From Candidatus Hodarchaeota archaeon (lineage in GTDB: Archaea > Asgardarchaeota > Heimdallarchaeia > Hodarchaeales > Hodarchaeaceae): a stretch of DNA of 64,000 nucleotides. Position numbers and translations under genes: made by a program. Shown piece by piece: positions 1-64,000 of this stretch; positions within the stretch are counted from its first letter, which is position 1, and each line of letters opens with the position of its first letter. The DNA is taken from positions 16,751 through 80,750 of the forward strand of contig JBHLKP010000001.1 of NCBI GenBank assembly GCA_048886525.1, read 5' to 3'. The notes below the pieces were generated by a model. The model searched no databases and was not told the origin of the DNA. It saw nothing but the letters and a program-made list of their open reading frames with translations.

Positions 1-276
1 AGCTGGTTAGAGGAAATCTTCAAACATAATGGAAAAGGAATGATTCCCGTTGTCCTTTTAGGTAATAAAGTAGATTTACGAGACCAGTTTCCAAATCATA
101 TTTCAGATGGTCAAGCAGAGGAATTTGCTGAAAATCTATCAAGAAAGACAATGGAGTCAGGTTTTCCAGTAAAATACATGCCTACTTCAGCCAAAACGGG
201 ATTGAACGTTTCAGCAGCATTTGATATGCTTGGAAACGTATACTTGGATTTCATAGAAGCTCAACAATCTAAGTAA
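1..276 (+). CDS. Ras/Rab-family small GTPase, C-terminal part (5' end lies outside the window)
   Basis: Frame 1 is open from base 1 (SWLEEIFKHNGKGMIPVVLLGNKVDL...). G4 motif NKVD in 'LLGNKVDL' and G5 motif 'TSAKTG' have Ras-superfamily spacing. Stop TAA at 274-276. Confidence 0.8.
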   Translation, partial: SWLEEIFKHNGKGMIPVVLLGNKVDLRDQFPNHISDGQAEEFAENLSRKTMESGFPVKYMPTSAKTGLNVSAAFDMLGNVYLDFIEAQQSK

Positions 277-447
277 GCAGATTCCTTTCTTTAATCTTTT
301 TTATATCTTCGATTTTTTAAATTGACTCTATTTATTATAACTAAAGAAGATTTAATAATATTTTAATCTGAAGATTTTCTATTTCAGGAAAAACTAGTCT
401 TATACACATCTTAAAAAAAGATGTAAGAGGTCAAAAGTAAAAATGGA

Positions 448-1143
448 TTAGAACTCAATATTATCAATAGAATTGACAATTCGTGCTCCAAGAATCATGG
501 GGATGGTTGTTTGTCCCATTAGTAGTAGAATGTAACGATCTTTTGCGTAACTAGCGTATCCTTTAGTTAAATAAGAAATTGTATCTACTTCTGACTCATC
601 CATTGCAAACCATATTGCAATTCTCTTTTTTTTGAACAATCCTTTCTTTTCAGCCATTATATCAACTGGACTTGCTTCTGTTTCGATTTCTCGGGCATTT
701 TCTTTGACTTTATATCCTGCTTCCCTAAATCGTTCATATAGTTCCGTTTTGAGGATGTTTGCTTTAATTTCTCCCGCTTTCCTTAAATATTTTTCACTTT
801 CAAATTGCTGGCCCAAACGATTAAATGAACCAGATAATTTTCTAAAGACTCTAAATAGGATATCATCTGGAGATGTTTCAGTTAATGATTCTAAAGTTTC
901 TAATTGAGTCATTGACATTAATAAATGGCTTAGGGCTTCTTGATCTTTTTGTTGTATTATTTTTATGTCACCCAAACTCTCTTGAATCTCTGCTTCAAAC
1001 ATTAATTTATCTGTTTGCGAAATATCGTCTGGTGGTTGAGTTTGAAGTATATTGAGAGCATTATTAAGAATTTCTGTAGCTTTATCAGCCTTTTTTTCAA
1101 CTATCAGCGTTTTTGCTTCTTTAATGGCAAGCTTTAGATCCAT
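448..1143 (-). CDS. hypothetical protein: helical N-terminal part plus possible restriction-endonuclease-like C-terminal fold
   Basis: 231-aa ORF convergent with the GTPase gene. The charged helical N-terminal two thirds is TPR-like at best. C-terminal 'ELYERFREAGYKV...PVDIMAEKK...RIAIWFAMDESEVDTISYL' resembles the Mrr_cat/PD-(D/E)xK core but has no clear E-x-K. Function unknown. Confidence 0.45.
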   Translation of the reverse strand: MDLKLAIKEAKTLIVEKKADKATEILNNALNILQTQPPDDISQTDKLMFEAEIQESLGDIKIIQQKDQEALSHLLMSMTQLETLESLTETSPDDILFRVFRKLSGSFNRLGQQFESEKYLRKAGEIKANILKTELYERFREAGYKVKENAREIETEASPVDIMAEKKGLFKKKRIAIWFAMDESEVDTISYLTKGYASYAKDRYILLLMGQTTIPMILGARIVNSIDNIEF

Positions 1144-1425
1144 AATTCATTCCTTCAATAATTATTAGATTTTGAGGGTACTTGAATGCCTTTAATTTTA
1201 TATACTGTGTTTTGCATGCTGCTTTTTCATGCTTTTCATATTTATTAAGTTTCTTCTTTTCTAAATTAGACTATTAATTTTTTTTAAAAAATCTGTTCTA
1301 AAAAGATTTGGCTGAATAAGCATTTATTATACATTTAATGTCAATTTAGAACTGATGAAGGTCTGAAAGAGAAAGTGGGAGGATTATATTAGCTATAATT
1401 AGTTCAAGATTTTCAATTAAAGAAA

Positions 1426-2148
1426 TTAATGAGCGGTTAATCTTGAAATCTTTGTTAAATAATTTTCAATGCTTTCCTTTGGTTTTAATGAGACCATTAA
1501 TATACGATCTGCATCCAAGGAATATAAGAGTATCATGTTATTTTTACCAGTAACCGCTATACTCTGTGCTTCTTGACCTAAAACACGAGTAGGCAGGCTA
1601 AGAGCTGATGAAACAGCTGCTAGTTGAGCTGAATCTACGTTCAAACTTGAAAGAAGATCACTTAGTGGAATACCAGCAGTTGAAAGCAATAATATAGCAG
1701 TAGCTTCGGGAATAGCTCTTTGTAATTTCTCAATTAAACTATCTTCAATATCTAAAGTTTTTACTATTGCATTAATTTTTTCTGCTGCATTCCTTAGGGT
1801 TTTTGACAAGGTATTAAGAGCAGGTCGATTTTCAAAGGATGATTTCGGAAGATTAACGGTAGTAATTAATATAGTATCAGTGGATTTTGTCGCTATTATT
1901 ATGGAGCGTTCTTGAAAAACAACATACTCGTTAACACCATCCATAAACGTTTTTTCTAAAAAATTATTTGATATTGCAAGCGCACTAGATACAGCAGCTG
2001 GAATAACATGTAATTCGTCACCTGGCTCTTCTTCTTTACTCTTCCCATATATTGGTGATCCATCAATGGTGGAAACAATAATTTGAGAAATATTTTGATC
2101 TTGAAACAGCTCTTCAACTATTTTTGTAAGTGCGGGTATTTTTTTCAA
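1426..2148 (-). CDS. tandem Roadblock/LC7 (MglB-like) domain protein
   Basis: Two Roadblock-like repeats: 'IIVSTIDGSPIYGKS...SIIIATKSTDTILITTV' and 'AILLLSTAGIPLSDL...NMILLYSLDADRILMVSL'. At 240 aa it is about twice a single Roadblock domain. Confidence 0.65.
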   Translation of the reverse strand: MKKIPALTKIVEELFQDQNISQIIVSTIDGSPIYGKSKEEEPGDELHVIPAAVSSALAISNNFLEKTFMDGVNEYVVFQERSIIIATKSTDTILITTVNLPKSSFENRPALNTLSKTLRNAAEKINAIVKTLDIEDSLIEKLQRAIPEATAILLLSTAGIPLSDLLSSLNVDSAQLAAVSSALSLPTRVLGQEAQSIAVTGKNNMILLYSLDADRILMVSLKPKESIENYLTKISRLTAH

Positions 2149-2347
2149 TTAAAACCACCTTCTTAGAGAGCTAATGGGGAATCTAAGATAGATGCAATTT
2201 AAAAAGATAGCCTTTTCATTAGAATTAGTCTTATTTTTCTAGCTTCCTAGTAGCATAATAACATGAAGAGAAAATATAGAGTATCCCCTGATGTAACCCT
2301 AATCTCAAAAAGAAGAATTCTAGAACGAATTGAGAAGATTTAAGATA

Positions 2348-3448
2348 TTAACTTACAGTTTCTTCAATCAATTCTTGCTTAGATTCCATTCCACCTAGTA
2401 AGGTTCCACTATATGAACCTTTCTTATAGATATTTAAAGCTTTATCGGTTTTTTCAACGCATTTCATTGCATTCGGTTCCATTTCAAGCATTGCTCTAAT
2501 TGCATCTACATTTTCAGGAATAGGAATCGATTCCATGTGAACATCGATTATTAGGTACAAATTGCCTCGTGAATCAAGATTAAGAGGTTCTTGCCAAATA
2601 AAAACTTCAGGACGATCATAGCGAGGTCTACCAAGGTCACGGAAGTATTCCACAAGTTGTGCTGAATCGAAAAGGCCTTGCTTTCCAGGTTCAATTAAGA
2701 TTCTGGGTGTTTGCTTGAATAATTCTATAACATCATCCTTTGAAGGTTGTTGATTCAACGAGATTTTCATCATATGCACATGTGATAAGGTCCAACTCCC
2801 TGCTATAGCTAGTGAATGAATCCTATCCTCCAATTGAGGCATAATGGTTACTAAGTCAGGCCCATGATGTGAGACACCTAAAACTGGAGTGATCGCATTT
2901 ATCGGTCCACGATTTGTCCGCGAAGGATCACCTGCTCGTCGAGCCAGTGCGATAAAAGCTTCAGACACACCGTATTCTTGGGCAAGAGTAGCAATAACTC
3001 TAGTAAGAGCTGTCGTATTACAAGATACTACCCTTGTCTTATCAACACCAAAGTGGGTCGAATAGTTACCAAATGTACTAAAACTTCTTTCTGTCAAAGA
3101 ATGTTTTTCTCCACCTTGTACTAGAACTTTAACATCTGCTACTTTATATAAAGGGAAGTTTTGAGCTGGAACACCTGATGGAGTGCAATCAACTACAACA
3201 TCAATCTCTTTTACTAAATCGTCAAGAAAACCAACTACCTCATACCCCGCTTCTCTCATTCGTGGCTCGAAATCTGGAACACTACAGTAAATAGGATATT
3301 TACGCTCCTTAGCTATTCGTAATCGAACATCTGAAATAATGTCCGCGATACCTACAAGTTTCATATCAGGTTGAGCTGCCACCGCATCAGCAACTCGCTT
3401 TCCAATAACACCATAACCCACAACACCAACTTTTCCAGTTTTTGCCAA
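2348..3448 (-). CDS. gap: glyceraldehyde-3-phosphate dehydrogenase, archaeal type II
   Basis: Rossmann motif 'VGVVGYGVIGKRVADAV' and catalytic-Cys motif 'VVSCNTTALTR', with archaeal GAPDH organisation. The only canonical start upstream of the Rossmann motif is TTG (3446-3448). About 30 extra C-terminal residues. Confidence 0.9.
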   Translation of the reverse strand: MAKTGKVGVVGYGVIGKRVADAVAAQPDMKLVGIADIISDVRLRIAKERKYPIYCSVPDFEPRMREAGYEVVGFLDDLVKEIDVVVDCTPSGVPAQNFPLYKVADVKVLVQGGEKHSLTERSFSTFGNYSTHFGVDKTRVVSCNTTALTRVIATLAQEYGVSEAFIALARRAGDPSRTNRGPINAITPVLGVSHHGPDLVTIMPQLEDRIHSLAIAGSWTLSHVHMMKISLNQQPSKDDVIELFKQTPRILIEPGKQGLFDSAQLVEYFRDLGRPRYDRPEVFIWQEPLNLDSRGNLYLIIDVHMESIPIPENVDAIRAMLEMEPNAMKCVEKTDKALNIYKKGSYSGTLLGGMESKQELIEETVS

Positions 3449-3451
3449 CTG

Positions 3452-3793
3452 TTACACCTCCTCTTTCTGAAGTTCTTTTAATATTTTAAGACCTTTATTT
3501 GTTAAGTAGAACATTCTTAATACATTTTGTCCTGCAATTTCGATATTAGTTTGGCCAAGATAATCCAGTGTTTTACGGACAACAGCTACATCATGTGCTA
3601 TTAGACCTTTCGCTTCTAACCAACCAATTGACAGAAGAGTTTTTTCAAGGGATAATTCTGTTTTTTCAATAATTTTTTTATAAGGAACTCCCCTTATTCC
3701 AGCAATTGAATGGTATCCCCGAAAATATTCTGCTGGTTCTGCTAGGGCTAAAATCACTTTCTTCTGGTCATCATTAAGATCAGCAGTATTCAT
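3452..3793 (-). CDS. small winged-helix protein, paralogue A
   Basis: 113 aa. 'LSLEKTLLSIGWLEAKGLIAH...DYLGQTNIEIAGQNVLRMFYLTNKG' has a wHTH-like pattern and is roughly 45% identical by eye to the 4214-4525 product. Its stop lies 3 nt upstream of the gap start. Confidence 0.6.
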   Translation of the reverse strand: MNTADLNDDQKKVILALAEPAEYFRGYHSIAGIRGVPYKKIIEKTELSLEKTLLSIGWLEAKGLIAHDVAVVRKTLDYLGQTNIEIAGQNVLRMFYLTNKGLKILKELQKEEV

Positions 3794-4213
3794 CTTTTAA
3801 ATCACCTCAAAATATAACAAAAAATCGTCTCAATAATCTGTTATTATCCTTTCTATTCGCGTATATTTAAATGCAAACATATACAAAAATTATTGCCCAT
3901 CCTTAAGACATGGTTTAATATTAAACTTAAAAAAATCTGTGAAAAGAGAATATTTAATCGTTTTGATATGTTTTTAAGCGCTCTTTACTCATAAAAGGCT
4001 GAAAAATTTTAATGATTGGTAGTAGGATGATTAAATCTGGTAATTTCTTTTTACAGATGCATTTAAGAATATCTGAAAGTAAGCTTAAGTAGTAAAGCTA
4101 TTGAAATATCTATAGTTCATTTCGAGAAATGATAATAAGATGATAGCAAGGAAAGGCGAGATAAGTCTCAAAAAAGGGAATTCTTATTTGAAATCTTTGC
4201 TTTTTAGAGTTAA

Positions 4214-4525
4214 TTATAATTTTACAGTTTTCCCTTTCGGAGTTAAAGTGAAAATTCTAACAATCTTCTGTCCTGCGATCTCAAAACTTGTTCTTCCCAA
4301 GTAATCAACCATTTGTCGTTGAACTGCACATTGGTGCTTAACGAGGTCTTTTGCTTCCAAGCTTCCTAGAGACAGTAAAGTTTTTTCTAGAGATAGATCT
4401 GAAGCCTTCATGATTTCCTTGTAAGGGAGACCAATAATTCCGTTTTCTTCGCTCCTCACTATATAATGAGATGGATTCTTTAATACATTGACAATTCGAC
4501 GTTGATCATCATTTAATTCGTACAT
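4214..4525 (-). CDS. small winged-helix protein, paralogue B
   Basis: 103 aa. 'LSLEKTLLSLGSLEAKDLVKH...DYLGRTSFEIAGQKIVRIFTLTPKG' is colinear with paralogue A. Confidence 0.6.
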   Translation of the reverse strand: MYELNDDQRRIVNVLKNPSHYIVRSEENGIIGLPYKEIMKASDLSLEKTLLSLGSLEAKDLVKHQCAVQRQMVDYLGRTSFEIAGQKIVRIFTLTPKGKTVKL

Positions 4526-4715
4526 ATGATATTATTCCTCTTTCTGGATTGGTAACTAGGAAATGAAGATTAGTACTACTGAGGGATCTTCTAAAATATA
4601 AAACTATCGGTTTTTAGGGAAGTTTCCTTTTGACCCCTATGAAGCATACAGGTTTGATGACAAGTTTAGTAGTTCCAGATTTTTAATTTAAAGGGAATAG
4701 ATTAGTAATACTGAT

Positions 4716-5948
4716 TTATTCTAAATTAATTTTTGCATTCAACATTCGTATTTGGTGCGCAACCTCTTCTGGAAATAATTGGGACAAACGAAGGTCATCA
4801 AGAATTTCTACTCCTCCTATCTGCTGAATAGGGATAATATCAATTAACATGTGGATATCGTTGTTATCGCCAAAATCAGCTTGTCGAATTAATACATTTC
4901 TGTCCTGCTGAATATTTAGATTCTGTCCAAATTTTTTTACAAACTGGGATATTTGATGATTTACAATTATCAATCCTCTCGCTAAAGATTTAATTTCAAA
5001 AGATTTTAGATTCCAAAGCGAAGAAACATGTCGTTTCGGTAATAAACGTAAATGACAGTCTCTTTCTGGAGCAAAAGATGTAAAACTTATCCAGTTTTCA
5101 TCCTCCCATGTTACTCTATCTTCAACAAAAACTTCTTGTCCTAGGGGATCTTTTTCAATCTTTTTGGGATATTGACAGCCTAAACAATACTCTTTACTAC
5201 CAGTCAGCTTCTTATGATTTTTATAGGCTTCTAAAAATCCCCTATTTTTCCAACCATAACCTTTTCTGTCATTAAAAAGGTAAGTTTGGGCATGAAGATG
5301 AGGAATACTAGCTCCTGCAGTAGAACCGATATTAAAAAACTGAATAACATTAGTTTTTTCTTTCCCTCCTGTTACAAAAAGTGCTTTTTGACTTGCTTTT
5401 ATAGTTAGTACAATATTTTGAAGTAAAAGTATCATTTCTTCTTCAGGAACATCTTCAATAGTTCGATAATGATTTCTAACAACATGGATCAATGGAATTC
5501 CTTTAAAAGTCCTTTTTGTTGAGATATCATTCAAATTAAATTCACGAAAAATTCTTGGTATCGGTGGATACAGGTTTATTGCAGAAAAAACTTTAGTAGA
5601 ACTAAGATTTTCATATTCGGGGGATTCAGATAAAGGATCTTTGGCTATCATCAAATCCTTTGAGAGAACAATAGAAGGGATTTCTCCTGCAATCAACCGA
5701 CAAAAAGAATCTTTCCCTTCTTTTAGCTCACTAATTTGGATATTCTTCTCTTGAAGCAGATATTCGTACGGTTTTTCTCCCCTTAATATGTTAATGACTG
5801 TGCTATGTCCTATCTTCGTTCTATTTTTAATGATTGTACGAAATGGATCCCATCTCTCTTCGGGTACTGATTCTAATTTTTCGTAAATTCCCCAGTGTCC
5901 ATTTATCTTAGGAATTTTACTTGAATTAGGATCAACTCGTTTTTTCAT
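4716..5948 (-). CDS. GalT-family (HIT superfamily branch III) nucleotidyltransferase/phosphorylase
   Basis: Active-site motif 'GASIPHLHAQTY' (H-x-H-x-Q) preceded by 'VFSAINLYPPI'. The second pseudo-repeat carries 'CLGCQY' and 'LRLLPKRH'. The first-half zinc motif is degenerate ('FCRLIAG' where the family has C-x-x-C). Confidence 0.7.
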   Translation of the reverse strand: MKKRVDPNSSKIPKINGHWGIYEKLESVPEERWDPFRTIIKNRTKIGHSTVINILRGEKPYEYLLQEKNIQISELKEGKDSFCRLIAGEIPSIVLSKDLMIAKDPLSESPEYENLSSTKVFSAINLYPPIPRIFREFNLNDISTKRTFKGIPLIHVVRNHYRTIEDVPEEEMILLLQNIVLTIKASQKALFVTGGKEKTNVIQFFNIGSTAGASIPHLHAQTYLFNDRKGYGWKNRGFLEAYKNHKKLTGSKEYCLGCQYPKKIEKDPLGQEVFVEDRVTWEDENWISFTSFAPERDCHLRLLPKRHVSSLWNLKSFEIKSLARGLIIVNHQISQFVKKFGQNLNIQQDRNVLIRQADFGDNNDIHMLIDIIPIQQIGGVEILDDLRLSQLFPEEVAHQIRMLNAKINLE

Positions 5949-6109
5949 GTAATACTTGCTTCCATATTTGCTTAATGGTTATAAAAAGAAACCCGTTACT
6001 TTTTATATTTAGATATTCTGAATAGTCTAAAAATTAATAGAATGTTTTTTTGTTAAATTTAATAAACTAATCACCAGTTAGATGATTCTGGTTTATTTGG
6101 TGCTAAATT

Positions 6110-7348
6110 ATGGAAGGTGTACTTCAAAAAAGCCGAGGAAAGTTGTTGGATAGAGCTAAAAAATTTATATTTTCTACTGCTCTCCCTGATAGCGCTTCAA
6201 CTCTTTGTCGGTTAAATTTTCGGTACGGTTTGGCAAAAATGCATATTGTTCAAGAAGAATTAGGCATGGAACCAACTGCAAGCTTTATTGCTGCGCCTGA
6301 TTGTACAATAACTCGTAATTTGCAACGATGGAGGAGTGGAATTGGATATGGAGGTAAAATAACATGGGGTGATGGAAAAGAACCTATAGTATTTATAGAT
6401 ACAATGCCAAATGGTTGTGGAATGCTTGTAGGATCACTAGATGAAATTCCTGACCCCATGGAATTGATTCAACGAGTACATGAGATGACTGAGAGAGGTG
6501 GGGAAATTGAGCTTGACGGAATACCTATCTATTGGAATTTTGGGGTTGGAAATCACTTCATTAATGTTTTTGAAATATCTCGTAATCCTGCTGTAGGTTA
6601 TTCTCATGAATTACCACAATATTCGTTTATAATCCACAGTTCCCCTGTCGAGTTAAAAACTGATAATAATCCCAAAAATCTGGGATTATATTATCATGAA
6701 AGTGAAAATCTACGTTATTTTTCTGAAACGTCAGAAACCCCATTTGGGGACATTCATTATCTCGTTGGCGAAAACGCGCAGAATTACTTCAAATTTTATC
6801 AATACGCTAAATCTTTCGGAAAAAAACGTCGTCATCTCGCAGCCGAATTACTTTTTGGCAAAGATTTTGATGTTATAACCGATAAAACTCATCAGGGATT
6901 GGTACATCTGAATGAGGTTTCATTAGGTTGTTACGTTTTTGATGGTATGGAAGATGAACTATTTCCTTTGACTCTTCGGGCAGATTTGCCATGTTATCTA
7001 ATGAAAGGTGTTCATAATTTTACAGAGAATGCAATGGAAAATTTACACTTTACTAATCGTGCTGTTAAGTATGGTCTTACTGAGCGTTTAATGAATGCTA
7101 ATATTCTACCTCATGGGGGTGGTTATACATTTAATCATATTATATCAATCCCTGAAATTTTTGAAACGGTTGAGAAAAGACGGTACTTTTCAGTTGATCT
7201 TGGTACTGGGATAGGATCACAGATCTTTGAGACTCCCCGAGAACTTGAATTTTCGTATCGTGGGAGAAATGTTCTTGTTCAGACTATTGACCTAGGTTTG
7301 GGTGAAATAGTGGCACGTATGGTTCCCCGTTTTGCATTGAAGATATAA
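6110..7348 (+). CDS. divergent RtcB-like protein (RNA ligase fold), tentative
   Basis: A colinear series of RtcB-like motifs: 'AAPDCT' (family MPDaH), 'DTMPNGCGMLVG' (D-x-x-CG), 'GVGNHFINVFE' (GsGNHFiE), 'IIHSSP' (HsGSRg), 'LPHGGG' (cHGAGR). Several metal or GMP ligands look substituted. Confidence 0.4.
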   Translation: MEGVLQKSRGKLLDRAKKFIFSTALPDSASTLCRLNFRYGLAKMHIVQEELGMEPTASFIAAPDCTITRNLQRWRSGIGYGGKITWGDGKEPIVFIDTMPNGCGMLVGSLDEIPDPMELIQRVHEMTERGGEIELDGIPIYWNFGVGNHFINVFEISRNPAVGYSHELPQYSFIIHSSPVELKTDNNPKNLGLYYHESENLRYFSETSETPFGDIHYLVGENAQNYFKFYQYAKSFGKKRRHLAAELLFGKDFDVITDKTHQGLVHLNEVSLGCYVFDGMEDELFPLTLRADLPCYLMKGVHNFTENAMENLHFTNRAVKYGLTERLMNANILPHGGGYTFNHIISIPEIFETVEKRRYFSVDLGTGIGSQIFETPRELEFSYRGRNVLVQTIDLGLGEIVARMVPRFALKI

Positions 7349-7485
7349 GCTTTTATACCAATAGAATTTATAGTTTAGCTTGATTTTCTTGTTATGAATA
7401 AAGCTTAACAGGATTCATTATTTAAATGACTTGTTTTTCGTTACGTTTATAGTTCTTCAAAGAGATTTTTCATAACTAAGAGTGC

Positions 7486-10400
7486 TTGGAGTTTCTAACT
7501 TTGTCAAAGAGCTCTTCAGAATTGACAAACGCTGATAACGTCAGTTTTTGGTCATTTCTAGAAAAAACAACAAAATCATTCAGATTTCGCTTATTTTTGT
7601 TTATCTTTCTAATATACATTGCGGGGGCAACACTCGATGTTACAAACACTAATCCTGGGTCCCGATTCATGTTGACGAAGTCTATTGCTAGATATGGAGA
7701 CTTTACAATTCGTGAAGAGGATCGAATTCGATACAGCTATCTCGATTTTTCAATATTAAATAGATTTAGAAATCCAAGCTTTGAAGAAGGATTATTAGAA
7801 GATGCGTACAACTGGACTGAATATGGTCAGAATAGTACCCGAGAATTAGCCAGTAATCATACAGGTAATTATGGATTTCAGATTAGCTCAAAAGATGGAT
7901 GGATTGAACAGGATATTAAGGATCTTGGGATTCATAGTATTTATTTGTACAAAATGAAATTCTGGGCAAAAAAGTTTGATTATTCAGATGCTTTTCTTAA
8001 TATAACATTTTTTTATAAAGATTCAACTCTCTCCTCTCATTGGGTTCGGGTGCGTTTTCAATTTTTTCATGAATATGAGGTCAATTTGGGAGATATCTCT
8101 TCTGATAAAGTAATTGACAAAATTCGTTTCCAAAATGCGAATTCTAGTGCACTTATTTTAGATGACGTTCATTTAGGCTCTATCTACTCAGATAAACCCC
8201 CTGGACTATCATTGATGACTGTTCCGATCTATTGGTTTGGTGAAATAATAGCTGTAAATTTCTTTGGAGTAGCTCCATCAGATCATTTTATGATCGATGA
8301 TATTGTTAAATTTTTAATTATTATTAGCGTATTGATGTTGGGGGCGTTTACTACTATTAAATTCTATGATCTATTGCTGATTCTTGGTATTTCTAAGAAG
8401 AGTGCGAACTTAACAACCTTGATTTTCGCATTAGGCAGTGTTTATTATGTCTATATTGGTACTTTTTTTTCTCATTCAATAACAGCAAGTTTATTATTAT
8501 TAGCGATATATTTTAGTACTAGATTTCGGATGAAAAAAGAAATTTCATCCCTTTTATGGTCAGCAGTTTTTTCTGGATTTGCCGTAGTTTGTGATTATAT
8601 CCTATTGCTTTTACTCCCCTTCTTGTTTTTTTACTCTTTCATTCCCTTCCCGAACCTTAAGGATATGCTTAGTCATTGGAAGCAATATATGCTTCCCGGG
8701 CTAGTCTTGTACTTTTTACCCATTATTTTTTGTGGGTTTCTTGTCATATTTTATAATTTTGCTTGCTTTAATGATCCTTTTAAGTCTCCATATGCTTTTT
8801 CATGGTATTTTTGGGATAGACAGCATTTTGCGGAGTCAATGTTCAAAGGGCTAGAGGTTCTGTTATTCTCACAACATCACGGTCTCATTAATTTTATGCC
8901 AATAGTATTAATTTGTCTTATTGGTTTTATTCCAATGTTTAAAAAAGCCCCTGCATTAGCAAGTTTGTGTATTTCATTATCTGCAATAATTATTTTGTTG
9001 TACAGTAAATATTATTTACCTACTGGTGGTCTTAATTATGGCCCACGTCAAATTGTCTCAATTATTCCTCTTTTAATCATTCCATTGGGTTACTTCTGGG
9101 ATTTAAGCGATGAAGGAGAAGCATTATTAAAAATAAAAGACTCTATTAGAGTAACCACAATAACGATTTTGAAAGTTATAGCCATTATCCTATCAGGAAT
9201 ATCATTCTTGATTAACTTTGCTGGAGGGTGGGTAGGTGTATATCCACTAGGAGGAGAAGGTATGCTTGATCCTATATGGGGTACTATCGATCAGGTGGGT
9301 CATATTGAAACTTTATTTAGTTGGTTTAACTTTTCTTTTAATACAAATGGTTCTATTTCAATTGAAATCCTTCACGGAACAACTGGTGGCTTTAAGTTGA
9401 ATGCAATTTTCCTCACTCTCCTTGTCGAACTTAGGTGGCCAACAGCTTCGAGTTTGGCAATGGGTGAACCTGCAGCATTTTTAGCCGCCTTATTACTTGC
9501 ATTACTAATCAATCCATTTTTTAATGTATATCGCATAGGCGATAAACTTTCTAAAAAAAGTCCATTAATTTTTGAAATAAATAGAAAGTATGTAATCATT
9601 ACTTTTCTCACATTAGTAGAATTGGTATTAGTAGTTTTATTCGTCTTATGGAGTGTTTTTGAAGCCTTACGAGTAGTTTTACCAGTAATCCATGATTCTA
9701 TTACCACCCTTGCATTGAAACTAGTAAGCTATCTAAATAGCACTTATACCACGGTGTCTACTATACCAGTTATTAATTTACTAATTTGGGGAATAGTCTT
9801 TTGTTTTTATATCGTTCTATACTTATTTATATTTCGGGATTCTTTTACTATCGGAAACTGGTTTGTAAATATATTTTTATTCGTTCTGATTACAAGTATC
9901 GCATGGATTTCATTCCACCAGCTTGAAGCTGAATTAAAAAAAGTTAAGTTAAATAAAAAAATCTCAAAGCTAATTGATACAATATATTTCAAACGATATC
10001 AATCAATAGCACAGATCTTAGTTTATATGTTCTTGATAACGAGTTTCTGGTCTCTCCTTCGTGATGTAATTCTTTACATTTTGGGTTTAGGAGATTCACT
10101 GAATCCTTCTCTACATACAAATTTGACTTATATATTATTAGTTTCTGTGTTTATATCAACAATATCAATAGCTAAGGTTCCATTTGATGAAAAGGAATTT
10201 AGGAAAAAAATCAATAAATCAGAGTCAATTAAATTTAAAAAAATGGTTACAGAAAAACATGATCTTTCAAGCGTTTACGAGGCTAAAATTCTATGCACGA
10301 TTTCATTAATAGGAGTCATTTTTATAATTATTAATGTTGTAGGGGTGATAATCAAAACCAATTTTTCGTTGATAGAATTATTTTTTATCAGTCCAACTTT

Positions 10401-10914
10401 AAATGCAAAAGATATTACTGATTGGTTTGTAGAGATTAGAAATCCTGTTACTGTGTATTTATGTATAGGAACTGCATTAGCTATTATTATGGCAATCATT
10501 CCAACTTATGAATATTTAATTGAAACAGAAAAGATGCCAAAACTTTTAGCTAAATTACCTGATGATTTAGAGGATGATATGAATGAAAGATATGTTGAAC
10601 TCTCAGCTCTTCAATCGATTTTTATATTTGGTACTGGTCTAATTGCATTTATTTTCCTTTTGATAACGATATTATTTTCAGTATTATCTACTGTTCCTAA
10701 TCCTATGCTACTTGAATTGCATTTAGAAGAATGGCTTATATGGTATTCAATATTTATTGTGTTCATTTTAGGCATGATCTGGGCAATTAATTTTTCAAAA
10801 GACACTTACGACTTTCTTTCATTCCTCCTTGGGTTCACTTTCTTTCTCGTTATTTCTTTCATTGTCGTTCTTTCTTACTCAATCTTTTTTCTTGTTCTTT
10901 CGTTCTTTTTTTAG
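7486..10914 (+). CDS. giant polytopic GT-C-type glycosyltransferase (ArnT/PMT-like) with inserted soluble domain and long membrane extension
   Basis: 1142 aa with more than 20 hydrophobic segments. First-loop signature 'YSDKPPGLSLMTVP' follows 'RYGDFTIRE...YLDF'. TTG is the only start upstream of TM1 ('FRLFLFIFLIYIAGATL'). About 140 non-membrane residues are inserted before the KPPG motif. Confidence 0.65.
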   Translation: MEFLTLSKSSSELTNADNVSFWSFLEKTTKSFRFRLFLFIFLIYIAGATLDVTNTNPGSRFMLTKSIARYGDFTIREEDRIRYSYLDFSILNRFRNPSFEEGLLEDAYNWTEYGQNSTRELASNHTGNYGFQISSKDGWIEQDIKDLGIHSIYLYKMKFWAKKFDYSDAFLNITFFYKDSTLSSHWVRVRFQFFHEYEVNLGDISSDKVIDKIRFQNANSSALILDDVHLGSIYSDKPPGLSLMTVPIYWFGEIIAVNFFGVAPSDHFMIDDIVKFLIIISVLMLGAFTTIKFYDLLLILGISKKSANLTTLIFALGSVYYVYIGTFFSHSITASLLLLAIYFSTRFRMKKEISSLLWSAVFSGFAVVCDYILLLLLPFLFFYSFIPFPNLKDMLSHWKQYMLPGLVLYFLPIIFCGFLVIFYNFACFNDPFKSPYAFSWYFWDRQHFAESMFKGLEVLLFSQHHGLINFMPIVLICLIGFIPMFKKAPALASLCISLSAIIILLYSKYYLPTGGLNYGPRQIVSIIPLLIIPLGYFWDLSDEGEALLKIKDSIRVTTITILKVIAIILSGISFLINFAGGWVGVYPLGGEGMLDPIWGTIDQVGHIETLFSWFNFSFNTNGSISIEILHGTTGGFKLNAIFLTLLVELRWPTASSLAMGEPAAFLAALLLALLINPFFNVYRIGDKLSKKSPLIFEINRKYVIITFLTLVELVLVVLFVLWSVFEALRVVLPVIHDSITTLALKLVSYLNSTYTTVSTIPVINLLIWGIVFCFYIVLYLFIFRDSFTIGNWFVNIFLFVLITSIAWISFHQLEAELKKVKLNKKISKLIDTIYFKRYQSIAQILVYMFLITSFWSLLRDVILYILGLGDSLNPSLHTNLTYILLVSVFISTISIAKVPFDEKEFRKKINKSESIKFKKMVTEKHDLSSVYEAKILCTISLIGVIFIIINVVGVIIKTNFSLIELFFISPTLNAKDITDWFVEIRNPVTVYLCIGTALAIIMAIIPTYEYLIETEKMPKLLAKLPDDLEDDMNERYVELSALQSIFIFGTGLIAFIFLLITILFSVLSTVPNPMLLELHLEEWLIWYSIFIVFILGMIWAINFSKDTYDFLSFLLGFTFFLVISFIVVLSYSIFFLVLSFFF

Positions 10915-11276
10915 AGCTCAGCCTGATTAGATTAACTGGTTATCCCAGTTATAAAATTGCCATAGAACAATACGAGTAAGAATTGTTCGTTTTTTTTCCA
11001 TAAAAAATCTCATTTGTCTCTCTTTCGTAAGAGGGATTATTCACAACATTACTATTAAAGCGTAGGAGTTTTTTGAAGGAATATTTAAAAAAGAATTGTC
11101 ACTATTGGTGTCTAAAAGGTTTGTAAAACTGTTCAGTAGCTTTAATGAATAAAATTCAATACTGGTTACATCAAGGAAAAAATTGAACTTGGGATTTATT
11201 CCTACTCTAAATATTTATATTAGAATATAAATCATCTCTTAATCCCTGTTCTCGAATATAATAAGTCAGTGTTCAT

Positions 11277-12818
11277 TTGAAACCAGAAAGAAGAGAAATT
11301 TTCATGTCTAAATTGATGGCCTTTATTTTTTTCCTGATTTCATCTCTCATTCTCTGCCTTTCGCTATATTTGTTTATAATTAATCCAGTCATATATATTA
11401 TCAATTCCAATTCGGTTGATCTACATTTAACGTATTATTTCATGTCTTTCTGGGGAATTTCCTTTTCATTGCTAGTTGTTTTAATATCTATCTTCCTTTC
11501 AAAAATAGTTTTTCAAAGGGCAAGGGGATTCAAAGGATACGGCCTTTTAATAGGAATTTTGATCGTTATGATCATTTCATTTTTAACTGGTTTTTTCAAT
11601 TTCGTATTTTACCCTTTATCTCAATCGGATTTTGCTAAAATTTCACAAGTGTTTTTCATTCACTATTCCCTTCTAGAAATTACTGGATACACTATCTTAT
11701 CATATTTAATTAGAAAATTTAGTCAATATACTGAGAATACGTTAAGATTAAAGATTATTTTTATAATCTCGATTATATCAATGTGTTTATCCTTCGTTGG
11801 ATTTTCTACTTCGCTTATTTTTGATTCATTCCTTAGTTCGACAACGATTAGTTCTGAAATAGTATTATTTGTAAGTTATTTCCTTCCTTCTCAGACGGCT
11901 ATTGTATTTTGTTGTTTAATTGGATTTTGGCTGTCAATTGGCTATTGGAAACATAAAAGAGATCAAAAACAAACATTTCCGAGACTTAAAATGGATATTA
12001 AAGGGAAGAAGGTTTGTATATTCATCCCAGCCTACAATGCTGCATATACCCTCCCAAATCTAATAGACCGAATACAAAGCGATGTTAGGGATCAAATTCA
12101 AAAAATAATTGTCATTGATGACCATAGTCCTGATAATACTTACTTACTAGCAGTGGGTTTGAAAAAAGAACAGAATCTATCTAAAATGTCAGTTTTTCGG
12201 ACTATTAAAAATCAAAAATATGGTGGAAATCAGAAATTAGGGTATTCACTAGCGATATTGGAAGATTATGATATTGTTGTGATGTTACATGGAGATGCTC
12301 AATATGCCCCAGAATTAATACCCCAAATAATTGAACCGATTGTGAATGACGAGGCAGATATGGTCTTTGGATCAAGAATGAAAGAGGATCCGTTGAAAGG
12401 GGGAATGCCACCGATAAAATATCTTGGTAATAAGGCTTTAACTTTTGTAGAGAATTGCATTTTAGGAACAAACCTTTCTGAATTTCATTCTGGCTATCGG
12501 GCTTATTCTTGTGATGCACTAATGAAAATTCCGTTTTTACGCTGTACCAATGAATTTCATTTTGATACAGAGATAATCATTCAGTTTGTACTAGCAAAAT
12601 TAAGAATTGTGGAAATCCCAATTCCAACTTTTTATGGAGAAGAAGTATCGCGTGTAAATAAATTCAGTTATGGTTTCGATATTCTTAAAGAAATGATTTC
12701 ATATCTCATAGTTACAAAAGGGTTTGCTGAGAATCCTAAGTTTGATTTAACTGATTTCACTTTTTCAATTAATGACATTAGGACATACATTGAAGATTTT
12801 ATGGTGAAGATTGATTAA
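11277..12818 (+). CDS. membrane-fused GT2 polyprenyl-phosphate glycosyltransferase (GtrB/DPM1-like)
   Basis: About 230 aa of TM helices are followed by a GT-A domain: 'CIFIPAYNAAYTLPNLIDRI', 'IIVIDDHSPDNT', 'MLHGDAQY', 'FGSRM...FHSGYRAY'. The track start is TTG; the ATG at 11304 (MSKLMAF...) is an equally likely start. Confidence 0.8.
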   Translation: MKPERREIFMSKLMAFIFFLISSLILCLSLYLFIINPVIYIINSNSVDLHLTYYFMSFWGISFSLLVVLISIFLSKIVFQRARGFKGYGLLIGILIVMIISFLTGFFNFVFYPLSQSDFAKISQVFFIHYSLLEITGYTILSYLIRKFSQYTENTLRLKIIFIISIISMCLSFVGFSTSLIFDSFLSSTTISSEIVLFVSYFLPSQTAIVFCCLIGFWLSIGYWKHKRDQKQTFPRLKMDIKGKKVCIFIPAYNAAYTLPNLIDRIQSDVRDQIQKIIVIDDHSPDNTYLLAVGLKKEQNLSKMSVFRTIKNQKYGGNQKLGYSLAILEDYDIVVMLHGDAQYAPELIPQIIEPIVNDEADMVFGSRMKEDPLKGGMPPIKYLGNKALTFVENCILGTNLSEFHSGYRAYSCDALMKIPFLRCTNEFHFDTEIIIQFVLAKLRIVEIPIPTFYGEEVSRVNKFSYGFDILKEMISYLIVTKGFAENPKFDLTDFTFSINDIRTYIEDFMVKID

Positions 12819-13783
12819 TGGTAAATGAAACGGTGAGAAGAACAAGAAATTTTGTTAATGCTCTTGTTTCCATTATTTTTTTACTATATGTGACCCTACT
12901 AGTTGATCTAAACGATTTTCTCCAGTTTATTTCCTCTATTAAAGGATTGTTTTTATTTTCAATTTTTACATCTGTATTAATAATTCTCATCTTAAGAACA
13001 TTGCGTTGGTCTTTGTTAATTCGTTGTAAATTTAATTTCTCAATGTTATTACTTTTTTACTATAGTTTCCAATCTCAATTCATCAATTCTTGGATGCCAA
13101 ATGGTTCGGGGGATGTCATTAAGGTAGTTCTTCTTAAATCTAGATCGCAAGCCCAATTACCCGAATTAATAACTCTTACAATGGTAGATAGACTCTTAGA
13201 TGTCTTTACTATTGCATTCGGCGGAATTTTGGCACTCTTTCTATTGGATGTTTTTCCTATGGATATTTTTTGGATTCTTGGTTTTCTTTGTTTTTTGATA
13301 ACCTTCTGCTTTTTTCTTCTACTCATACTATTAAAAATTCCAAATAAGATAATTAGTCGTTATCCAAAGTTGTATAATCAATTCCAAATCATTACTAATC
13401 ACAGAAAAGAAATCACTTTAGGTTTGCTCATAACCATCGTAGCATGGTTTGTTGAAGCTATTAAATTATTTATCATCTTTAATGGGTTGGAAATCTCTGT
13501 TGACTTATATATATCGCTCCAAATAGCCTTAGGTGCATGGGTTGGAAGTCTTCTATTGATTTTAATTTCTGGAACGCTTGGGACGAAGGAATTTTTTATG
13601 TCATATTTGCTTCAAGAAAGAGGATTTAATCAGAGCATCAGCAGTTTAGCTTCTTTTTTGGATCGAATCTTTACAGTTATGATTTCTTTTCTTCCTTTTG
13701 CGTTTTTTACTATTTTAAATCTTTTGGGTATAATCAACGAAGAAAATTCTATAATGAATCCTGGAAATGATAGCATTGAATGA
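12818..13783 (+). CDS. flippase-like membrane protein (LPG_synthase_TM/UPF0104-like)
   Basis: Eight or more TM segments. 'LRTLRWSLLI' after TM2 is typical of this family. Start overlaps the upstream stop (TAATG), so it is coupled to the GT2 gene. Confidence 0.55.
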   Translation: MVNETVRRTRNFVNALVSIIFLLYVTLLVDLNDFLQFISSIKGLFLFSIFTSVLIILILRTLRWSLLIRCKFNFSMLLLFYYSFQSQFINSWMPNGSGDVIKVVLLKSRSQAQLPELITLTMVDRLLDVFTIAFGGILALFLLDVFPMDIFWILGFLCFLITFCFFLLLILLKIPNKIISRYPKLYNQFQIITNHRKEITLGLLITIVAWFVEAIKLFIIFNGLEISVDLYISLQIALGAWVGSLLLILISGTLGTKEFFMSYLLQERGFNQSISSLASFLDRIFTVMISFLPFAFFTILNLLGIINEENSIMNPGNDSIE

Positions 13784-15155
13784 AGTTATTAGCACGAATA
13801 CGGAATTTAGACATTATTTTAATGAAATAACAGAATGGATAAAGGGTCACGCTTTGCTATTCACGATTTTTATTTTTGTCATTGTTAAAATAATTGCCCT
13901 TTTCACATTAATCACTCTTTTTGATTACTTTGATAAATCTATTGGTTCAACAAACCTAGTAATTCAATCAGGTAACATATTTTTCGATTTATTAGGTACC
14001 AGATGGGATTCCTATTTTTATTTGACCATTGCCAACAATGGTATGTATGTTGATCCATTACGCCCAGATGATACACGCATATGGAATTTTTCTCCCTTAT
14101 TTCCATTTTGTATAAGAATGCTCATGGATTTTGCGAAGTTATTTCAGGTAGAAATCCCAGTTGCAGTTGCAGGGGTTCTTGTTGCCAATTTTTTCTCACT
14201 TACTTCGACAATTGCGTTTTTTTATATGAGCAGAATATATTTTGATGTAGAAAAGGCAATCGGCGCTACTTTATTGTTCTCCTTTTTCCCAACAATTTTT
14301 GTCTTTTCAACTGTTGCGTATTCTGAACCCGTATTCATTACTTTTTCAGTATTGTCGTGGTATTTCTTTGAAAAGAAAAAATATCCTTTTGCTGGATTGA
14401 GTCTTGCCTTGGCATCTCTTGCGAGATATCCAGGAGCTCTAATTTTTTTTCTGTACGTTCCAATCTACTTTGGTCGAAAAATCAAGGAGAAAGGGTTAAA
14501 GGAAGCTTTTGGTTGTTTAATAGCAATTCCCCTTTTTCCTTTGCTAGTAATACTTAAGGTAGCCATATTAATATCTTCCCAACTGGCATTAAAGGTTAGA
14601 TTAGTTTATTTTTCAAAATTCTATCAGAAACTATCCATTAATGAACAAAAGAGAAAAAAATTTGAACAGATAATGTATTTTCTGGATCCTGGCTTAAGCT
14701 GGGTATTAATCTTTGGAATCATTCCTCTTGGCTGGATGATTTTTGTGAACACGTTTGCACCAGAATCATTATCAGAAATAGCCTATAATAATTGGGGAGG
14801 AAGGTTTATTTTCCCATTTGCTGGATTTTTCGATTCACTTAACGCGGGAAACGTAAAATGGACTCTTGAAAGGTTTGCATTTCCCGTTCTCCTCATGGTG
14901 ATTGGGTTATTTGTATTAATTAAAAGACCTAGTATTGCATTGTTAATAATAGGTCAAGTTTTATTTTATACAGGTTTTATAGGCTTACATACACTTTCAA
15001 TTCCACGATATACTGGAACAATTTTTCACATTCATCTTGTTTTAGCAGAAGAACTAGCTTCAAACAAAATGATAACACTTTTCTGCTCTTTTTTCCTTAT
15101 TTACGGATTTAAAGTTCTTTGGTCTTTTTGTAACTGGGATATCTGGCTAATCTAA
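13767..15155 (+). CDS. PIG-V-like (GT76-type) GT-C mannosyltransferase
   Basis: 'GTRWDSYFYLTIANNGMY...NFSPLFPF' matches the remembered PIG-V signature RWDaehFl.IAe.GY...aFfPlfP. Polytopic. Overlaps the upstream gene by 17 nt. Confidence 0.6.
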   Translation: MIALNEVISTNTEFRHYFNEITEWIKGHALLFTIFIFVIVKIIALFTLITLFDYFDKSIGSTNLVIQSGNIFFDLLGTRWDSYFYLTIANNGMYVDPLRPDDTRIWNFSPLFPFCIRMLMDFAKLFQVEIPVAVAGVLVANFFSLTSTIAFFYMSRIYFDVEKAIGATLLFSFFPTIFVFSTVAYSEPVFITFSVLSWYFFEKKKYPFAGLSLALASLARYPGALIFFLYVPIYFGRKIKEKGLKEAFGCLIAIPLFPLLVILKVAILISSQLALKVRLVYFSKFYQKLSINEQKRKKFEQIMYFLDPGLSWVLIFGIIPLGWMIFVNTFAPESLSEIAYNNWGGRFIFPFAGFFDSLNAGNVKWTLERFAFPVLLMVIGLFVLIKRPSIALLIIGQVLFYTGFIGLHTLSIPRYTGTIFHIHLVLAEELASNKMITLFCSFFLIYGFKVLWSFCNWDIWLI

Positions 15156-15365
15156 TGAAAATAATTGGCAAATTCTTCTCATCCTTACAATTCTATGGAA
15201 TCAGGTCTGATAAACTATTTTCATGAGAGCAATCGAACCAATTAATTAGGTTAGAATTCCATTTTTGGATCTGCAATCAGAAAATTCTAGTAATTCTCCC
15301 AATTGTTTTCCTCAAAATCTTTTAATAAATATATTGTCGACTGTGTTTCTTAATGGTGTTACTCA

Positions 15366-16235
15366 ATGAAAGGAATAATACTTGCAGGGGGTTCTGGTAC
15401 AAGATTATATCCAATTACAATAGCTGTATCCAAACAATTACTTCCAATATACGATAAACCTTTGATATATTATCCTTTATCAGTCCTAATGCTTTCACGA
15501 ATAAAGGAAATTCTCGTGATAACAACTCCAAGAGATGAACATCTATATAAAGAATTACTTGGTGATGGGAGCCAGATTGGCTTGTCATTTTCCTATGCTA
15601 TCCAAAAAGTGCCTAAAGGATTAGCAGATGCTTTTCTCATTGGCGAAGAATTTATTGATGATGAAGAGGTAGCTCTAATATTAGGTGATAATCTATTTTA
15701 TGGGCAAAGATTTTCAGAAATTCTTCAGAGAGTCTCATCTCTAAAAAAAGGGGCCATTATTTTTGGTTACTATATCAAAGATCCGAGACCATTTGGAGTT
15801 GTTGAATTTGACAAGGATAATAAAGTAATCTCAATAGAAGAAAAACCATCAATACCAAAATCAAAGTATGCAATCCCTGGACTTTATTTTTATGATAACC
15901 AGATTGTCGAAATCGCTAAGAATCTCAGACCATCTGGACGCGGGGAACTAGAGATAACAGATGTAAATAAAGAATATTTGAAGAAGAAACAGCTGAAAGT
16001 GGAATTATTTGGAAGAGGAATGGCCTGGTTAGATACTGGAACGTATAATGGACTGTTGGAAGCGGGAAATTTTGTAGAAGCTATACAGAAAAGACAAGGG
16101 TTATTTATTGCATGCATAGAAGAAATTGCATATAATTTAGGGTATATAGATAAGCAACAGTTATTGGATCTCGCAAAACCCCTTTCAAAGACTGATTATG
16201 GAAAGTACTTGAGTGATATTGCTGAAAATGGCTGA
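15366..16235 (+). CDS. rfbA: glucose-1-phosphate thymidylyltransferase
   Basis: '[18 protein letters not shown]', '[18 protein letters not shown]' and 'ELEITDVN' are canonical RmlA motifs. Confidence 0.95.
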
Positions 16236-16253
16236 ATCAAGGATATAAAAGAT

Positions 16254-16832
16254 ATGAAATTTAAGAGAATCAAGGGGCCTATCGAGGGACTCATGGTTAT
16301 TGAACCTACTTTGTTCAAGGATGACCGAGGGTATTTTATGGAAGCTTATAATAAGAATGAGTTTTCTAGTCTAGGAATCAATCAAGATTTTGTTCAGGAC
16401 AATCATTCAAAGTCAATGAAGGGTGTTTTAAGAGGTTTACATTTTCAAATTAAGAACCCACAAAGAAAGCTTATCAGAGTGATAAGAGGATCCGTTTATG
16501 ATGTAGCAGTTGATTGTCGAAGAAGATCTCCAACTTTCAAGAAGTATTTTGGAATTGAACTCTCGGAAAAAAATAACAAGATGCTTTATATTCCAGAAGG
16601 CTTTGCTCATGGATTTCTCACGTTAACCGAAGAAGTGGATTTAATTTATAAAGTAACTGACTATTATAACGTAGAATATGATTGTGGAATTGTATGGAAT
16701 GATCCTGAGATAATGATTCAATGGCCATTTGAAGAAAATGGAATTGTGAACCCCATACTATCAGAAAAAGACAAAAACTTACCAAGAATAGCTGATATCA
16801 AGATTCCATTTTCATACCAACGAGATGATTGA
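16254..16832 (+). CDS. rfbC: dTDP-4-dehydrorhamnose 3,5-epimerase
   Basis: 'DDRGYFMEAY', 'QDNHSKS..GVLRGLHFQ' and 'IPEGFAHGF' are canonical RmlC cupin motifs. Confidence 0.95.
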   Translation: MKFKRIKGPIEGLMVIEPTLFKDDRGYFMEAYNKNEFSSLGINQDFVQDNHSKSMKGVLRGLHFQIKNPQRKLIRVIRGSVYDVAVDCRRRSPTFKKYFGIELSEKNNKMLYIPEGFAHGFLTLTEEVDLIYKVTDYYNVEYDCGIVWNDPEIMIQWPFEENGIVNPILSEKDKNLPRIADIKIPFSYQRDD

Positions 16833-16853
16833 ATAATATTATGGGTAGAGAAA

Positions 16854-17699
16854 ATGAAAATCCTATTAACAGGGGCTAATGGACAATTGGGTCAAGCCTT
16901 TCAAAAAATTCTACAAAAAGAGGGAGTTGAGTTTTTAGCGACAGATCTTGAAACGGATATTACAAATCTTAACGCTATGAGAATTTTTGTGAAAAATAAC
17001 CCAGTCGATTTAATAATAAATTGTGCAGCCTATAATGCAGTTGATAAAGCTGAAAAAGATTGGAAAAGCGCGTATTTGGTTAATGGAATAGGTTCAAGGA
17101 ATCTCGCATTAATTGCAAATGAGATTGACGCAGTGTTTGTTAATTATTCCTCTGATTATGTTTTTGATGGAAATAAAGGAGCGTCTTACTCCATATTAGA
17201 TAATCCAAATCCAATTTCAAAATATGGTGAAAGTAAACTATTGGGTGAAATATACACTAAGCAGATTGCAAACAAATTCTATTTAATAAGAACTAGCTGG
17301 TTATTCGGGAAGGGAAACATTAATTTTATAACAAAAGTTCTTGAATGGAGCAGAAATAAGTCTGAATTGTCTGTGGTTGTTGATCAAATATCCTCACCCA
17401 CTTACTCATATGATCTTTCACGAATTACTTGGGATTTGTTGAAAACGGAAGCGTTTGGACTGTATCATATTTCAAATTCAGGTTTCTGTTCAAGATTTGA
17501 ATGGGCTGAATTTATATTAAAAAAAATAGGTTGGAAAGGAGATTTATTAACAGCTGAGTCCGAAGATTTCAATACTGCCGCTGCTAGACCAAAATTTTCA
17601 GTGTTAGATAACTTCGGTACCAAAGAAACAGTAGGTTATGAATTGCAAAATTGGAAAGATGCAACAGAAAGATTTCTACAAGAAAAAAAAGTGATATAA
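16854..17699 (+). CDS. rfbD: dTDP-4-dehydrorhamnose reductase
   Basis: 'MKILLTGANGQLG', 'NCAAYNAVDKAE', 'YGESKLLGE' (YxxxK). RmlD length. Confidence 0.9.
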   Translation: MKILLTGANGQLGQAFQKILQKEGVEFLATDLETDITNLNAMRIFVKNNPVDLIINCAAYNAVDKAEKDWKSAYLVNGIGSRNLALIANEIDAVFVNYSSDYVFDGNKGASYSILDNPNPISKYGESKLLGEIYTKQIANKFYLIRTSWLFGKGNINFITKVLEWSRNKSELSVVVDQISSPTYSYDLSRITWDLLKTEAFGLYHISNSGFCSRFEWAEFILKKIGWKGDLLTAESEDFNTAAARPKFSVLDNFGTKETVGYELQNWKDATERFLQEKKVI

Positions 17700-18758
17700 T
17701 TGATATTACTCATAACAGGAGTGGCAGGATTTATTGGTAGTAATTTTGTTTACTATTATCTTGAGAAATATAAGGATAGAACATTAATTGGACTAGACAA
17801 ACTCACTTACGCTGGGAATCTCGATAATCTCTCAAACTTAACAGAAAACCAAAGTAAAAGATTCATTTTTATTAAAGGAGATGTGAATGACCGAGAATTA
17901 TTAGAAAAACTTTTCAGAAAATACGACATAGATGGAATAATAAACTTTGCTGCCGAATCACATGTAGATAGATCTATTCTGGAATCACAATCTTTCATAA
18001 AAACTAACATATTAGGTACTCACACTTTATTGGATATTTCGAAGAAGATATGGTTTAAAAATAGCCAATGGGAGAAGAATAAAAAGTTTCTTCAAATATC
18101 AACTGACGAAGTTTATGGTTCACTTGGCAGAGAGGGATTTTTCACAGAGAAAACATCACTTGATCCACATAGTCTCTATTCCGCAAGTAAAGCTTCAGCG
18201 GATTTAATTGCGAAAGCATACTACGATACTTATAAGATGCCCATAAATATCACGAGATGTTCTAACAATTATGGCCCTTTTCAATTTCCCGAGAAACTCA
18301 TCCCCCTCATGGTCAATAATGCTATGAATCATAAACCACTTCCTGTTTACGGTGATGGGAAACACATTCGAGATTGGTTACACGTACATGATCACTGCGA
18401 GGCCATCAATTTGATCTTTGAACAAGGATCTCCAGGAGAAGTATACAATGTAGGTGGTCATAACGAACAAGAAAATATTTCTGTTGTAAAGAAAATCATT
18501 ACACTTTTACAAGAGAAAACTGGAGACCAAGAGATCAATGACACTTTAATACAACATGTCACTGATAGACTTGGTCATGATCGTCGGTACGCGATCGATG
18601 CTAGTAAGATTCAACAACTCGGTTGGAATTCCAATATTACATTTGAAGAGGGCCTTGAAAATACGATCCAATGGTATTTAGACAATAAAAATTGGATGGA
18701 AAAAGTGATTTCTGGAGAATATCTCAAGTACTACGAAAAAAATTATGGATCTCGATAA
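17700..18758 (+). CDS. rfbB: dTDP-glucose 4,6-dehydratase
   Basis: 'ITGVAGFIGSN', 'FAAESHVDRS', 'YSASKASAD'. A TTG start is forced: an in-frame TAA lies directly upstream and there is no ATG before the Rossmann motif. Confidence 0.95.
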   Translation: MILLITGVAGFIGSNFVYYYLEKYKDRTLIGLDKLTYAGNLDNLSNLTENQSKRFIFIKGDVNDRELLEKLFRKYDIDGIINFAAESHVDRSILESQSFIKTNILGTHTLLDISKKIWFKNSQWEKNKKFLQISTDEVYGSLGREGFFTEKTSLDPHSLYSASKASADLIAKAYYDTYKMPINITRCSNNYGPFQFPEKLIPLMVNNAMNHKPLPVYGDGKHIRDWLHVHDHCEAINLIFEQGSPGEVYNVGGHNEQENISVVKKIITLLQEKTGDQEINDTLIQHVTDRLGHDRRYAIDASKIQQLGWNSNITFEEGLENTIQWYLDNKNWMEKVISGEYLKYYEKNYGSR

Positions 18759-19352
18759 GAATTTTATAAATGGAAAATAAACTGGATATCTTGGTTCTCT
18801 CCGCTGCTCAAGTAGAAAATATTTTCGTGGGGGAAATCCCCAAGATTTTTTGATTATGATTACGAAAGAATAGATTGTATAGCGTGCTCCCAAACCTATG
18901 TTTAACCCAGTCTTCGAAATTATTTTTTCTCTTCTCCGTGCTAAAAAATAACGAAAAAAGGTGTACCAGTACGTGAAACCAGCTTTAAGTGTTAACCAAA
19001 TAGGCATTTTGAGAAGAGCAGAAAATTGTTTGATAGGATAATCGAAATAATTTCCTCTTAGAAGAATTCTACTTGACCTTTGCCTAGCTTCGATATTATC
19101 AGAGCCAATAACATTGAAAAAGAACTTCTCAATATCTTTATCGCGTGTTAAAAAACGATGACCGCCGAAATCAAACCCAAATCGGCCTTTTTTATTATCA
19201 AACCATAAAGTTCTTGATAAATCTACTATACTGCCATTAAATCAGTAGATTGAGTTAGAAAAACCATTTCGGGATAGTTCATAACCACATGATAGTCCTG
19301 CTATACCCCCACAGATGATAACCGTCTTTTTACTATTCTCTAATGAATTCAT
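18740..19352 (-). pseudogene. decayed, 3'-truncated FAD-dependent oxidoreductase (amine-oxidase/Glf-like)
   Basis: The minus strand reads 'MNSLENSKKTVIICGGIAGLSCGYELSRNGF' (GxGxxG) then an in-frame TGA (19242-19244). It continues '...FDFGGHRFLTRDKDIEKFF...LRGNYFDYPI'. A frameshift in an A/T run near 18924-18929 restores 'NNFEDWVKHRFGSTLYNLFF..QKILGISP'. A TGA sits where Trp is expected (18808-18810). The reading frame runs into the rfbB 3' end with the C-terminal half missing. Confidence 0.6.
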
Positions 19353-19568
19353 AACAATACGCAGAGTATGTGAATCGAGATTATATCAGTTATTTTTTTT
19401 GAAATCAAAAATTCTTAAACTGCACGGGATGTTCAGATCAATTGAGCATTCTTTTGCTGAATAGATGATTTTATTTAAGATCATCAATTTGAATATATTA
19501 GTGATTGTTGGGAAAAAAAATTTACGAATGATTCCTAACCTCCCAATGTAGTAACAATTAAGGTTTAA

Positions 19569-20819
19569 ATGGAAAATATCCCGTGTGAGGAGCAAATAAA
19601 TATGGGTAAGTTTAAGCTATTGATGAAGTCGATTGTTTTTAGTACTCGTTCACGTCGTCGTTTCTTTACTTTTGTTATTATCTTTGGTTTATTAAGCGGA
19701 GCGACCATTCAATTACTAACATATTTCGATAACTTCTCTCGTCAGGAATTATTAAACCATAAAGGAGTGGTTGTTAAAGCAGCAGATTTGGATTCGGTAA
19801 ATTTAGCTACTGCTCAAACCGATCTTAATGTTCAAGATGGGGAACGATTACCAGGATCAGAGATAGTCATTTTCTATAAATATGTTAATTTCGGAGCAAG
19901 TTTCAGAATATTCAGTATGAACTCAAGGTATCCATGGGCATTTTCCGAAATAAAGCCAAATAATTTGATAGCGGGAAGTTTCCCAAATAGTGACAATGAA
20001 GTATTGGTTTCAGAAGATGCATTTATTACTGTGCAGGACAATCAGGATGGAGTAAGAATATATACAAAACCTGTCGTAGGAACTACTTTGAAACTTGGAG
20101 GAAGTGTTGACTCTGATTTTGATTTAAGAGTATCTGGAGTATATAGGAAGCCAAGTTCAATTCAAGCTGATTTTGAACAAAATGGAAGAGAGTGGATAAT
20201 ACTAACTGAAAATGCCTTTGCTGAACTATTGAATGAAGAGAATTTAGGATACACAAATGATAACCAAATTTGGGTTCATTCAATAACAATTATTGCTGCA
20301 GGTAGTATATTGGATGTTTATAGTGGGGCATGTTATTCACGCGTTGATGAATTAGGAAGCAGTCTAGAACAGGATATCAATCCGAATGCTGATTACGATA
20401 ATGTGGATTACACCCCAAAAGCGAATAAAGAAGAAAGTCGAAATTTAGCTTTTCTTTCATTAGTATTTGGGCTAATTGGAACATTTATAGTAAGTACCCT
20501 TTATGCCTATATCATAACAAGATTTCGCAGACGCGAAGTCGCGGTTTTAAAAGCAATGGGATATAATAAATGGGATGTAAGGATAGTAGTTCTAAGTGAA
20601 ATATTAGTTGTATCTATAACGGGTTTCATTCTTGGCCTACTCACCATTCAGAGTTTTTTATTCCTGACTAAGCAAGGATCATGGTTTTTTATGATCATTT
20701 TTTCACAAACAGCATTGCTATCTTTTCTGGCTGTTGTATTGTCAACTATTCCAGGATTTTTCCTTATCTCATTCCGCATTCTATCAGTTCGACCTATTGA
20801 AATATTCAGACAGAAATGA
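19569..20819 (+). CDS. ABC transporter permease, FtsX/MacB-type
   Basis: N-terminal TM, a roughly 250-aa extracytoplasmic domain, then an FtsX module 'RRREVAVLKAMGYNKWDVRIVVLSEILVVSITGFILG'. The true start may be the ATG at 19602 (MGKFKLL...). Confidence 0.8.
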   Translation: MENIPCEEQINMGKFKLLMKSIVFSTRSRRRFFTFVIIFGLLSGATIQLLTYFDNFSRQELLNHKGVVVKAADLDSVNLATAQTDLNVQDGERLPGSEIVIFYKYVNFGASFRIFSMNSRYPWAFSEIKPNNLIAGSFPNSDNEVLVSEDAFITVQDNQDGVRIYTKPVVGTTLKLGGSVDSDFDLRVSGVYRKPSSIQADFEQNGREWIILTENAFAELLNEENLGYTNDNQIWVHSITIIAAGSILDVYSGACYSRVDELGSSLEQDINPNADYDNVDYTPKANKEESRNLAFLSLVFGLIGTFIVSTLYAYIITRFRRREVAVLKAMGYNKWDVRIVVLSEILVVSITGFILGLLTIQSFLFLTKQGSWFFMIIFSQTALLSFLAVVLSTIPGFFLISFRILSVRPIEIFRQK

Positions 20820-20829
20820 GGTATAAAAA

Positions 20830-21507
20830 ATGAGTACAGATATATTAATAGAGGCAAAAGGACTTACAAAGGAATACATTAGAGGAAAAAAGGAAATTGT
20901 AATTGCAGTCAATGATATTGACCTCAAAATTCCAAAAGGCAAACTAGTTATGGTAACTGGTCCTTCTGGGTCAGGGAAGTCTACATTACTTAATATTTTA
21001 TCGGGATTAGATATGCCAACAGAAGGTAGAGTTATCTATGAAGATGAAAATATCGCTGACTGGGATGAAGAAAAACTCTCAGCTTTTAGACAAGCAAATG
21101 TAGGATTCATTTTTCAGAACTGGGAATTGATAAGAACATTAACAGCATTAGAAAATATAGAAAGCCCTCTTTATCCAATGAAAATTAAGAGTAAGGAGAT
21201 TAGAACAAGATCCATCTCCCTTTTAAAGCAAGTTGGTCTATGGGATAAAGCTGACAACTATCCTGATGAATTAAGTGGTGGAGAACAGCAAAGAATCGGA
21301 ATTGCTCGAGCTCTGGTTGGTAAACCACGGATAATTTTTGCAGATGAACCGACTGGTAACCTTGATCTGGATAATGCAGCCTCGATTATGAGACTGCTGA
21401 AAAGCTTTACAAAACGCGATACATCAATTTTAGTAGTAACTCATAATGAGGACCTAAAAAAGTATGCTGATACAAGTCATCGAATGTCATCAGGGAGGTT
21501 TGTGTAA
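20830..21507 (+). CDS. ABC transporter ATP-binding protein (MacB/LolD-like)
   Basis: Walker A 'GPSGSGKST', signature 'LSGGEQQR', Walker B 'IIFADEPT', H-loop 'VVTHN'. Confidence 0.95.
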
Positions 21508-21599
21508 ATAAGTATCCCTAGTTTTCTTTCCTCATTTAACATCCTAATAGGTTAAATTCTTTCTTTTACTTTAAATTTTGTAAGCTTTGACAAAATTTA

Positions 21600-22394
21600 C
21601 TAAAAACCATCTATCAATTTTTGGGCTAGAGTTTCAATATACTGACTGAATGGGTGATCTGGGTGTTTTAAACTAAAAATATTTCGAGAACCCTCTCTAG
21701 CAACTTCACAGAAACAAGGAATTGAGGTGACAACTTCCATGCGCATTTCATCCTTAATTGTATTTTCAAATTTTTGAACTAGCTTCATATCAGATTCACT
21801 CCAAACGCCTGCCTCTGGGGGACAAGTTTCCGCTACAACTCTATTGAGTATAACATAGTTCTTACTGTCGAGAAGAGAGTAAAGTTGTGTTACCATACTT
21901 TTAGTACCAGAAATATCAAAATCATCAGCCTTAAGAACAAGACAAGTTGCGTCAGAGATGACTAATCCGTCGATACTCTCCATTTGAACTCCAGGGCTTG
22001 TATCTATTATCGCAAAATCGAATCCATTCTCTGATAACTCATCTCTCAAACGTAAAATGCGTTTTAAGGATCTTTGACGCTGTTTTTTATCAGCGCGGAC
22101 AATATCACCCATTTTGCGAAAATCTGTTGAAGCATAGGCAACATATAATGGAATACTATATTTTTCTTCAAACGAGATAAGAATATCCTCACCAGTAAGG
22201 TCGGGATCAAATAATAGATCGTTAATGGTTACCTTAGTCTCGATTCCCGTTAAAGTTTGGAGGTTGGGCCCACGAAAGTCAAGATCTAATAAAACTGTTT
22301 TAAATCCTCTTCGAGCTAAAACTGTAGCTAAATTAGCACTTAGATGGGTTTTTCCAGTTCCCCCTTTATATGAATGAAACGCAATGATTTTCAT
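21600..22394 (-). CDS. ParA/MinD-family P-loop ATPase
   Basis: Deviant Walker A 'SYKGGTGKTHLSANLA', 'VLLDLDFRGPN', Walker B-like 'FAIIDTSPG'. Confidence 0.85.
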   Translation of the reverse strand: MKIIAFHSYKGGTGKTHLSANLATVLARRGFKTVLLDLDFRGPNLQTLTGIETKVTINDLLFDPDLTGEDILISFEEKYSIPLYVAYASTDFRKMGDIVRADKKQRQRSLKRILRLRDELSENGFDFAIIDTSPGVQMESIDGLVISDATCLVLKADDFDISGTKSMVTQLYSLLDSKNYVILNRVVAETCPPEAGVWSESDMKLVQKFENTIKDEMRMEVVTSIPCFCEVAREGSRNIFSLKHPDHPFSQYIETLAQKLIDGF

Positions 22395-22441
22395 AAATAT
22401 AAAACACCTTTCTAATGATAAAAAATATTAATCTTAAATAA

Positions 22442-23041
22442 CTAAGTATTGTAAATTTCTTTTTTTTTATTGCTAATCATCTGTTCGGTTTTGAGTCCAT
22501 TTTCCTCTTGTTCATCAGAACTGGGTTTTTGATAATAAAAGAAAACTTTCTTCCCCTTCGGTAATTTACTAATAACTCCACGATCTGAGAGTTGGTTAAG
22601 ATAATCACTTTCAAGAGGACGGCTTTTTCCCGTTTCAATTGAAACTTCTTTTGCTGTAACCTTTTTATCTAGCTTTAGAATAACTTCGAAAGTACGTCGT
22701 AAGTGTTGAGGTATTTTAGTTAGCAAATCAAGACTATCCTCAATACCGCCAATTTCCATATCAACATCTTTCTTAACGATCTGAGCCTTCTTTCCAGAAA
22801 TCAATTCAACCGAACGAGTAATCCCTCTCACTATTTCTTTAACTTCTTGAATATCAGCAGAGATCCCTCGGATCATTAACCGAAGATCTTGTTCAGTTCG
22901 TTGAATTTCCTCTTTAAACTCAATGCGAAATTCCTCTAGGCTTTCGCGAATTGCCAGAGGGATTGTTTCTTGAAGGTTCCCATCAGAATAGTTAGGTTTT
23001 TTCTGTTTCTCCTTGGTATTTAACCGCTCAAATGTACCCAT
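22442..23041 (-). CDS. coiled-coil protein with C-terminal winged-helix domain
   Basis: 199 aa. Heptad-rich charged N-terminal half. C-terminal 'VTAKEVSIETGKSRPLESDYLNQLSDRGVISKLPKGKKVFFY' is wHTH-like. Lies 47 nt upstream of the ParA-like gene on the same strand. Confidence 0.5.
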   Translation of the reverse strand: MGTFERLNTKEKQKKPNYSDGNLQETIPLAIRESLEEFRIEFKEEIQRTEQDLRLMIRGISADIQEVKEIVRGITRSVELISGKKAQIVKKDVDMEIGGIEDSLDLLTKIPQHLRRTFEVILKLDKKVTAKEVSIETGKSRPLESDYLNQLSDRGVISKLPKGKKVFFYYQKPSSDEQEENGLKTEQMISNKKKEIYNT

Positions 23042-23263
23042 GATGAGACCCTACAATATCATCATTAAAATGATGATTATGAAAAGCTTTGCGCTGAATG
23101 AATTTTTTAATTTTACGAGGTGAATATCAATCCAATGAAATTATAAAGATCTTGATCAAGTAACGCTTTAAAAGGCGATACCTAATGAATTAACTCTCTA
23201 GATACATGTTAAAACCCCAAATTTTGTATTTCTTGACTTGAAACATAAAAATCATTTCTATGC

Positions 23264-23530
23264 TTAGTTAACAGCATAGAAATGCGATCGTAAGTCATGT
23301 AAGTCTGGTACTCGTTTAATAACTTGTTTGTCAACGAGAATCTTCAGAGCATAACGAATGGTTCGGTTACTTAAGGAAGTATATAATCCTATCTCCCGCG
23401 GTTTCAGAGCACCATTATCGCAGAGTAAATAGTAAACCTCTTGCGCTGACTTGGGAAGATTATCAACCTTACCAACGTTTTTATTTGGTTCTAATTCATC
23501 AATTACTTTGCTAGGCTCGATTGCTGCCAT
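23264..23530 (-). CDS. small winged-helix DNA-binding protein
   Basis: 'EVYYLLCDNGALKPREIGLYTSLSNRTIRYALKILVDKQVIKRV' is a MarR/TrmB-type wHTH pattern. I start it at the ATG 23528-23530 (MAAIEPSK...). The track's longer N-terminus (to 23644) looks like translated AT-rich promoter. Confidence 0.55.
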   Translation of the reverse strand: MAAIEPSKVIDELEPNKNVGKVDNLPKSAQEVYYLLCDNGALKPREIGLYTSLSNRTIRYALKILVDKQVIKRVPDLHDLRSHFYAVN

Positions 23531-23969
23531 GATAACATCACCATCATCAAAACAACGGAAACTGGGAGGCATCAAGATTGTGTTGATGATGTTTATATCA
23601 ACTATCAACAGATTTATATATGTTATGCAATGTGCAATTATCATTTCAACAGATTAAATTTAGTTTTTATAAGAAATAAAAGGCAATTTGTGGTTTATTC
23701 TTATCTATTTAATATAATTTTTGATTAATGAATGAATTAAACTAATGTTAGATTATATCTGTTGATGATTACAGACTGTATAAAAGTTACACTTCGATAT
23801 ATGTAAAATGCTGGTTTACTCTGAACTGTATAAAATCTTCCTCCTGATGTTATGTTGAAAAAATGTGTTTTCTTTATGAATTATATTTCTTCAAAATATT
23901 TTTCGCTATAATATTATCTGGATGGAAGCGTGACATGCTAACAAGCACTAGACCATTGATAAGACTTAT

Positions 23970-25280
23970 TTATATTATTTTTTTTCTTCTATGTAAAGAA
24001 TAGATTCCAGATGTGATAATCATACAGAAGAGAAAGTATTCAGACGCTAAATCAGTTGATGAAGTTGTAGCATCTGATATACTGGTTGATATCAAACCTG
24101 AATTAGTAGTACTACTGGTCATCATAGGAAATACGATGTTTGTTGTATAAGAGTTCAAATTATTTATAGTAAAAACAGATCTTGTCAAAGCATTTTGATC
24201 TGAGTTTTCTGTCTGGCCATCGATCAAATATGCATTATCTACAATAGTATTATTATCTATATCAGGTTCTACCCATTCATTCCAATAATTAAAGACAAAT
24301 ATATTGTATAGTCCATCGTCTTTAGCCTGTGATGAATGAAGCACGCTATTTGTAGCAAAATCATTGAATTGTACAATGTTCATGGTACATGATGAGGTCA
24401 AAGTTAACGCGTAATCAGTATGGTTCGCAATAACATTTAATGTGAAATTATTTTTCTTTGAACTCGTACTTAGACTAATTCCTAATGTATTATTGTAAAT
24501 TTTATTGCTAGTACAATTAATATTCTGACTAGACCGAATTGTTATTCCATTATGATCATTATAGTGGATATTATTATCTAAAATCTGGAGAATATTGGAT
24601 TCACTCAGTTCAATTCCGTCACCTTGGGATATATAATCAGTTCCTCCTTGAATATTTTTAGAAATATTATTGTTAAATATAGTGATATTTCTTGATTGGT
24701 GAGAGTGAATACCACTTGCAGCATTATTATAGATCTTATTTCCTTCAATCACAACATTCTCATTATTTGGTTCAAGAGAAATTCCCATTTTGTTGGAGAA
24801 AATGGTATTATTTTTGATAATCCCATTTTTTATTGAATTAAGCCATATTCCGTCCCCATACGTCTTAGATAAACCATCAACTCCATTTAGAATACATCCT
24901 TGGATAATAAACCAGAGATCAGTATTCCAAATCGTGATCATGTGTTCAGTTGATGGACTTGTTATGTTATAATTCTCGATAATGATTGGATTGGTTATTG
25001 TTCCTTCGCCAGGCCAGGATTCATTTGATGCTTGAGTCAGAAAATCTTCATTTCCATTAATAGCAATGGGATCGTGAGGCATGAAGCTCTCACTACTATT
25101 TTTTAACATATTTTCGGTATTTATTAAGCTTCCATCTTGGGGATTAGACGAAATTTGTACAATTACTTGAATAAAAAATATCGAAATTAATAAAAACAAG
25201 GCGAAATTGACTATTACATAATTTTTGCTTTTATTATAGATTATATTATTCAAAAGATAATTAAATCTCACTCTACTCAC
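23970..25280 (-). CDS. surface protein with right-handed beta-helix (PbH1/NosD-like) repeats, N-terminal signal anchor and C-terminal membrane anchor
   Basis: N-terminal TM 'VIVNFALFLLISIFFIQVIV'. Repeated 'N.I..N..GI.l..s.n..i..N' units. A Ser/Thr-rich stalk 'TSSTTNSGLISTSISDATTSSTD' precedes the TM and 'HRRKKII'. Many N-x-S/T sequons. Confidence 0.7.
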   Translation of the reverse strand: MSRVRFNYLLNNIIYNKSKNYVIVNFALFLLISIFFIQVIVQISSNPQDGSLINTENMLKNSSESFMPHDPIAINGNEDFLTQASNESWPGEGTITNPIIIENYNITSPSTEHMITIWNTDLWFIIQGCILNGVDGLSKTYGDGIWLNSIKNGIIKNNTIFSNKMGISLEPNNENVVIEGNKIYNNAASGIHSHQSRNITIFNNNISKNIQGGTDYISQGDGIELSESNILQILDNNIHYNDHNGITIRSSQNINCTSNKIYNNTLGISLSTSSKKNNFTLNVIANHTDYALTLTSSCTMNIVQFNDFATNSVLHSSQAKDDGLYNIFVFNYWNEWVEPDIDNNTIVDNAYLIDGQTENSDQNALTRSVFTINNLNSYTTNIVFPMMTSSTTNSGLISTSISDATTSSTDLASEYFLFCMIITSGIYSLHRRKKII

Positions 25281-25426
25281 GCAACCTTAAATTATGGTTT
25301 CAGACTAGCGGATTTGGATCTTTCTTGTAGAAGATTGCTCTCGAAATTGAATCCAGTAGATAATATACTTTTCTAATTCTGCAACTATAGTTACCAAATT
25401 TTATTTCCTTGCATAAATTTGGTTTT

Positions 25427-26824
25427 TTACCATAATTTTCTTTCTAAATACTTTGGTTGCCATTGATTTGTTGCTAATTTACCCCAGAAACGAATTGCTG
25501 ATCCAGCATTTGGGAAAATATCTGAAAAGGTTTCGCCTAACTCTTTTCCAAATTTTGTTATGGATTTTTTGAGATTACAAGGTTTTGTGATCTCTTTTTC
25601 TAATCTCGAAGAAAAAATCTCAAATTCTTCTCTGGATGAGTTAGAAAGTAGAAGATAATCATTTAAATAATGATTCATTTCTCGACGAATTTTTTCAAGG
25701 GACGGCTGTTTCGGGGGTTTGCTAAAGTCATGTCTAAATAACTCCATATAGTTCAAAATTGGTTCGGAGGAATTGCAATCAGTTGATTGTTTAATCCTCA
25801 ATATTATTCTGTACCAGTAGCTTACATTTTGCATCTTGTAGAAATTTATCCAGTGAACATATTCCTCTTTTGTGTTTCCTCTATAATACGCATCCAGTTC
25901 TACTGGTATTTTTTTAATCGCTACGACGTGACCTTTAAGATTTAACTCTTCAAATATTTCTCTCATTTCTTGAAGTAATACTGGTCGCTCTTCATTTCCT
26001 AAGGCGATATGGATTAATTGAAAAGTCCCTTCTGATGCTAAAATATTTGGAATGGAGGGAAAAACCTTTCTTATAACATCAAATCCATCAATTCCTCCAT
26101 CATTATGCATTGAATCTTTATATCGAACTTCTGAAGGAGTTGGTAGGATAGGTAGATGTCCTATAATAAGATCAAATTTTCTGTTAATACCTGCTAGATC
26201 TTTAGTAATATCTCCATATTTGAATTCTATCCAATCGCACTTGTTCCAAGATGCACTTAATTTTGCGGTTGCTATTGCATTTGGATTAAGATCAATGCCC
26301 AACATCGAATAAGATGGTCCTTGCCAAGACAATCCAAAAAGTTGGAAACCTGATCCTGTTGCAAGATCGAGAACTTTTTTGGGTGGTTCTATTACTCGAA
26401 TATATTTCTGAAAGGTTAAGGATTCCGCTCCGAGATACACCTGTGGATCACAAAATCGTGGAAAGGGAACAAGAATCAGATATTGATTCAAGGGGAAAAT
26501 GCGAAACACAGAAAGGAATTCTCCTTTTTGTGTCTTTACTATCAACTGGGATTGAATTAAGTTCTCTCTAAAGTTATTTGTGAAAATTTTCTTTATTTCA
26601 TCCAAACTTAAAGCTCTATTGTTCGCGAAGAAATCTAGCAATAATTCTGTAATGGGATTTCCAAAAGCTAGTTTTTTTCTTGGAGCGTGAATAAACCCAT
26701 AACCTTCAGCTAAGCGCTGGTAATATCCGGAAGTATATTCAAATTTCCAGAGAATTTTCCTTAGCGTATCTAAATCCCATTGGATATTCTCATAAGTTAA
26801 TTCCTGAACATTAATTAAATCCAA
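25427..26824 (-). CDS. class I SAM-dependent methyltransferase with N- and C-terminal extensions
   Basis: Motif I 'VLDLATGSGFQLFG' and motif IV region 'DLIIGHLPILP' (HemK/MTS-like position but not NPPY). The flanking domains of about 130 aa are unassigned. Confidence 0.6.
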   Translation of the reverse strand: MDLINVQELTYENIQWDLDTLRKILWKFEYTSGYYQRLAEGYGFIHAPRKKLAFGNPITELLLDFFANNRALSLDEIKKIFTNNFRENLIQSQLIVKTQKGEFLSVFRIFPLNQYLILVPFPRFCDPQVYLGAESLTFQKYIRVIEPPKKVLDLATGSGFQLFGLSWQGPSYSMLGIDLNPNAIATAKLSASWNKCDWIEFKYGDITKDLAGINRKFDLIIGHLPILPTPSEVRYKDSMHNDGGIDGFDVIRKVFPSIPNILASEGTFQLIHIALGNEERPVLLQEMREIFEELNLKGHVVAIKKIPVELDAYYRGNTKEEYVHWINFYKMQNVSYWYRIILRIKQSTDCNSSEPILNYMELFRHDFSKPPKQPSLEKIRREMNHYLNDYLLLSNSSREEFEIFSSRLEKEITKPCNLKKSITKFGKELGETFSDIFPNAGSAIRFWGKLATNQWQPKYLERKLW

Positions 26825-27271
26825 ATTAATACCTCATTTCAAATCAATTTCCTAAATCCAATGTTATTAGATTTTAATATCTAAATTCTAAATATTTCAG
26901 TAATACCAAATCAACGGAGAAGATAAAAGGAAATTTTGTTTCTTCTTATTAAGATAAGCTATAATTTGTACCAAAAGCGGTGGAGAGATGAGTAATAAGC
27001 GTAATAGTGGCATTCAAATTTAGAATTACTTTAATATAAAAATGAACTAAGAACTCTTTTCCTGACATGTAGAAACTTCCTAGTCTTTTATTATTGGTGG
27101 ATTAAAATTTTATTTAATTATGGTAATTATATTAGGTATCTGAAACACTTCTTAAACTGAAATCAATTTCCGTTAAATAAATTATTTGATAAGCCTCTCT
27201 AGCTCAAACGCTTACTTAATAACTGAATTTTTTATTGCCTCATAGTTTAACAATTCATGTGTTGAAAGTGA

Positions 27272-29155
27272 ATGAGGCTTAGTTCTAAAGAATTTTTGAA
27301 TGGTTTGCTTGATCTTCCAGTTGTGTACGATGCGAAGCGATCTCCAGATGGAAAGCATATTGCATTAAACATATTAAATATTTATTCAAATTTAGATGTG
27401 TTTCTTGTCGGTATTGATGACAAATCAAAGCTGGATACATTAACAAAAACTATTGAAACTACTGTTTTTTATGATTGGTGGCCTGATTCTAAATCTATTC
27501 TTGTTGGAGAGGACAGAGGGGGAAACGAAAGAGTAACATTGTTTCGTGTATATCTTGAAGAACCTCTGAAACTTTATCCTCTGACTAAAGCCTCTCCAGA
27601 TTTTTATCTTAGAAGTCCCACAATCTCACCTGATGGTAAGATATTGTATTATTTTGCCAATTATGATTTTAAGAAATCGAAAGAAACTGAAATATCTCAT
27701 CTATTCAGTCATTCATTAAGTGATGAAGAAATAAATCTTTTAATTTCTCCCGAAAAACCTGCTTACAATGAAGGATTTCTTAATTTAGATGGAACTAGAA
27801 TTTTATATTGTCGTTCTGATATAACTCCTGGAGGAATTCAATGGTGGGTAATAAACACTGATGGGACGGATAATCAAGAAATTCTTAATTTTGGTCCCGA
27901 ATCCAAAGTAGAAGCAAGTTGGCTACCAGATTCAGATCAGATTGTTTTTATCACGGATACATTTAATGATGTAAAGCTAAAAAATCGATTAACAGGTATC
28001 TATTCTGTTCAAAAACAAACCATCAAATGGATAAACAAACTTGGAGAATCAATTGGTCCAGAACTCAGCTCACATGATTTTTCTGGCGCTTTTGTATCTA
28101 GATATGATCCTTCTACTTTAATTCTTTCTGAAGAGATTAAAGCAAGAAAGCAGGTTTATTTCTTTAACTTAAAAACTCAATCTATAATAAAATTCCCTAA
28201 AATCTCTGGAACAATTGTTCCTATTCAAAAATTAGAAAATGGAAGATGGTTATCTCAGTATTACGGATCTACACAACCTACAACATACGTTTCGATTTCT
28301 ATTGAGAATATTTCAACTATTTCATCAGAGGATTTCACTTTACTTTTTAATAATTTTTCGTTTTCTAAAGTCAGAAAACACAACTTAATTCAAGCTGAAG
28401 ATTTTAATTGGATTTCTAGGGATGGAAAAGCTGTTCATGGATGGTTATATAAGTCAGCGTTTCCAAATAACAAAGCTATTGTTTTCGTTCATGGTGGTCC
28501 TACATATCATTCAAGTGATGAGTTAAATGTAGAGATTCAATATTACGTTTCGCAAGGATTCAATGTTTTGGATCCTAATTATCGTGGATCTACTGGATAT
28601 GGTACTGAATTTAGGGATAGCATAAAAAAGGAAGGTTGGGGAATGGCAGAACAATTTGACATAGCTACTGGAGCTCATGCGATGATTGAAAGAGGATTTG
28701 CCACAGAAAATAAAATTGGTATTACTGGGACTAGTTATGGAGGATATTCCGCCTGGTGTTGTATTGCACATTTTTCTTCAATCTTTCGAGCTAGTGCTCC
28801 TGTGTGCGGAATGACTGATCTTATAGTGGATTATGAAACAACTAGACCTGATTTGAAACCTTATAGTGCAGAAATGATGGGAGGAACACCCGAAGAGGTT
28901 CCCGAACGTTATCAACAAGCTAGTCCTATTAATTTTCTTAATAATATTAAAGGAAAAGTACTAATTGTTCAGGGTTTAAAGGATCCTAATGTAACTCCAG
29001 AAAATGTACGAGTAGTTGAAAATAAGCTAAAAATATATGGTATTAACTATGAAAAGTTAGAATTTGATGATGAAGGACACGGAATCATCAGAAAGAGGAA
29101 TAAACATAAAAAAATTTTAACCATAGCTACTTTCTTCGAAAAAAGTTTAATTTAA
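27272..29155 (+). CDS. S9-family serine peptidase (acylaminoacyl-peptidase/prolyl oligopeptidase-like)
   Basis: N-terminal beta-propeller-like half. Catalytic half has the nucleophile elbow 'GTSYGGY', 'VQGLKDPNV' and 'DDEGHGI'. Confidence 0.85.
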   Translation: MRLSSKEFLNGLLDLPVVYDAKRSPDGKHIALNILNIYSNLDVFLVGIDDKSKLDTLTKTIETTVFYDWWPDSKSILVGEDRGGNERVTLFRVYLEEPLKLYPLTKASPDFYLRSPTISPDGKILYYFANYDFKKSKETEISHLFSHSLSDEEINLLISPEKPAYNEGFLNLDGTRILYCRSDITPGGIQWWVINTDGTDNQEILNFGPESKVEASWLPDSDQIVFITDTFNDVKLKNRLTGIYSVQKQTIKWINKLGESIGPELSSHDFSGAFVSRYDPSTLILSEEIKARKQVYFFNLKTQSIIKFPKISGTIVPIQKLENGRWLSQYYGSTQPTTYVSISIENISTISSEDFTLLFNNFSFSKVRKHNLIQAEDFNWISRDGKAVHGWLYKSAFPNNKAIVFVHGGPTYHSSDELNVEIQYYVSQGFNVLDPNYRGSTGYGTEFRDSIKKEGWGMAEQFDIATGAHAMIERGFATENKIGITGTSYGGYSAWCCIAHFSSIFRASAPVCGMTDLIVDYETTRPDLKPYSAEMMGGTPEEVPERYQQASPINFLNNIKGKVLIVQGLKDPNVTPENVRVVENKLKIYGINYEKLEFDDEGHGIIRKRNKHKKILTIATFFEKSLI

Positions 29156-29258
29156 TTAAACTTCTAATTGATTTACTGATATAATTGGATTTTTTAATTA
29201 AAACAAGTTGTCTTCTTTTATAGATTAATATCAATTAAGTATCTCCCTGAAGACAATC

Positions 29259-29278
29259 AAGACGATTCAGCTCGTCTT
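29259..29278. terminator. hairpin AAGACGA-TTCAGC-TCGTCTT between convergent genes
   Basis: 7-bp perfect stem between the S9 peptidase gene (+) and the MFS gene (-). Weak. Confidence 0.15.
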
Positions 29279-29329
29279 AAAATGATGTTCTTACTGAAAA
29301 AGTTTACCTAGATCATCGTTTACTCCTCA

Positions 29330-30583
29330 TTAATCTAATTTAGAAATTAAATTCCTTCCTTTTGTTTCTTTCAAAAATTTATGAATAAATGATATACACG
29401 GCACTAGGCTGAGTGAGATTAACAGGAATGTGGCTCCTAATCCTATGAATGGTATTAACACCGCAGCAATAACATGCCCGAAAGTTATACCAACTGCGTA
29501 AAAAAGGTTTCTCCATCCATTACCAGTGCCTCTTCTTTCGGTGGGAAAATGTTCTAAACAGATTATTCGTGTAGATACATTCAACGCCCAAAATGAACCT
29601 GACACAATCATTGCACCGATTATTACAGATATTGTTGATTCTATCAAGACTAGAATAACACCAGCAGGTAATAATATAATGAATATTATTGAAGTATTCT
29701 TTCTTCCGATATAATCAAGCATTGCACCTGTTATTGCGTAACATGTGATAGCAGCTATTCCCATTAAAAATATTACTGTAGATACGAAATCTGGGTCATA
29801 CTCTCGATCTATCATCAAATATGTCTCACCTAGACTTAAAAAGATATAATTTACACCTAATACAAAGCCTAATCCCATTATAACCAAAAAATAATGTTTT
29901 GATTCTTTCTCAAGAAATGGCTTGATAAGATCTTTGCTAGATGTTCGTTCAAGGGTTGAAGAGTGCGTATTGGTGTGTTTTTCGGTATTTTTCTCCTTAA
30001 GTCTCTCAAAAGCTTGTGTTTCTTTCATAAATAAAGTTAAGAATGCCGTAGGTATTGCAAGTACCCCAAACCAAGTCATAGCTCGCCATCCGTAATTTTC
30101 AACAAAGGCCGATCGTAATATGGGAATGATTAATGTAGCTACTGCCCCTACTATCAAAATTAGATTAATAATTTTCCCTCTATGCTTTTCACTCTCTTCT
30201 GCTATAACTATTGCCCAAATATCAGAGCTAAACCAGATAAATAACAAAAACAGATAAAGGGTGAATTCTATTGATGTTTGACAAAAATTCAATAGAAATG
30301 AAGTAAATCCCATCCCAAACAGCACTACGAAGATCATTGGTTTTCTTCCTAATTTATCTGCAAGTACTTGGTTGAAAAACACAAAGTACGTCCCTATTGA
30401 GGCAATAGCTATAAAGAATGAATACAAAGATTGATCTCCCAAAAATAAATCATCTATTACATATGAACTGATTGTTGGCCAGAAAAGGGTTGTATAAGTG
30501 TCGAAAAATTCATTGCACATAAGAAATATTATTAGGAAAAGGAAGTACATTGAGGTATAATTGTTTTTCTGCATTTTTTCCAC
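29330..30583 (-). CDS. MFS transporter
   Basis: About 12 TM segments in two halves split by a charged loop. MFS motif A 'LADKLGRKP'. Confidence 0.8.
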   Translation of the reverse strand: MEKMQKNNYTSMYFLFLIIFLMCNEFFDTYTTLFWPTISSYVIDDLFLGDQSLYSFFIAIASIGTYFVFFNQVLADKLGRKPMIFVVLFGMGFTSFLLNFCQTSIEFTLYLFLLFIWFSSDIWAIVIAEESEKHRGKIINLILIVGAVATLIIPILRSAFVENYGWRAMTWFGVLAIPTAFLTLFMKETQAFERLKEKNTEKHTNTHSSTLERTSSKDLIKPFLEKESKHYFLVIMGLGFVLGVNYIFLSLGETYLMIDREYDPDFVSTVIFLMGIAAITCYAITGAMLDYIGRKNTSIIFIILLPAGVILVLIESTISVIIGAMIVSGSFWALNVSTRIICLEHFPTERRGTGNGWRNLFYAVGITFGHVIAAVLIPFIGLGATFLLISLSLVPCISFIHKFLKETKGRNLISKLD

Positions 30584-30954
30584 AAAATTACATCCTAGGG
30601 ATTATTTTTTTGATTTTATTAAAGTATTTATTGGTCTATGAGAATTTAACATTAGAAGCCATCTACATTTTATGAATTTATCAAAGTTATTTCTCTCAAA
30701 CTTAAAAACTGGTATTAAGATGGATTAGGATCCTTTCCAAGTATTTTAACCTTTTCTGAGAAATCCTTCAAAGCTCTTATTGCCACAATTAATCACTTTG
30801 TTGTCAATATTTCTACGATTCAAGCGTTTGTTATATTAAATTGGGTTGACAATTTTGAAATGGATCAATAAATTGATGAACTCAAACATAAAAGACATCC
30901 AAATCGTACAATCAACAAGAGTAAGTTATCTTAAACATCAAAGAGGAAAATGAT

Positions 30955-31725
30955 TTGGATCAAAGCGACTTTAAAATTATTAATATCACTCCTGAAACAG
31001 TAAGTAAATATGATTTATTCTGCTATAAATCAAAAAAAAAGGAACCAGGATACGAAAGAAAACTCAAATGGTTTTCTAAGCATTTTAAAGAGGGATTACG
31101 TATTAAATTACTCTTGGTAAGAGAAAAGAAAGGATTTACATCAAGAGGTTTCATTGAGTATATTCCTGGAGAATTTACATGGAGAGGGATTGAAGCAAAA
31201 GGGTATATGGTAATTCATTGTTTGTGGGTTGTGGGGAGAAATAAAGGAAAGGGTTATGGTACCAAACTTATTAATGAGTGTATCAATGATGCTCAAGAAA
31301 TGAATGGTGTTGCAGTTGTAACATCGGAAAAAACATGGTTGTCAAGTAAAAGCATTTTCATAAAGAATGGATTTAAAAAAGTGGGGACAGTTTTGTCAGA
31401 CTTTGACTTATTTGTCAAAAGATTTAATGAAAATGCCTCATTTCCAAAGTTCAAGATGCACCAACCAGTGTCAAACAAAGATTTAAATGGCTTTATTATA
31501 TATAAATCAGACCAATGTCCTTACACTTATGCTTCGATGAGAGAAATTGAAGAATATGCTATCGATAAGGGCATTTCTTTACAGATAAAAAGTATCACAA
31601 ATTCTAAAGAAGCCCAAGCTGTTCCTCATCCCTATGGAACCTATTGTATATTTTTAAATGGCAAATTATTATCTTATAGGCCTGTTGGTAAGAGATTTCT
31701 ATTAGAATTGGAACACAAGAGCTAG
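30955..31725 (+). CDS. GNAT N-acetyltransferase with YoaP-like C-terminal domain
   Basis: Acetyl-CoA motif 'VVGRNKGKGYGTKLINE'. The C-terminal 'YKSDQCPYTY...GTYCIFLNGKLLS' resembles the YoaP-type extension. TTG start. Confidence 0.65.
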   Translation: MDQSDFKIINITPETVSKYDLFCYKSKKKEPGYERKLKWFSKHFKEGLRIKLLLVREKKGFTSRGFIEYIPGEFTWRGIEAKGYMVIHCLWVVGRNKGKGYGTKLINECINDAQEMNGVAVVTSEKTWLSSKSIFIKNGFKKVGTVLSDFDLFVKRFNENASFPKFKMHQPVSNKDLNGFIIYKSDQCPYTYASMREIEEYAIDKGISLQIKSITNSKEAQAVPHPYGTYCIFLNGKLLSYRPVGKRFLLELEHKS

Positions 31726-31948
31726 AAGTATTCACTCTCAGCCAGTACTAATAAAACTCCCTTTTCTTTATTGAGAAAAATTATTAGTGCAAAGAGATTC
31801 ACGTAGAAGACGATTAAAACAAAAATCATTGAGTTAAAAAGTGTATCAATATATTCTTCTAATACCAAGATTGAGAGTATCGTTTTTCACAAACCAAATA
31901 TTTTCAGAGCCAGCTCCAAATGAGTTCTTTTATCCTATTAATACTAAT

Positions 31949-31973
31949 CCCTTATCCATGGTTTGGATGAGGG
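31949..31973. terminator. hairpin CCCTTATCCA-TGGTT-TGGATGAGGG between convergent genes
   Basis: 10-bp stem (one G-U pair) and 5-nt loop, between the GNAT gene (+, ends 31725) and the hydrolase gene (-, ends 32013). No strong oligo-T tract follows, so terminator function is uncertain. Confidence 0.2.
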
Positions 31974-32012
31974 TATAAGCTTGTTCAATTGTTTAAGTGG
32001 TGAAATTATTTC

Positions 32013-32930
32013 TTAAACAAAGAATATTGATGTCATAATCTCGTTAAAGTTGTTGATAAATACTGATAGATGACCCTCATCTTGATAAAATTTGGTTTTA
32101 CAGTTTGGGATTCGCTGGCTCATTTCTCGTGCCATTGAAATAGGAACATTTGTGTCTAATTCACCATGAAATAGGAAAACTTTTGTTTCACGTGGAATTT
32201 CTTCTAATTTAAATCCCCAAGGCGTAGCAAACAATTTGAAATCATGAGCGGGTCCTTTAGAACCTTGACAGAATGCCTCAATGGTTTTGATGATCATTCG
32301 GTTTAATACTAGTGGATTTAGAATCTCTTTGTCGGGAGTAGGAAGGCTTTCGTATATTTTTTGAAAATTGCTTTCCCACCATATTTTGTTTTCCGCTTTT
32401 GCATTTCGACCCATTAGAAACCACAATAAAAAATGAGATACCAAAGGGAAGTGTCGTGCTATAAAAAGCTGGTTTCTGCTGCGTGAATTCATACCAGTCT
32501 TATCAAATTCATAAGGACCTAATCCAGAAACAACAGCACAGCTGATAAGACGTTCAGCGGGGATTTTATAAGCACATGCGAGTGCGTATGGACCACCACC
32601 GCTTCCTCCCATTACTACAAATTTTTGTTCATCTAATCCTAGTTCTTCAGCTAATTCTAAGATATCATCAGGAAGATCGAGGATTCTACGATCAGGTTGA
32701 TAATCTGAAAGGCCCATGCCTGGACGATCAATGCAGATAAATCTTATGCCTAAATCTGTTGTTTTTTGTTCTTTACCAAAAGCAGCCTCTAAACGGCTTC
32801 CCAGATTTCCGTGAAAATAAAAAACTGGCTTTCCATGTGTATTTCCATATTCTGTGTACCCTAATCGGCGTCCGTTTGACAATAACATAACTCTAGAATC
32901 CATATTCTCTTCATTATTCATTTGAAACAT
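32013..32930 (-). CDS. alpha/beta-fold hydrolase
   Basis: 'FYFHGNLGSR' (oxyanion region), nucleophile elbow 'VVMGGSGGG', 'HGELDTNV', 'DEGHLS'. Confidence 0.8.
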   Translation of the reverse strand: MFQMNNEENMDSRVMLLSNGRRLGYTEYGNTHGKPVFYFHGNLGSRLEAAFGKEQKTTDLGIRFICIDRPGMGLSDYQPDRRILDLPDDILELAEELGLDEQKFVVMGGSGGGPYALACAYKIPAERLISCAVVSGLGPYEFDKTGMNSRSRNQLFIARHFPLVSHFLLWFLMGRNAKAENKIWWESNFQKIYESLPTPDKEILNPLVLNRMIIKTIEAFCQGSKGPAHDFKLFATPWGFKLEEIPRETKVFLFHGELDTNVPISMAREMSQRIPNCKTKFYQDEGHLSVFINNFNEIMTSIFFV

Positions 32931-33152
32931 TCCTTCAGGTAGTATTTCTTTTTTCTACAATTGAATGTCAATTCTTCAATTCAGAATTATCGTCATTTTA
33001 ATTTGCTTAACGTCTTAATTGACGGAATATTTTTTATTCTTCCCTTTTTTAAAATTGAGTTACTTAATCTTGAATTACAAAAGGACTACTTAACATATTA
33101 GCTGGATTTTTAGGCGTTATTTATTGATTAAATTGAGAAAAAGTGGTAGAAA

Positions 33153-34340
33153 ATGAAGATATTCAAAAATTTACGAATTATTGATGTATCACATTTCATT
33201 TCAGGGCCTTGGTCAACGTCTTTCTTTGCTCATCAAGGTGCTGATGTAATAAAGGTAGAACCTCCTCCTTTTGGGGATTCATTTAGGCTCTTTACCTTTT
33301 TTGATCAAGAAATATTTCCACTTTTTTCCATTTTGAATAATAATAAGCGTTCGATAACCCTAAATCTCCGAAAAGCCCAAGCGCAAGAAATTTTCAAAAA
33401 ATTAGTAGAAATTTCAGATGTTGTGGTTGATAACCTAGTTGTTGGAACGATGGAGAGATGGGGTTTGGGGTATGATAGTTTGCAGAAAATTAAACCTGAC
33501 ATTATCTATATGTCAATTAGTGGTTTTGGACGAACTGGGTTAGAGTCTTATATATCCAAACCATCATTCGATCTCATTACACAAGCCTCCAGCGGTGTAT
33601 TAAATGCCATGCATGTTAAAGAAGCACCTGGACTTCCTATCGCGGATTATAGTGCTGGGCATGTTGCTGCGATAGCGATTGCTTCTGCTTTATATCACCG
33701 AGAGCGAACAGGGGAAGGCCAGCTAATAGATCTCTCGATGCAGGATTTAATGTTTTCAATTAATATACGAGCACATGCAAGAGAATTTCTTTCACGAATA
33801 TCTAAGATTAGTGATGTGTCGAGAATTTTACCGATTTACAACCAATATCCTACAAAAGATGATCAAAAAATAGTTATTGTTGTACTTACTGAGCCCCAAT
33901 GGCAGAGATTCTGCGCATATGTACTAAAAAAGCCTGAAATGCTGGAAGATCCGCGTTTTGAGACTCCTATCTCACGTTTTGATTATATCGACGTGTTAGA
34001 TGAAATTGTTACAGAATATACGTTAAATAAAAATCAAAAAGAGGCTATTCGTGAACTTGAAAGTTATAGAATTCCCTGTAGTCAAGTACAGACGTTAGAC
34101 GATGTCCGAAGTCATCCACAATTAAATGCACGAGGATCTTTGAATAACAGTTTTGATTTTTCACGATATAATGTTCGGAAAGCAACTATGCCTAATCCAA
34201 TCATTCGATATAGTAAAACACCAGGGGAATTGACTTCTTCTGCTCCAGAACTTGGAATTCATACGAAAGAAATACTAAGCGAGTTATTGGGTTATAGTGA
34301 AGAAGAAGTGAAACAATTTGAAGATCAAAGAATAATTTAA
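33153..34340 (+). CDS. family III CoA-transferase (CaiB/BaiF/Frc-like)
   Basis: 'LRIIDVSHFISGPWSTSFFAHQGADVIKVEPP', 'ISGFGRTG', 'PIADYSAGH'. Confidence 0.9.
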   Translation: MKIFKNLRIIDVSHFISGPWSTSFFAHQGADVIKVEPPPFGDSFRLFTFFDQEIFPLFSILNNNKRSITLNLRKAQAQEIFKKLVEISDVVVDNLVVGTMERWGLGYDSLQKIKPDIIYMSISGFGRTGLESYISKPSFDLITQASSGVLNAMHVKEAPGLPIADYSAGHVAAIAIASALYHRERTGEGQLIDLSMQDLMFSINIRAHAREFLSRISKISDVSRILPIYNQYPTKDDQKIVIVVLTEPQWQRFCAYVLKKPEMLEDPRFETPISRFDYIDVLDEIVTEYTLNKNQKEAIRELESYRIPCSQVQTLDDVRSHPQLNARGSLNNSFDFSRYNVRKATMPNPIIRYSKTPGELTSSAPELGIHTKEILSELLGYSEEEVKQFEDQRII

Positions 34341-34490
34341 ATTCTAATAATTACTTAATAATTACATTCAAAAAGAATTAGGAGATTTTTCAATTTATGT
34401 ATGATCTTAACACTGGGTATATAAACCAAGATTGACATAGATCGGTTAAATTATGTATTATTTTTAAATTAAAGGAAATTGGTTCGGTTA

Positions 34491-35495
34491 ATGGGATTTA
34501 AGGATCTTGAAAACTGTAAATTGTGTGCTTGGGGATGTGGAGTCGACCGATTAACAGGAGAGCAAGGAGTTTGTATGATGGGCCTCCCCGAAGTGGCAAG
34601 TTGTCAATTACACCCAGCTCCCCCGCAATCATACACAATTTTCACAGCAGGTTGTAATTTTCGTTGTCTTAATTGTCAAAATTGGCAGATTGCGCATTAT
34701 CCTTGTATTAAAATACCAGTCCAAGGACTACTGGATCCAGGTACAATTGCTCATAATGGAGTAAAAGCAATACATTCCTTCGGTGGGCAATTAATTGGAG
34801 CAGACCGAATATTTTTTAGTGGAGGATCGCCTACAGTTTCACTTCCTTGGATTGAAGATGTAGTTGCTCAGGTTAAGCTCCTTGATCCTGAAATTAAGGT
34901 AAATTTTGATACAAATGGATTTCCATCTCAGAAAAGTTTTCAGCGTATTTTATCTTTCTCGGATTCAATTACATTTGACTTTAAAGCATTCAACGATGAA
35001 GTTCATAGATCATTAACAGGAGCTCCTGTTGAACCTGTATTACGTAATGCCGAAGTAATGGCCAAAAATTTTGACCGATTATGGGAATTTCGCGTTCTTA
35101 TTATTCCATCAATAGTAGATCTTCCAGAGATTCAAGCGATAATTGAGTTCCTAGTAGATTTGAACGAAAGTTTACCTATTTGCTTTCTAGCTTTTCGTCC
35201 TAATTACTGTCTAGAATCTCTGCCTGGAGCTTCTAGAAAATTAATGGAAGAGGCAGTTATCCTAGCACAAAAACATGGAATGTCATCAGTTAAATGGTCT
35301 GGTTTTACAGATATTCCTGGTAAAATTATCAAACCTCCTACTAGTCATTCTAAGGTATTTCACCATGAACAAGCTGCAATAGCAGCTCACTACTCACAAT
35401 TAGCTGGTTGTAGACGTACTAAACGTATGTGTGGAAAGTGTGAATTTCAAAACTCATGTAAATTAAAGCCATATTTACCTACTCGAAGTAGATAG
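34491..35495 (+). CDS. radical SAM enzyme, PflA/AmmeMemoRadiSam-type activase-like
   Basis: N-terminal Cys motif 'CKLCAWGCGVDRLTGEQGVC' then 'AGCNFRCLNCQNWQI' (CxxxCxxC). The track ORF opens at TTG 34479; the ATG at 34491 is preferred. Confidence 0.85.
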   Translation: MGFKDLENCKLCAWGCGVDRLTGEQGVCMMGLPEVASCQLHPAPPQSYTIFTAGCNFRCLNCQNWQIAHYPCIKIPVQGLLDPGTIAHNGVKAIHSFGGQLIGADRIFFSGGSPTVSLPWIEDVVAQVKLLDPEIKVNFDTNGFPSQKSFQRILSFSDSITFDFKAFNDEVHRSLTGAPVEPVLRNAEVMAKNFDRLWEFRVLIIPSIVDLPEIQAIIEFLVDLNESLPICFLAFRPNYCLESLPGASRKLMEEAVILAQKHGMSSVKWSGFTDIPGKIIKPPTSHSKVFHHEQAAIAAHYSQLAGCRRTKRMCGKCEFQNSCKLKPYLPTRSR

Positions 35496-35563
35496 AAAAG
35501 TATGATTAAAACCAAGAACAGACCTTACAAGTAAGAACAAATCCTTGGAATGATTTATTCGCA

Positions 35564-36352
35564 TTAAACAGTTATTGGTGACAGAAATGGGTCAAAAATT
35601 CCCGATGGAGAAACAATTAACATCTGTTGTCTATTTAATCTTTGATATTGCTTATATAACTCGTTTCGTATATTATCAGTTACAGGAAGACAATTTAAGA
35701 TTCCTTTCACTTCCTCACCGAGTATTCCTGGAAAAAGCACCAATATCCCGAATAATTGCCGTGCTGGTGAGGTGAGAGAGGCGTAATGGTCAAGAGAAAG
35801 CTTAAATCGTAGTCCGAATTCTTCACCCCATAGCCCAATAATTCTGAAATGTTCAAATAACTGTGGTTCCACAGCAGTTAGGTTTTTATCAAACCAGACC
35901 ATAAAGTAGGGGACTATAGGAACTTTCTTTTGAAAGAAAAAATTTCTAATATGTAAACTCAGCATTTTCCAATACTTAAGTCGCAATCTAGGAGAAATTC
36001 CTTCAACAGATATAATTGCACGTGGATTTTCCTCAAACAAGTCAATAAGAATCTCACTATCTATACTTCCGTCTAAAATGGCTTTTTGACTCACGTTATA
36101 TAAGGAACTTCCAGTTTTTAGAAGGGATTGTGTTAAATCTGAAAGACCATTAACAATATATAGACAGAATTTAAATTGTTTGACTATAAGACGATTGAAC
36201 ATTGTAGGAACAGTTGTTATCCTCCTGTAATCTCCCAATAACAATAAACTACTTTGTGGATATGAGAAATTGATTCTCTCTGCAATATCCGAGGTGGGGA
36301 TAATTGTTTTTGAACTAGATGGTCTAAGGATAAAATTATTTCTTTCTTTCAT
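35564..36352 (-). CDS. hypothetical protein, possibly a degenerate KaiC/RecA-superfamily ATPase fold
   Basis: 'IIPTSDIAERINFSYPQSSLLLLGDYRRITTV' is colinear with the KaiC/RadA-like 'GIpgLDellgGGlp.Gs..Li.G.pGtGKTt', but the P-loop is lost. 'AIISVEGIS' sits at the Walker B position. Weak, by-eye only. Confidence 0.3.
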   Translation of the reverse strand: MKERNNFILRPSSSKTIIPTSDIAERINFSYPQSSLLLLGDYRRITTVPTMFNRLIVKQFKFCLYIVNGLSDLTQSLLKTGSSLYNVSQKAILDGSIDSEILIDLFEENPRAIISVEGISPRLRLKYWKMLSLHIRNFFFQKKVPIVPYFMVWFDKNLTAVEPQLFEHFRIIGLWGEEFGLRFKLSLDHYASLTSPARQLFGILVLFPGILGEEVKGILNCLPVTDNIRNELYKQYQRLNRQQMLIVSPSGIFDPFLSPITV

Positions 36353-36635
36353 CTTGAACTCCGATTTAACATGATTTTCAGTTTCGATAGATGAAAAATA
36401 AATGTAATGACAAGAATATCTGACTATTGATTGATATTTAAGAGGATTAAAGGAGAACTGCGATTCTAAGGTATATTTTCAAACATTTTGAAATATGTCG
36501 GAAGATCTTATGATTCTTTCTTCAGATTACCATGTAAACTGAGTTTTAAAGATATTATTGAAGTTTAATTGCATTTCATTTATATTTCAGGTATAGATAA
36601 TTTACAAGGAAAACATAAATGTTTATCTGAGGAAT

Positions 36636-36666
36636 TTCTCCGGAATTCTAGATAAATTCTCCGGAA
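36636..36666. promoter_or_regulatory. two direct copies of TTCTCCGGAA (core palindrome TCCGGA), 21 bp start-to-start
   Basis: Copies at 36636-36645 and 36657-36666, 80-110 bp upstream of the PflX-like radical SAM start (36746). They lie in the divergent intergenic region shared with 35564-36352. Confidence 0.3.
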
Positions 36667-36745
36667 ATAATAACGAATCATTAACGAAATTATATTCTAA
36701 TTAAGCAAAATGATTATATCATATTACCTATTCAATTAACTAACG

Positions 36746-37870
36746 ATGTGGAGAACTAGACCCGATCATTATTCTGTATGGAAAATTCCTGAAGTTAATA
36801 CTAGACTGAATCGTTATTATCATATAATGAATGATGAAAAAATATCGCGCTATCTCTTAGCAAAAGCCCAACCAGTAGATATCGATTTGAGTACGGAACT
36901 TTCTGATCTTTGGTTAGAACATGACCGTCTAACTGAAGAGTTTCGTCAGTTTATCTATGATTATGACCAATGTTCTCAAGTAGCTGTCATACCTCAAGCA
37001 GTAGAACCGTCCTATCTTGATTTAAAGGTTCAAATTGCTGATGAAATATTAAAACAGTGTCGTTTTTGTGAAAGACGGTGTGAGATAGACCGAAGTAATA
37101 ATAAGCTCGGAGTATGTAAAGTAGGAAAAAATGCAGTTGTCAGTTCTGCTTTTTTACATACAGGCGAGGAAACTGTTCTTGTTCCTTCTGGAACAATATT
37201 TTTCTCTGGTTGTACTTTTAAATGTGTTTTTTGTCAAAATAGCTCTATTAGTCAAAAGTGGAGAGATCCTAAGAGTAATATTATTCGTGATGGAGTCGAG
37301 CGGACTCCTAAACAAATCGCCGGTATCGCTGGTGGTTTGACCCGAGAAGGCGCCCGTAACATTAATTGGGTAGGTGGAGATCCTACCTCCAATCTTCACG
37401 TTATTCTCCATGTTTTACAGCACTTCGAGCTAAATATCTGCCAGTTATGGAATTCTAACATGTTTCTAAGTTTAGAAGGAATGAAATTAATACTAGATAT
37501 TATGGATTTCTGGTTACCTGATCTTAAATATGCTGATGATGAATTTGCTAAACGGATGTCAAAAATTTCCGATTATTGGGCTGTAACTACTCGGAATATA
37601 AAATTGGCTCACGATAGGGGATCAGGAGAGATGATCATTAGACATCTAGTGATGCCTGGTCGTGTAGAGTTCGATACATATCCAATTTTAGAGTGGTGTG
37701 CAATTAATGTACCGAAGGCCTTAGTTAATGTAATGGGACAATACCACCCATCACACCGAGTATCTCGTAAGACTTATCCCGATATCAACCGTAGGATAAC
37801 GTATGATGAATTAACTAAAGCTCGTGATAAAGCAAGTGAATTGAAAATCCTTTGGCGTCCAGTATCTTGA
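36746..37870 (+). CDS. radical SAM enzyme, PflX-like (COG1313-type)
   Basis: 'CRFCERRCEIDRSNNKLGVC' then 'SGCTFKCVFCQNSSIS', followed by 'INWVGGDPT'. Confidence 0.85.
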   Translation: MWRTRPDHYSVWKIPEVNTRLNRYYHIMNDEKISRYLLAKAQPVDIDLSTELSDLWLEHDRLTEEFRQFIYDYDQCSQVAVIPQAVEPSYLDLKVQIADEILKQCRFCERRCEIDRSNNKLGVCKVGKNAVVSSAFLHTGEETVLVPSGTIFFSGCTFKCVFCQNSSISQKWRDPKSNIIRDGVERTPKQIAGIAGGLTREGARNINWVGGDPTSNLHVILHVLQHFELNICQLWNSNMFLSLEGMKLILDIMDFWLPDLKYADDEFAKRMSKISDYWAVTTRNIKLAHDRGSGEMIIRHLVMPGRVEFDTYPILEWCAINVPKALVNVMGQYHPSHRVSRKTYPDINRRITYDELTKARDKASELKILWRPVS

Positions 37871-37974
37871 ATAATCAAACGACAAACGAAAACCTAACCA
37901 AATGTTAATTTTCTTTTCTCTTTATTTTTCCACCTCAATTTGATTAAATCCCACGAAATATAGAATCAAAGAGG

Positions 37975-38220
37975 ATGAAAGTAAATTTCTCACTAAAATT
38001 AATTCGCATAAGAAATATAAGGTTTGATTGCGGCAAAAGATCCTTAGACAAATATAGATATGTAATGGACCTACCTTTGCCATCTTTTAACAAAAATACT
38101 TCTATTGATCTCATTGAAAAGATTCTTCAAGATATACTTGCAATTTTGAACACAGGGGACAAAGGAAAACTTGTAGGGATCATCACAAGATCTGATATTC
38201 TGGAACAATTTTCATATTAG
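37975..38220 (+). CDS. single CBS-domain fragment (possible gene remnant)
   Basis: The C-terminus 'GKLVGIITRSDILEQF' is a CBS beta-strand/helix signature. Only one incomplete CBS unit is present and the N-terminal 40 aa are low-complexity. Confidence 0.3.
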   Translation: MKVNFSLKLIRIRNIRFDCGKRSLDKYRYVMDLPLPSFNKNTSIDLIEKILQDILAILNTGDKGKLVGIITRSDILEQFSY

Positions 38221-38234
38221 TTTTTAAAGTATTT

Positions 38235-38804
38235 TTAGAATTTTGCTAGAGATTTCTTATCTAATATCTTATGAATTTCTATATAGTTGCTTATTATAAA
38301 TCGGATAATAGTTTCAAAACCTTCTGCATTTTCAGTAAGCCCAAAATAACCAACTTGAGGGATATCTTCTAAAACTTCTGGCTCACCAATATTTGAAACG
38401 AGTGGTTCATCTTGTTCTAATAATTCTACAAAAGCAATAGGAATAGGGAATTCTTTATTTTCTTTCTGTAGTTTTCGATAGAATGTTTTTGCTGCTTTAA
38501 ACGAATGCTCATTATTTTTCGAAAAAAGAATCATTGCACCTTCTTTTTCGTTATAATAAGTTTTTTCTAGCTTATCAATTAAATGTGGACTAATAGGCCT
38601 TATCAAATTTATTAGAATGCTCATTTGATCATATTCGAAGTGAAGTGGGATAATTTCTAGCGATGTACTCACATTCTCCTTAGTAACTTGATCAGGATAT
38701 TTTTGTACAAAAGATTGAATAATATGATCTACAGGTTTATCTGAAAAACTAAGAATGGCGATATTAAAAATTGTACTACTAGTGATTCTTTTATCAGACA
38801 TCAT
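38235..38804 (-). CDS. Ras/Rab-like pseudoGTPase (G motifs degenerate), tentative
   Basis: Colinear with the Ras fold: 'FNIAILSFSDKPVDHIIQSF' (G1 site), 'ILINLIRPIS' (G3 DxxGQ site), 'GAMILFSKNNEHSFKAAKTFYRKL' (conserved post-switch II block), 'IPIAFVELLEQ' (G4 NKxD site), 'YFGLTENAEGFE' (G5 SAK site). Confidence 0.45.
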   Translation of the reverse strand: MMSDKRITSSTIFNIAILSFSDKPVDHIIQSFVQKYPDQVTKENVSTSLEIIPLHFEYDQMSILINLIRPISPHLIDKLEKTYYNEKEGAMILFSKNNEHSFKAAKTFYRKLQKENKEFPIPIAFVELLEQDEPLVSNIGEPEVLEDIPQVGYFGLTENAEGFETIIRFIISNYIEIHKILDKKSLAKF

Positions 38805-39132
38805 TGGTTCCTCTTTAACTCATTTAAAGTTCCAAGATTAAAATATGAGCTTCTAACTCTAGCTTTATTCCATAAACATCATGCGTTTTTTAAGAGCTAT
38901 TCTTTAACTTTTCTTTTTAGCTTTTCAGACATGTTGCTAGATTATCAAATTCTTGTTAATCAAATATCAATGATCCTCTTTATACCATTTATACTCAATT
39001 TTATGGGTACACTTGGATCTATATTTTCCCATTAGTCATCATTAATGCTGGTCGGATTATTGAGAGAGATAATGACAATAAAACTCTTGATCTTATTTTA
39101 AGTGCTACTATTGAGCTTAAAAGAATAATATA

Positions 39133-39155
39133 AGCTAGGGCTTATAGCCCTAGCT
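39133..39155. promoter_or_regulatory. perfect 10-bp inverted repeat AGCTAGGGCT-TAT-AGCCCTAGCT
   Basis: A G+C-richer palindrome in the 519-bp AT-rich divergent intergenic region, about 170 bp upstream of the YeeE/YedE start. It could be a dimeric-regulator operator or an RNA hairpin. Confidence 0.3.
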
Positions 39156-39323
39156 ATCAAAATGAGTAGTAAAGTTTGCTCTTGGTTCTTATTGCCGTAT
39201 TAATAGTTTCCTTTATTACTAATAACTTAGGATCTGATAAATTCGAATTATTATAAGCTCGATTTTATCAGGTAAACACTTATTTATTTGATATCAGAGA
39301 TTAGACTGACCAGGTAAACCACG

Positions 39324-40397
39324 ATGCCACCATTTTATTTAGTTATTTTCTTGGGGTTATCGATTGGAATTGTTACTGGTCTTATATTACAACGGGGTAG
39401 GGTTTGCTCTAATTCTGCTTTCAGAAATCTATTATTAATTCGTGACTTTGATCTTACTTTAATAATAATAATAGCCGTTTCAATTGAACTGATTGGGTAT
39501 CAATTACTTGCAATAATCTCTATTCCCGAATTTACCTTTGTTTCAAATCCAATACCATTTTCTATTCTCTTTATTCCCTTAGGAAGTCTGTTATTTGGAT
39601 TTGGGACTGCGATTGCAGGAGGTTGTGCTGGGGGAGTCTGTTATAGAATTGGCGAAGGATCATTAAAATCATTATTAGCATTTTTTGGATTTGCAGCAGG
39701 AATAGGGTTAATTTATGTCGAGCCACTGAAGTCTATTGTAGAAAATTTGAGAAATTCGACTAACTGGACAATAAATAATAAAGTGCCTTCTTTAGAAATT
39801 TTATTTCCTCGTTGGGTTTGGACTCTTGGAGCATTAATCCTCCTGATTTTTTCAATATATTATTATAAAAAGCATACATTAAGATTAGTACATTTAAGAC
39901 CCCATTGGACTCCCATAATATCTGGATTCCTTCTTGGGGTAGTTGGAACATTTGCTAGATTTTTTTCGACCTTATCAGGGAGACCTTTCGGGTTTTCAAC
40001 AACTGATGGCATTGGCCAAATATTTTCCTTCCTTTTAAGTTCAATTGGTATCGTTTTTATGCAATCGTTGGATTGGGCTGGATTCTTTATAATTGGGTTA
40101 ATCGTTGGGTCGTTATTTTCCTCAATTCAGATCAAGGAATTTAAACTAAAAGTACCATCGAGAGGAGATACTTTACGTTTCTTTGGAGGAGGATTAATTT
40201 TGGGTACAGGAGCAATGCTTGCATTGGGTTGTAATTTCGGCCATATATTAGGGGGACTCCCAGAATTAGGTATATCCTCTGTATTTGCTACAGTTCTTAT
40301 GATTCTAGGCAATTGGACAGGAACATATCTTTTATATAATATAATGAAGCAAGAAGTTCCTAAGTCTACTCCAATGTCCTTGGAGTTAATTGTATAG
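39324..40397 (+). CDS. YeeE/YedE-family sulfur (thiosulfate/selenium-related) transporter
   Basis: 'LQRGRVCSNSAFRN', 'AGGCAGGVCYRIGEG', and in the second half 'LGCNFGHILGG'. About 9-10 TM segments. Confidence 0.85.
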   Translation: MPPFYLVIFLGLSIGIVTGLILQRGRVCSNSAFRNLLLIRDFDLTLIIIIAVSIELIGYQLLAIISIPEFTFVSNPIPFSILFIPLGSLLFGFGTAIAGGCAGGVCYRIGEGSLKSLLAFFGFAAGIGLIYVEPLKSIVENLRNSTNWTINNKVPSLEILFPRWVWTLGALILLIFSIYYYKKHTLRLVHLRPHWTPIISGFLLGVVGTFARFFSTLSGRPFGFSTTDGIGQIFSFLLSSIGIVFMQSLDWAGFFIIGLIVGSLFSSIQIKEFKLKVPSRGDTLRFFGGGLILGTGAMLALGCNFGHILGGLPELGISSVFATVLMILGNWTGTYLLYNIMKQEVPKSTPMSLELIV

Positions 40398-40427
40398 GGA
40401 AAATAAGTAGTTAAATCGGCGATAATT

Positions 40428-41177
40428 ATGGATTTTGAAATAACAGAATACCAGAGAGTACTCTCAAGTTGCATAGTATTAATTCCAGCAAGGAATGAAG
40501 AAGACACCTTACCAAAATTACTCGGTCAGCTTTCAAGGTACAAACCTGAAATGGTGGTCGTAGTTGATAATAACTCATCTGACAGAACAATGGAACTCGC
40601 CAAAAACTCTGGAGCCGTAGTAGTGTACGAAAGAAGAATAGGATATGGATCCGCATGTTTAGCAGGAATTAGATTCATTTCATTGCTTCAAGTGAAACCA
40701 AAATATATTTGTTTCTTTGATGCTGATGGTCAGAGTAATGTTGAGGATATAGTTAAGGTAGCTACTCCTGTATTAGCTAGAAAAACAAATTATTGCCAAG
40801 GAAGTCGAATGATTCTCAATAATTCTGTTAATTCTCTCACACTGATGGCAAGAATTGCTAATAATTTTTTTGCTAAATTGTTATCTATTCTGTTTAAACG
40901 AAAAATCACAGATCTTGGTCCACTGCGTGTAATGACTTGGGATACTCTAATAAGCATAGATATGAGATCAATAGGATTTGGTTGGACTATTGAAATGTCC
41001 ACAAAAATCCTAAAACAAAATGAAATGCATTTTGAGGTTCCTGTTAATTATAATAGACGTTTTAAAGGAAAAAGTAAAATTTCTGGCAATTTCTCTACTG
41101 CGATAATGGCGGCTTTTATAATGGTGATAACTCTCTTTTCTACTCTTTTTTTCTGGAGGAATACAGATGTACAATAA
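40428..41177 (+). CDS. GT2 glycosyltransferase
   Basis: 'IVLIPARNEEDTLPKLLGQL', 'VVVVDNNSSDRT', 'RIGYGSACLAG', 'FFDADGQ', and a C-terminal TM. Confidence 0.85.
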   Translation: MDFEITEYQRVLSSCIVLIPARNEEDTLPKLLGQLSRYKPEMVVVVDNNSSDRTMELAKNSGAVVVYERRIGYGSACLAGIRFISLLQVKPKYICFFDADGQSNVEDIVKVATPVLARKTNYCQGSRMILNNSVNSLTLMARIANNFFAKLLSILFKRKITDLGPLRVMTWDTLISIDMRSIGFGWTIEMSTKILKQNEMHFEVPVNYNRRFKGKSKISGNFSTAIMAAFIMVITLFSTLFFWRNTDVQ

Positions 41178-41943
41178 TTCAAAAATTGGCATTATTCTAT
41201 TTACAAAAGTTCCTTTACCTGGTTTTGTAAAAACTCGTTTGTCTCATCCTCAATTAGACGAAGAATTTGCTTCAAAACTCCAGATAGCAATGATAAAAGA
41301 TACAATTCTCGGATTAAAAGAATTACAATTAAATTTTGTACCTATTTTAACTTTTTTCCCAAGAAATTACTACAATTTTCTCGAAGAACACGTAATAAAG
41401 CCATTGATTCAAATATATCCTCAATTCATGAACAAATTTCAAATCATACCTCAAGAAGGAAGCAATATAGGGTCACGGTTTACCAATGCGTTTCGTTTTG
41501 CTTTTAAAAACCTTGACCTTGACTCCGTTATAATACTTGGTTCTGATACTCCTCATTTGCAGCCAAGTTTAGTAATGCAATCAATTGAAATCTTACAAAA
41601 AACAAGAAATGGAGCTGTTCTAGGACCATCTCAAAATGGAGGGTTTTACTTACTTGGACATAAAAAACCATTAATACAAAATATTGGTTCAATATTTGAA
41701 GAATCTTCTTCTTATGGAGAATTAGTTCATGCTATGAAACTTTTATCACTTAAGAGTAATGTTCATATCCTTCCTGAAGTAACTGATGTCGATACATATG
41801 AAAATCTAATAACTGTTCGAAATTTTATTAAAATCGCTTCATTCCCATCAACTACGTTTTCTGAAACAATAATTTATTATCCGAGATTTACAGCAGAATT
41901 ACTTAAAAAGCAAAATGAAACTTGTTGGAAAGATCAAGAATAG
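41167..41943 (+). CDS. DUF2064-family (TIGR04282-like) GT-A fold transferase
   Basis: Hallmark N-terminus 'GIILFTKVPLPGFVKTRLS', 'GSDTPHL', 'GPSQNGGFYLLG'. Overlaps the upstream GT2 gene by 11 nt. Confidence 0.8.
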   Translation: MYNNSKIGIILFTKVPLPGFVKTRLSHPQLDEEFASKLQIAMIKDTILGLKELQLNFVPILTFFPRNYYNFLEEHVIKPLIQIYPQFMNKFQIIPQEGSNIGSRFTNAFRFAFKNLDLDSVIILGSDTPHLQPSLVMQSIEILQKTRNGAVLGPSQNGGFYLLGHKKPLIQNIGSIFEESSSYGELVHAMKLLSLKSNVHILPEVTDVDTYENLITVRNFIKIASFPSTTFSETIIYYPRFTAELLKKQNETCWKDQE

Positions 41944-41973
41944 TCTTACGAGAATCTTTCAGTTTTCTCTTGT

Positions 41974-43416
41974 GTGGAGACTTACCAATTGGAAATTCAA
42001 TTAGGAGCGATTTTTTGGATTTTTAGCGGATTTTTTTATTTAATTTGCACTCTTTATTATGGCTTGGAATTAATACCTGCATATTTTAGACATAGAAATA
42101 GATTTCTCAATCCAGAAATACCTAATGATGAAAAAATTCAATCAATTTTGAGAGCAAAAAAACAGAGATTTCCTGCTATTAAATTTCAAATAACAACAAG
42201 GGGTAATGAAGTAGATGTTGTTAAAAGAGGAATTCAAAGTATCGCCGCTTTAGCTAGGAATAGCAAATTTATCAGCAGAAATATTGAATTATTAATTGTC
42301 ACAGACAATCCAGATGAATTAAAGTTGTTTTCTGAATATATTAGAACCTTGAAGATTTCCTTCCAAACTGAAGTGATAGTAGTCCCTCAAGAATATCAAA
42401 CACGAAACAACACGTTGTTGAAAGCAAGAAGCTTACAATACTCTCTTGAATTCCGAAATTCAAAGAAATCTTCACTCCAAGACCTTAGGTCCTTTATCTT
42501 TTATCTAGATGCAGAGTCAACCATAAATGAGAAAAATTTCAGACGAATTGTTTACTCCATAATAGTTTCTACTAATAAAAAGATATTCGAAGGACCTATT
42601 ATATACCCACATAAGTATTTCAAGGCGAATATCCTAAGTAGAAGAATGGAAGCAACTAGACCTTTTCATTGTCATCATTGCGTTCAAGTTATGATGAATC
42701 CCCCACCAATCCATTTACATGGCTCTAATCTGCTTGTTGAAGAATCTCTTGTCAATGAAATTACTTGGGATTTTGGTCGTTATAAAGAACAGCCTATACT
42801 GGCTGAGGATCTATTATTCGGGTTGAAAGCCTACTCAAAATATGGAAAGGATATTTTCAGCTGGCATGGTGGTCAGATATCAGAACAACCTCCATTTTCT
42901 GTACGAGAATCCATTAATGCTCGTCTTAGATGGGTTTCAGGTGCTTGGCAAGCCATTTCTCTTATAAAAAAGGACTCATTCTTTTCTCAACAACCATGGA
43001 AAGTACGGGAAATGATTCTATTTCGTTTAAGATTAAGAATTGTCACTCATTCTCTCTCTTTTTTTGCTTCCCTTTTTTTATGGATTGCTATCTTATTTTT
43101 TCTATTTCCATCGCTTTTTTCTAGTCTTATTATAGTCCCCAGTCAATTACCAAGAAATTTTCGTGTCCTTCAGGGCTTAATCTCTCTTTTATTCTTTTTC
43201 CCAGGCACTATCTTTTGGATTTTCGGTATTTTGAATGGGCTATCTAAGAACATCAAACCTCTTAATCTAACATGGAAAAGACAAATATTAGAATATGGAA
43301 AAATTATGGTTGTGACTCCTATTGCAGCTTCCATAGAAGCATTTTGTGCATTATCAGCGACAGTTAGATGGATTATAGGAAAACCATACAATTCTTGGTA
43401 CGTTACATCTAAGTAG
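41974..43416 (+). CDS. membrane-embedded synthase-like (processive-type) GT2
   Basis: TM helices flank the GT-A domain. Motif series 'YLDAES' (DxD), 'LAEDLLFG' (ED), 'ARLRWVSGAWQ' (Q/RxxRW-like). GTG start. Confidence 0.65.
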   Translation: METYQLEIQLGAIFWIFSGFFYLICTLYYGLELIPAYFRHRNRFLNPEIPNDEKIQSILRAKKQRFPAIKFQITTRGNEVDVVKRGIQSIAALARNSKFISRNIELLIVTDNPDELKLFSEYIRTLKISFQTEVIVVPQEYQTRNNTLLKARSLQYSLEFRNSKKSSLQDLRSFIFYLDAESTINEKNFRRIVYSIIVSTNKKIFEGPIIYPHKYFKANILSRRMEATRPFHCHHCVQVMMNPPPIHLHGSNLLVEESLVNEITWDFGRYKEQPILAEDLLFGLKAYSKYGKDIFSWHGGQISEQPPFSVRESINARLRWVSGAWQAISLIKKDSFFSQQPWKVREMILFRLRLRIVTHSLSFFASLFLWIAILFFLFPSLFSSLIIVPSQLPRNFRVLQGLISLLFFFPGTIFWIFGILNGLSKNIKPLNLTWKRQILEYGKIMVVTPIAASIEAFCALSATVRWIIGKPYNSWYVTSK

Positions 43417-43449
43417 TTTACCTCTAAAGATAAATAAGAGTTATCTACA

Positions 43450-44862
43450 ATGAATAGGAAAGTGAAAGCGGAATTTTCAGAGAAATTAAAACCATATATT
43501 GGATCATTAAAACCCATTCAAGTAAATCTAAAAGAACATAAATCATTACTACTTCTTATAACTACCGGATTTTTATTATATATAGCCTTCGTAATATTTG
43601 TTGTTATTTCAAGATTAAATAGGTCAACGCTAGTATTTGAGGTTTTATACTTTGTACCTTTCATTACATATTGTTTAGTAATTTTTACAATAAAAAAGTA
43701 TAGATTATATGACTCTTATAATTTTTTAAAGGTAATATTTATTTTTGTAGTTTTATTTCAATTATTGATATTAAGCACGGCAATATCATTATCAGATGAT
43801 ATATATCGATTTTACATGGAAGGTAAAGCAATCATTTCTGGCATTAATCCTTATTCTACTCCAATTGAGGATTTTCCTGCATATTTAAAGGATGATTTTT
43901 CTGATAAGGTGAATAATGCCGATATAACTTCTCCTTATCCTCCATTTGCTCTCCTTATATTTGCATTTATTTATTTAATAGGACAAGATCCAATTATTTT
44001 TCGATTAACATTTTCTATTAGCTTTTTAATATCCATTTTAGTATGCGATAGACTCATTCCTTATGATGAAAAATGGAAATTAGTGATCTATTCATGGAAT
44101 CCATTAATACACATTGAAATCGCAAATGGTTCTCATTTTGAGTCTATCATTATACTTGTCGTTATCCTCTCTATTCTTTCTATCCATTCAAATCATTCTA
44201 CTACGGCTGGTACTCTCTTTCTTTTTGCTTCATTGCTTAAGTATTATCCATTCTTCCTAGTTTTATTATATTGGAATAAACTAGATAAAAAAGGTAAGAT
44301 GATTTGTATTCTTGGTTTCAGTTTATATTTAATTTATATTCTAGTAGATCCAGAGGTAATCTCTGGCGTTATAAGTTATGCAAATGATTTCTATTTCAAT
44401 GCATTTTTCTTGTGGGTACTTTCAGAGCTGACTCAGAATTTTAATCTGGCAAAAGTAATTCTAGGAATTATATTCATTACTATATTAGTAGTTTTACTGA
44501 TGAAATCTGACAGAACTCTATCAGAAGCCTCACGGAATGCTTCTATTATTCTGGGACTTCTTATCTTATTTCAACCAAGCTTTCATCCTTGGTATTTTCT
44601 GTGGTTATTTCCTTTCATTTTAATAAATAGAAAAACACCTTATAGCTGGATTTTATTGTCTGGTTTCCTTATCTTGTCTTATCATGTCTATATAACATAC
44701 GACGTGACACAAGAATGGAACGAATTGATATTAATTCGATTACTAGAATTCATACCATTCTTCCTTCTATTACTAATTCAATATCGTAGAAACCTGACCC
44801 AAATGATAAAAGATTTGAGATATAAAAAAAATAAAGAAGAAATTATCGAACAATTGATATAA
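43450..44862 (+). CDS. PIG-M/PimE-like (GT50/GT87, DUF2029-type) GT-C glycosyltransferase
   Basis: First-loop signature 'SDDIYRFYMEGKAIISGINPY...ITSPYPPFALL' matches the remembered PIG-M pattern D.DY.VFtDAA..v..G.sPY...YrYtPLLA. Polytopic. Confidence 0.55.
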   Translation: MNRKVKAEFSEKLKPYIGSLKPIQVNLKEHKSLLLLITTGFLLYIAFVIFVVISRLNRSTLVFEVLYFVPFITYCLVIFTIKKYRLYDSYNFLKVIFIFVVLFQLLILSTAISLSDDIYRFYMEGKAIISGINPYSTPIEDFPAYLKDDFSDKVNNADITSPYPPFALLIFAFIYLIGQDPIIFRLTFSISFLISILVCDRLIPYDEKWKLVIYSWNPLIHIEIANGSHFESIIILVVILSILSIHSNHSTTAGTLFLFASLLKYYPFFLVLLYWNKLDKKGKMICILGFSLYLIYILVDPEVISGVISYANDFYFNAFFLWVLSELTQNFNLAKVILGIIFITILVVLLMKSDRTLSEASRNASIILGLLILFQPSFHPWYFLWLFPFILINRKTPYSWILLSGFLILSYHVYITYDVTQEWNELILIRLLEFIPFFLLLLIQYRRNLTQMIKDLRYKKNKEEIIEQLI

Positions 44863-45108
44863 TGAATAGGAAATTTCAAATAAAAGAAGAACGCTGAATC
44901 AAAAATAAATTAAAAAGCAGGAATCATCAATCCAAATTATCCTTAAATATTTTCATCATAGAATTAACTTTTTATTTAGATATATATAACCTAACTATTA
45001 ACAGAAAATCTCAATAAAATTGAAAAGTAGAAGATTCAAATAGCAAAAAGAGTAATCACTTAATAACACTAGGTCCCTTGTTCTGAAACTTGGGAGGTCT
45101 CTAACTAG

Positions 45109-46074
45109 ATGGATTTATTGGATAATTATCTTCTTAATGAATTGAAGGGAAACTGTCGTGCATCCTATTCTAAACTAGCTGATAAATATGAGATATCAAA
45201 AGATGAAATTGGGATTAGGATTTCAAGACTTGTAGCTCAACATTTCATTTTGAAATTCACCGTTGTACCTTCTCCATCTCTTTTTGGTTACAATAAGGCA
45301 ATACTTTGTTTTCGTTCAAGAGAACCGTTAGATGAGGATCGAATAACTCTTTTAGGGATTAATCCAAACGTTGAATTTATTTCTGTAGGTAGACCTTTAT
45401 CTGAAGGGTTTTCATTAATATATTATCGGACATTAGATGAAATCGAAGAAGTAGTAAAATATTTTCAACAATTTCATCCCGAATTTGAAGAAATTAGGAC
45501 ATTTCCAATCCAAGATTTATCTGATGAGGACATAAAAGAACTAAAAAGAGACTTAGTGTTATTATTTCAGAAAATAGATTGGTTAATGTTATCACACCTT
45601 AGAGGAGAAGGGCGTCTTTCATTAACTGACCTTTCTAAAAGAACTAATATTGATTTAAAAACGATTGTTGAAAGATTAAACTTCCTTAGAACAAACGGAT
45701 TAATCATCGAAACTATTAATATTAATCCTGGAAATCAACCAAGAAAATTATGGGCAGTTTTTAGAATTGAATTAAGCCTTTTTACTCGACCATTGTACGA
45801 GGAATTGAAACGAGACCTTTCATCTCAATTTGGAGCATCTTTTTGGAGTTGTTGGAAGATTCTGGATCAACCTGCATTATTACTTAGTTTCTTTTGCGTG
45901 AATTTCCAGGAGTTTGAGAAAACTCAAACATACTTATCTGATATTCCAGGATTGAAAAGTATTGAATACTTTTTAGGAGGGGCTACATATTATTTTCCAG
46001 ACTTTAGAGATGAGCTATTAGAAGAAAAAAGAAGTCATGGTTGGTTTTCACCAGAACAGTGGGTAGGTAGGTAA
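45109..46074 (+). CDS. tandem Lrp/AsnC-type HTH regulator
   Basis: Two HTH_AsnC-like modules, 'LLDNYLLNELKGNCRASYSKLADKYEISKDEIGIRISRLVAQHFI' and 'IDWLMLSHLRGEGRLSLTDLSKRTNIDLKTIVERLNFLRTNGLI'. Each is followed by a RAM-like segment. Confidence 0.6.
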   Translation: MDLLDNYLLNELKGNCRASYSKLADKYEISKDEIGIRISRLVAQHFILKFTVVPSPSLFGYNKAILCFRSREPLDEDRITLLGINPNVEFISVGRPLSEGFSLIYYRTLDEIEEVVKYFQQFHPEFEEIRTFPIQDLSDEDIKELKRDLVLLFQKIDWLMLSHLRGEGRLSLTDLSKRTNIDLKTIVERLNFLRTNGLIIETININPGNQPRKLWAVFRIELSLFTRPLYEELKRDLSSQFGASFWSCWKILDQPALLLSFFCVNFQEFEKTQTYLSDIPGLKSIEYFLGGATYYFPDFRDELLEEKRSHGWFSPEQWVGR

Positions 46075-46144
46075 ATTTTTAATAATTCCTTGATGTTTTA
46101 TAATATTAATAGCCAAACTCTTAAGAATAGCAAACACTTGAATA

Positions 46145-46807
46145 TTAAAGTGAGAGAGAATCAAAGCTATTGATCTTAATGATAGCTAAGGTTTCATTAA
46201 TCGCTGATATTACTAAGGATGAGGTTTCAGAAATTAGCAGCTCCTGAATCATTTTTGCTAGAGTTACAGGATCTCCATTTTTCATCATTCCTAAAGCGGC
46301 AACAGCCCCAGCTCTAACTACTGGAGATGAATCAGATTTCGCTAATCGCAAAATATCATTGGTAGCCTCTTCTATCTTTAATCGTCCTAGTGCACGTACG
46401 CAACGATCACGAATCTCATCACTAGGATCTCTTAAAAGCGAAAGCATCTTCTTTAATACTTCGGAGGAAGGTTTTTTACCGATATAACTAAAAGCAGAAA
46501 TTGCATTACTTCTTACTGAAAGCATTGGGTCATTCAATAATGGTTCCAATAAAGGAATTGCAACTTCTCCCTCTAAAAAGGCAAGAGCCATAACTGCTTC
46601 TCGACGTACTTCTTCTTCTGGATCAACCAGTGCTCGTTCCAATTTTGAATGAACATTCAAGGGGAGATCTGTGATTTGGAGCTCTTCCATCTGACCAAGT
46701 CGTTTAACCGCTTCCGCTCGTCGATAGGAGCTTAATGACTTAATTTCTTTAAGAAAGTGCTCGAATCGATCTTTTTCACTTGAATTATTGGCCACGAATA
46801 ACACCAA
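46145..46807 (-). CDS. HEAT (PBS-lyase type) repeat protein
   Basis: About five repeats of the pattern 'D....VR..A..ALG.l': 'EEVRREAVMALAFL', 'LSVRSNAISAFSYI', 'DEIRDRCVRALGRL', 'PVVRAGAVAALGMM'. Confidence 0.8.
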   Translation of the reverse strand: MVLFVANNSSEKDRFEHFLKEIKSLSSYRRAEAVKRLGQMEELQITDLPLNVHSKLERALVDPEEEVRREAVMALAFLEGEVAIPLLEPLLNDPMLSVRSNAISAFSYIGKKPSSEVLKKMLSLLRDPSDEIRDRCVRALGRLKIEEATNDILRLAKSDSSPVVRAGAVAALGMMKNGDPVTLAKMIQELLISETSSLVISAINETLAIIKINSFDSLSL

Positions 46808-47242
46808 TAGGAATGAATAGTTGAAGATACCTCAATTTAATCATATAAAAAATTCTTCTTTAAATGCAAAATGAAGTTATACAAAAAAAGTATTTTATCC
46901 ATGTACTTGCCTGCTTGAAGGTAATTTCGAAATTGCAAATACTTTTTCGCAATTTATGCACAGAAGTGCACTCATTTAAAATGATAAAATTAGCCATAAA
47001 GCCAATCTATGTAAATTTAATGGAAAATTCACTTACAATTTTGAAAAAAATTAAATCTTCTTCTGTTGTTTTAGGGATTATCGATCTTAATTATCTATTA
47101 ATTTTCTAGAAACTCACTAGCAGACAGAATAATCCTCTCGCTTATTTTAAGGAGTTTAATTTTAAGTTGGTGGAAAGAGTGATTGAATTTTATTCTACGA
47201 GCGAAATGGACTTTTATGGTTTTCCTTCAATCTAAGATAGTA

Positions 47243-47995
47243 TTATTTCATAGAAAATCCTCGTTTCTGTAATTCCTCCTTTACAAAGGGGTACATAATC
47301 AAAGATTCGATTTCTAATTGCTTAGGAAATATCTCAATTTGCAATTTAGAGATTTCCTTAGCTGTGAAAAATTCAGCCATGATCGCAACATTGAACTGTA
47401 AACTTGATTGTTTCAACAACCTAATTGCATGAATCTGTTTCTCGTAAGTATTCAATGAGGCGTAAGTTATAACTGAAAAAAAGGTTTCTCCTGCTTTTAA
47501 ACTGATTCTTATATGAGGAGGGTTATGTAATTCCTCAAGATCCTGAATATAACTATCTTGTGACAAGAGGATTCCATTTGTTTCTAGAATAAAGAAAATT
47601 TCATCTGGCATCTGACGAAGGACTGTTAGTAAATGGTTTTTACAGAGTGTGGGTTCCCCCCCGCTCAAACGGATTTTATGACAATTATTCTTTTTCGAAA
47701 GATTCAATAATGCATTAACAACTTGATTTGGATCGTACCATGACCCTTTTCTGGTATTCCATGCCGTTTTTTGAGACCAGCAATAGGCACATCGTAAATT
47801 ACATCCAATAACATCCCCTGTAACAATTCCTCCATAAAATTGGCTAGAATATCTAAATCGATAATATTTCCTGGATAGTCGGTTTGAGAAAGAATCCTGA
47901 CAGACTTTTTCAATGGTTTTTCTAGTCAAATTCTTAACATCAAGAGATTTCAAGTGAATCCTCTCATGAAAACCCATTGTGATTGGATTTAACAA
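47243..47995 (-). CDS. small radical SAM protein (single-cluster, NrdG/QueE-sized)
   Basis: 'YGGIVTGDVIGCNLRCAYCWS' (CxxxCxxC), 'IRLSGGEPTL', 'ILETNG'. The track start is TTG; an ATG lies at 47977. Confidence 0.8.
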   Translation of the reverse strand: MLNPITMGFHERIHLKSLDVKNLTRKTIEKVCQDSFSNRLSRKYYRFRYSSQFYGGIVTGDVIGCNLRCAYCWSQKTAWNTRKGSWYDPNQVVNALLNLSKKNNCHKIRLSGGEPTLCKNHLLTVLRQMPDEIFFILETNGILLSQDSYIQDLEELHNPPHIRISLKAGETFFSVITYASLNTYEKQIHAIRLLKQSSLQFNVAIMAEFFTAKEISKLQIEIFPKQLEIESLIMYPFVKEELQKRGFSMK

Positions 47996-48007
47996 ACCGA
48001 ATATCAG

Positions 48008-48373
48008 TCATCGAAACATCGATGCTAAAATAGTTAAAATTTTTCCTAGATTCAAGTGATTAGATATTTTCTCTTGGAGTTTGTCCTTGCTAAATATTCG
48101 TTCTTGGAAAGGACATTTGTAACAATCAGGAGACTTTCCTGATAATCAACATACAAAAAATGGGAAATTATCAAAATTTTGGCATTTTTCAGCTATCTAA
48201 TGAATATAAGGGCATTCCATTTCCAAATTTAACTGATCTAAATGTTTCATGTAATGAAATGGTCCCGCGATAAAATATGAACAGCTAGAAGGACATTTCG
48301 AAAGATATTCATAAAAAATATTATCAGCTCCAGATTCACAATGATCTTTGATCTTTTACTGACATCTATTCAT
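48008..48373 (-). pseudogene. possible decayed Cys-rich gene (one frame, three in-frame stops)
   Basis: A single minus-strand frame reads MNRCQ*KIKDHCESGADNIFYEYLSKCPSSCSYFIAGPFHYMKHLDQLNLEMECPYIH*IAEKCQNFDNFPFFVC*LSGKSPDCYKCPFQERIF...MFR*. That is 9 Cys in about 120 codons. The stops are TAA, TAG and TGA. Confidence 0.25.
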
Positions 48374-48421
48374 AAATAAACATCCTCTTTATTCAATCCT
48401 CTATTTTAAATAAAGAATAAT

Positions 48422-49885
48422 TTATTCTGAGACAGATGATTCATCCATTACCCATTTGCACATGCGTCGTAGGGGTTCAATAGCATCTTGAGGAGTAGAA
48501 AAAGACCCATTAGGCGCAAAACCAAGAGAAACAATTCTTTGGACTCCATGTAGAATCAGCTCATCTCGTATATGTGATTTCAAGCTTTCAGGGTAAATAC
48601 CGACAGTTTGAGTATAGGCATTAACCGATTGAATAGCAGTCTGGATATCATCAATAGGCACTAGATTGACAACTCGTCCGCATAATTTATTCGAAAAATC
48701 CACTGGTTCATCTAACTGACTAACAATAATAGCTCCTTCATTGTATTCACCGCCATATACTTGATAAAAGGTTTCATCCATTCGTAGCCCATCAATATCA
48801 GCTTTTAGGTCTAAATTAAATTCTTTAGGGGGAGTACTAACATGTGATGGAAGATTAATGAGAGCATAATACATATAGGCTCCCAAATGGTTCAAATTTT
48901 CGATGCCTTTTACATTGGTACCTGATTGAACAAAGATTACTCTTGAGTTAACACATGCTTCTTGATTCCATGACCCCACATCAATTGCTGCACGCTGTGC
49001 TGCTACTCTAAGCGTTTGTTCATTTTCAAACGCCTCTTTCCCAATAATTGAAATGCTTAATTTCGGATCTAAGGTGATTAAATCAATACCAGGTTGTAAA
49101 AATTTCGATATATGCTTAATTGAGGCAAAACCACCCCAAGCAATAATTTTTTCAATATTCTCTGGTCGATAAAATTTGGTTTCAAACGCTTCATCTCCCC
49201 CTTTCCAGTACGCTACACTAACACTTTTTGTAATGGGATGATTAGGCTCCATATCAATCATAGTTCTAGCTATTGCTATGGCTGTTAAAGGATCATTACT
49301 AGGCAATTTAATGATTGTATCACATCTAGTACAACAACTTCGAGCAAGAGATCCCGCTGCAACTAAAGGAACGTTACCGGCTATTATATGAACGGTTCGT
49401 GAACCAAAAGCTCGAACAGATACTGTACGTCCATCAATGAGTCTAGATGGAACCCAGTTTTCGAGATATTTTATACCTATCCTTTTTTCTAACATTTCAC
49501 TAAGAACTGGTTTAGATAAAAACATTGGTAAGGATTTGTAGGTTGTAAGCAATACGCTGGGTGTGAGTCCCGATGCTTCACAACCTAATTCAAAACATTC
49601 CTGCAAATAATCATTTTCTTCAAGAACCAATCTTTTTCCTAAATCATCTATAAAATCAAGAATTTCGTCAATACTGAGATTATATAATCCTTTCATGAGT
49701 GAAGGATTTTTTAGAACAATTTTATCAAGATATTTTGAAACATCAGGAGTTACAAACCTAATATTTCCCCACTTACCTCCATATTCTTTTGTATAATCCT
49801 GTATTAGTTTTCCTCTAGCAATTATAGGGATTTGATATTCTGAGAATTGTATTTGATGTTTAAGTTTCTCATAAACCGTCTGCAT
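48422..49885 (-). CDS. LuxC-family acyl-CoA (acyl-protein) reductase
   Basis: 'TVHIIAGNVPLVAAGSLARS', 'IIKLPSNDP', and catalytic-Cys region 'WNQEACVNSRVIFVQ'. LuxC length (487 aa). Confidence 0.75.
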   Translation of the reverse strand: MQTVYEKLKHQIQFSEYQIPIIARGKLIQDYTKEYGGKWGNIRFVTPDVSKYLDKIVLKNPSLMKGLYNLSIDEILDFIDDLGKRLVLEENDYLQECFELGCEASGLTPSVLLTTYKSLPMFLSKPVLSEMLEKRIGIKYLENWVPSRLIDGRTVSVRAFGSRTVHIIAGNVPLVAAGSLARSCCTRCDTIIKLPSNDPLTAIAIARTMIDMEPNHPITKSVSVAYWKGGDEAFETKFYRPENIEKIIAWGGFASIKHISKFLQPGIDLITLDPKLSISIIGKEAFENEQTLRVAAQRAAIDVGSWNQEACVNSRVIFVQSGTNVKGIENLNHLGAYMYYALINLPSHVSTPPKEFNLDLKADIDGLRMDETFYQVYGGEYNEGAIIVSQLDEPVDFSNKLCGRVVNLVPIDDIQTAIQSVNAYTQTVGIYPESLKSHIRDELILHGVQRIVSLGFAPNGSFSTPQDAIEPLRRMCKWVMDESSVSE

Positions 49886-49916
49886 ATATATTCACCTTGG
49901 ATAAAAGGTTTTGGAG

Positions 49917-51359
49917 TTATTCTTCCTCTTCTAACAAGAAATCGATGAAATTATCGTAAGTTGACTGGACTCCAGCACAGGATATCTTGTCATCCCCTCC
50001 CTGTTTTTCGCTATAGCGTTGAATCTGTCTTTCAATCCAAGCTCCTTTCCAACCACAGCCACAATCATCCCAATGTATCGTGACTTCATCACCAGTAATG
50101 AAACCACCCCAATAAGTTTCAGCTAAGAGGTCATAGAAAGCAAATCGTCCAGTTTGTACTCCTTTTCTTTGTAATGGTTCACCTGTTTCCGGATCTAGAA
50201 TAAAGGGAATAAACCACGGAAAAATGTGGTAATTGCTTTTAGAGCACGATGGTATACCTGCGCCGTTCATTTCTGTCATACCATAGTTATCTTTAATAGA
50301 ATTGACTCCATAGAAGTCACAAACGATATCATACCATCCTTCAGGGGGTTGATAACCTTTCATACCACCACCTGTTGCAATACCACTATTAGGAGCAAAA
50401 ACTTGGCTTAAACCCATTTCATGACCTTTAAGTGCAGTTTCGATAATCGGCTGCCAAACTCCCATGAAAAATACTCTTTTTCCTGCATATTTTGTGAGAA
50501 GTTTATTGATGAATGCTTCAAACATTTTGGGCGCAATTGTTTTCATTTTAATAAATTCGCCTTTATTGTGAACAAGAGCACGGACAAGTTGAAGTTTACC
50601 TAACTCTCCTTTCGCTTTAGCAGCTCTCACACGTCCGGCCAAACTCATAAAATCCGCAGACATAAACCCAGGATAAGCTGTATGATATTCTTCATCTGAT
50701 CCAGCCATCTTTGGAGCGAAATGTCCAATAACGCGTTGTGCCAACTGACGTCCATCTCGGTAACCAGGGAAGAAAACTGGGACATGTTCTTCATGAAAAT
50801 TTATCCCTGTGGTACATTCAAGCATCATGTATATACCGTTCTTGTAATTCTCCATGTCAATCATTGTACGGGGCAGAAAGGAGAGTTTTCCTGTGGTACC
50901 TGAACTATGAACGACCATAAGATCTGATTGGTCTTCTAATTGATTAAGCCATTGGTCAATAGTTTTTGGATCTTTTAAAATAATATTAGAAAAATCTAAT
51001 GTCGAAAATTTAGCTAACCATTTAGTAAGTTGATCAAATCGTCGTTTTTCGATTAGAGAAAGGGGATATGACTTGTAAACGGTATGTGTAAATAAAACTG
51101 GTAAAATATCATTTAATGTATCGATATTAATTACACTTTGTCTCTTAACTAAATCTCTCACAGCTGTAATTCTTGAAGCTAATTCACGGAATCTTTCCTG
51201 CAATGCACGTAATTGAACGTTTTCAAGTTCTTTGCCTTCTAACATGAAACAATCATCTGGTGAATGAAGTTCACGTCTAGGCCAGTTTCGGGGATGCATA
51301 TCCCAATCAGAGGCCTTTTTATCTACATCTACTTGGGTTGAGATTGTCATTCTAAACAA
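49917..51359 (-). CDS. LuxE-like acyl-protein synthetase / adenylate-forming enzyme
   Basis: Adenylation motif 'VVHSSGTTGKLSF', 'YGMTE'. Sits immediately upstream of the LuxC-like gene on the same strand (31-nt gap). Confidence 0.65.
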   Translation of the reverse strand: MFRMTISTQVDVDKKASDWDMHPRNWPRRELHSPDDCFMLEGKELENVQLRALQERFRELASRITAVRDLVKRQSVINIDTLNDILPVLFTHTVYKSYPLSLIEKRRFDQLTKWLAKFSTLDFSNIILKDPKTIDQWLNQLEDQSDLMVVHSSGTTGKLSFLPRTMIDMENYKNGIYMMLECTTGINFHEEHVPVFFPGYRDGRQLAQRVIGHFAPKMAGSDEEYHTAYPGFMSADFMSLAGRVRAAKAKGELGKLQLVRALVHNKGEFIKMKTIAPKMFEAFINKLLTKYAGKRVFFMGVWQPIIETALKGHEMGLSQVFAPNSGIATGGGMKGYQPPEGWYDIVCDFYGVNSIKDNYGMTEMNGAGIPSCSKSNYHIFPWFIPFILDPETGEPLQRKGVQTGRFAFYDLLAETYWGGFITGDEVTIHWDDCGCGWKGAWIERQIQRYSEKQGGDDKISCAGVQSTYDNFIDFLLEEEE

Positions 51360-51519
51360 CGTCCGAAAATAATATTTTCAGATAAGGATTGCTGGAATAA
51401 TTTATATATTATAAATATTTGGAACGCTTTATATAAGCTTTATAAATAAATAAAAAAAAGGTAGTTTTCCAAGTTTTTGAATATAATAACTATAGTCTCT
51501 AATATTTATTGATTGATTG

Positions 51520-54279
51520 ATGACACTTTCTAATAATGATCCTCATAAGCTGTGGAAGCATTACAACTCTACTCTTGAAGAATTTGTGCTTACAAAAGAT
51601 TTAGAGGAAGCAATATCTGAATTTCGCAAAATTATGGATGCTTCTCCTCCAATAGATCTTTTGACCGAATTAGCGAAGCGTTTTATTCAACTTAAACGAA
51701 TTGATGACGCTAAAAAGGCTTATGGTCTAATACTAACAATAGATAATACCCATCGTGAGACTTGGAAACAGCTTTCCTCTTTATATTTCAAACTCAAAGA
51801 TATCCCAAAAGCAGAGTTTTGTTTGAAAAAATATTATACTTTAGCAGGTGGAAATGCTCAACTTCAAAAAGCTAGTAAGGTTAGGCTTGCTAGTTCAGGA
51901 CGATTGAAAAAATTACCTGAAAATCAAGAATTAGGATTGCAAGATGGTATAACAATCCGATCTACTTCTCCCAGAACTGTAATGAGTCTTTCAGAATTTG
52001 AAAGGCGTTTTGAAATTTCAGTTAAAGATCTTCCACTAGCAGTTCAAAGAATAATTCAATTTTCTCAACATCAAATCGTAGATTATCGCTTTTTTGAGAA
52101 ACAAAGTGGACAAATGGGGACAGTAATTGAATCTTTAAATGAGCAAAATCTAATAGACACTTTAAAAAGCAGAAAAATAACCCATCTTTTTCAATTCCAA
52201 GAACAAGCTCTTAATGCTATTAATGCAGATAAAGACGTTTGTATCGTTGCTCCGACTGGAAATGGTAAAACAGAAGCCTTTCTTCTTCCTACACTTCTTA
52301 AGATAAAAAATTTCAAAGATTGTGGTGTACAACTTCTTCTTATTTATCCTATGAAAGCATTAGCTAAAGATCAATTACGTAAAATAGAGGATTTTGCAGG
52401 GATCCTAGGATTATCAGTTAAAGTCTTTGATGGGGATACTTCGCACTATTGGCGTAATAAAATATTTGCAGATCCCCCTGAAATACTTGTTACTAATCCT
52501 GATATTCTACATTATCATCTTGGAATTGGTCGTAACTCTAGTCGGTTTCAAGATCTTCTCATTGGGTTAAAAATTGTTGTTCTTGATGAAATTCATTCAT
52601 ATTCTGGAACATTTGGCTCTAATATGCATTTTATATTAAGACGACTTGAAAGAGTTGTGAATCAAAAGTTACAATTAATAGGCGCCTCAGCTACGGTAGC
52701 TAATGCAAATTCTTTTGCATCAAAGCTTTTAGATAGACAAATTAAGATTATTGAATGTAAAAATGGTCGTAGAGGTCGTTTACATTTCTTAATGCTTGCT
52801 CCTTTTACTGGAATGTCTACAATAGATGGAATGACTAGTTTAGTTAATAGTATTAAAGGAAAAGGTAAGATACTTGTTTTTCAGGATTCTCATAGAAACG
52901 TTGAATTACTTTACCAAAAATTAGGTGGTGCAGCTCAACATGTGGGTATCCATCGTGCTGGTTTAAACTTAAAAGTTCGTGAACAAGTTGAATCAGATTT
53001 TCGTGAAGGGAAAATCGACCTTTTAGTAGCAACACCGACACTTGAACTTGGAATTGATATTGGAGACTTAAATATTGTTGTGACTCCTCCGATTGCTGTA
53101 AACCGGGCAATGCAGCGTATTGGCCGAGCAGGAAGGAAGGGCCAAGAAGCTCTTGCCGTTATCCTGTTAAATGCAGAAGACCCAATTAGTAATTATTATT
53201 TTCATAATCCCGATAGATACTATCAAGATGTTGAGGATGTATTCGTTGACCCCTCAAATCCGAATGTAATCGAAAATCAGTTATTGTGTGCATCACTTGA
53301 TCAACAAATAGAAATCGCTGAATTTCCTGAGTACAAAGATATTTTAAATCGTTTAATTTCCAACAGTCTTCTTAAACAAGTAGGTCATTCAATTTTATTA
53401 CCGACAGAAGCGGGTAAAGAGCGTGCAAGAAAATATTCAATACGTGGTAAGAACCATGAAATTCAAATTAAGATTCGTGGCGGGTCTATAATCGGGAAAA
53501 GGGCTATGCCCCTAGCAATGTTGGAGTTATATCCTGGCGCCTTCTATTATTCAGGGGGTAGAAGATATCGTGTAGCTAGCTTTTATTTTAGCGGAACACG
53601 AGGTAAAGCCGAACTGATTAAACCAAAGAATGTATGGGGACAAACTTTTCCATTATCTACACTGAAACCAGAAATTTTGACTCTTTACTCCCCATTACAT
53701 TCAGTTTATGGTCTTGAAATAGCATATATTGAAACAAAAGTTCTTCAAAGTGTGTATGGATATTCCCTCCAAACTCCGAATGGGACATCTATACAAAAAT
53801 TACGGGATCCACTCTATTATGCTTCTCGTTCAAAGGGTTTAATATTTAGAACTCCTCCTCTCCCTCCTCATATCATTGATATTGATCGAACTACTTATAT
53901 CGCTTCTCTTCATGCTTTGATTCATGTGATTTTACATGCTAGTCTGCCATTTATCGGTGGTCAGCTTAGTGAAATAGGTGGTCTCGCTTTAATTCCTCAA
54001 GGATACATATTATTATATGATCAAGCCTCAGGGTCAGGAGTTTGTGCAATGCTATTAGAAAATTTACCCAAATTATTCCAACGGGCATATCAGATCTTGG
54101 AAGATTGTGATTGTAAAAATCCTCAGGGTTGTCCGCGTTGTACTTTTCTTCCTCGCTGTAGCCATAATAATACTAGATTAGATAAATATGGGGCACGAAA
54201 AATATTGACTTCTATTATTGAAGGGACATCAGTTCCATTGAAAAATAATTATAACGATTTTAACCAGACTTTTCATTAA
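51520..54279 (+). CDS. COG1205/MrfA(YprA)-like DEAD/DEAH helicase with C-terminal DUF1998 zinc module and N-terminal TPR-like extension
   Basis: Motif I 'APTGNGKTEA', II 'VVLDEIHSY', III 'GASATV', V 'LVATPTLELGIDIG', VI 'QRIGRAGRKG'. C-terminal 'DCDCKNPQGCPRCTFLPRCSHNN'. The first ~110 aa are TPR-like. The track ORF opens TTG-ATG; the ATG at 51520 is used. Confidence 0.85.
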   Translation: MTLSNNDPHKLWKHYNSTLEEFVLTKDLEEAISEFRKIMDASPPIDLLTELAKRFIQLKRIDDAKKAYGLILTIDNTHRETWKQLSSLYFKLKDIPKAEFCLKKYYTLAGGNAQLQKASKVRLASSGRLKKLPENQELGLQDGITIRSTSPRTVMSLSEFERRFEISVKDLPLAVQRIIQFSQHQIVDYRFFEKQSGQMGTVIESLNEQNLIDTLKSRKITHLFQFQEQALNAINADKDVCIVAPTGNGKTEAFLLPTLLKIKNFKDCGVQLLLIYPMKALAKDQLRKIEDFAGILGLSVKVFDGDTSHYWRNKIFADPPEILVTNPDILHYHLGIGRNSSRFQDLLIGLKIVVLDEIHSYSGTFGSNMHFILRRLERVVNQKLQLIGASATVANANSFASKLLDRQIKIIECKNGRRGRLHFLMLAPFTGMSTIDGMTSLVNSIKGKGKILVFQDSHRNVELLYQKLGGAAQHVGIHRAGLNLKVREQVESDFREGKIDLLVATPTLELGIDIGDLNIVVTPPIAVNRAMQRIGRAGRKGQEALAVILLNAEDPISNYYFHNPDRYYQDVEDVFVDPSNPNVIENQLLCASLDQQIEIAEFPEYKDILNRLISNSLLKQVGHSILLPTEAGKERARKYSIRGKNHEIQIKIRGGSIIGKRAMPLAMLELYPGAFYYSGGRRYRVASFYFSGTRGKAELIKPKNVWGQTFPLSTLKPEILTLYSPLHSVYGLEIAYIETKVLQSVYGYSLQTPNGTSIQKLRDPLYYASRSKGLIFRTPPLPPHIIDIDRTTYIASLHALIHVILHASLPFIGGQLSEIGGLALIPQGYILLYDQASGSGVCAMLLENLPKLFQRAYQILEDCDCKNPQGCPRCTFLPRCSHNNTRLDKYGARKILTSIIEGTSVPLKNNYNDFNQTFH

Positions 54280-54352
54280 AATTCGAATATATAAGTCTTG
54301 ATTACTAATAAATCAATGGACACAAAGAAAGATTCTAGGGTGTTTTGAGTTT

Positions 54353-55618
54353 ATGATAACTTCTAGATGTACTTTAACAACTATTATTGGATTTCTTTGT
54401 GGATTTATTATTTATCCAAGTGTTGTATTTTTATTACTTTGTGGAGGAGTTGGTTATTTTGTTGGTCAATTCTTGGATAGCATTGATGTAAAAAATCAAT
54501 TAGATACATTTAATAGCATCCACGCTACTCAAGACATTTTTCATCCAGAGGATATACCTGAAGCAATTATTATTTATTCACGAAAAGAAAATCTTACATC
54601 TGTTCTGATCGACTTCAGAGTGAATAGTAAACCCCAAGACTTTAGACTCTCTGTTCTTAAAAATTTACAGGAATTCGATTTTCGGATTATAGAGGATGCT
54701 AATAAAACCACATTTAACCTAATTCTCGAGTACCCTAACTGTAATTATCCAAAAATTATGACAATGAATGATAAAAAGGAAGAAATTCATTTTGATATAA
54801 AGGAAAGAAGTAAAGATTTTCAATCTGCATTAAAGAAGATAGTTCCTGGATTAGAGATTTTCCCTTCCCTCTATCCTGATCTTTATGGAGATATTAATAT
54901 TAAGGAAATGATTAGCCCTTTGAGCATTGATTATAAATTTCATCCTCCCCCTTCATTTATGAACCCTGAAACTGATTATAGATCAGATTATTTTGGAGTT
55001 AATAGAAATGATAGCAATACCCTAGCAAATGATAATATTCCAATCAATTTTAATCAGAATAACATCTATAAGGAATTAATCGATTACCCTCCTTCCCCCG
55101 ATATGAATAATGGTAGTGAATTTGATGTTACATCAGAAAAAAACAATATAAACCATGATACAATAATAGGTGATTTAATTCCTAAAGGTAATTTGGATAA
55201 TTCATCTATAGAAATTTCCGTTCCAGACCTATCCCCTGATGACATTAAAGAATTAAAAGATATGAACGCTAGAGTACTTAAATCTTTCTTAGAGGATGAA
55301 AATTCAGATGATATTTCCTTGGGCTTAAAAAAAGCAAATCAACTAGAAGAAAACCACAAGAAGCTTCCTGCTAAATTACAAACAAATTCTGATGATATTG
55401 AGGAATCTAAATATATAAAAATTGATTATTCTAATGTCCAAAATTATGATGGAGATATAAGCCCCGTTGATGAATTTAGCACAAATTTCGTTGATAAGAT
55501 CGAAAAAGAAATATTCAAAATGAAGAAAAAAAAGATTGATCCAGAAATTTACGAAGAACCAAATACATTAAGAGAAGTTCTAAAGGATAGAAAACCATTA
55601 GACAATTCTGTGAGTTAG
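54353..55618 (+). CDS. membrane-anchored protein with acidic/Asn-rich low-complexity tail
   Basis: N-terminal hydrophobic hairpin 'LTTIIGFLCGFIIYPSVVFLLLCGGVGYFVGQF', then about 370 aa without recognisable motifs. Confidence 0.5.
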   Translation: MITSRCTLTTIIGFLCGFIIYPSVVFLLLCGGVGYFVGQFLDSIDVKNQLDTFNSIHATQDIFHPEDIPEAIIIYSRKENLTSVLIDFRVNSKPQDFRLSVLKNLQEFDFRIIEDANKTTFNLILEYPNCNYPKIMTMNDKKEEIHFDIKERSKDFQSALKKIVPGLEIFPSLYPDLYGDINIKEMISPLSIDYKFHPPPSFMNPETDYRSDYFGVNRNDSNTLANDNIPINFNQNNIYKELIDYPPSPDMNNGSEFDVTSEKNNINHDTIIGDLIPKGNLDNSSIEISVPDLSPDDIKELKDMNARVLKSFLEDENSDDISLGLKKANQLEENHKKLPAKLQTNSDDIEESKYIKIDYSNVQNYDGDISPVDEFSTNFVDKIEKEIFKMKKKKIDPEIYEEPNTLREVLKDRKPLDNSVS

Positions 55619-55624
55619 TCTATT

Positions 55625-56158
55625 CTACAAAGTTAATTTTTCTACTTGCAACATATCACAATATAAGCATTTTAGTTTTTCTTCAATAAAAAATAAAAAT
55701 TTAGTACAATATGGACATCTGATTGTAATCTGACTGATATTATTACTTAATTTTCTTAATTCGTTTTCTTCGTCCATCTTAGGCGAAATTAAAAGCATCA
55801 GACTTTGTTTTTCCTTAATATTAAGAGGAGCTCGTGCTATGTGCAAAATAGCCTGTTTCTTCTCTCCAAGTTGTCGTAAGCATTCAATTATCATCCTATT
55901 GATCATTAGATCATTTGTTGGCAAGTAATTTTGTAGATAAGCAATAGTTTTCGAGTACTCTTTTCTCTGAAAATAAATCAAAGCTAGCTTCTGTTTTACC
56001 TGACTTCTATGACTGGGTGAACTACGAAAGAGGTATTTTAGATTAGCTAATGCTTCATCCCAATTCCCGTTACTAATTTTTTCATCAATTTTATTGAACA
56101 TTTCTGCTTTTTTCTTCTCTGTTTCAGTACAAACACGGAATTTTTTATTTTGTGGCAT
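55625..56158 (-). CDS. TPR-like protein with C-terminal zinc ribbon
   Basis: 'WDEALANLKYLF...KLALIYFQRKEYSKTIAYLQ' is TPR-like. C-terminus 'RCPYCTKFLFFIEEKLKCLYCD' is CxxC-x12-CxxC. Lies 4 nt downstream of the 56163-56723 gene. Confidence 0.5.
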   Translation of the reverse strand: MPQNKKFRVCTETEKKKAEMFNKIDEKISNGNWDEALANLKYLFRSSPSHRSQVKQKLALIYFQRKEYSKTIAYLQNYLPTNDLMINRMIIECLRQLGEKKQAILHIARAPLNIKEKQSLMLLISPKMDEENELRKLSNNISQITIRCPYCTKFLFFIEEKLKCLYCDMLQVEKLTL

Positions 56159-56162
56159 ACTA

Positions 56163-56723
56163 TTATTTCTCCATTTTGGAATGGTGATTTTTAGACCTTT
56201 CCCAAAGTGGAAGAGTTGGAAATCTAATTCGATATCTTTTATTCATAACTCGAAGTACTTCTTTACGAACTTCTGGACTTAATTTTTGGCGTTTAGCACG
56301 TAATCTAATCCTTAAAGCTCCCTGATTTGACATCGTAATTATACCTATTCCTTGCGTCTCAGCCCAAGATAGCTGTTGGTGTTTCGTCACAGAGTCGAGA
56401 TAATCAAATTGCTCGTTAGGACATAATAAGTAACAAAAATCACAAAATTCCTGATATATAGTCGGATGTTGAGCGTGAAGTTGGATCTCAGCTTCGAAGA
56501 AATAAATAGAGCTATCTATCTGATTTATGGCTGCTAAATCAATTCTAATTTGCTCCTGTTTTGTTGGGGTCAATTTTCGGATATCTAAATATTTTGATGT
56601 GATCTGCAATTCAGTGTATGTTTGAAATTTGAGTTTTTCCACAAGAATATTATCAAGATGAATGATTAATTCGGACTCTGTTGTAACTTCTTTAAACCAC
56701 TTATTTTTTGTCTGTTCATGCAT
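56163..56723 (-). CDS. MmcB-like PD-(D/E)xK-fold protein (tentative)
   Basis: 'RIDLAAIN...IYFFEAEIQL...YQEFCDFCYLLCP...GIGIITM' is colinear with the remembered MmcB pattern D..A...vEiK.s..Df...Y...cD.fy..vP...GlGli. Q occupies the Lys position. Confidence 0.4.
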   Translation of the reverse strand: MHEQTKNKWFKEVTTESELIIHLDNILVEKLKFQTYTELQITSKYLDIRKLTPTKQEQIRIDLAAINQIDSSIYFFEAEIQLHAQHPTIYQEFCDFCYLLCPNEQFDYLDSVTKHQQLSWAETQGIGIITMSNQGALRIRLRAKRQKLSPEVRKEVLRVMNKRYRIRFPTLPLWERSKNHHSKMEK

Positions 56724-57096
56724 TTTTCTTGTCCTTTACCCAAAAAAACTAGTCCTGAATTCTTTGAGGGTAAAAACCTCATTATATTATTATATCAATC
56801 ACTTATATATTAGAAAAGCAGTTTAGGGTATAAAACTAGTTAAGCCTCTACTCTGTCGAAAAGTAAATTCACTAAAGAAAAAGGATTTTCAGTAAATCCA
56901 AGCTGAATACGGTTCTTATTTTTCTGTATTCTTTATTATTATAATTAATTGAAGATATATTAAAAAAAATCATTCACTGATTAAAGAGACCAAGTTTTCA
57001 CAAAATATTTCTAGAGAGAATCCAAGATTTTCGAATTTTTAAAGCTCCTAGACAATTCTAGATAGATATAGATTTTCATGTTATTGGTGAGCTTTG

Positions 57097-57408
57097 ATGG
57101 TTAGTAAATCAAGCATTCCTGTAGATGATATACCTTTCCTTGATGAATTATTTGTTAATAGTCCTTTATGTCAAATTTGTGAATATGCGAACATGTTTGG
57201 AGGAGTATGCTCCCTCTTACTCAATCGAAGAGTTCCAGATCTCGTTATAAAAAAGGCTAGAATAATGAGCTGTTCCGCGCATCGAAATTGGGTGCTTGAA
57301 CTGGATGATTCTTTGGTTAATCTATGGAATGAGTCAAATGAGGATGACCCAGTATCATTCAAAAATTCTCTTGACCAAAATAAAAAGCATAACTCCTATT
57401 GGGGATAG
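57097..57408 (+). CDS. small Cys/His-containing protein
   Basis: About 103 aa with 'CQICEYANMFGGVC...MSCSAHRNW'. Its 3' end overlaps the Hef-like ORF by 10 nt. Confidence 0.4.
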   Translation: MVSKSSIPVDDIPFLDELFVNSPLCQICEYANMFGGVCSLLLNRRVPDLVIKKARIMSCSAHRNWVLELDDSLVNLWNESNEDDPVSFKNSLDQNKKHNSYWG

Positions 57409-59315
57409 TTGTTAATTTGAAGACTAAAGAAACCACTCCATATCTTGATAAATTAAATTTCAAACCCTCTTTGAACGAACAACTTCTTTTATCAAAAGTA
57501 CATGACCATAACATTTTGATCGTCTCTTTAAAAAATGAACCATTAATACGAATATTATCCCTAATAATTCTGTTTTACTTGAAGATGAACTCTTCTCCGC
57601 AAGTTTCACCGAAGGTTCTATTATTAATGAAGAGAAACAGTCAACAATCAATCAAATCATTACTAAAAACTTATTTAAACAGTTCAACTACTATACATAA
57701 CAGTTCTATCCTTCCAAATGCTAGACGACAAGATTATAATCGTTTTTCTATTATTCTTTCAACACCAAAAATAGCTAAAAACGATCTAAAAGAGGAATAT
57801 TTCACAAAGGATTTTTTCTCCTTAATAATCATTTTAAATGCAGAAATGGGCTCATCTTCAAGATTATTAAGATTTTTAGTTAATCAATTTACACATAGTC
57901 GAATTATTGGATTTACGCAAATAACTAATCTTGAAAGGCTGGAACAGATATGTAAAAATCTTCATATAAAAGAAGTACACCAGCTGGAAGAAATTCAAAA
58001 GACTCTTGAAAGAAGTAATATACAGTATTATTCAATCCCATTACCAAGAGAGTATTTCTTTGTTCTTGAGTTACTAGATCAACTTCGTCTTCATGAATTA
58101 AATGGATTGCAAAAATTAGGTTATGATGTTTCGCCAAAAAGCACTTCTCGAGAAATTTCTGTTATTCATGAGAGTATAAAAAAAGAAGGAGCTGATAGAA
58201 AGCAACTAGTGGTTACAGGAAATTTACAGCGTATTATAAGACTTCAAAAAATAATTATTTCCCAAGGATTTCACTCTGCTTTACAATACTTCGACTCCTT
58301 GGAGACACGGCAAAAAGTTGAAGAAAATTTTCAAGGAAAACAAGCCATTATCGTTTTTCTAAATGACATAAAGGTACAGAAATTGCGTGAATTTCTCAAA
58401 ATCCAAGAAAATCTTTTCCATCCTAAAACACAAATGATATTAAAAATAATTTCCGAATATAAATCTGGAATTTCAATTGTTACACATAATTATGACAATG
58501 CTCGATTTTTAAAACAATACCTTGAAAAAAATGGTTTTTCTAATATAATACAACTCGAACAACCAATTAGTTCAATGTCGCGACTGAATCTAGAGAAGGC
58601 AATATTACATTTTACACATGGAAAATCGGATATCTGCATAACTAATTCAGTCAATGCATTCATAGCGGGAAATGCTAAAGTTATAATCGTTTATGATGTT
58701 AATGCAGAGATAATTGATACACTAAATGATCTAAGTATTGATATTCCGAAAGTATTCTTACTCGCTAAACAAACAAACGAAGAAACTAGATTTTTTAATT
58801 TAAAAAAGTTAGGAACACGTCGTCAGATTCCAGAGTTGAATCTTAGTATTGTTAATAAAGCTTTAAGGAAGAATAAAGAGCTTAGAAAGAAAGATTCTGG
58901 CACTGGTAATAATATAAATATATTTAATGGTTCAAAAAGCATATTAGCATTTTCTTCGTTGTTATTTGAGTATGGTATTCCCTATACGTTTTCAAAAAAA
59001 AATTATTCAATAATTTTGGATAAGGATATTTTATATCCTGGAATTATTATAAATAAAAAAGCTTGTATATTGTTACTCATTCCAGAGACGATAGAATTCT
59101 TTACTTCAAAACAACTTCTAAAAATCCTTAACGATATACAGGAAAAACACTCTACTATTTACATTGTTATTTCTTACAGAATTATGGATAAAATGAGCTT
59201 CCAGTTTAGATATAATCTCTTTCAAATAACAAATCAAAGTAATTCATATTTATTTTTCCTGATACAAGAGGAAGATCTTAACAAGCTAGTTACTAAAATA
59301 GCTAACCTAGAGTAG
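57399..59315 (+). CDS. Hef/FANCM/XPF-family homologue with degenerate helicase and ERCC4-nuclease motifs (pseudoenzyme candidate)
   Basis: Colinear with the Hef helicase core but catalytic residues are replaced. 'ILIVSLKNEPLIRIL' replaces motif I. 'IILSTPKIAKNDL' matches 'ATPQtieNDL'. 'LIIILNAEMGS' replaces 'DEAH'. Also 'IIGFTQ', 'HPKTQMILKII', 'ICITNSVNAFIAGNAKVIIVYDV'. C-terminal 'NYSIIL..GIIINKKACILLL' sits where ERCC4 has GDY...ERK...D. TTG start, uncertain. Confidence 0.55.
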   Translation: MGIVVNLKTKETTPYLDKLNFKPSLNEQLLLSKVHDHNILIVSLKNEPLIRILSLIILFYLKMNSSPQVSPKVLLLMKRNSQQSIKSLLKTYLNSSTTIHNSSILPNARRQDYNRFSIILSTPKIAKNDLKEEYFTKDFFSLIIILNAEMGSSSRLLRFLVNQFTHSRIIGFTQITNLERLEQICKNLHIKEVHQLEEIQKTLERSNIQYYSIPLPREYFFVLELLDQLRLHELNGLQKLGYDVSPKSTSREISVIHESIKKEGADRKQLVVTGNLQRIIRLQKIIISQGFHSALQYFDSLETRQKVEENFQGKQAIIVFLNDIKVQKLREFLKIQENLFHPKTQMILKIISEYKSGISIVTHNYDNARFLKQYLEKNGFSNIIQLEQPISSMSRLNLEKAILHFTHGKSDICITNSVNAFIAGNAKVIIVYDVNAEIIDTLNDLSIDIPKVFLLAKQTNEETRFFNLKKLGTRRQIPELNLSIVNKALRKNKELRKKDSGTGNNINIFNGSKSILAFSSLLFEYGIPYTFSKKNYSIILDKDILYPGIIINKKACILLLIPETIEFFTSKQLLKILNDIQEKHSTIYIVISYRIMDKMSFQFRYNLFQITNQSNSYLFFLIQEEDLNKLVTKIANLE

Positions 59316-59617
59316 GACCTTCTAAATTTTATCTTATAGCTCTTTAAGGGATAAATAATTTACTACTGTCTGATTTCATTGATTAGATTTCCAGCTTCCA
59401 GACTTTTTCGTATAATTAACTTAATAACTGTGATATCTTCGTTTCTCGAAATAGCTAGGGTTTCTATTGAAGTAAGAATCATTTGCATAATATTCCTCAA
59501 ATCGTGAGAATACTTATCAGTCAGCTGGATAACAATTATGGTAAATTAATTATTTGTTTAATAATAGACTAATATAAATCTCATAGAAACAAATAAATGA
59601 AAAGTAAATAAATAAGT

Positions 59618-61387
59618 TTAATCACTCAGGGAGGGGGTTATATTTAATCTGAAGAGTCGATTCATTTTAGCAAAAAATAGGTCATATGCATTATACAAGG
59701 TTTGAATATCTCGAAATACACGAGTTTTTGGTAAAATACTTCGAAATCTAATAGCCCGATAATCTAAGATAAGACTAGCTGCAAAATCAGATTCTGACCT
59801 AATTCCTCTTCCAATAGCTTGGGAAACATTTCGTGTGACAGGAAGCGTATTACATATATGTTTTGCTATTCTAACACCCCATTTCTGAGCGTAAAGTGAT
59901 TTCAATAAACGGTTGGTAGCATCAGGACGAGGATAAGGAAGTCCAGCTATGATTATTAAAGTTAATAGACTACGATTATTTTTATCAAGAATCTCAATCC
60001 CTTCTGATAATTTACCTCCTAATACTCCGAAAATACATTCATGATTCTTCTTTTTTAAATCGTCGACGAAATAAGGTGAAATTCCTGGATTTTCAATGTA
60101 AATTTGAGGTAATGACATATATGCTAGGATTTTATCTTTAAATTCGTGTGATGTTGCATACACAATTGTATGGAAAGGATTACTTTCATGGAGTCTTTGG
60201 ATAACACTTGCCATAGACTTATATGTTAAGGCAGTTCTTTCGTTATATTTTGAGGTAAATCTGCGATGATAGATGATACCATTCAAACCAAATTGAAAGT
60301 CTGAGGGTATTTGCAATGATGCATAGGATAAGCCATAAAGAGCTTTATAGGAAGATAAAGGTGTAAAAGTTCCTGACATTAAAATTACACGAGAAAAGTC
60401 TCGGTTGATAAATGAGAAAGACTGATGGGGAAATGGATTTAGCTGTAAAAGTCTATTTTCTTCCGAAACCCATATATCACCTCTAGATGTAAGAAAATCT
60501 TTGATCTTCAGCAGATGTGATTTTTCCAAGAGTGATAGTTTTTGATCATGATCTAAAAAGGCATCTAGGCTTGTAGATGATAAATGACGAGGCCTTTCAA
60601 CCCGATTTCTGAATGAAATAATTAGATCTTGCAATTCATCAAATACTTTCAACGGAATAAGAGCTCGAGCTCTATTAAGATCTTCAATGCTAATTTCCGA
60701 TTCAATATTTGCAGTAAAGTTATGCCCTTCGTCAATAATCGCAATTTTTTCAGGAAAAGTGCTTTGGATAAGAAGCTGCGAAAACATTTCTTGCAGATTT
60801 TTACTCCTTAAATAAGTATGAGTAGTCACAACTATGTTTGCATAAGGTATACATCGTTTAATAACATGATAAGGGCAACCAAAATCACTAAATGCTTCTT
60901 TGTAAGTATCTATTGATATAGAACCATTCGTAGCGTTCGAGGTTATTGGAATTTGTTCAACAATTGCAGGAAAGTCTTCTTCAGGAATTGATCTTGTTTG
61001 TTCTAAATATGGACACTTAATCTGTCCACAAACTCCACGAAAAAATTGGATTCGATCGTTTTTAATACAGAGATCTGCTTTTAAAATCAGGGGTACTGCA
61101 GTAAGGTATCCATATTTTTTAGAATTAGCAATTTTATGAATTTCATTTAGAAAAACCCGAAAAACTTGCGCTTTTGTTCTTACAAAAATGTACAATTGAA
61201 AGTTTTTTTCTTTAACCAGAGGTAATGTTGAAATTAGAGCCATAATAGTTTTACCGAATCCAACTGGAGCATGGATCATTACTTTTGGATGTTTTTCTAC
61301 AAATCGAAGAAATTTCGTTTGGTATGTTCGAAGTTCAGGATGAGGAAATAACTGTAATGAGGGTGGAAGATGATTACTATCAATCAT
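59618..61387 (-). CDS. XPD/Rad3-family (DinG-like) Fe-S helicase
   Basis: Motif I 'HAPVGFGKT'. Four-Cys Fe-S insert ('DLCIKN','GVCGQIKCPY','FGCPYH'). Motif II 'IIDEGHNF', 'LMSGTFTP', 'GGKLSEGIE', 'IIAGLPYP', 'QAIGRGIRS'. Confidence 0.85.
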   Translation of the reverse strand: MIDSNHLPPSLQLFPHPELRTYQTKFLRFVEKHPKVMIHAPVGFGKTIMALISTLPLVKEKNFQLYIFVRTKAQVFRVFLNEIHKIANSKKYGYLTAVPLILKADLCIKNDRIQFFRGVCGQIKCPYLEQTRSIPEEDFPAIVEQIPITSNATNGSISIDTYKEAFSDFGCPYHVIKRCIPYANIVVTTHTYLRSKNLQEMFSQLLIQSTFPEKIAIIDEGHNFTANIESEISIEDLNRARALIPLKVFDELQDLIISFRNRVERPRHLSSTSLDAFLDHDQKLSLLEKSHLLKIKDFLTSRGDIWVSEENRLLQLNPFPHQSFSFINRDFSRVILMSGTFTPLSSYKALYGLSYASLQIPSDFQFGLNGIIYHRRFTSKYNERTALTYKSMASVIQRLHESNPFHTIVYATSHEFKDKILAYMSLPQIYIENPGISPYFVDDLKKKNHECIFGVLGGKLSEGIEILDKNNRSLLTLIIIAGLPYPRPDATNRLLKSLYAQKWGVRIAKHICNTLPVTRNVSQAIGRGIRSESDFAASLILDYRAIRFRSILPKTRVFRDIQTLYNAYDLFFAKMNRLFRLNITPSLSD

Positions 61388-63984
61388 TAACTCTCCTCCT
61401 TTCTCCTATCCTTTTCTAGTTCATCAAATAAAGACCTATTGTTCAAATTAAGTTCAAAAAACAAATCTAATATACCAGTATTTGGGTAGACATCCATCTC
61501 TAAATCACAGGACATTTTTTGGAGATGAAAGTAATTATTATCAGGTAAAAAATCATCCAATACGGTTTTTATCGAAGTCGGTTTTATCGAGGAAGCTTGA
61601 AGGGTTCTTTGTATCTCTTCATCAGTTCTTTTATTATGTTCATTCGTAATTTCTAAGTTCAGATTATTACACATCGCGTTTGCTAGTTCGAATAAGTTGT
61701 TAAAATCCTGCCATTCTAGCGATTCTATCATCAATAAATCATAATATTCGGCAACTCGCGCCCATGGAATTGATGTTAGTTTTAAATGCCGTAGATAATT
61801 TAATAATCGGCCAATTAATGTTTTAACTTTGTTATTCGTTTCTAATCGATCTGTTAATGATGAAGATATATCATATAATGATTCTAACCTTTTAAATTCA
61901 TCAAGAGAAACTTCAACTTCTTTTCTACTTAGCGGAGTAGGTAGTGAGGCTAGAAACTTGTACTGTTCATTATAATAGTCTCTTCCTTTCTGATTTATCG
62001 TCCAATATGTAGCACCTTTGTCAGATTGTGTATCCCACAACCCTAAAGGCAAAAATTGATCTAATGATATTTCTCCGTGCTTATTAACCTCTATCAAAGC
62101 AATTGCTTCATCTTTTCCAGCTGGTCGATTGATTAAAAGTTTCAAAATCTTCATTAATAGGTCATATTTATCTGGAGTGAGGCCTAGTGTTTGCGATCCC
62201 CTTTGTTTCATTTCTTTAAGTTCAATGGGTTGGAAATCGATTGAAATATTGGGTGGGTCAATTTTAAAATGAAAACCAACGTTTTGAGGTGCATCTTCTC
62301 GGAATAACAGTCCTTCTCCATCAGATATTCCTAAAAATGGTTGTTTTGAGTAATTATCAGGTAAGAGTTCATGTATAGATCTTACTATCTCCCTGTCCTG
62401 TAAAGAAACCATTTTCAGATAAATATTATTTTTTATTTCCTCAAAAGAATCCATATTCTGAGACAAGGCCTGTAAGCTTTGAGTTCCTAGAATAAGAACA
62501 TTGTTTTGAGAAATTTTATTGCATGCATCCACTAAACTCGATGGAATAACAGCTTTTGATCGTCCATAAGCAGTTTTCCGAGAAAGAAATTCCTCTGAAT
62601 GAGTTAAAATCATACATCCCTCTTCTATTTCAGATAGAAAGTGAAGAAGAAATGCTACAGTAGCTCTTCTAATGAGAGGTGGTTGGGCACCAAACTGAAA
62701 GAAAGTAAGAGTTTTATCACGAGTTAAGGTATTACTATAATGTCCAGCGAAACCCGAATAGTTCACCTCTGGAAATGATCGAAAGTGATCCAAAATCCCT
62801 GCAAGTGAATCTATTGCCATCATATCTGCAAACATCATGTCCGTCTCTGCTTTTTCGACTTGAACATCAGTAATATTCGCTCCTCCGATGTTTAATTTTA
62901 CTTCTTTTAGAGTGAAATTATATATTTCCTCTGCAGTCTTCTTTATTTGTGCCTCAAGAGGTATTGAAAATCTTTGCGATAAGTAATCTGATGTATTAAG
63001 AGAGCTCAAAAGGATTTGGGATATAATATGGGATTTCCATGCAGCTCGAGCTTTTAGATCATTTTTCTGTCCACTTGGAGGAAGTGGAATAGTTACATCA
63101 CATAAATTTAGATGAATATTAGTACCTAAACGAAATATTTGTAAATTTAAATCACCTAATTGTGTTGGATTGTGTTGAAGATACTTTATGACACCATTCA
63201 TCTCATTTCGTGAGTCGATCACGAATATTTGACGATTTGCTCTAGTCTTTGCGAATGATACTGTTAATTTCTGCAATACAGAGATTATGTCTAGGTTATT
63301 ATAACCACAGGTTAACACAGTCCCCCTACTAATTTTTGGTAAACCTACTGGTTGAGAGGAGTCGTCAATTCGAGTACCTATCTTATGGACAACTGGGAGG
63401 TTTTGAACAGGATAATCATAAATAATTCTTGAAGGAACCCTATCTAGTTTGAGAAATGGTTGAATGAGTTTCGAATGAAACCCTTTCAATCCTCTGAAAA
63501 CACTTATTCCTTCTGATATTTTCTCTCCATGTAAATGTGCGTTTAATAATCTTTTACCGGTGATCAATGTGATATTACATCCACTAGCCTCTAAGAGAGT
63601 ATAAGTCATGGATCGACGTTTTAAAAATTCTCTACGTGCTTCACGGAGAACTGAAGGTAGAGTTTTTTCGGATCTAATTCGAAATTTCAAGGAAACTCTA
63701 ACAAGGAGCATTAATCCTGTATATGATTGACCAATTTGATGTTTTTTTGGATTTGTAAGAGGAGCTGGGAAAATTTGTCGGATAATTTGCACACCAGGCT
63801 GACTAGAAGTACGAAAAAGATTGTTTGACGCATCTGTAAAGTCTTTTGAGGGTTGTACACCAAATATCGACACTAGTATTGCTAAAGGTGATGTCAACAG
63901 TTCATCAATATCTCTATTTTGTATCTGAAGTGAAAGTAGTGTTGATTTGTCCTCCAGAAGTCTTGTGGCAAGTTGCGTATTCAA
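61387..63984 (-). CDS. large HerA/FtsK/VirB4-superfamily-like protein with degenerate Walker motifs and C-terminal winged-helix/helical region (tentative)
   Basis: 'RGTVLTCGYNNLDIISVL...RQIFVIDSRNEMNGV' sits where HerA-type ATPases have 'H..ilG.TGSGKS...vlviD..gEy'. 'GCMILTHSEEFLS' is at the Walker B/DEAH position. 'NNVLILGTQSLQALS' resembles 'g.il.tQrpsdl'. Its stop overlaps the XPD-like start (TAATG). Confidence 0.4.
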   Translation of the reverse strand: MNTQLATRLLEDKSTLLSLQIQNRDIDELLTSPLAILVSIFGVQPSKDFTDASNNLFRTSSQPGVQIIRQIFPAPLTNPKKHQIGQSYTGLMLLVRVSLKFRIRSEKTLPSVLREARREFLKRRSMTYTLLEASGCNITLITGKRLLNAHLHGEKISEGISVFRGLKGFHSKLIQPFLKLDRVPSRIIYDYPVQNLPVVHKIGTRIDDSSQPVGLPKISRGTVLTCGYNNLDIISVLQKLTVSFAKTRANRQIFVIDSRNEMNGVIKYLQHNPTQLGDLNLQIFRLGTNIHLNLCDVTIPLPPSGQKNDLKARAAWKSHIISQILLSSLNTSDYLSQRFSIPLEAQIKKTAEEIYNFTLKEVKLNIGGANITDVQVEKAETDMMFADMMAIDSLAGILDHFRSFPEVNYSGFAGHYSNTLTRDKTLTFFQFGAQPPLIRRATVAFLLHFLSEIEEGCMILTHSEEFLSRKTAYGRSKAVIPSSLVDACNKISQNNVLILGTQSLQALSQNMDSFEEIKNNIYLKMVSLQDREIVRSIHELLPDNYSKQPFLGISDGEGLLFREDAPQNVGFHFKIDPPNISIDFQPIELKEMKQRGSQTLGLTPDKYDLLMKILKLLINRPAGKDEAIALIEVNKHGEISLDQFLPLGLWDTQSDKGATYWTINQKGRDYYNEQYKFLASLPTPLSRKEVEVSLDEFKRLESLYDISSSLTDRLETNNKVKTLIGRLLNYLRHLKLTSIPWARVAEYYDLLMIESLEWQDFNNLFELANAMCNNLNLEITNEHNKRTDEEIQRTLQASSIKPTSIKTVLDDFLPDNNYFHLQKMSCDLEMDVYPNTGILDLFFELNLNNRSLFDELEKDRRKEES

Positions 63985-64000
63985 TCCTACTCCTGATAGT

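Follow-up and report, generated by a model that had tools for sequence, protein, structure and literature searches.

Do eight genes that mix active helicases with apparently dead relatives of DNA-processing enzymes belong to a known repair operon, a known defence system, or something else? The question is raised by positions 51517-63984 of the window, a 64,000-nt stretch of DNA from a member of Hodarchaeales (Asgard archaea), in which the original prediction placed eight open reading frames, all with DNA-enzyme or adaptor character, and saw a possible repair or defence system. All eight reading frames are present as described (g1-g8; Table 1), and the character ascribed to them holds for the enzymes and adaptors, with g4 as a putative nuclease, but not for g2, which gives no DNA-related hint. 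The region is reasonably likely to be a vertically inherited, Heimdallarchaeia-specific DNA recombination/repair cluster anchored on radA, rather than a defence island, and to encode a RadA-linked processing machine with dead sensors or scaffolds. The cluster is apparently conserved and undescribed: as had been predicted, it corresponds to no named repair operon or defence system, the partner genes of such systems being absent, and no prior description was found in the searchable literature.

Table 1. Features of the cluster, with positions counted from the first nucleotide of the window.
Feature	Coordinates	Strand	Basis
g1, predicted active MrfA/YprA-type (COG1205) SF2 helicase, 920 aa	51517..54279	+	Pfam, PDB, motifs
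g2, membrane-anchored protein, 421 aa	54353..55618	+	N-terminal hydrophobic segment; without family match
g3, TPR-like adaptor with C-terminal zinc ribbon, 177 aa	55625..56158	-	sub-threshold TPR, invariant Cys
g4, small conserved protein, putative nuclease, 186 aa	56163..56723	-	PD-(D/E)xK-like residue pattern
g4-g3/g5-g6 divergent intergenic region	56724..57093	.	sequence reading
g5, small Cys/His-rich protein, probably zinc-binding, 104 aa	57094..57408	+	invariant Cys/His
g6, Hef/XPF-like protein, predicted catalytically dead, 638 aa	57399..59315	+	NCBIfam, profile, AF2/Foldseek
g7, predicted active archaeal-type XPD (Rad3 family) Fe-S helicase, 589 aa	59618..61387	-	Pfam, PDB, motifs
g8, predicted HerA/VirB4-fold pseudo-ATPase, 865 aa	61387..63984	-	AF2/Foldseek, missing Walker A
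g8 leader, homologous to the radA-g8 spacer of the closest relative	63985..64000	-	match to L004

The stop codon of g8 and the start codon of g7 share 1 nt (TAATG), so that g8 is translationally coupled to g7 as predicted; g3 follows g4 after a gap of 4 nt, g5 overlaps g6 by 10 nt, and translational coupling joins the pseudoenzymes to their small zinc and TPR partners. The divergent spacer between g4 and g5 presumably holds the promoters of both g4-g3 and g5-g6. A candidate TATA-like element, TTTAAAAATTCGAAAA, lies within it at 57028-57043 and recurs in the orthologous spacers of seven related loci (L004, L005, L016, L017, L022, L024 and L026). Upstream of the cluster, next to g1, lie unrelated LuxE/LuxC-like genes.

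Two of the products are predicted helicases with intact catalytic motifs. The g1 protein matches the Pfam domains DEAD (5.5e-34), Helicase_C (3.7e-15) and MZB/DUF1998 (2e-10), the model TIGR03817 (5.5e-80) and, as its top PDB match, Bacillus subtilis YprA/MrfA (6znp, 8.4e-52). Motifs I (APTGNGKT), II (DEIH) and VI (QRIGRAGR) and the MZB cysteines are kept in nine orthologues, and this combination of DEAD, Helicase_C and a four-cysteine MZB zinc module places g1 in the MrfA/YprA family. The extra TPR N-terminus that had been noted is seen as a TPR-like extension of approximately 200 aa with weak Pfam matches at residues 27-110. Helicases of the MrfA type have 3'-5' polarity in B. subtilis, where MrfAB (YprA/YprB) carries out mitomycin-C repair. 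Unlike MrfAB, g1 has the TPR extension and no MrfB-type (DnaQ-like) exonuclease gene beside it; the next gene encodes a membrane protein without an exonuclease domain. This constant partner, g2, adjoins g1 in every g1-bearing locus, including two rearranged ones (L006 and L009), and consists, as originally described, of an N-terminal hydrophobic segment followed by a variable low-complexity tail. Conservation of g2 is confined to the N-terminal ~180 aa, with distant orthologues keeping only residues 1 to about 180-210, and a weak g2-like stretch lies 3' of xpd in L029 (E 2.6e-8). No family match was found for g2 in Pfam, NCBIfam, PADLOC or PHROGs, and these searches of sequence families gave no hint of a DNA function.

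The second helicase, g7, agrees with the prediction of an XPD-like Fe-S helicase, possessing DEAD_2 and Helicase_C_2 domains, motifs I, II and VI and four conserved Fe-S cysteines that mark it as a member of the XPD/Rad3 family. Its best PDB relatives are archaeal XPDs, with Thermoplasma XPD as the top match (3.7e-39), and it scores 122 bits against TIGR00604, under the subfamily cut-off of 247. Characterised XPDs are 5'-3' helicases. By its motifs g7 is a regular member alongside the proteins of Thermoplasma acidophilum and Sulfolobus, but unlike described archaeal XPDs it is genomically coupled to a HerA-fold pseudo-ATPase and to radA, a coupling not found described in the literature searched.

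The g6 protein is predicted to possess a Hef/XPF fold in which both the ATPase and the nuclease are dead. It matches the NCBIfam Hef model with 75 bits (3.6e-21), far under the equivalog cut-off of 610, and a profile of g6 orthologues finds the Pyrococcus furiosus Hef helicase (1wp9, 1.7e-17) over residues 21-380, including the Hef-type helical insertion in the SF2 core. An AF2 model (pLDDT 79.5) aligns in Foldseek with 1wp9 (1.2e-21), human XPF (9qec_A, 8e-21 over 718 columns) and FANCM (4e-19); by fold score g6 is nearest to archaeal Hef, and no special eukaryotic affinity is seen. The GLGKT and DEAH sequences are replaced at the positions aligned to 1wp9, and motifs I (GxGKT), II (DEAH) and VI carry non-catalytic residues in all nine orthologues and all 28 aligned members. 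In the model, the C-terminal domain has the topology b-a-b-b-b-a-a-b-a-b-a, which together with the ~700-column XPF alignments suggests that it probably adopts an ERCC4-like fold; no Pfam ERCC4 match was found, a C-terminal sequence profile finds no XPF-family chain, and the domain is absent from one subclade. At the GDxnERKx3D positions g6 reads PG(F/I)I...L(I/V)P(E/D)T, and most members retain no more of the motif than its last acidic position (D or E). The predicted substitution of the catalytic residues is seen in both motif sets.

In its SF2 core, helical insertion between the RecA lobes and ERCC4-like domain, g6 resembles archaeal Hef, XPF and FANCM, and the helicase-like domain of human XPF is itself inactive. 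Unlike Hef and XPF, g6 would have lost the two activities together, as judged from motifs I, II and VI and from GDxnERKx3D. It also lacks (HhH)2: there is no HHH Pfam match and the protein stops right after the nuclease-like domain, whereas a canonical Hef encoded in L030 carries (HhH)2. The partner of g6 is, moreover, the small zinc protein g5 and not an ERCC1-like subunit. As predicted, g5 is a small Cys-rich protein; C26, C29, C39, C60 and H63 are invariant in nine orthologues, and it is probably zinc-binding, with no family match in Pfam, NCBIfam, PADLOC or PHROGs. Wherever g6 occurs, g5 directly precedes it.

A second pseudoenzyme is g8, predicted to be a HerA-fold ATPase homologue without a P-loop. 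Its AF2 model (pLDDT 76.7) starts with a beta-barrel at the N-terminus, continues into a RecA-like core that lacks Walker A, and ends in a helical extension of ~260 aa. Foldseek matches it with probability 1.0 throughout to HerA (4d2i, 1.8e-8), VirB4 (2e-8), HerA-NurA and HerA defence complexes; the barrel and RecA-like core are those of HerA, although global TM-scores are low (TMt 0.32-0.47). The degenerate Walker motifs of the original prediction are evident, as GK[ST] is absent in 35 homologues and in the distant proteins of L027, L029 and L030. Where the P-loop would be, these proteins have G-x-V-L-x-C-G-(S/Y)-x-N, a sequence lacking lysine; the strand presumed to correspond to Walker B is VVLTH, with T-H at the catalytic pair; and after the first helix comes a strand of the HerA-like pattern 'hhIDxxxE'. 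No match to g8 was found in Pfam (HerA, DUF87), NCBIfam, PADLOC or PHROGs, or in the PDB by profile. Both the Hef-like and the HerA-like assignments were borne out by profile and structure searches. HerA-NurA is an end-resection motor, and HerA is the platform of the SIR2-HerA (Nezha) and DUF4297-HerA defence systems. Although g8 shares the barrel and core with HerA and VirB4, its family differs from HerA in the missing Walker A, the T-H pair, the extra C-terminal helices and its partner genes, which are xpd, radA and g4; no NurA, SIR2 or DUF4297 gene occurs in the cluster at any locus examined.

The g4 product had been labelled MmcB-like, but this label found no support in sequence: no Pfam match, to PF06319 or any other family, was found for g4 or nine orthologues (E<=1), nor for two distant homologues, and g4 has no match in NCBIfam or PDB, the latter searched with two profiles. 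Residues E38, R60-I-D62-L-A-A, D70, E77-A-E79, H86-P87, D95, Q117 and R153 are invariant, distant homologues included. Among these, E38...D62...E77-x-E79 resembles a suitably spaced PD-(D/E)xK pattern in which glutamate takes the place of the lysine, as it does in BamHI, and g4 is therefore considered a putative PD-(D/E)xK nuclease. The TPR/zinc-ribbon protein predicted 4 nt after it, g3, shows weak, below-threshold Pfam TPR matches and a CxxC...CxxC (C148, C151, C164, C167) invariant in eight orthologues, and follows g4 in eleven other loci (L004, L005, L016, L017, L023-L026, L031, L032 and L036).

The gene order in Hodarchaeales is radA-g8-xpd, then g6-g5 divergent from g4-g3, then g2-g1. 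The radA gene itself is outside the window; the window end, ACTATCAGGAGTAGGATTGA, has its counterpart in the L004 spacer, 28 nt past the stop codon of RadA, and this homology of the g8 leader to the radA-g8 spacer suggests that radA lies just past the window end. RadA is encoded directly upstream of g8 in L004, L005, L016-L019, L022-L024, L027 and L029, and among the features of the cluster it is the adjacency RadA-(g8)-xpd that is conserved most widely. The full set recurs in the same order in L004, L005/L007, L016, L017, L023, L024, L031 and L036; L022 has it too, except that no g3 was detected there. Elsewhere the genes are rearranged or reduced: L009 reads radA-xpd-g6-g5-g4 ... g8-g1-g2, L006 retains g8-g1-g2, L026 lacks g8 (radA-xpd ... 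g6-g5/g4-g3, g2-g1), and L025 holds g6-g5/g4-g3 alone. In distant lineages, where g8 identity is only 22-26%, the order is radA-g8-g4-xpd (L027), radA-g8-xpd (L029) and, on an Asgard contig, g4-g8-helicase-canonical Hef-xpd (L030), this Hef possessing DEAD, Helicase_C, ERCC4 and HhH domains; g4 shares one operon with g8 and xpd in both L027 (35% identity) and L030 (36% identity). The two coupled pairs of the original prediction thus recur, g5-g6 in every g6 locus and g8-xpd in Hodarchaeales and the much more distant L027 and L029. The eight genes are nonetheless three or four separable modules and not one obligate operon. Active helicases, pseudoenzymes and zinc/TPR partners recur together with RadA in several gene orders.

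Such linkage could also arise if independent housekeeping DNA-metabolism genes had stayed near one another through slow rearrangement within one order, without forming a common system. Same-order synteny is weak evidence by itself, because the unrelated LuxE/LuxC-like genes beside g1 are syntenic as well in five same-order loci (L016, L017, L022-L024); the modules lie on alternating strands; and g8 is unlinked from the other cluster genes in 8 of 18 representative genomes (one such contig ends 2.3 kb downstream), and is therefore not an obligate operon partner. However, the linkage is re-created in different orders and at low g8 identity, with g4, g8, Hef and xpd in single co-directional operons in L027, L029 and L030; rearrangement leaves g8-g1-g2 directly adjacent; and junctions between genes overlap or almost touch. 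Linkage kept through rearrangement is not explained by plain phylogenetic inertia, and a neighbourhood without a common system is quite unlikely. Selection acts on each gene, with dN/dS values of 0.05-0.32 (g7, 0.05-0.07; g4, 0.10; g1, 0.11; g8, 0.12; g6, 0.18-0.25; g2, 0.27-0.32) indicating purifying selection, and the values of 0.12-0.25 for g6 and g8 mark these as pseudoenzymes and not decaying genes. Inheritance looks vertical, since identities of all cluster genes drop in parallel from locus to locus. Homologues of g4, g6 and g8 were found only in Hodarchaeales, Heimdallarchaeota/Heimdallarchaeia or other Asgard MAGs, and only 55 relatives of g8 were found among 1.84 billion representatives, those with a named source all being Heimdallarchaeota/Asgard.

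An anti-virus or anti-plasmid system of helicases, nuclease and HerA-like platform would draw on parts known from SIR2-HerA (Nezha), DUF4297-HerA, Druantia and DISARM (DUF1998 helicases) and type IV CRISPR DinG. PADLOC models do match g1 (BrxHI, 9.5e-64; also SngC, DruE, DrmA and DpdJ/F) and g7 (typeIV_DinG, 4.8e-54), and HerA subunits from defence complexes are among the structures nearest to g8, but the matches are to generic helicase cores, g2-g6 and g8 have no significant PADLOC match, and g8 lacks the ATPase site used by HerA defence motors. None of the remaining core genes of BREX, DISARM, Druantia, Dpd, type IV CRISPR and Nezha is present in the eight-gene cluster, no viral relatives or PHROG matches were found for its proteins, no flanking repeats or composition shift were found around it, and its genes are order-wide, diverge in parallel and adjoin a recombinase gene. 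Defence is very unlikely given the vertical-looking inheritance and the lack of viral relatives and named-system partners, so that of the original 'repair or defence' it is repair/recombination that is favoured. Within repair, an archaeal module resembling nucleotide excision repair (NER) could be envisaged, in which XPD opens a lesion bubble, g6 positions on the 5' junction, g4 replaces the XPF nuclease and RadA adjacency is incidental. XPD and an XPF/Hef-family protein are components of archaeo-eukaryotic NER, the g6 model aligns full-length to human XPF of NER complexes, and canonical Hef adjoins xpd in L030. This reading is also unlikely, as the cluster lacks XPB/Bax1, XPG/Fen1-like and lesion-recognition genes and the g6 nuclease motif is lost, and the wide conservation of RadA-(g8)-xpd indicates recombination rather than excision. 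A DNA-uptake or transfer apparatus feeding recombination, as in the crenarchaeal Ced system, which uses a VirB4/HerA-like protein and membrane components, is extremely improbable. The second-best structural match of g8 is VirB4 of the R388 type IV secretion system, g2 is membrane-anchored, g8-g1-g2 are adjacent in L006 and L009, and RadA is linked; against this, g8 has no Walker A and thus no motor activity, multi-pass membrane channel and pilin genes are absent from the cluster, and g2 tracks g1, not g8, in most genomes.

For the favoured RadA-anchored recombination/repair cluster, a DNA substrate and physical interactions among the products are proposed. The products would act together on DNA with branches, for example at replication forks that have stalled or broken, at crosslink-type lesions or at D-loops, and turn it into RadA substrates or regulate such substrates. 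XPD and the MrfA-like helicase would unwind with opposite polarities, g4 would supply incision if it is a PD-(D/E)xK nuclease, and the dead Hef-like and HerA-like proteins would act as DNA-structure sensors or scaffolds. By analogy with non-catalytic XPF-family modules that sense or clamp branched DNA in eukaryotes (FANCM-FAAP24, Zip2-Spo16 and the dead helicase-like domain of XPF), g5-g6 may be an ATP-independent sensor or clamp, and the TPR elements of g3 and the g1 N-terminus may link partner proteins, a role that Zip4/TEX11 and FANCG play for XPF-family proteins. Inactive XPF-family junction binders with TPR partners have precedent, as the nuclease domains of FANCM and Zip2/SHOC1 are inactive, bind branched DNA and act with TPR partners (PMC5859969, PMC5962103). 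The g8 protein would be a HerA-derived, probably ring-forming scaffold that couples XPD to RadA. RecBCD/AddAB offer a functional analogy only: ahead of the recombinase, two active motors of opposite polarity work there with an inactivated subunit of helicase/nuclease fold, RecC or AddB, which serves both to read the DNA and as the scaffold of the complex. The helicase of AddB is dead according to PMC3321194. Compared with RecBCD/AddAB, the Asgard set has unrelated folds (SF2 and HerA versus SF1), and a single complex or an action on DNA ends would be hypothetical for it.

A dedicated Heimdallarchaeia machine for recombination intermediates, in which a HerA-derived pseudo-ATPase physically couples RadA to XPD and a fully inactivated Hef/XPF paralogue with zinc and TPR adaptors senses branched DNA, is a possible but doubtful extension of this reading. 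If true, the machine would parallel the regulation of Rad51 by XPD-family helicases, and would provide an archaeal precedent, analogue or even forerunner of the eukaryotic non-catalytic XPF-family junction binders with TPR scaffolds, with the dead helicase domain of XPF, FANCM-FAAP24 and Zip2-Spo16-Zip4 as its eukaryotic counterparts.

The eight genes of the cluster (g1 to g8) were recovered by ORF listing exactly where the original prediction had placed them, and their junctions are as it had described: the TAA of g8 shares one base with the ATG of g7, g4 and the start of g3 are 4 nt apart, and the last 10 nt of g5 lie within g6. Four transcription units of alternating strand are predicted: g1-g2, g4-g3, g5-g6 and g8-g7. 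The GC content of the cluster (30-36%) is the same as that of the remaining window, in which no tRNA genes or Rfam matches were found, and repeats in the cluster region are at chance level only. In the divergent g4/g5 promoter region, a TATA-like element precedes TTCGAAAA (TTTAAAAATTCGAAAA), and this TATA-like/TTCGAAA element is also present in the orthologous g4/g5 spacers of L004, L005, L016, L017, L022, L024 and L026 (L numbers denote genome or metagenome loci of relatives); several genomes also have similar elements ahead of g1 and radA. A degenerate pattern is not above chance frequency in the window and matches elsewhere in the loci too; the element could be a shared operator or merely a local promoter consensus. 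Elsewhere in the window, a run of glycosyltransferase genes (GT2, DUF2064/CofC-like, GT2_3 and a 470-aa MptB-like mannosyltransferase) and the sulphur-transport gene directly upstream of it appear unrelated to the cluster.

Coordinates of the cluster genes and of features in the window and in relatives' loci
Feature	Locus	Coordinates	Strand
g1, MrfA/YprA-type helicase	window	51517-54279	+
g2, membrane-anchored protein	window	54353-55618	+
g3, TPR/zinc-ribbon protein	window	55625-56158	-
g4, small conserved protein	window	56163-56723	-
g5, small Cys/His-rich protein	window	57094-57408	+
g6, Hef-fold pseudoenzyme	window	57399-59315	+
g7, XPD	window	59618-61387	-
g8, HerA-fold pseudoenzyme	window	61387-63984	-
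TATA-like/TTCGAAA element	window	57028-57043	
LuxC and LuxE-like genes	window	48422-51359	-
Glycosyltransferase run	window	40428-44862	
Sulphur-transport gene	window	39324-40397	
Short g6 orthologue	L016	14324-15754	
Short g6 orthologue	L017	9543-10997	
Short g6 orthologue	L022	14348-15808	
Short g6 orthologue	L024	14354-15772	
NurA gene	L003	22521-22598	
SF2 helicase, 760 aa	L030	8992-11274	
Extra DNA between g2 and g1	L032	3283-9396	
Arf/Ras-family GTPase gene	L001	7102-7686	
Arf/Ras-family GTPase gene	L025	13884-14429	
Arf/Ras-family GTPase gene	L030	2150-2758	

The eight proteins and RadA were mapped by tblastn onto loci that surround g8 homologues in 18 representative genomes and onto loci reached via the individual proteins. 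The window order is kept in the closest relative, L004 (g8 87% identical), in L005/L007 (74%), and in L016, L017, L023 (Hodarchaeum mangrovi), L024, L031 and L036 (44-48%; in L031, g8 is present as a fragment only), and L022 has the same order with g3 undetected. In the same-order loci whose contig reaches that far, radA lies directly upstream of g8, and the final 16 bases of the window correspond to L004's spacer between radA and g8, which would place radA just past position 64000. Upstream of g1, a LuxC acyl-CoA reductase gene (PF05893, 2.7e-50) adjoins that of an adenylating enzyme (480 aa) that has an HSSGTTGK motif and matches PaaK-like proteins weakly, and the two look like a LuxC/LuxE-type fatty-acid reductase pair. 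The LuxE-like gene of this pair is syntenic next to g1 in five same-order loci (L016, L017 and L022-L024), and since the pair is unrelated to the cluster, same-order synteny alone proves little.

The rearranged loci, rather than the same-order ones, carry the real evidence for linkage. L009 reads radA-xpd-g6-g5-g4, then g8-g1-g2, and L006/L008 retain g8-g1-g2; L026 (CP070695.1) reads radA-xpd ... g6-g5/g4-g3, g2-g1, with g8 0.6 Mb away, and L025 (CP070760.1) has g6-g5/g4-g3 alone. The order radA-g8-xpd is found alone in L018 and L019 and also in L029, and L027 has radA-g8-g4-xpd as one operon, its g8-like protein being only 22% identical. L030, from an 'Asgard group' MAG, reads g4-g8-SF2 helicase-canonical Hef-xpd, and the DEAD, Helicase_C, ERCC4 and HhH domains of its Hef are all significant; judged from these arrangements, g6 appears to fill the role held by active Hef in L030. 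Thus the arrangements repeatedly join g4, g8, a Hef-family protein, XPD and RadA, and g5-g6, g4-g3 and g1-g2 are constant pairs. The modules are also separable, given that g8 stands alone in 8 of the 18 representative genomes, one of whose contigs ends 2.3 kb downstream.

The SF2 helicase between the g8-like gene and Hef of L030 combines DEAD and archaeal helicase domain 4 with an unusual motif I (SPRKTGKD, GKD for GKT/S), and may, from this sequence, be another partly degenerate motor of the gene set. In L032, a metagenomic relative, about 6 kb of additional DNA stand between g2 and g1, which are adjacent in all other cases. At three unrelated loci, genes for Arf/Ras-family small GTPases sit no more than a few kb from g8 or the g6-g3 module, a proximity that may be due to chance, as GTPases of this kind are numerous in Asgard genomes.

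Homologues of g8, g6 and g4 with source names all belong to Hodarchaeales, 'Heimdallarchaeota' or Asgard MAGs, with a few under other submitter labels such as Promethearchaeota. When the g8 profile was run exhaustively by HMM against 1.84 billion representatives, only 55 proteins were returned, the named members again being Heimdallarchaeota or Asgard, and a metagenome scan with g4 returned just six close relatives of identical arrangement. No relatives were found in viral contigs.

Hef in Euryarchaeota is a fork-processing helicase-nuclease, and g6 had been predicted to be Hef/XPF-like but substituted in both catalytic centres, an assignment upheld by profile, AlphaFold2 model and residue checks. 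The protein matches the NCBIfam Hef model at 3.6e-21, far under the equivalog cut-off, and a nine-orthologue profile retrieves the P. furiosus Hef helicase 1wp9 (1.7e-17, residues 21-380) in an alignment that takes in the Hef-family helical insertion and sets non-catalytic residues opposite the GLGKT and DEAH of Hef; motif VI is absent too. The best PDB neighbour of the AlphaFold2 model (28 homologues, pLDDT 79.5) is 1wp9 (1.2e-21), and the model also matches FANCM, the RIG-I/MDA5/Dicer helicases and, over about 700-720 aligned columns, human XPF in XPF-ERCC1 complexes (8e-21). As the fold scores lie nearest archaeal Hef, they show no specific eukaryotic ancestry. The C-terminal 125 residues are modelled as beta-alpha-beta-beta-beta-alpha-alpha-beta-alpha-beta-alpha, the order expected of an ERCC4 domain. 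This region has no ERCC4 Pfam match and lacks the GDxnERK residues, and its profile (16 sequences) gave only chance matches in the PDB and no XPF-family chain, so the support for a nuclease-like fold is purely structural, from the predicted model. An HhH2 domain is absent. One Hodarchaeales subclade has g6 proteins of only 472-486 aa without the entire C-terminal nuclease-like domain, which indicates that the domain is dispensable in some lineages. Missing three of the four defining features of Hef, g6 is best called a Hef-fold pseudoenzyme.

The HerA-like protein g8 was recognised through structure search alone: by sequence it has no match in Pfam, NCBIfam, PADLOC, PHROGs or a PDB profile search, and ten distant representatives contain no Pfam domains. 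Its model (35 homologues, pLDDT 76.7) matches S. solfataricus HerA (1.8e-8, probability 1.0) and, also with probability 1.0, the R388 VirB4 ATPase, T. kodakarensis HerA-NurA and the HerA subunits of SIR2-HerA and DUF4297-HerA complexes. At the P-loop position (strand 221-226 / helix 230-246), all 35 homologues possess G-x-V-L-x-C-G-(S/Y)-x-N and none possesses GK[ST], which is likewise absent from three far more distant members. The strand VVLTH is the probable Walker B, placed by position rather than by residue-level structural alignment, and the strand IFVIDxxNE is similar to the second strand that is conserved in HerA/VirB4 proteins. As g8 fails both the catalytic and the sequence criteria for HerA, it is best called a HerA-fold pseudoenzyme. 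In L003 (CP070760.1), where the g8 homologue is solitary, a NurA gene follows approximately 10 kb downstream of it, suggesting that the HerA-fold pseudo-ATPase occurs alongside a canonical HerA-NurA resection system.

The two active helicases are ordinary members of known families. The Pfam domains of g1 are DEAD, Helicase_C and MrfA zinc-binding (MZB/DUF1998), with TPR matches below threshold at residues 27-110; its closest solved structure is B. subtilis YprA/MrfA (6znp, 8.4e-52), and motifs I (APTGNGKT), II (DEIH) and VI (QRIGRAGR) and the MZB cysteines are kept in all orthologues. An archaeal-type XPD with DEAD_2 and Helicase_C_2 domains, g7 has Thermoplasma XPD structures as its top PDB matches (approximately 4e-39) and conserves motifs I, II and VI and the four Fe-S cysteines. 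Characterised XPDs are 5'-3' helicases, and MrfA is a 3'-5' helicase in B. subtilis.

Among the small proteins, g3 has weak TPR matches and an invariant CxxC...CxxC, g5 has invariant C26, C29, C39, C60 and H63, and g2 has a hydrophobic N-terminus, with conservation confined to the first ~180 residues. Assignment of g4 to MmcB or any PD-(D/E)xK family was nonsignificant by sequence (single sequence, nine orthologues and distant homologues) and with two HMM profiles against the PDB; a weak match to a PHROG family of unknown function (0.0021) is uninformative. Conserved residues, distant homologues included, are E38, R-I-D62-L-A-A, E77-A-E79, H86-P87, D95 and R153, whereas the cysteines vary once those homologues enter the alignment. 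This pattern is PD-(D/E)xK-like with glutamate for lysine, making g4 a putative nuclease. Pairwise dN/dS against the two closest relatives is 0.05-0.07 for g7, 0.10 for g4, 0.11 for g1, 0.12 for g8, 0.13-0.25 for g5, 0.18-0.25 for g6 and about 0.3 for g2 and g3; the dead g6 and g8 and their partners are maintained proteins, not decaying genes.

The original prediction had left open repair or defence, and of the two repair/recombination is favoured. A defence system would be consistent with the PADLOC helicase models that match g1 (BrxHI, SngC, DruE and DrmA), with the typeIV_DinG match of g7 (4.8e-54), and with the HerA platforms that defence systems use. However, no further component of a named defence system is present (PADLOC), g8 is without the ATPase site that defence HerAs need, and no viral, mobile-element or CRISPR signal was found. 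The cluster is instead distributed order-wide and apparently vertically, with identities declining in parallel with those of RadA, and its most constant neighbour is radA, leaving defence a quite improbable reading. The typeIV_DinG profile (PDLC01439) covers the XPD gene end to end, and g1 scores as well as 1e-63 against the BrxHI, SngC and DruE models; defence annotation pipelines would probably mislabel genes of the g1 and g7 types in Asgard genomes, and caution is warranted where the typeIV_DinG, BrxHI and DruE profiles fire on Asgard housekeeping helicases.

A functionally linked recombination/repair cluster, in which the dead paralogues are non-catalytic subunits, is the reading that we favour with moderate confidence; any specific mechanistic step is far more tentative. 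The g5-g6 pair might recognise forks, D-loops or junctions independently of ATP, by analogy with inactive eukaryotic XPF-family modules, and g3 and the TPR N-terminus of g1 might bridge partners. XPD and the MrfA-like helicase would open the DNA structure from opposite polarities, g4, if a nuclease, would cut it, and g8, probably as a HerA-like ring, might tie XPD to RadA. In eukaryotes, inactive XPF-family modules bind branched DNA, and TPR proteins recruit or stabilise them, as in Zip2-Spo16 with Zip4/TEX11 and FANCG binding to XPF-ERCC1, and FANCM-FAAP24 has no nuclease activity (PMC5859969, PMC5962103). RecBCD/AddAB likewise combine active motors with an inactivated helicase- or nuclease-fold subunit upstream of a recombinase, a functional analogy only.

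No description of the cluster or of its families was found in the literature searched. We read it as a DNA-repair gene cluster that combines known folds with pseudoenzyme families lacking annotation; its radA-pseudoHerA-xpd core is unusual, and it defines at least three unannotated protein families (g8, g4 and g5), with g2 and g3 as possible further ones. Eukaryotic genome maintenance depends heavily on inactivated XPF-family paralogues and on XPD-family helicases that control Rad51. Current inference, in the account of PMC10307638, places Hodarchaeales closest to eukaryotes among the archaea. The interest of the cluster lies in its occurrence in that lineage and in its parallel to the eukaryotic use of inactivated XPF-family proteins: a conserved radA-linked cluster in which active helicases stand beside Hef/XPF-like and HerA-like proteins that are stably inactivated provides clonable candidates with which to ask what job XPD performs in archaea and whether pseudoenzyme sensing of branched DNA predates eukaryotes.

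Follow-up and report, generated by a model that had tools for sequence, protein, structure and literature searches.

A Hef-superfamily protein of Hodarchaeales archaea conserved without its helicase and nuclease catalytic motifs

We show that a 64-kb stretch of Hodarchaeales DNA (hereafter the window) encodes a genuine member of the Hef/XPF/FANCM superfamily, with similarity far beyond chance, in which the catalytic motifs of both the helicase-like and the nuclease-like half have been lost. We call this protein pHef, for pseudo-Hef. What is new is a Hef paralogue that selection maintains although both of its halves are dead, that exists alongside an active Hef and that has a small candidate partner of its own; no such family was described in the literature that our searches covered, on Asgard archaea, Hodarchaeales or Heimdallarchaeota in connection with Hef, XPF, FANCM or ERCC4. 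pHef is most likely a non-enzymatic scaffold or DNA-structure-binding subunit. With moderate confidence, we favor the reading that it is a conserved non-catalytic paralogue of Hef that acts as a structural or adaptor subunit, complexed with a four-cysteine protein and dimerizing through its pseudo-nuclease domain, most plausibly with Hef.

Superfamily membership and loss of the catalytic motifs

The pHef gene and its parts are laid out in the window as follows.

57399..59315, + strand: pHef open reading frame, 638 aa from TTG 57399 (list of open reading frames)
57441..58013, + strand: RecA1-like half, residues 15-205 (MAFFT with canonical Hefs, HMMER to 1wp9, hhalign)
57528-57548, + strand: dead motif I, L44-I50 (alignment)
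57834-57845, + strand: dead motif II, L146-N147-A148-E149 (alignment)
58014..58418, + strand: Hef-type alpha-helical insertion domain between the RecA-like folds, residues 206-340 (AF2 helices H217-335; alignments with 1wp9 and canonical Hefs)
58419..58823, + strand: RecA2-like half, residues 341-475 (alignments, hhalign)
58824..58931, + strand: short, poorly conserved linker, residues 476-511 (pLDDT, identity)
58932..59312, + strand: pseudo-nuclease domain with a predicted ERCC4 fold, residues 512-638 (AF2 domain model, Foldseek)

The true start is probably TTG 57417, which would give 632 aa, because a GGGGA lies about 10 nt 5' of this codon, the called protein P0001 (100% identical to pHef) is 632 aa long, and the N-termini of pHef relatives align from residue 7 of the 638-aa frame. 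The stop codon of the preceding open reading frame lies at 57406-57408.

The homology of pHef is clear from a family profile and from NCBIfam, but not from single-sequence searches of Pfam, where only a sub-threshold match to ERCC3_RAD25_C was obtained (E=0.0017), or from phmmer against the PDB, which returned nothing. As a single sequence, pHef matches the NCBIfam model for the Hef nuclease, NF010337, over residues 95-418 only (E=3.6e-21), and its 75 bits fall below the equivalog cutoff of 610 bits, which sets it apart from functional Hef orthologues. A profile of 23 pHef members matches the Pyrococcus furiosus Hef helicase (PDB 1wp9) over profile positions 16-460 (E=5.4e-18), and hhalign aligns the family with 23 canonical Asgard Hefs with a probability of 99.9% (E=1e-35), over residues 23-473 only. 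Additionally, 1wp9 (E=2e-22), XPF (E=6e-21) and FANCM (E=9e-20) take the top ranks when the AF2 model is searched with Foldseek. Profile, hhalign, Foldseek and model thus agree on a superfamily 2 (SF2) core of two RecA lobes with a Hef-type alpha-helical insertion.

A first-pass annotation had described this gene as a full-length Hef/FANCM/XPF homologue, colinear with Hef through the whole SF2 core, inactivated in both halves and possibly from an Asgard archaeon. The host is indeed a member of the Hodarchaeales, colinearity through the core is borne out by the significant matches above, and the segments that had been quoted are all present (IILSTPKIAKNDL at residues 118-130, IIGFTQ at 169-174, HPKTQMILKII at 341-351, ICITNSVNAFIAGNAKVIIVYDV at 412-434, NEP at 46-48, LNAE at 146-149, NYS at 535-537 and INKK at 551-554). 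The description as full-length holds in that an ERCC4-like domain follows the SF2 core, but not beyond, since the C-terminal (HhH)2 is absent and the linker is only about 35 aa long.

Throughout the alignment of 23 members, other residues stand in place of helicase motifs I, Ia, II, III, V and VI. Motif I, GxGKT in canonical Hefs, reads N46-E47-P48-L49-I50, with the Walker lysine replaced by an invariant L49; the NEP previously equated with GKT therefore marks a dead motif correctly but lies one to two positions off. DEAH is LNAE at residues 146-149, exactly as had been claimed, and across the family the Walker B acidic pair is replaced by Leu, Asn or Gln. TAT of motif III is T173-Q174-I175, TSVGEEGLD of motif V is NSVNA--FI, and QRxGRxGR of motif VI is N443-D444-L445-S446-I447-D448-I449, so that D444, I447 and I449 stand where the arginine fingers would be. 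In place of the intact ATPase motifs of a functional Hef, the family thus conserves NEPLI, LNAE, TQI and NDLSIDI throughout. Outside these motifs, pHef keeps the Q-motif residues E27 and Q28, motif Ib as STPxxxKND (T122 and D129 invariant), the Hef-specific HPK motif (H341-K343) and KxTxEE after motif VI (K457-E462). The insertion domain has invariant PLPxEYFF, NLxR and SQGF, the latter two shared with canonical Hef (NLIR...ESQG). Overall, the helicase-like domain is 58-63% identical among members, with a mean pairwise identity of 59% in the insertion and 63% in the RecA2-like half. The RecA1-like region is basic, with a median pI of 9.6 vs 5.8 in canonical Hefs.

The linker is probably disordered, as pLDDT falls below 50 at residues 461-480 and 493-511 in the AF2 model, and its mean pairwise identity is 23%. 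Beyond it, AF2 predicts a compact domain (pLDDT 90.8, pTM 0.84; topology b-a-b-b-b-a-b-a-b-a) for which the best 21 Foldseek matches in the PDB are all ERCC4 folds, with TM scores of about 0.6-0.7. These include ApeXPF, ERCC1, EME1, XPF, FAAP24, the Hef nuclease (TM 0.69/0.70), the FANCM pseudonuclease and Zip2-Spo16. Profile-profile comparison with canonical Hef nuclease domains detects no sequence homology to ERCC4 in the C-terminal 127 aa (hhalign probability 1.4%), and the single local match, AFSSLLFEYGIPYTFSKKN against ALLSLLFDYEIPIYFSKNY, was set aside as chance and is out of register with the fold. The case for ERCC4 homology of this domain therefore comes from a confidently predicted structure, with significant similarity at the level of sequence profiles absent.

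In a register derived from the profile alignment to Hef, the alignment with canonical Hefs and the secondary structure of the model, the upstream acidic pair (VDxRE) corresponds to S519 (for D) and L522 (for E), the D of GDY to G548, E-R-K to L558-L559-L560 and the last D to T564. All seven catalytic positions of GDXnERKX3D and the acidic pair are therefore Ser, Leu, Gly or Thr, and the aligned family has no conserved acidic cluster. The proposed loss of the nuclease residues stands, but the register first given for it does not, as GDY aligns with Y546-P547-G548-I549 rather than NYS, and ERK with L558-L559-L560 rather than INKK. No HHH Pfam match, present in every canonical Hef tested, was obtained for pHef, which ends at the last ERCC4-like helix. 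In contrast to the basic RecA1-like region, the pseudo-nuclease domain has a median pI of 6.4, near neutral or slightly acidic.

The comparison with Hef, XPF and FANCM that had been proposed in advance as a check thus gave significant matches, and realignment with canonical Hefs restored no catalytic motif in either half. The retention of the Q-motif Gln (Q28), a residue that makes residual nucleotide binding by pHef conceivable, together with motif Ib and the HPK motif, might be taken to suggest a cryptic enzyme that uses non-canonical residues. This is scarcely credible, given the replacement of the Walker A Lys by an invariant Leu, of the Walker B acidic pair, of both arginine fingers and of all seven metal-binding or catalytic ERCC4 positions.

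Conservation, gene neighborhood and coexistence with canonical Hef

We found 32 pHef homologues at 40-76% identity, in 16 GTDB species and, with open reading frames intact, at 22 syntenic loci, all in Hodarchaeales-type Asgard archaea, to which the family is confined. Nowhere in the aligned family do GKT, DExH, the arginine fingers or GDXnERKX3D reappear. Purifying selection acts on both domains, with dN/dS of 0.05-0.23 in the helicase-like domain and 0.13-0.28 in the pseudo-nuclease domain. With every catalytic motif gone and the C-terminal domain missing in one subgroup, pHef could be suspected of being a decaying relic of a duplicated Hef. However, this reading is effectively refuted by dN/dS values well below 1, by intact reading frames maintained over these species down to 40% identity and by the many invariant positions of the alignment. 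The sole apparent truncation, a 542-aa pHef with no XPD neighbor in CP070760.1, reflects a 100-N gap in the assembly rather than biology.

The neighborhood of pHef in the window contains the following conserved genes.

51517..54279, + strand: 920-aa protein with TPR, DEAD/DEAH helicase and MrfA-type Zn-binding (MZB/DUF1998) regions (Pfam; TIGR03817, E=5.5e-80; synteny)
55625..56158, - strand: conserved 177-aa neighbor with TPR-like repeats and a C-terminal CxxC...CxxC zinc-ribbon-like motif (weak TPR matches, alignment, synteny)
56163..56723, - strand: conserved divergent 186-aa neighbor, upstream in most pHef loci (alignments)
57094..57408, + strand: small Cys-rich open reading frame, 104 aa (87-93 aa in orthologues), abutting or overlapping the pHef start (alignments)
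59618..61387, - strand: XPD/DinG-family (Rad3-like) helicase, convergent with pHef (Pfam DEAD_2, Helicase_C_2)
61387..63984, - strand: conserved 865-aa protein whose stop overlaps the start of the XPD-like gene (synteny)

The small Cys-rich open reading frame immediately precedes pHef at each of the 22 loci and is probably co-transcribed with it. Its product has four invariant cysteines (C26, C29, C39 and C60; CxxC-x9-C-x20-C) and is a candidate obligate partner of pHef; no match was found in Pfam, NCBIfam, PADLOC or PDB sequences, including by profile search. The 186-aa and 865-aa proteins likewise matched nothing in PDB, Pfam or NCBIfam, and the 865-aa protein nothing in PADLOC; the invariant IDLAA and FFEAE of the 186-aa protein resemble a PD-(D/E)xK nuclease signature. 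The XPD-like neighbor noticed in the first-pass annotation is an XPD/DinG-family helicase by Pfam and by TIGR00604 rad3 (E=2.5e-35), also matches the PADLOC DinG-type model (E=5e-54), and has an intact Walker A (GFGKT), an intact DEGH and four Cys in the FeS-domain region. We find no support for a defense island, as pHef matches no PADLOC defense model and the locus is syntenic over 16 species rather than mobile or variable.

Since pHef has an XPD/DinG-like helicase, an MZB helicase and RadA as neighbors, we place it in recombination or fork repair. It could be that pHef is an accessory or regulatory subunit of a module formed by the XPD/DinG-like helicase and RadA, recruiting or modulating the helicase. 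Among about 18 evaluable loci, 15 have the XPD-like gene next to pHef in convergent orientation, and the 865-aa gene follows on the XPD-like strand with RadA, in other pHef loci, immediately upstream of it on the same strand. The helicase-like domain of XPF, which SLX4 and XPA use for protein recruitment, is moreover a protein-interaction platform (PMC6320978). We nevertheless consider this improbable, as convergent genes are not co-transcribed, three loci lack the XPD-like gene within 4 kb downstream, and adjacency in one order may be simply inherited gene order.

The first-pass annotation had suggested a search elsewhere in the genome for an active Hef, and a canonical Hef was found in pHef-bearing genomes. 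CP070760.1 carries both a canonical Hef (P0201) and pHef (P0024), about 1.3 Mb apart, and CP070695.1 likewise carries Hef (P0193) and pHef (L011). Because these Hefs are motif-intact and reside on the same chromosomes, pHef is an additional paralogue rather than the Hef of its host. The window and the pHef loci contain no canonical Hef, XPF or (HhH)2 gene. We also considered whether these genomes commonly carry a third paralogue, of FANCM-like type, and rejected this. The proteins concerned (P0183/P0042/P0299 and P0045), a rare type not found on the two closed pHef-bearing chromosomes, are the closest non-family matches to the pHef profile (124 and 115 bits). Like pHef, they have a degenerate ERCC4 region with no Pfam ERCC4 match, but in these few sequences GKT, DEAH, the arginine fingers and (HhH)2 are all present.

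In two genomes, B3_Heim (NJBF01) and YT2_004 (JAEOTM01), pHef has no pseudo-nuclease domain. In both, the Hef at the orthologous locus also lacks its nuclease and (HhH)2, with no remnant nearby; this co-loss is judged at the Hef locus, and a separate short XPF gene may exist elsewhere in the genome. The co-loss probably represents a single event in one lineage, and would point to a coupling of pHef to Hef. Since the pseudo-nuclease domain is dispensable in this sublineage, which still keeps the pHef gene, the four-cysteine partner and synteny, the core function would reside in the helicase-like domain.

Relationship to Hef and to eukaryotic XPF-family proteins

Archaeal Hef (P. furiosus; PDB 1wp9 for the helicase, 1j22-1j25 for the nuclease; NF010337), an enzyme that processes and repairs forks, is the best match of pHef in both sequence and structure. 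The two share the SF2 core, the helical insertion, the HPK motif, an equivalent of TPQxxxND (motif Ib), a KxTxDE-like motif, and an ERCC4-fold domain that follows the helicase region in the same order. Unlike Hef, pHef is a second, divergent copy that has lost all ATPase motifs and nuclease residues as well as (HhH)2.

One domain of Hef origin is dead in XPF and one in FANCM, and, to our knowledge, eukaryotic XPF-family nucleases are all heterodimers of one catalytic and one degenerate subunit. XPF (ERCC4) resembles pHef in having a helicase-like domain followed by an ERCC4 fold, and is a full-length Foldseek match. Its SF2 helicase-like domain has lost the residues of GKT and DEAH and persists as a non-enzymatic module whose function has been described as elusive (PMC6320978). 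XPF differs from pHef in that its GDXnERKX3D nuclease is active, its (HhH)2 is present and ERCC1 is its partner. The architecture of FANCM derives from Hef and includes a C-terminal ERCC4-like domain that is catalytically dead (PMC3763369), and both the FANCM translocase and the FANCM pseudo-nuclease domain are structural matches of pHef; unlike the ATPase-dead pHef, however, the FANCM translocase is ATP-active, and FANCM carries (HhH)2. ERCC1, EME1, FAAP24 and Zip2(SHOC1)-Spo16, all among the best structural matches of the C-terminal domain, are nuclease-dead ERCC4 folds kept for dimerization and branched-DNA binding (PMC6411835, PMC5859969, PMC6320978), but a Hef-type helicase-like domain is missing from them, and most have retained (HhH)2. 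For SHOC1, a helicase-like domain is not borne out by PMC5962103.

The closest relatives of pHef in profile searches are archaeal Hefs. In a neighbor-joining tree (200 bootstraps), pHef is monophyletic (100%) and forms a long branch attaching among other long branches, a placement that is not interpretable. Hodarchaeales are often placed closest to eukaryotes among archaea, and the first-pass annotation had suggested that pHef bears on the origin of the eukaryotic pseudo-domains. Its domain logic does resemble theirs (PMC6320978). However, we find no specific affinity: with the pHef profile, XPF reaches no more than 14.7 bits and FANCM 16.8 bits, against 149 and 362 bits with the canonical Asgard Hef profile, and the active nuclease and (HhH)2 that XPF has kept are both lost in pHef. 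Taken with its archaeal nearest relatives and its uninterpretable placement, this makes it very improbable that pHef is a direct precursor or orthologue of a eukaryotic non-catalytic component, be it the XPF helicase-like domain or a partner of the ERCC1/FAAP24/SHOC1 type. At present, pHef is best regarded as an archaeal parallel to eukaryotic non-catalytic XPF-family proteins, not as their demonstrated precursor, and its significance is tempered accordingly.

Proposed function

Judged by its dead sites, pHef would neither hydrolyze ATP nor cut DNA, and would instead serve in a structural or adaptor role, much as the XPF helicase-like domain, ERCC1, FAAP24 or Zip2 do. It would form a complex with the four-cysteine protein, and its conserved, now basic helicase-like core may bind branched DNA or partner proteins. 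ERCC4-fold domains are dimerization modules, and their non-catalytic members are DNA-binding or recruiting subunits (PMC6320978, PMC3763369, PMC6411835). The pseudo-nuclease domain, where present, would therefore dimerize with a second ERCC4 fold, the likeliest candidate being the one in canonical Hef; the resulting complex would be asymmetric, with a catalytic subunit and a non-catalytic one.

(HhH)2 is the main XPF-ERCC1 dimer interface, and its absence from pHef speaks against pairing with Hef, as does the distance between the two genes in CP070760.1. This leaves room for a stand-alone role, in which pHef, as a homodimer or monomer, would bind branched DNA without catalysis, in the manner of Zip2-Spo16 or FANCM-FAAP24, and would mark or protect recombination or fork intermediates without Hef. 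The ERCC4-fold domains of archaeal Hef and XPF do homodimerize, and for both proteins the literature describes homodimers in which the subunits are identical and active (PMC6320978). Also consistent with such a role are the presence of Zip2-Spo16 and the FANCM C-terminal domain among the structural matches, the basic RecA1-like domain, the lack of linkage to Hef and the sublineage that retains pHef with only its helicase-like domain. We regard it as rather unlikely nonetheless, because pHef has no (HhH)2 DNA-binding domain, its pseudo-nuclease domain is neutral to slightly acidic, and a stand-alone binder does not predict the joint loss of the pseudo-nuclease and Hef nuclease domains.

Within the adaptor reading that we prefer, it is tempting to hypothesize that Hodarchaeales Hef and pHef arose by Hef duplication and form an asymmetric heterodimer in which their ERCC4-fold domains pair with the help of the four-cysteine mini-protein; in this full form the scheme is speculative and about as doubtful as the stand-alone role. 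If true, it would be an archaeal version of the design principle of XPF-ERCC1, MUS81-EME1 and FANCM-FAAP24, and the change from homodimers to heterodimers could have preceded eukaryogenesis or run parallel to it. pHef also offers a tractable archaeal system for the fixation of pseudo-enzymes and for the role of a dead Hef-type helicase-like domain. Its locus additionally flags a conserved, largely uncharacterized neighborhood around RadA and the XPD-like helicase that includes the four-cysteine, PD-(D/E)xK-like and 865-aa proteins.

The helicase-like core and its catalytic motifs

Pseudo-Hef (pHef) is the product of the following ORF, in which every peptide string quoted by the first-pass annotation is present:

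57399..59315, forward strand: pHef ORF, 638 aa from a TTG codon

A second TTG at 57417, with GGGGA about 10 nt ahead of it, is the more likely start, because P0001, the publicly annotated protein (632 aa, 100% identical to pHef), begins there, as do the N-termini of all pHef homologues in the family alignment; the upstream ORF stops at 57406-57408. The G+C content of the window is ~32%, and every named homologue is from an Asgard MAG labelled Hodarchaeales, Hodarchaeota or Heimdall.

The single pHef sequence gave only a sub-threshold match in Pfam and none in a PDB search, and matched the NCBIfam 'Hef nuclease' model over residues 95-418 (E=3.6e-21) with 75 bits, far under the equivalog cutoff of 610 bits. 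We found that a family profile built from a 23-member alignment matches the Pyrococcus furiosus Hef helicase domain (1wp9) at E=5.4e-18 over profile positions 16-460, followed by FANCM (E=0.015) and XPF (E=0.066), and that profile-profile comparison with 23 canonical, motif-intact Asgard Hefs aligns residues 23-473 (probability 99.9%, E=1e-35). Searching 1.84 billion representatives with the profile returned the family members at E<1e-43 and, after a gap, solely Hef-type proteins. The AF2 model of pHef (mean pLDDT 79.8) also has 1wp9 as its best match (E=2e-22), ahead of full-length XPF and then the FANCM translocase. Because these profile, profile-profile, exhaustive-search and model matches agree, the N-terminal 475 residues, helical insertion domain included, are securely homologous to the Hef helicase, and the Hef-family membership first proposed for this protein is likewise secure.

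The motif correspondences come from an alignment with ten canonical Hefs, with which the HMMER and hhalign alignments are consistent.

Catalytic motifs of canonical Hefs and the corresponding positions in pHef
Motif I, GxGKT: N46-E47-P48-L49-I50, with an invariant Leu in place of the Walker Lys
Motif Ia, TPTRPL: KRNSQQ
Motif II, DEAH: L146-N147-A148-E149
Motif III, TAT: T173-Q174-I175
Motif V, TSVGEEGLD: NSVNA--FI
Motif VI, QRxGRxGR: N443-D444-L445-S446-I447-D448-I449
ERCC4 VDxRE: S519 and L522
ERCC4 GDY: G548
ERCC4 ERKx3D: L558-L559-L560 and T564

This alignment restores none of the helicase and nuclease motifs, both sets of which had been reported as lost, and none of the 23 aligned family members has regained a catalytic residue. 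Features that pHef does keep are the Q-motif Gln (Q28), motif Ib (STPxxxKND), HPK (341-343), the KQTNEE motif and the NLxR...SQGF motif of the insertion domain.

The C-terminal domain and canonical Hefs in the same genomes

The description of pHef as a full-length Hef homologue holds for its helicase-like and ERCC4-fold parts, but the (HhH)2 domain, found in every canonical Hef examined, is missing: in the alignment with canonical Hefs, pHef has no sequence beyond the ERCC4-fold domain. Sequence comparisons did not detect ERCC4 in this region. Full-length hhalign against canonical Hefs ends at residue 473, residues 505-638 score a probability of 1.4% against canonical Hef nuclease domains, and a canonical nuclease-(HhH)2 HMM does not match the C-terminal domain. 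Modelled on their own with AF2, residues 505-638 give a confident prediction (pLDDT 90.8, pTM 0.84) with the topology b-a-b-b-b-a-b-a-b-a, the order expected for the ERCC4 fold. Every one of its 21 best PDB hits is an ERCC4-fold domain; they include Aeropyrum pernix XPF, ERCC1 and its central domain, EME1, human XPF, FAAP24, the FANCM pseudo-nuclease, Zip2-Spo16 and the Hef nuclease domain (TM 0.69/0.70, rmsd 3.5 A). On the basis of this model, and with the sequence-level test having failed, we accept the region as a predicted ERCC4-fold domain. Its motif register agrees with the predicted strands and places the nuclease motifs differently from the first-pass annotation, whose pairings of NYS with GDY and INKK with ERK are off by ~12 and ~6 residues, while the loss of catalytic residues stands.

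There is no Hef, XPF or (HhH)2 gene within the 64-kb window, yet canonical full-length Hefs (DEAD, Helicase_C, ERCC4 and HhH) are common in Hodarchaeales, and a search elsewhere, as proposed at the outset, found them on two records that also carry pHef. The 3.16-Mb CP070760.1 encodes canonical Hef P0201 (746 aa) and pHef P0024 ~1.3 Mb apart, and the 4.94-Mb CP070695.1 encodes canonical Hef P0193 and a pHef locus (L011). In both of these closed genomes with full-length Hef, pHef carries the pseudo-nuclease domain.

In five species genomes (L019-L023), pHef (~485 aa) stops past the helicase-like domain, and the next gene is the XPD-like one. Canonical Hef was identified in two of these five assemblies, B3_Heim (NJBF01) and YT2_004 (JAEOTM01), at a locus orthologous to that of the full-length Hef of CP070760.1; here it terminates right past the helicase domain (517-521 aa), with no nuclease remnant at the locus. 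Two further helicase-only Hefs come from metagenomes.

Helicase-only canonical Hefs (514-521 aa, motifs intact)
L024: 5001-6566
L025: 5001-6554
L026: 3001-4545
L027: 3001-4566

Thus in a Hodarchaeales sublineage comprising B3_Heim, YT2_004 and related contigs from metagenomes, the orthologous Hef locus no longer encodes the nuclease and (HhH)2, and this lineage combines a pHef without pseudo-nuclease domain with a Hef without nuclease-(HhH)2. Such paired loss, seen in a single lineage and probably a single event, is what contact between the pseudo-nuclease and the Hef nuclease would predict.

The conserved gene neighbourhood

We compared the context of 22 pHef loci.

Genes around pHef, with window coordinates
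48422..49885, reverse strand, and 49917..51359, reverse strand: putative LuxC-like and LuxE-like genes, by position and size
51517..54279, forward strand: TPR-DEAD-MZB helicase, 920 aa, with N-terminal TPR, DEAD/DEAH core and C-terminal MrfA-type zinc-binding MZB/DUF1998
55625..56158, reverse strand: 177-aa TPR-like protein with a C-terminal zinc-ribbon-like motif (CPxC...CLxC), conserved beside the 186-aa gene
56163..56723, reverse strand: 186-aa protein (155-186 aa across loci) with invariant IDLAA...FFEAE, divergent, upstream of pHef
57094..57408, forward strand: four-cysteine ORF (87-104 aa) with invariant C26, C29, C39 and C60 (CxxC-x9-C-x20-C)
59618..61387, reverse strand: XPD/DinG-family helicase, downstream of pHef, convergent
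61387..63984, reverse strand: 865-aa protein, in the same operon as the XPD-like gene and translationally coupled

In each of the 22 loci the four-cysteine ORF directly precedes pHef; given the spacing of 2-22 nt or overlap, the two are very probably co-transcribed. The protein it encodes is a candidate Zn- or Fe-S-binding partner. The motifs of the 186-aa protein, which also has a conserved C-terminal PLWERS tail, are reminiscent in sequence of a PD-(D/E)xK nuclease. Farther upstream, the TPR-DEAD-MZB helicase also belongs to the conserved neighbourhood; its closest PADLOC models (BrxHI, DrmA, DruE) seem to reflect general helicase similarity, and LuxC-like and LuxE-like genes (acyl-protein reductase and synthetase family) flank it in L002-L005.

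Downstream, the XPD/DinG-family helicase is present in 15 of ~18 evaluable loci. It scores 182 bits over its full length with the PADLOC 'type IV CRISPR-associated DinG' model versus 122 bits with TIGR00604 rad3, with no CRISPR or Cas context seen around it, and may be a DinG/XPD paralogue rather than the organism's XPD orthologue. The 865-aa protein is strongly conserved, with a mean column identity of 57% over six orthologues, and in loci reaching that far RadA is next beyond its gene (preceding it on its strand in L004 and L005). The four-cysteine, 186-aa and 865-aa proteins have no sequence match in Pfam, NCBIfam, PADLOC or PDB, nor does the 865-aa protein in a PDB-profile search. A reading of the locus as a defence island is argued against by its stable synteny and by the lack of any match to pHef in a PADLOC scan.

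Selection, proposed role and relation to eukaryotic proteins

Decay of pHef as a pseudogene can be rejected, given that its ORF is intact in genomes of 16 GTDB species and its dN/dS is low. The 32 homologues, at 40-76% identity, have intact ORFs as well. The least saturated pair (L002/L018, dS ~0.3) gives dN/dS of 0.23 for the helicase-like and 0.25 for the pseudo-nuclease domain; the remaining pairs give 0.05-0.16 and 0.13-0.28, respectively, with saturated dS. pHef is maintained by selection. The three helicase-like subdomains average 58-63% pairwise identity, compared with 43% for the pseudo-nuclease domain and 23% for the linker. The pHef family has a basic RecA1-like lobe (median pI 9.6), canonical Hefs an acidic one (5.8). 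The apparently truncated pHef of CP070760.1, a record labelled 'chromosome', is an artefact: a run of 100 N (L006 ~11627-11730; CP070760.1 ~1,305,800) interrupts the gene, hence its 'partial' annotation, and possibly accounts for the non-syntenic downstream genes there.

pHef is very probably a non-catalytic Hef paralogue, co-inherited with the four-cysteine mini-protein and coexisting with motif-intact Hef. As an overall explanation we favour, with some reserve, a scaffold role as a non-enzymatic subunit, whose functional heart would be the strongly constrained helicase-like core, the sole part retained in all lineages. The XPF helicase-like domain recruits partners and is required for full activity, its own function having been called elusive, and the Hef insertion domain has a role in branched-DNA recognition (PMC6320978). 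By analogy, the pHef core and the four-cysteine protein probably bind DNA junctions and/or partner proteins. The pseudo-nuclease domain is probably a dimerisation module, like the ERCC4-like domains of ERCC1, EME1, FAAP24 and Zip2 (PMC3763369, PMC6411835), for which canonical Hef would be the most plausible partner; a pHef-Hef heterodimer specifically is a tentative and rather doubtful proposal.

Some JGI records already call family members 'ERCC4-related helicase', and therefore automated pipelines detect the homology; in the literature we found no paper on the family, on the inactivation of both its halves, on the partner gene or on its co-occurrence with Hef. pHef emerges as a clean and conserved pseudo-enzyme from an archaeal lineage of evolutionary interest, and the proposed heterodimer is open to experimental testing. 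Its significance is limited in that the mechanism is a proposal and that neither profile scores nor the NJ tree revealed a phylogenetic link to eukaryotic proteins.

The suggestion that pHef bears on the origin of the XPF and FANCM pseudo-domains was not borne out. Its profile scores 14.7 bits with XPF and 16.8 bits with FANCM, compared with 149 and 362 bits for the canonical Asgard Hef profile, and has no special affinity for either; its nearest relatives in the profile search are archaeal Hefs. The NJ tree recovers the family as a monophyletic group (100%), but its branch is long and the point at which it joins the tree cannot be interpreted. Because XPF has kept an active nuclease and (HhH)2, both of which pHef lacks, pHef cannot be a simple XPF precursor; direct ancestry of the eukaryotic proteins from pHef is possible but unsupported. 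The data fit a duplication confined to Hodarchaeales and subsequent degeneration, a course that would parallel eukaryotic pseudo-enzyme evolution. Separately, a handful of rare Asgard Hef variants (P0183, P0042, P0299, P0298 and P0045) combine intact helicase motifs and (HhH)2 with a degenerate ERCC4 region that has no Pfam ERCC4 match and has lost the ERK motif, a FANCM-like architecture in archaea.

Follow-up and report, generated by a model that had tools for sequence, protein, structure and literature searches.

A predicted, catalytically dead HerA-like protein encoded next to XPD and RadA in Asgard archaea

What is the large, unannotated protein encoded directly upstream of an XPD-type DNA helicase gene in this Asgard (Hodarchaeales-type) archaeon, and does the proximity of the two genes reflect a functional association? 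We addressed this question in a 64,000-nucleotide stretch of contig JBHLKP010000001.1 (GenBank assembly GCA_048886525.1), hereafter the window. A preliminary description, based on sequence alone, had proposed that the upstream gene encodes a degenerate HerA/FtsK-like protein with a helical or winged-helix tail, paired with an intact XPD-like Fe-S helicase through a TAATG overlap. We confirmed both ORFs and the overlap, and refer to the upstream gene and its product as X. The relatives used for comparison are labelled L followed by a number, L032 being the 87%-identical relative of the window. The elements of the gene pair are as follows.

63990-63994, minus strand: AGGAG Shine-Dalgarno-like sequence, 5 nt before the TTG start of X.
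61387-63984, minus strand: gene X, 865 aa, with a TTG start at 63984 and a TAA stop at 61389-61387.
61395-61399, minus strand: GGAGG Shine-Dalgarno sequence for xpd, located inside the 3' end of X, 7 nt before the ATG.
61385-61389, minus strand: TAATG, in which the stop of X overlaps the start of xpd by 1 nt.
59618-61387, minus strand: XPD/Rad3-family Fe-S helicase gene, 589 aa.

On the minus strand, the junction reads ...GAG AGT TAA TG ATT..., with TAA occupying 61389-61387 and ATG 61387-61385. The TTG start of X is credible, since the same atcaggagtaggaTTG context occurs in L032, 46 nt after the radA stop; the last 16 nt of the window belong to the radA-X spacer and the window itself ends before radA. 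The 1-nt overlap is also retained in L032, whereas the other called triads show gaps of 6-11 nt (L002, L003 and L029) and 90 nt (L031). Co-translation of X and xpd is inferred from the overlap and the internal Shine-Dalgarno sequence.

The downstream gene encodes an intact XPD/Rad3-family helicase, as previously proposed. The protein matches Pfam DEAD_2 (1.4e-11) and Helicase_C_2 (1.4e-18), and its best PDB sequence matches are archaeal XPDs, with Thermoplasma XPD at 3.7e-39. GFGKT at residue 43 (motif I, 61247-61261), DEGH at 219 (60722-60733) and QAIGRGIR at 523 (motif VI, 59798-59821) are conserved, and the four cysteines of the Fe-S domain inserted in helicase domain 1, C107, C120, C125 and C171 (within 60875-61069), are invariant in 16 sequences, including the distant operon partners. 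Nevertheless, the protein scored 122.2 bits against the curated TIGR00604 rad3 cut-off of 246.95, indicating a divergent branch.

In contrast, X matched no Pfam, NCBIfam, PADLOC, PHROG or PDB sequence. No Pfam or NCBIfam hit was obtained at E<=0.1 for X, and none at E<=0.01 for 10 distant relatives apart from one sub-threshold AAA hit in one of them (E 0.0049, 17.7 bits against a cut-off of 21.2), and a profile search against PDB sequences found nothing. We therefore relied on an AlphaFold2 model (pLDDT 77.7), from which the following architecture was delineated.

63400-63984, minus strand: residues 1-195, N-terminal alpha/beta domain (DSSP on the model; pLDDT mostly 74-90).
62245-63399, minus strand: residues 196-580, predicted HerA/FtsK-type ASCE core without catalytic residues.
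63289-63324, minus strand: residues 221-232, GTVLTC-GYN-NLD, a strand, a 3-residue loop and a helix at the Walker A position.
63202-63225, minus strand: residues 254-261, FVIDSRNE, the HerA-type 'hhhD..gE' strand after the first helix.
62590-62619, minus strand: residues 456-465, GCMIL-THSEE, at the Walker B position.
62479-62499, minus strand: residues 496-502, VLILGTQ, a sensor-1-like strand.
62293-62319, minus strand: residues 556-564, GEGLLFRED, the most conserved motif of the family and the HerA/VirB4-like terminal strand.
61990-62187, minus strand: residues 600-665, predicted winged helix-turn-helix.
61390-61989, minus strand: residues 666-865, helical bundle/tail containing the conserved LDDFLP motif (residues 809-814, 61543-61560), which follows a low-confidence linker.

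Foldseek searches of the model supported the proposed superfamily assignment. The top 34 PDB hits are HerA, VirB4/TrwK, TdpAB and the coupling proteins TrwB/T4CC, the best being HerA 4d2i (E 2e-9, probability 1.00, TM (target) 0.50), with TrwB at a TM (target) of 0.55; viral FtsK/HerA-like NTPases also matched. As sequence methods give no HerA match, this assignment rests on a predicted structure, and the TM-scores are modest (0.5) because of extra domains. A separate model of the C-terminal domain (pLDDT 78) contains a winged helix resembling PadR, ArsR, Sso10a, STIV F93 and AspA with TM (target) 0.5-0.6 and rmsd about 4 A, albeit with weak E-values of 0.07-0.9, whereas no significant structural match was found for the helical tail.

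The degenerate motifs noted previously, CGYNNLD (residues 226-232) and ILTHSEE (459-465), sit at the structural P-loop and Walker B positions of the model. Notably, these defects are family-wide rather than a local decay. GK[ST] is lacking at the Walker A position, where Lys/Ser-Thr are absent in all 48 aligned family members and only G227 is invariant. At the Walker B position, T-H replaces the acidic D-E pair, and the other subfamilies have SP, NG, DR or EN, with no conserved acidic pair in any of them. Other positions remain near-invariant (D257 in 48/48, E261 in 42/48, L560 in 47/48, R562 in 46/48 and D564 in 46/48), which indicates purifying selection on a non-catalytic function. It is conceivable that D257, E261 and R562 act as substitute residues in a well-preserved core fold, and that X is a non-canonical but active NTPase or translocase moving on DNA alongside XPD. 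However, the 3-residue loop, the absence of a conserved acidic pair and the failure of any P-loop family HMM to detect the protein make this alternative unlikely.

X has 58 full-length homologues, all in Heimdall/Hodarchaeales MAGs, and the whole family comprises 55 detectable members among 1.84 billion representatives, every member that carries a name being from an Asgard MAG. Although a TAATG overlap alone is common in prokaryotic operons, what exceeds chance is that the adjacency is kept between genomes whose X proteins are only about 15-45% identical. The pairing is not unique to this genome. X lies directly upstream of xpd, with radA upstream wherever the contig reaches that far, in L032 and in L002, L003, L017, L018, L023 and L024, while X-xpd adjacency also occurs in L008, L020, L034 and L036, where the contig end cuts off the radA side. 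The full triad also occurs in two deep branches, L029 and L031, which are about 16% identical to each other. Overall, the order radA, X, xpd was found in at least 10 lineages, a feature not visible from the window alone. The upstream gene is a bona fide radA: HHH_5 and Rad51 Pfam hits were found, and scores of 322-412 bits against the NF003301 equivalog cut-off of 259 were obtained for L002, L029, L031 and L032. Conversely, none of 9 more distant XPD loci with about 6 kb of upstream flank has an X or a RadA gene next to it.

The triad is embedded in a larger conserved repair cluster, of which the window contains the following members.

57399-59315, plus strand: Hef-like SF2 protein (638 aa) without GKT and with a degenerate motif II.
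55625-56723, minus strand: a 186-aa protein (56163-56723) and a 177-aa TPR protein (55625-56158).
51517-55618, plus strand: a TPR + DEXH + MZB (MrfA-like) helicase of 920 aa (51517-54279) and a 421-aa protein (54353-55618).

The Hef-like protein matches NCBIfam Hef (3.6e-21) over the helicase part only and is syntenic in L002, L008, L010, L017, L018, L023, L024, L032 and L033. The 177-aa protein has TPR hits, the 920-aa helicase matches Pfam DEAD, Helicase_C and MZB, and the synteny of these members was likewise conserved among relatives.

The linkage is, however, not universal. In the NJ tree, the triad state is basal and paraphyletic and the unlinked state forms one derived Hodarchaeales clade, suggesting that the triad is ancestral and that X moved away in that clade. 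There, radA and xpd stay adjacent (L010 and L033), and X is sometimes next to the MZB helicase of the cluster (L009 and L010). One contig, L035, keeps an 87-codon in-frame N+C-terminal remnant of X between radA and xpd, suggesting that X can be deleted from the slot. In 8 of about 20 main-family genomes X sits alone, far from radA/xpd (600 kb away in CP070695), and tight coupling is therefore dispensable. In addition, three paralogous subfamilies have other neighbours and no xpd (L026-L028 next to YdjM, and L030).

These exceptions leave room for a link of co-regulation only, in which X is an independent winged-helix DNA-binding protein, such as a regulator of the repair cluster or a chromosome-organisation factor with an FtsK-like layout, sharing a promoter with radA and xpd without acting on them. 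The resemblance of its C-terminal domain to PadR/ArsR/MarR-type transcription factors and to the centromere-binding protein AspA is in line with this view. Nevertheless, the exact slot between radA and xpd, with tiny gaps or overlaps, is kept across subfamilies that are about 15% identical, X in some genomes remains inside the same cluster after leaving the slot, and an 865-aa multidomain pseudo-ATPase is atypical for a simple repressor. We consider this explanation possible but less likely.

An anti-virus defence or mobile-element module, such as Sir2-HerA, DUF4297-HerA or a type IV-A CRISPR-associated DinG, was also considered. The XPD-like protein matches the PADLOC model 'typeIV_DinG, CAS-IV-A associated' (PDLC01439) over its full length (4.8e-54), bacterial defence HerAs are among the structural matches of X, and one MAG carries two paralogous X-XPD pairs. 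However, X has no PADLOC or PHROG hit and no relative among 2.9 million viral contigs of IMG/VR, and no CRISPR or tandem array was found in 40-64 kb. The only Cas-like hits among the neighbouring genes are non-significant Cas6 matches for the 186-aa protein (E 0.03-0.05), and the TIGR03117 Csf4 match has E 0.017. Moreover, the operon leader is the housekeeping RadA, the flanks are ordinary metabolic genes, GC content is flat, the context pattern maps onto clades of the X tree, and three complete chromosomes each gave one locus. A defence role is therefore very unlikely.

Collectively, these results favour, with moderate confidence, a model in which X is a catalytically inert 'pseudo-HerA' comprising an N-terminal alpha/beta domain, an ASCE core, a winged-helix DNA-binding domain and a helical tail, encoded by the middle gene of a probably ancestral Asgard operon, radA-X-xpd. 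Its most likely role is that of a non-enzymatic subunit that would bind DNA through the winged helix, possibly assemble like HerA, and couple the 5'->3' Fe-S helicase XPD to RadA-dependent recombination or fork repair, although physical association is so far only inferred. This would parallel HerA partnering NurA or the Sir2/DUF4297 effectors, except that here the partner supplies the motor. No description of such a protein was found in the literature searched.

Comparison with known systems places this arrangement in context. Archaeal XPDs (Thermoplasma Ta0057, 4a15/2vsf; Sulfolobus, 3crv) share with the downstream gene DEAD_2 and Helicase_C_2, the four Fe-S cysteines and motifs I, II and VI, yet the Asgard clade is divergent and fixed next to radA. 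The eukaryotic helicases RTEL1 and FANCJ, Fe-S XPD-family enzymes that act on Rad51 intermediates, offer a functional analogy only; the closest PDB sequences are archaeal XPDs and no eukaryotic counterpart of X was found among PDB folds. FtsK shows the same overall layout, an ASCE core followed by a C-terminal winged helix that could read DNA, but the structural match is much weaker (2iut, E 0.019), and FtsK is an active translocase with membrane anchoring, whereas X has no predicted catalytic site. The bacterial HerA-effector defence complexes (Sir2-HerA/Nezha, 8j4u and 8sub; DUF4297-HerA, 8zit and 9c1m; TdpAB, 8wfd) are strong structural matches in which a HerA-family protein is likewise paired with an enzyme encoded by the adjacent gene; those HerAs, however, are active ATPases in sporadically distributed defence islands, whereas X is predicted to be inactive, is chromosomal and is tied to radA. 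Finally, HerA-NurA, the archaeal end-resection helicase-nuclease (4d2i, 9x1l), provides the best structural match to the X core and shares its motif order (strand-loop-helix, 'hhhD..gE', a Walker B strand, a 'TQ' strand and a 'Ge.hh' strand), as well as being encoded next to, and translationally linked with (by inference for X), a DNA-processing partner in a recombination context. X differs from HerA in lacking the Walker A and B catalytic residues and any match to HerA/DUF87 HMMs, and in carrying a C-terminal winged helix plus a helical tail of about 265 aa; its candidate partners are XPD and RadA rather than NurA/Mre11/Rad50, and a canonical NurA gene exists elsewhere in a related genome (L001).

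The junction between the two minus-strand genes was re-examined in the nucleotide sequence, where it reads GAG AGT TAA TG, so that the TAA stop of the upstream gene (61389-61387) and the ATG start of the downstream gene (61387-61385) share one base, and a GGAGG lies 7 nt upstream of that ATG, inside the end of the upstream gene. The window is AT-rich throughout (GC 0.29-0.36), with no local anomaly. The genes of the conserved cluster discussed here, with a 104-aa ORF that is probably a further member, are located as follows.

61387-63984, minus strand: 865-aa protein, referred to as X, with a TTG start
59618-61387, minus strand: 589-aa XPD-like helicase
57399-59315, plus strand: 638-aa Hef-like SF2 protein
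57094-57408, plus strand: 104-aa Cys-containing ORF overlapping the start of the Hef-like gene by 10 nt
56163-56723, minus strand: conserved 186-aa protein
51517-54279, plus strand: 920-aa helicase with a C-terminal MrfA Zn-binding (MZB/DUF1998) domain

The TTG start of X is preceded by AGGAG, and the same atcaggagtaggaTTG is found in the 87%-identical relative (locus L032), 46 nt after its radA stop; the start is therefore credible, and the window ends inside the radA-X spacer. In L032, the database gene call for P0002 (4715-7414; 899 aa) is over-extended by 34 codons into radA, and the conserved TTG with AGGAG at 4817 is the likely start, as in the window. The preliminary description had reported intact helicase motifs and Fe-S cysteines in the downstream protein and a degenerate HerA/VirB4-type series in the upstream one, and all of the motifs it cited are present at the expected residues.

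The 589-aa protein matches Pfam DEAD_2 and Helicase_C_2, and its best matches among PDB sequences are archaeal XPDs (Thermoplasma at 3.7e-39 and Sulfolobus at 1.5e-26), whereas eukaryotic XPD, CHL1 and FANCJ score far lower. It falls below the TIGR00604 cut-off (122 against 247 bits) and thus belongs to a divergent XPD branch. GFGKT, DE[GA]H, QxxGRGIR and four cysteines (C107, C120, C125, C171) are invariant in 16 sequences, including the operon partners from distant lineages. Notably, the PADLOC model PDLC01439 (‘typeIV_DinG, CAS-IV-A associated’) matches this protein end to end (4.8e-54), although it lies in a housekeeping context, and automated defence annotation would probably mislabel it. 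A defence or mobile-element role, including a type IV CRISPR association, is unlikely, since we found no arrays, no cas neighbours and no relatives of X in viral contigs.

In contrast to the helicase, X is recognized by no sequence library: single and profile searches against Pfam, NCBIfam, PADLOC, PHROGs and PDB sequences found nothing, and a Pfam search of ten distant relatives gave nothing usable. A word-index search found 58 full-length homologues at 41-87% identity, all annotated as hypothetical in Heimdall/Hodarchaeales MAGs, and an exhaustive profile search of 1.84 billion representatives found only 55 proteins at E<=1e-3. A metagenome scan with the alignment of the P0095 subfamily, one of the deep branches of the family, found no relatives. 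The distant full-length members (750-1140 aa) come from MAGs labelled Heimdall, Hermod, Odin or ‘Asgard group’; the family is small and, as far as names exist, confined to Asgard archaea. It is therefore a lineage-specific addition to the recombination machinery in the group from which eukaryotes are thought to have arisen.

Structural comparison assigned X to the HerA/FtsK superfamily, an assignment that depends on a predicted structure. An AlphaFold2 model built on 39 sequences has a mean pLDDT of 77.7, and Foldseek against the PDB returned HerA first (4d2i, E 2e-9, TM on target 0.50), followed by the T. kodakarensis HerA-NurA complex, bacterial defence HerAs, VirB4/TrwK and TrwB (TM 0.55), with all 34 hits at E<=1e-3 belonging to this group; the viral library returned FtsK/HerA-type NTPases. 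In the model, strand 221-226 (GTVLTC) is followed by a three-residue loop (GYN) and then helix 230-246, so that the P-loop is truncated and lacks Lys and Ser/Thr, strand 456-460 (GCMIL) is followed by T-H in place of D-E, and strand 496-501 ends in TQ. In an alignment of 48 family members from all branches, none has a Walker A lysine or a conserved Walker B acidic pair, whereas G203, G214, G227 and D257 are invariant and G287, N289, L560, R562 and D564 are nearly so. The loss of catalytic residues is therefore ancient and family-wide, while other features remain under purifying selection. A separate model of residues 583-865 (pLDDT 77.7) shows a winged helix that matches PadR, ArsR, Sso10a, STIV F93 and AspA with TM on target of 0.5-0.6 and rmsd about 4 A, albeit with weak E-values (0.07-0.9). 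It is followed by a helical bundle (residues 666-865), which has no significant Foldseek match and carries a conserved LDDFLP motif after a low-confidence linker.

To examine gene context, a scan of species-representative genomes, which gave 20 loci, was combined with look-ups of individual proteins and a tblastn/HMM survey; all genomes are MAGs, some with inconsistent phylum labels. The survey revealed a conserved arrangement of radA, X and xpd in that order, then a Hef-like gene on the opposite strand, then the 186-aa and TPR genes, then the 421-aa gene and the MZB helicase on the opposite strand. The triad is complete in L032, with the same 1-nt X/xpd overlap, and in the loci L002, L003, L017, L018, L023 and L024, whereas contig ends truncate it in L008, L020, L034 and L036. 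The gene upstream of X passes the RadA equivalog cut-off. The triad recurs in two deep branches, L029 (encoding P0095, 1114 aa, with the radA stop overlapping the X start) and L031 (encoding P0078, 1053 aa), whose X proteins are about 16% identical to each other. The MAG that includes L029 (GCA_048885365.1, labelled Odinarchaeota) carries two paralogous X-like proteins, P0095, with an XPD-like gene directly downstream, and P0098, on a 9094-nt contig also carrying P0149, which suggests that the module has been duplicated.

The Hef-like protein lacks the motif I GKT in all 13 orthologues aligned, its motif II is degenerate (NAEM, DAKM or DYAE) and no ERCC4 nuclease domain was detected; it looks like a second pseudo-enzyme in the same conserved cluster, reminiscent of the inactive helicase-like domain of XPF-type proteins. 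The 104-aa ORF overlapping its start is probably a real small gene of the cluster, as a 103-aa gene is called in the same position in L032. The 186-aa protein, syntenic in all cluster-bearing genomes, carries the motif ‘RIDLAA...FFEAExQ...HP..Y..FCD[YF]CYL[LV]CP’, which may be PD-(D/E)xK-like with a Cys cluster; its only hits are non-significant Cas6 matches (E 0.03-0.05). The 920-aa helicase, with N-terminal TPR repeats, a DEXH core and the MZB domain, forms the far end of the cluster, and in L029 it lies about 1 kb upstream of radA.

In one clade X stands alone (L001, L004, L006, L011, L013, L015, L016 and L022). In the complete genome CP070695, radA and xpd are directly adjacent (19-nt gap) within the otherwise intact cluster, while X lies about 600 kb away; in L009 and L010, the MZB helicase of the cluster lies directly downstream of X. 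A neighbour-joining tree places the triad-bearing lineages as basal and paraphyletic and the unlinked ones as a single derived clade. Contig L035 carries an 87-codon in-frame ORF between radA and xpd (1262-1522) that fuses the first ~30 and last ~47 residues of X, an internal deletion of about 790 codons that could be a deletion scar in the ancestral slot, a strain variant or an assembly artefact. Nine more distant XPD loci (22-29% identity) with about 6 kb of upstream flank have neither X nor RadA nearby. Three X-like subfamilies (L026-L028 and L030) have other neighbours; among these, a paralogous subfamily of about 750 aa represented by L026 and L028 (26-27% identity to X over the aligned part) is consistently divergent from a YdjM-family membrane protein gene, with no helicase nearby, and its function may differ. 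The departure of X from the operon in the derived clade supports the main rival explanation, namely plain co-regulation of an independent DNA-binding protein. A search for RNA evidence of co-transcription found the sequence only in sediment DNA runs, and a sigma-70-type promoter/terminator scan, uninformative for archaea, gave counts at or below shuffle expectation.

Collectively, the predicted fold, the family-wide loss of catalytic residues and the winged helix describe a non-enzymatic HerA-family DNA-binding or assembly protein, whose position between radA and xpd is conserved, often with overlapping or near-overlapping codons. The most economical reading is that X works with RadA and the XPD helicase in recombination or fork repair, although its oligomeric state, any physical contact with XPD or RadA and the direction of any effect on RadA filaments are inferred. 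RadA/Rad51 regulation in the archaeal relatives of eukaryotes is poorly known and the cellular role of archaeal XPD has stayed unclear; the conserved operon offers a concrete hypothesis for both questions and adds a pseudo-enzyme branch to the HerA/FtsK superfamily. Full-text searches found no description of this family, of a radA-X-xpd operon or of an inactive HerA in Asgard archaea, and a preprint on Asgard RadA phylogeny does not discuss gene neighbourhoods.

A more far-reaching possibility, which we regard as unlikely but not excluded, is that X is an Asgard-specific recombination mediator, in which a dead HerA-type ring or platform docks on DNA through its winged helix, physically bridges the RadA recombinase to an XPD-family helicase and controls loading or removal of RadA filaments. 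That would be a prokaryotic solution to the job done in eukaryotes by Rad51 mediators together with Fe-S helicases such as RTEL1 and FANCJ, set inside a cluster that also holds Hef/FANCM-like and MrfA-like helicases.

The pairing of a HerA-family protein with a DNA enzyme is itself known, and such proteins typically appear to act with an enzyme encoded next door, such as NurA, Sir2 or DUF4297. Here, in contrast, the partner is itself a motor and the HerA-like subunit is inert, the new elements being the pseudo-ATPase, the winged-helix tail and the RadA/XPD partners.
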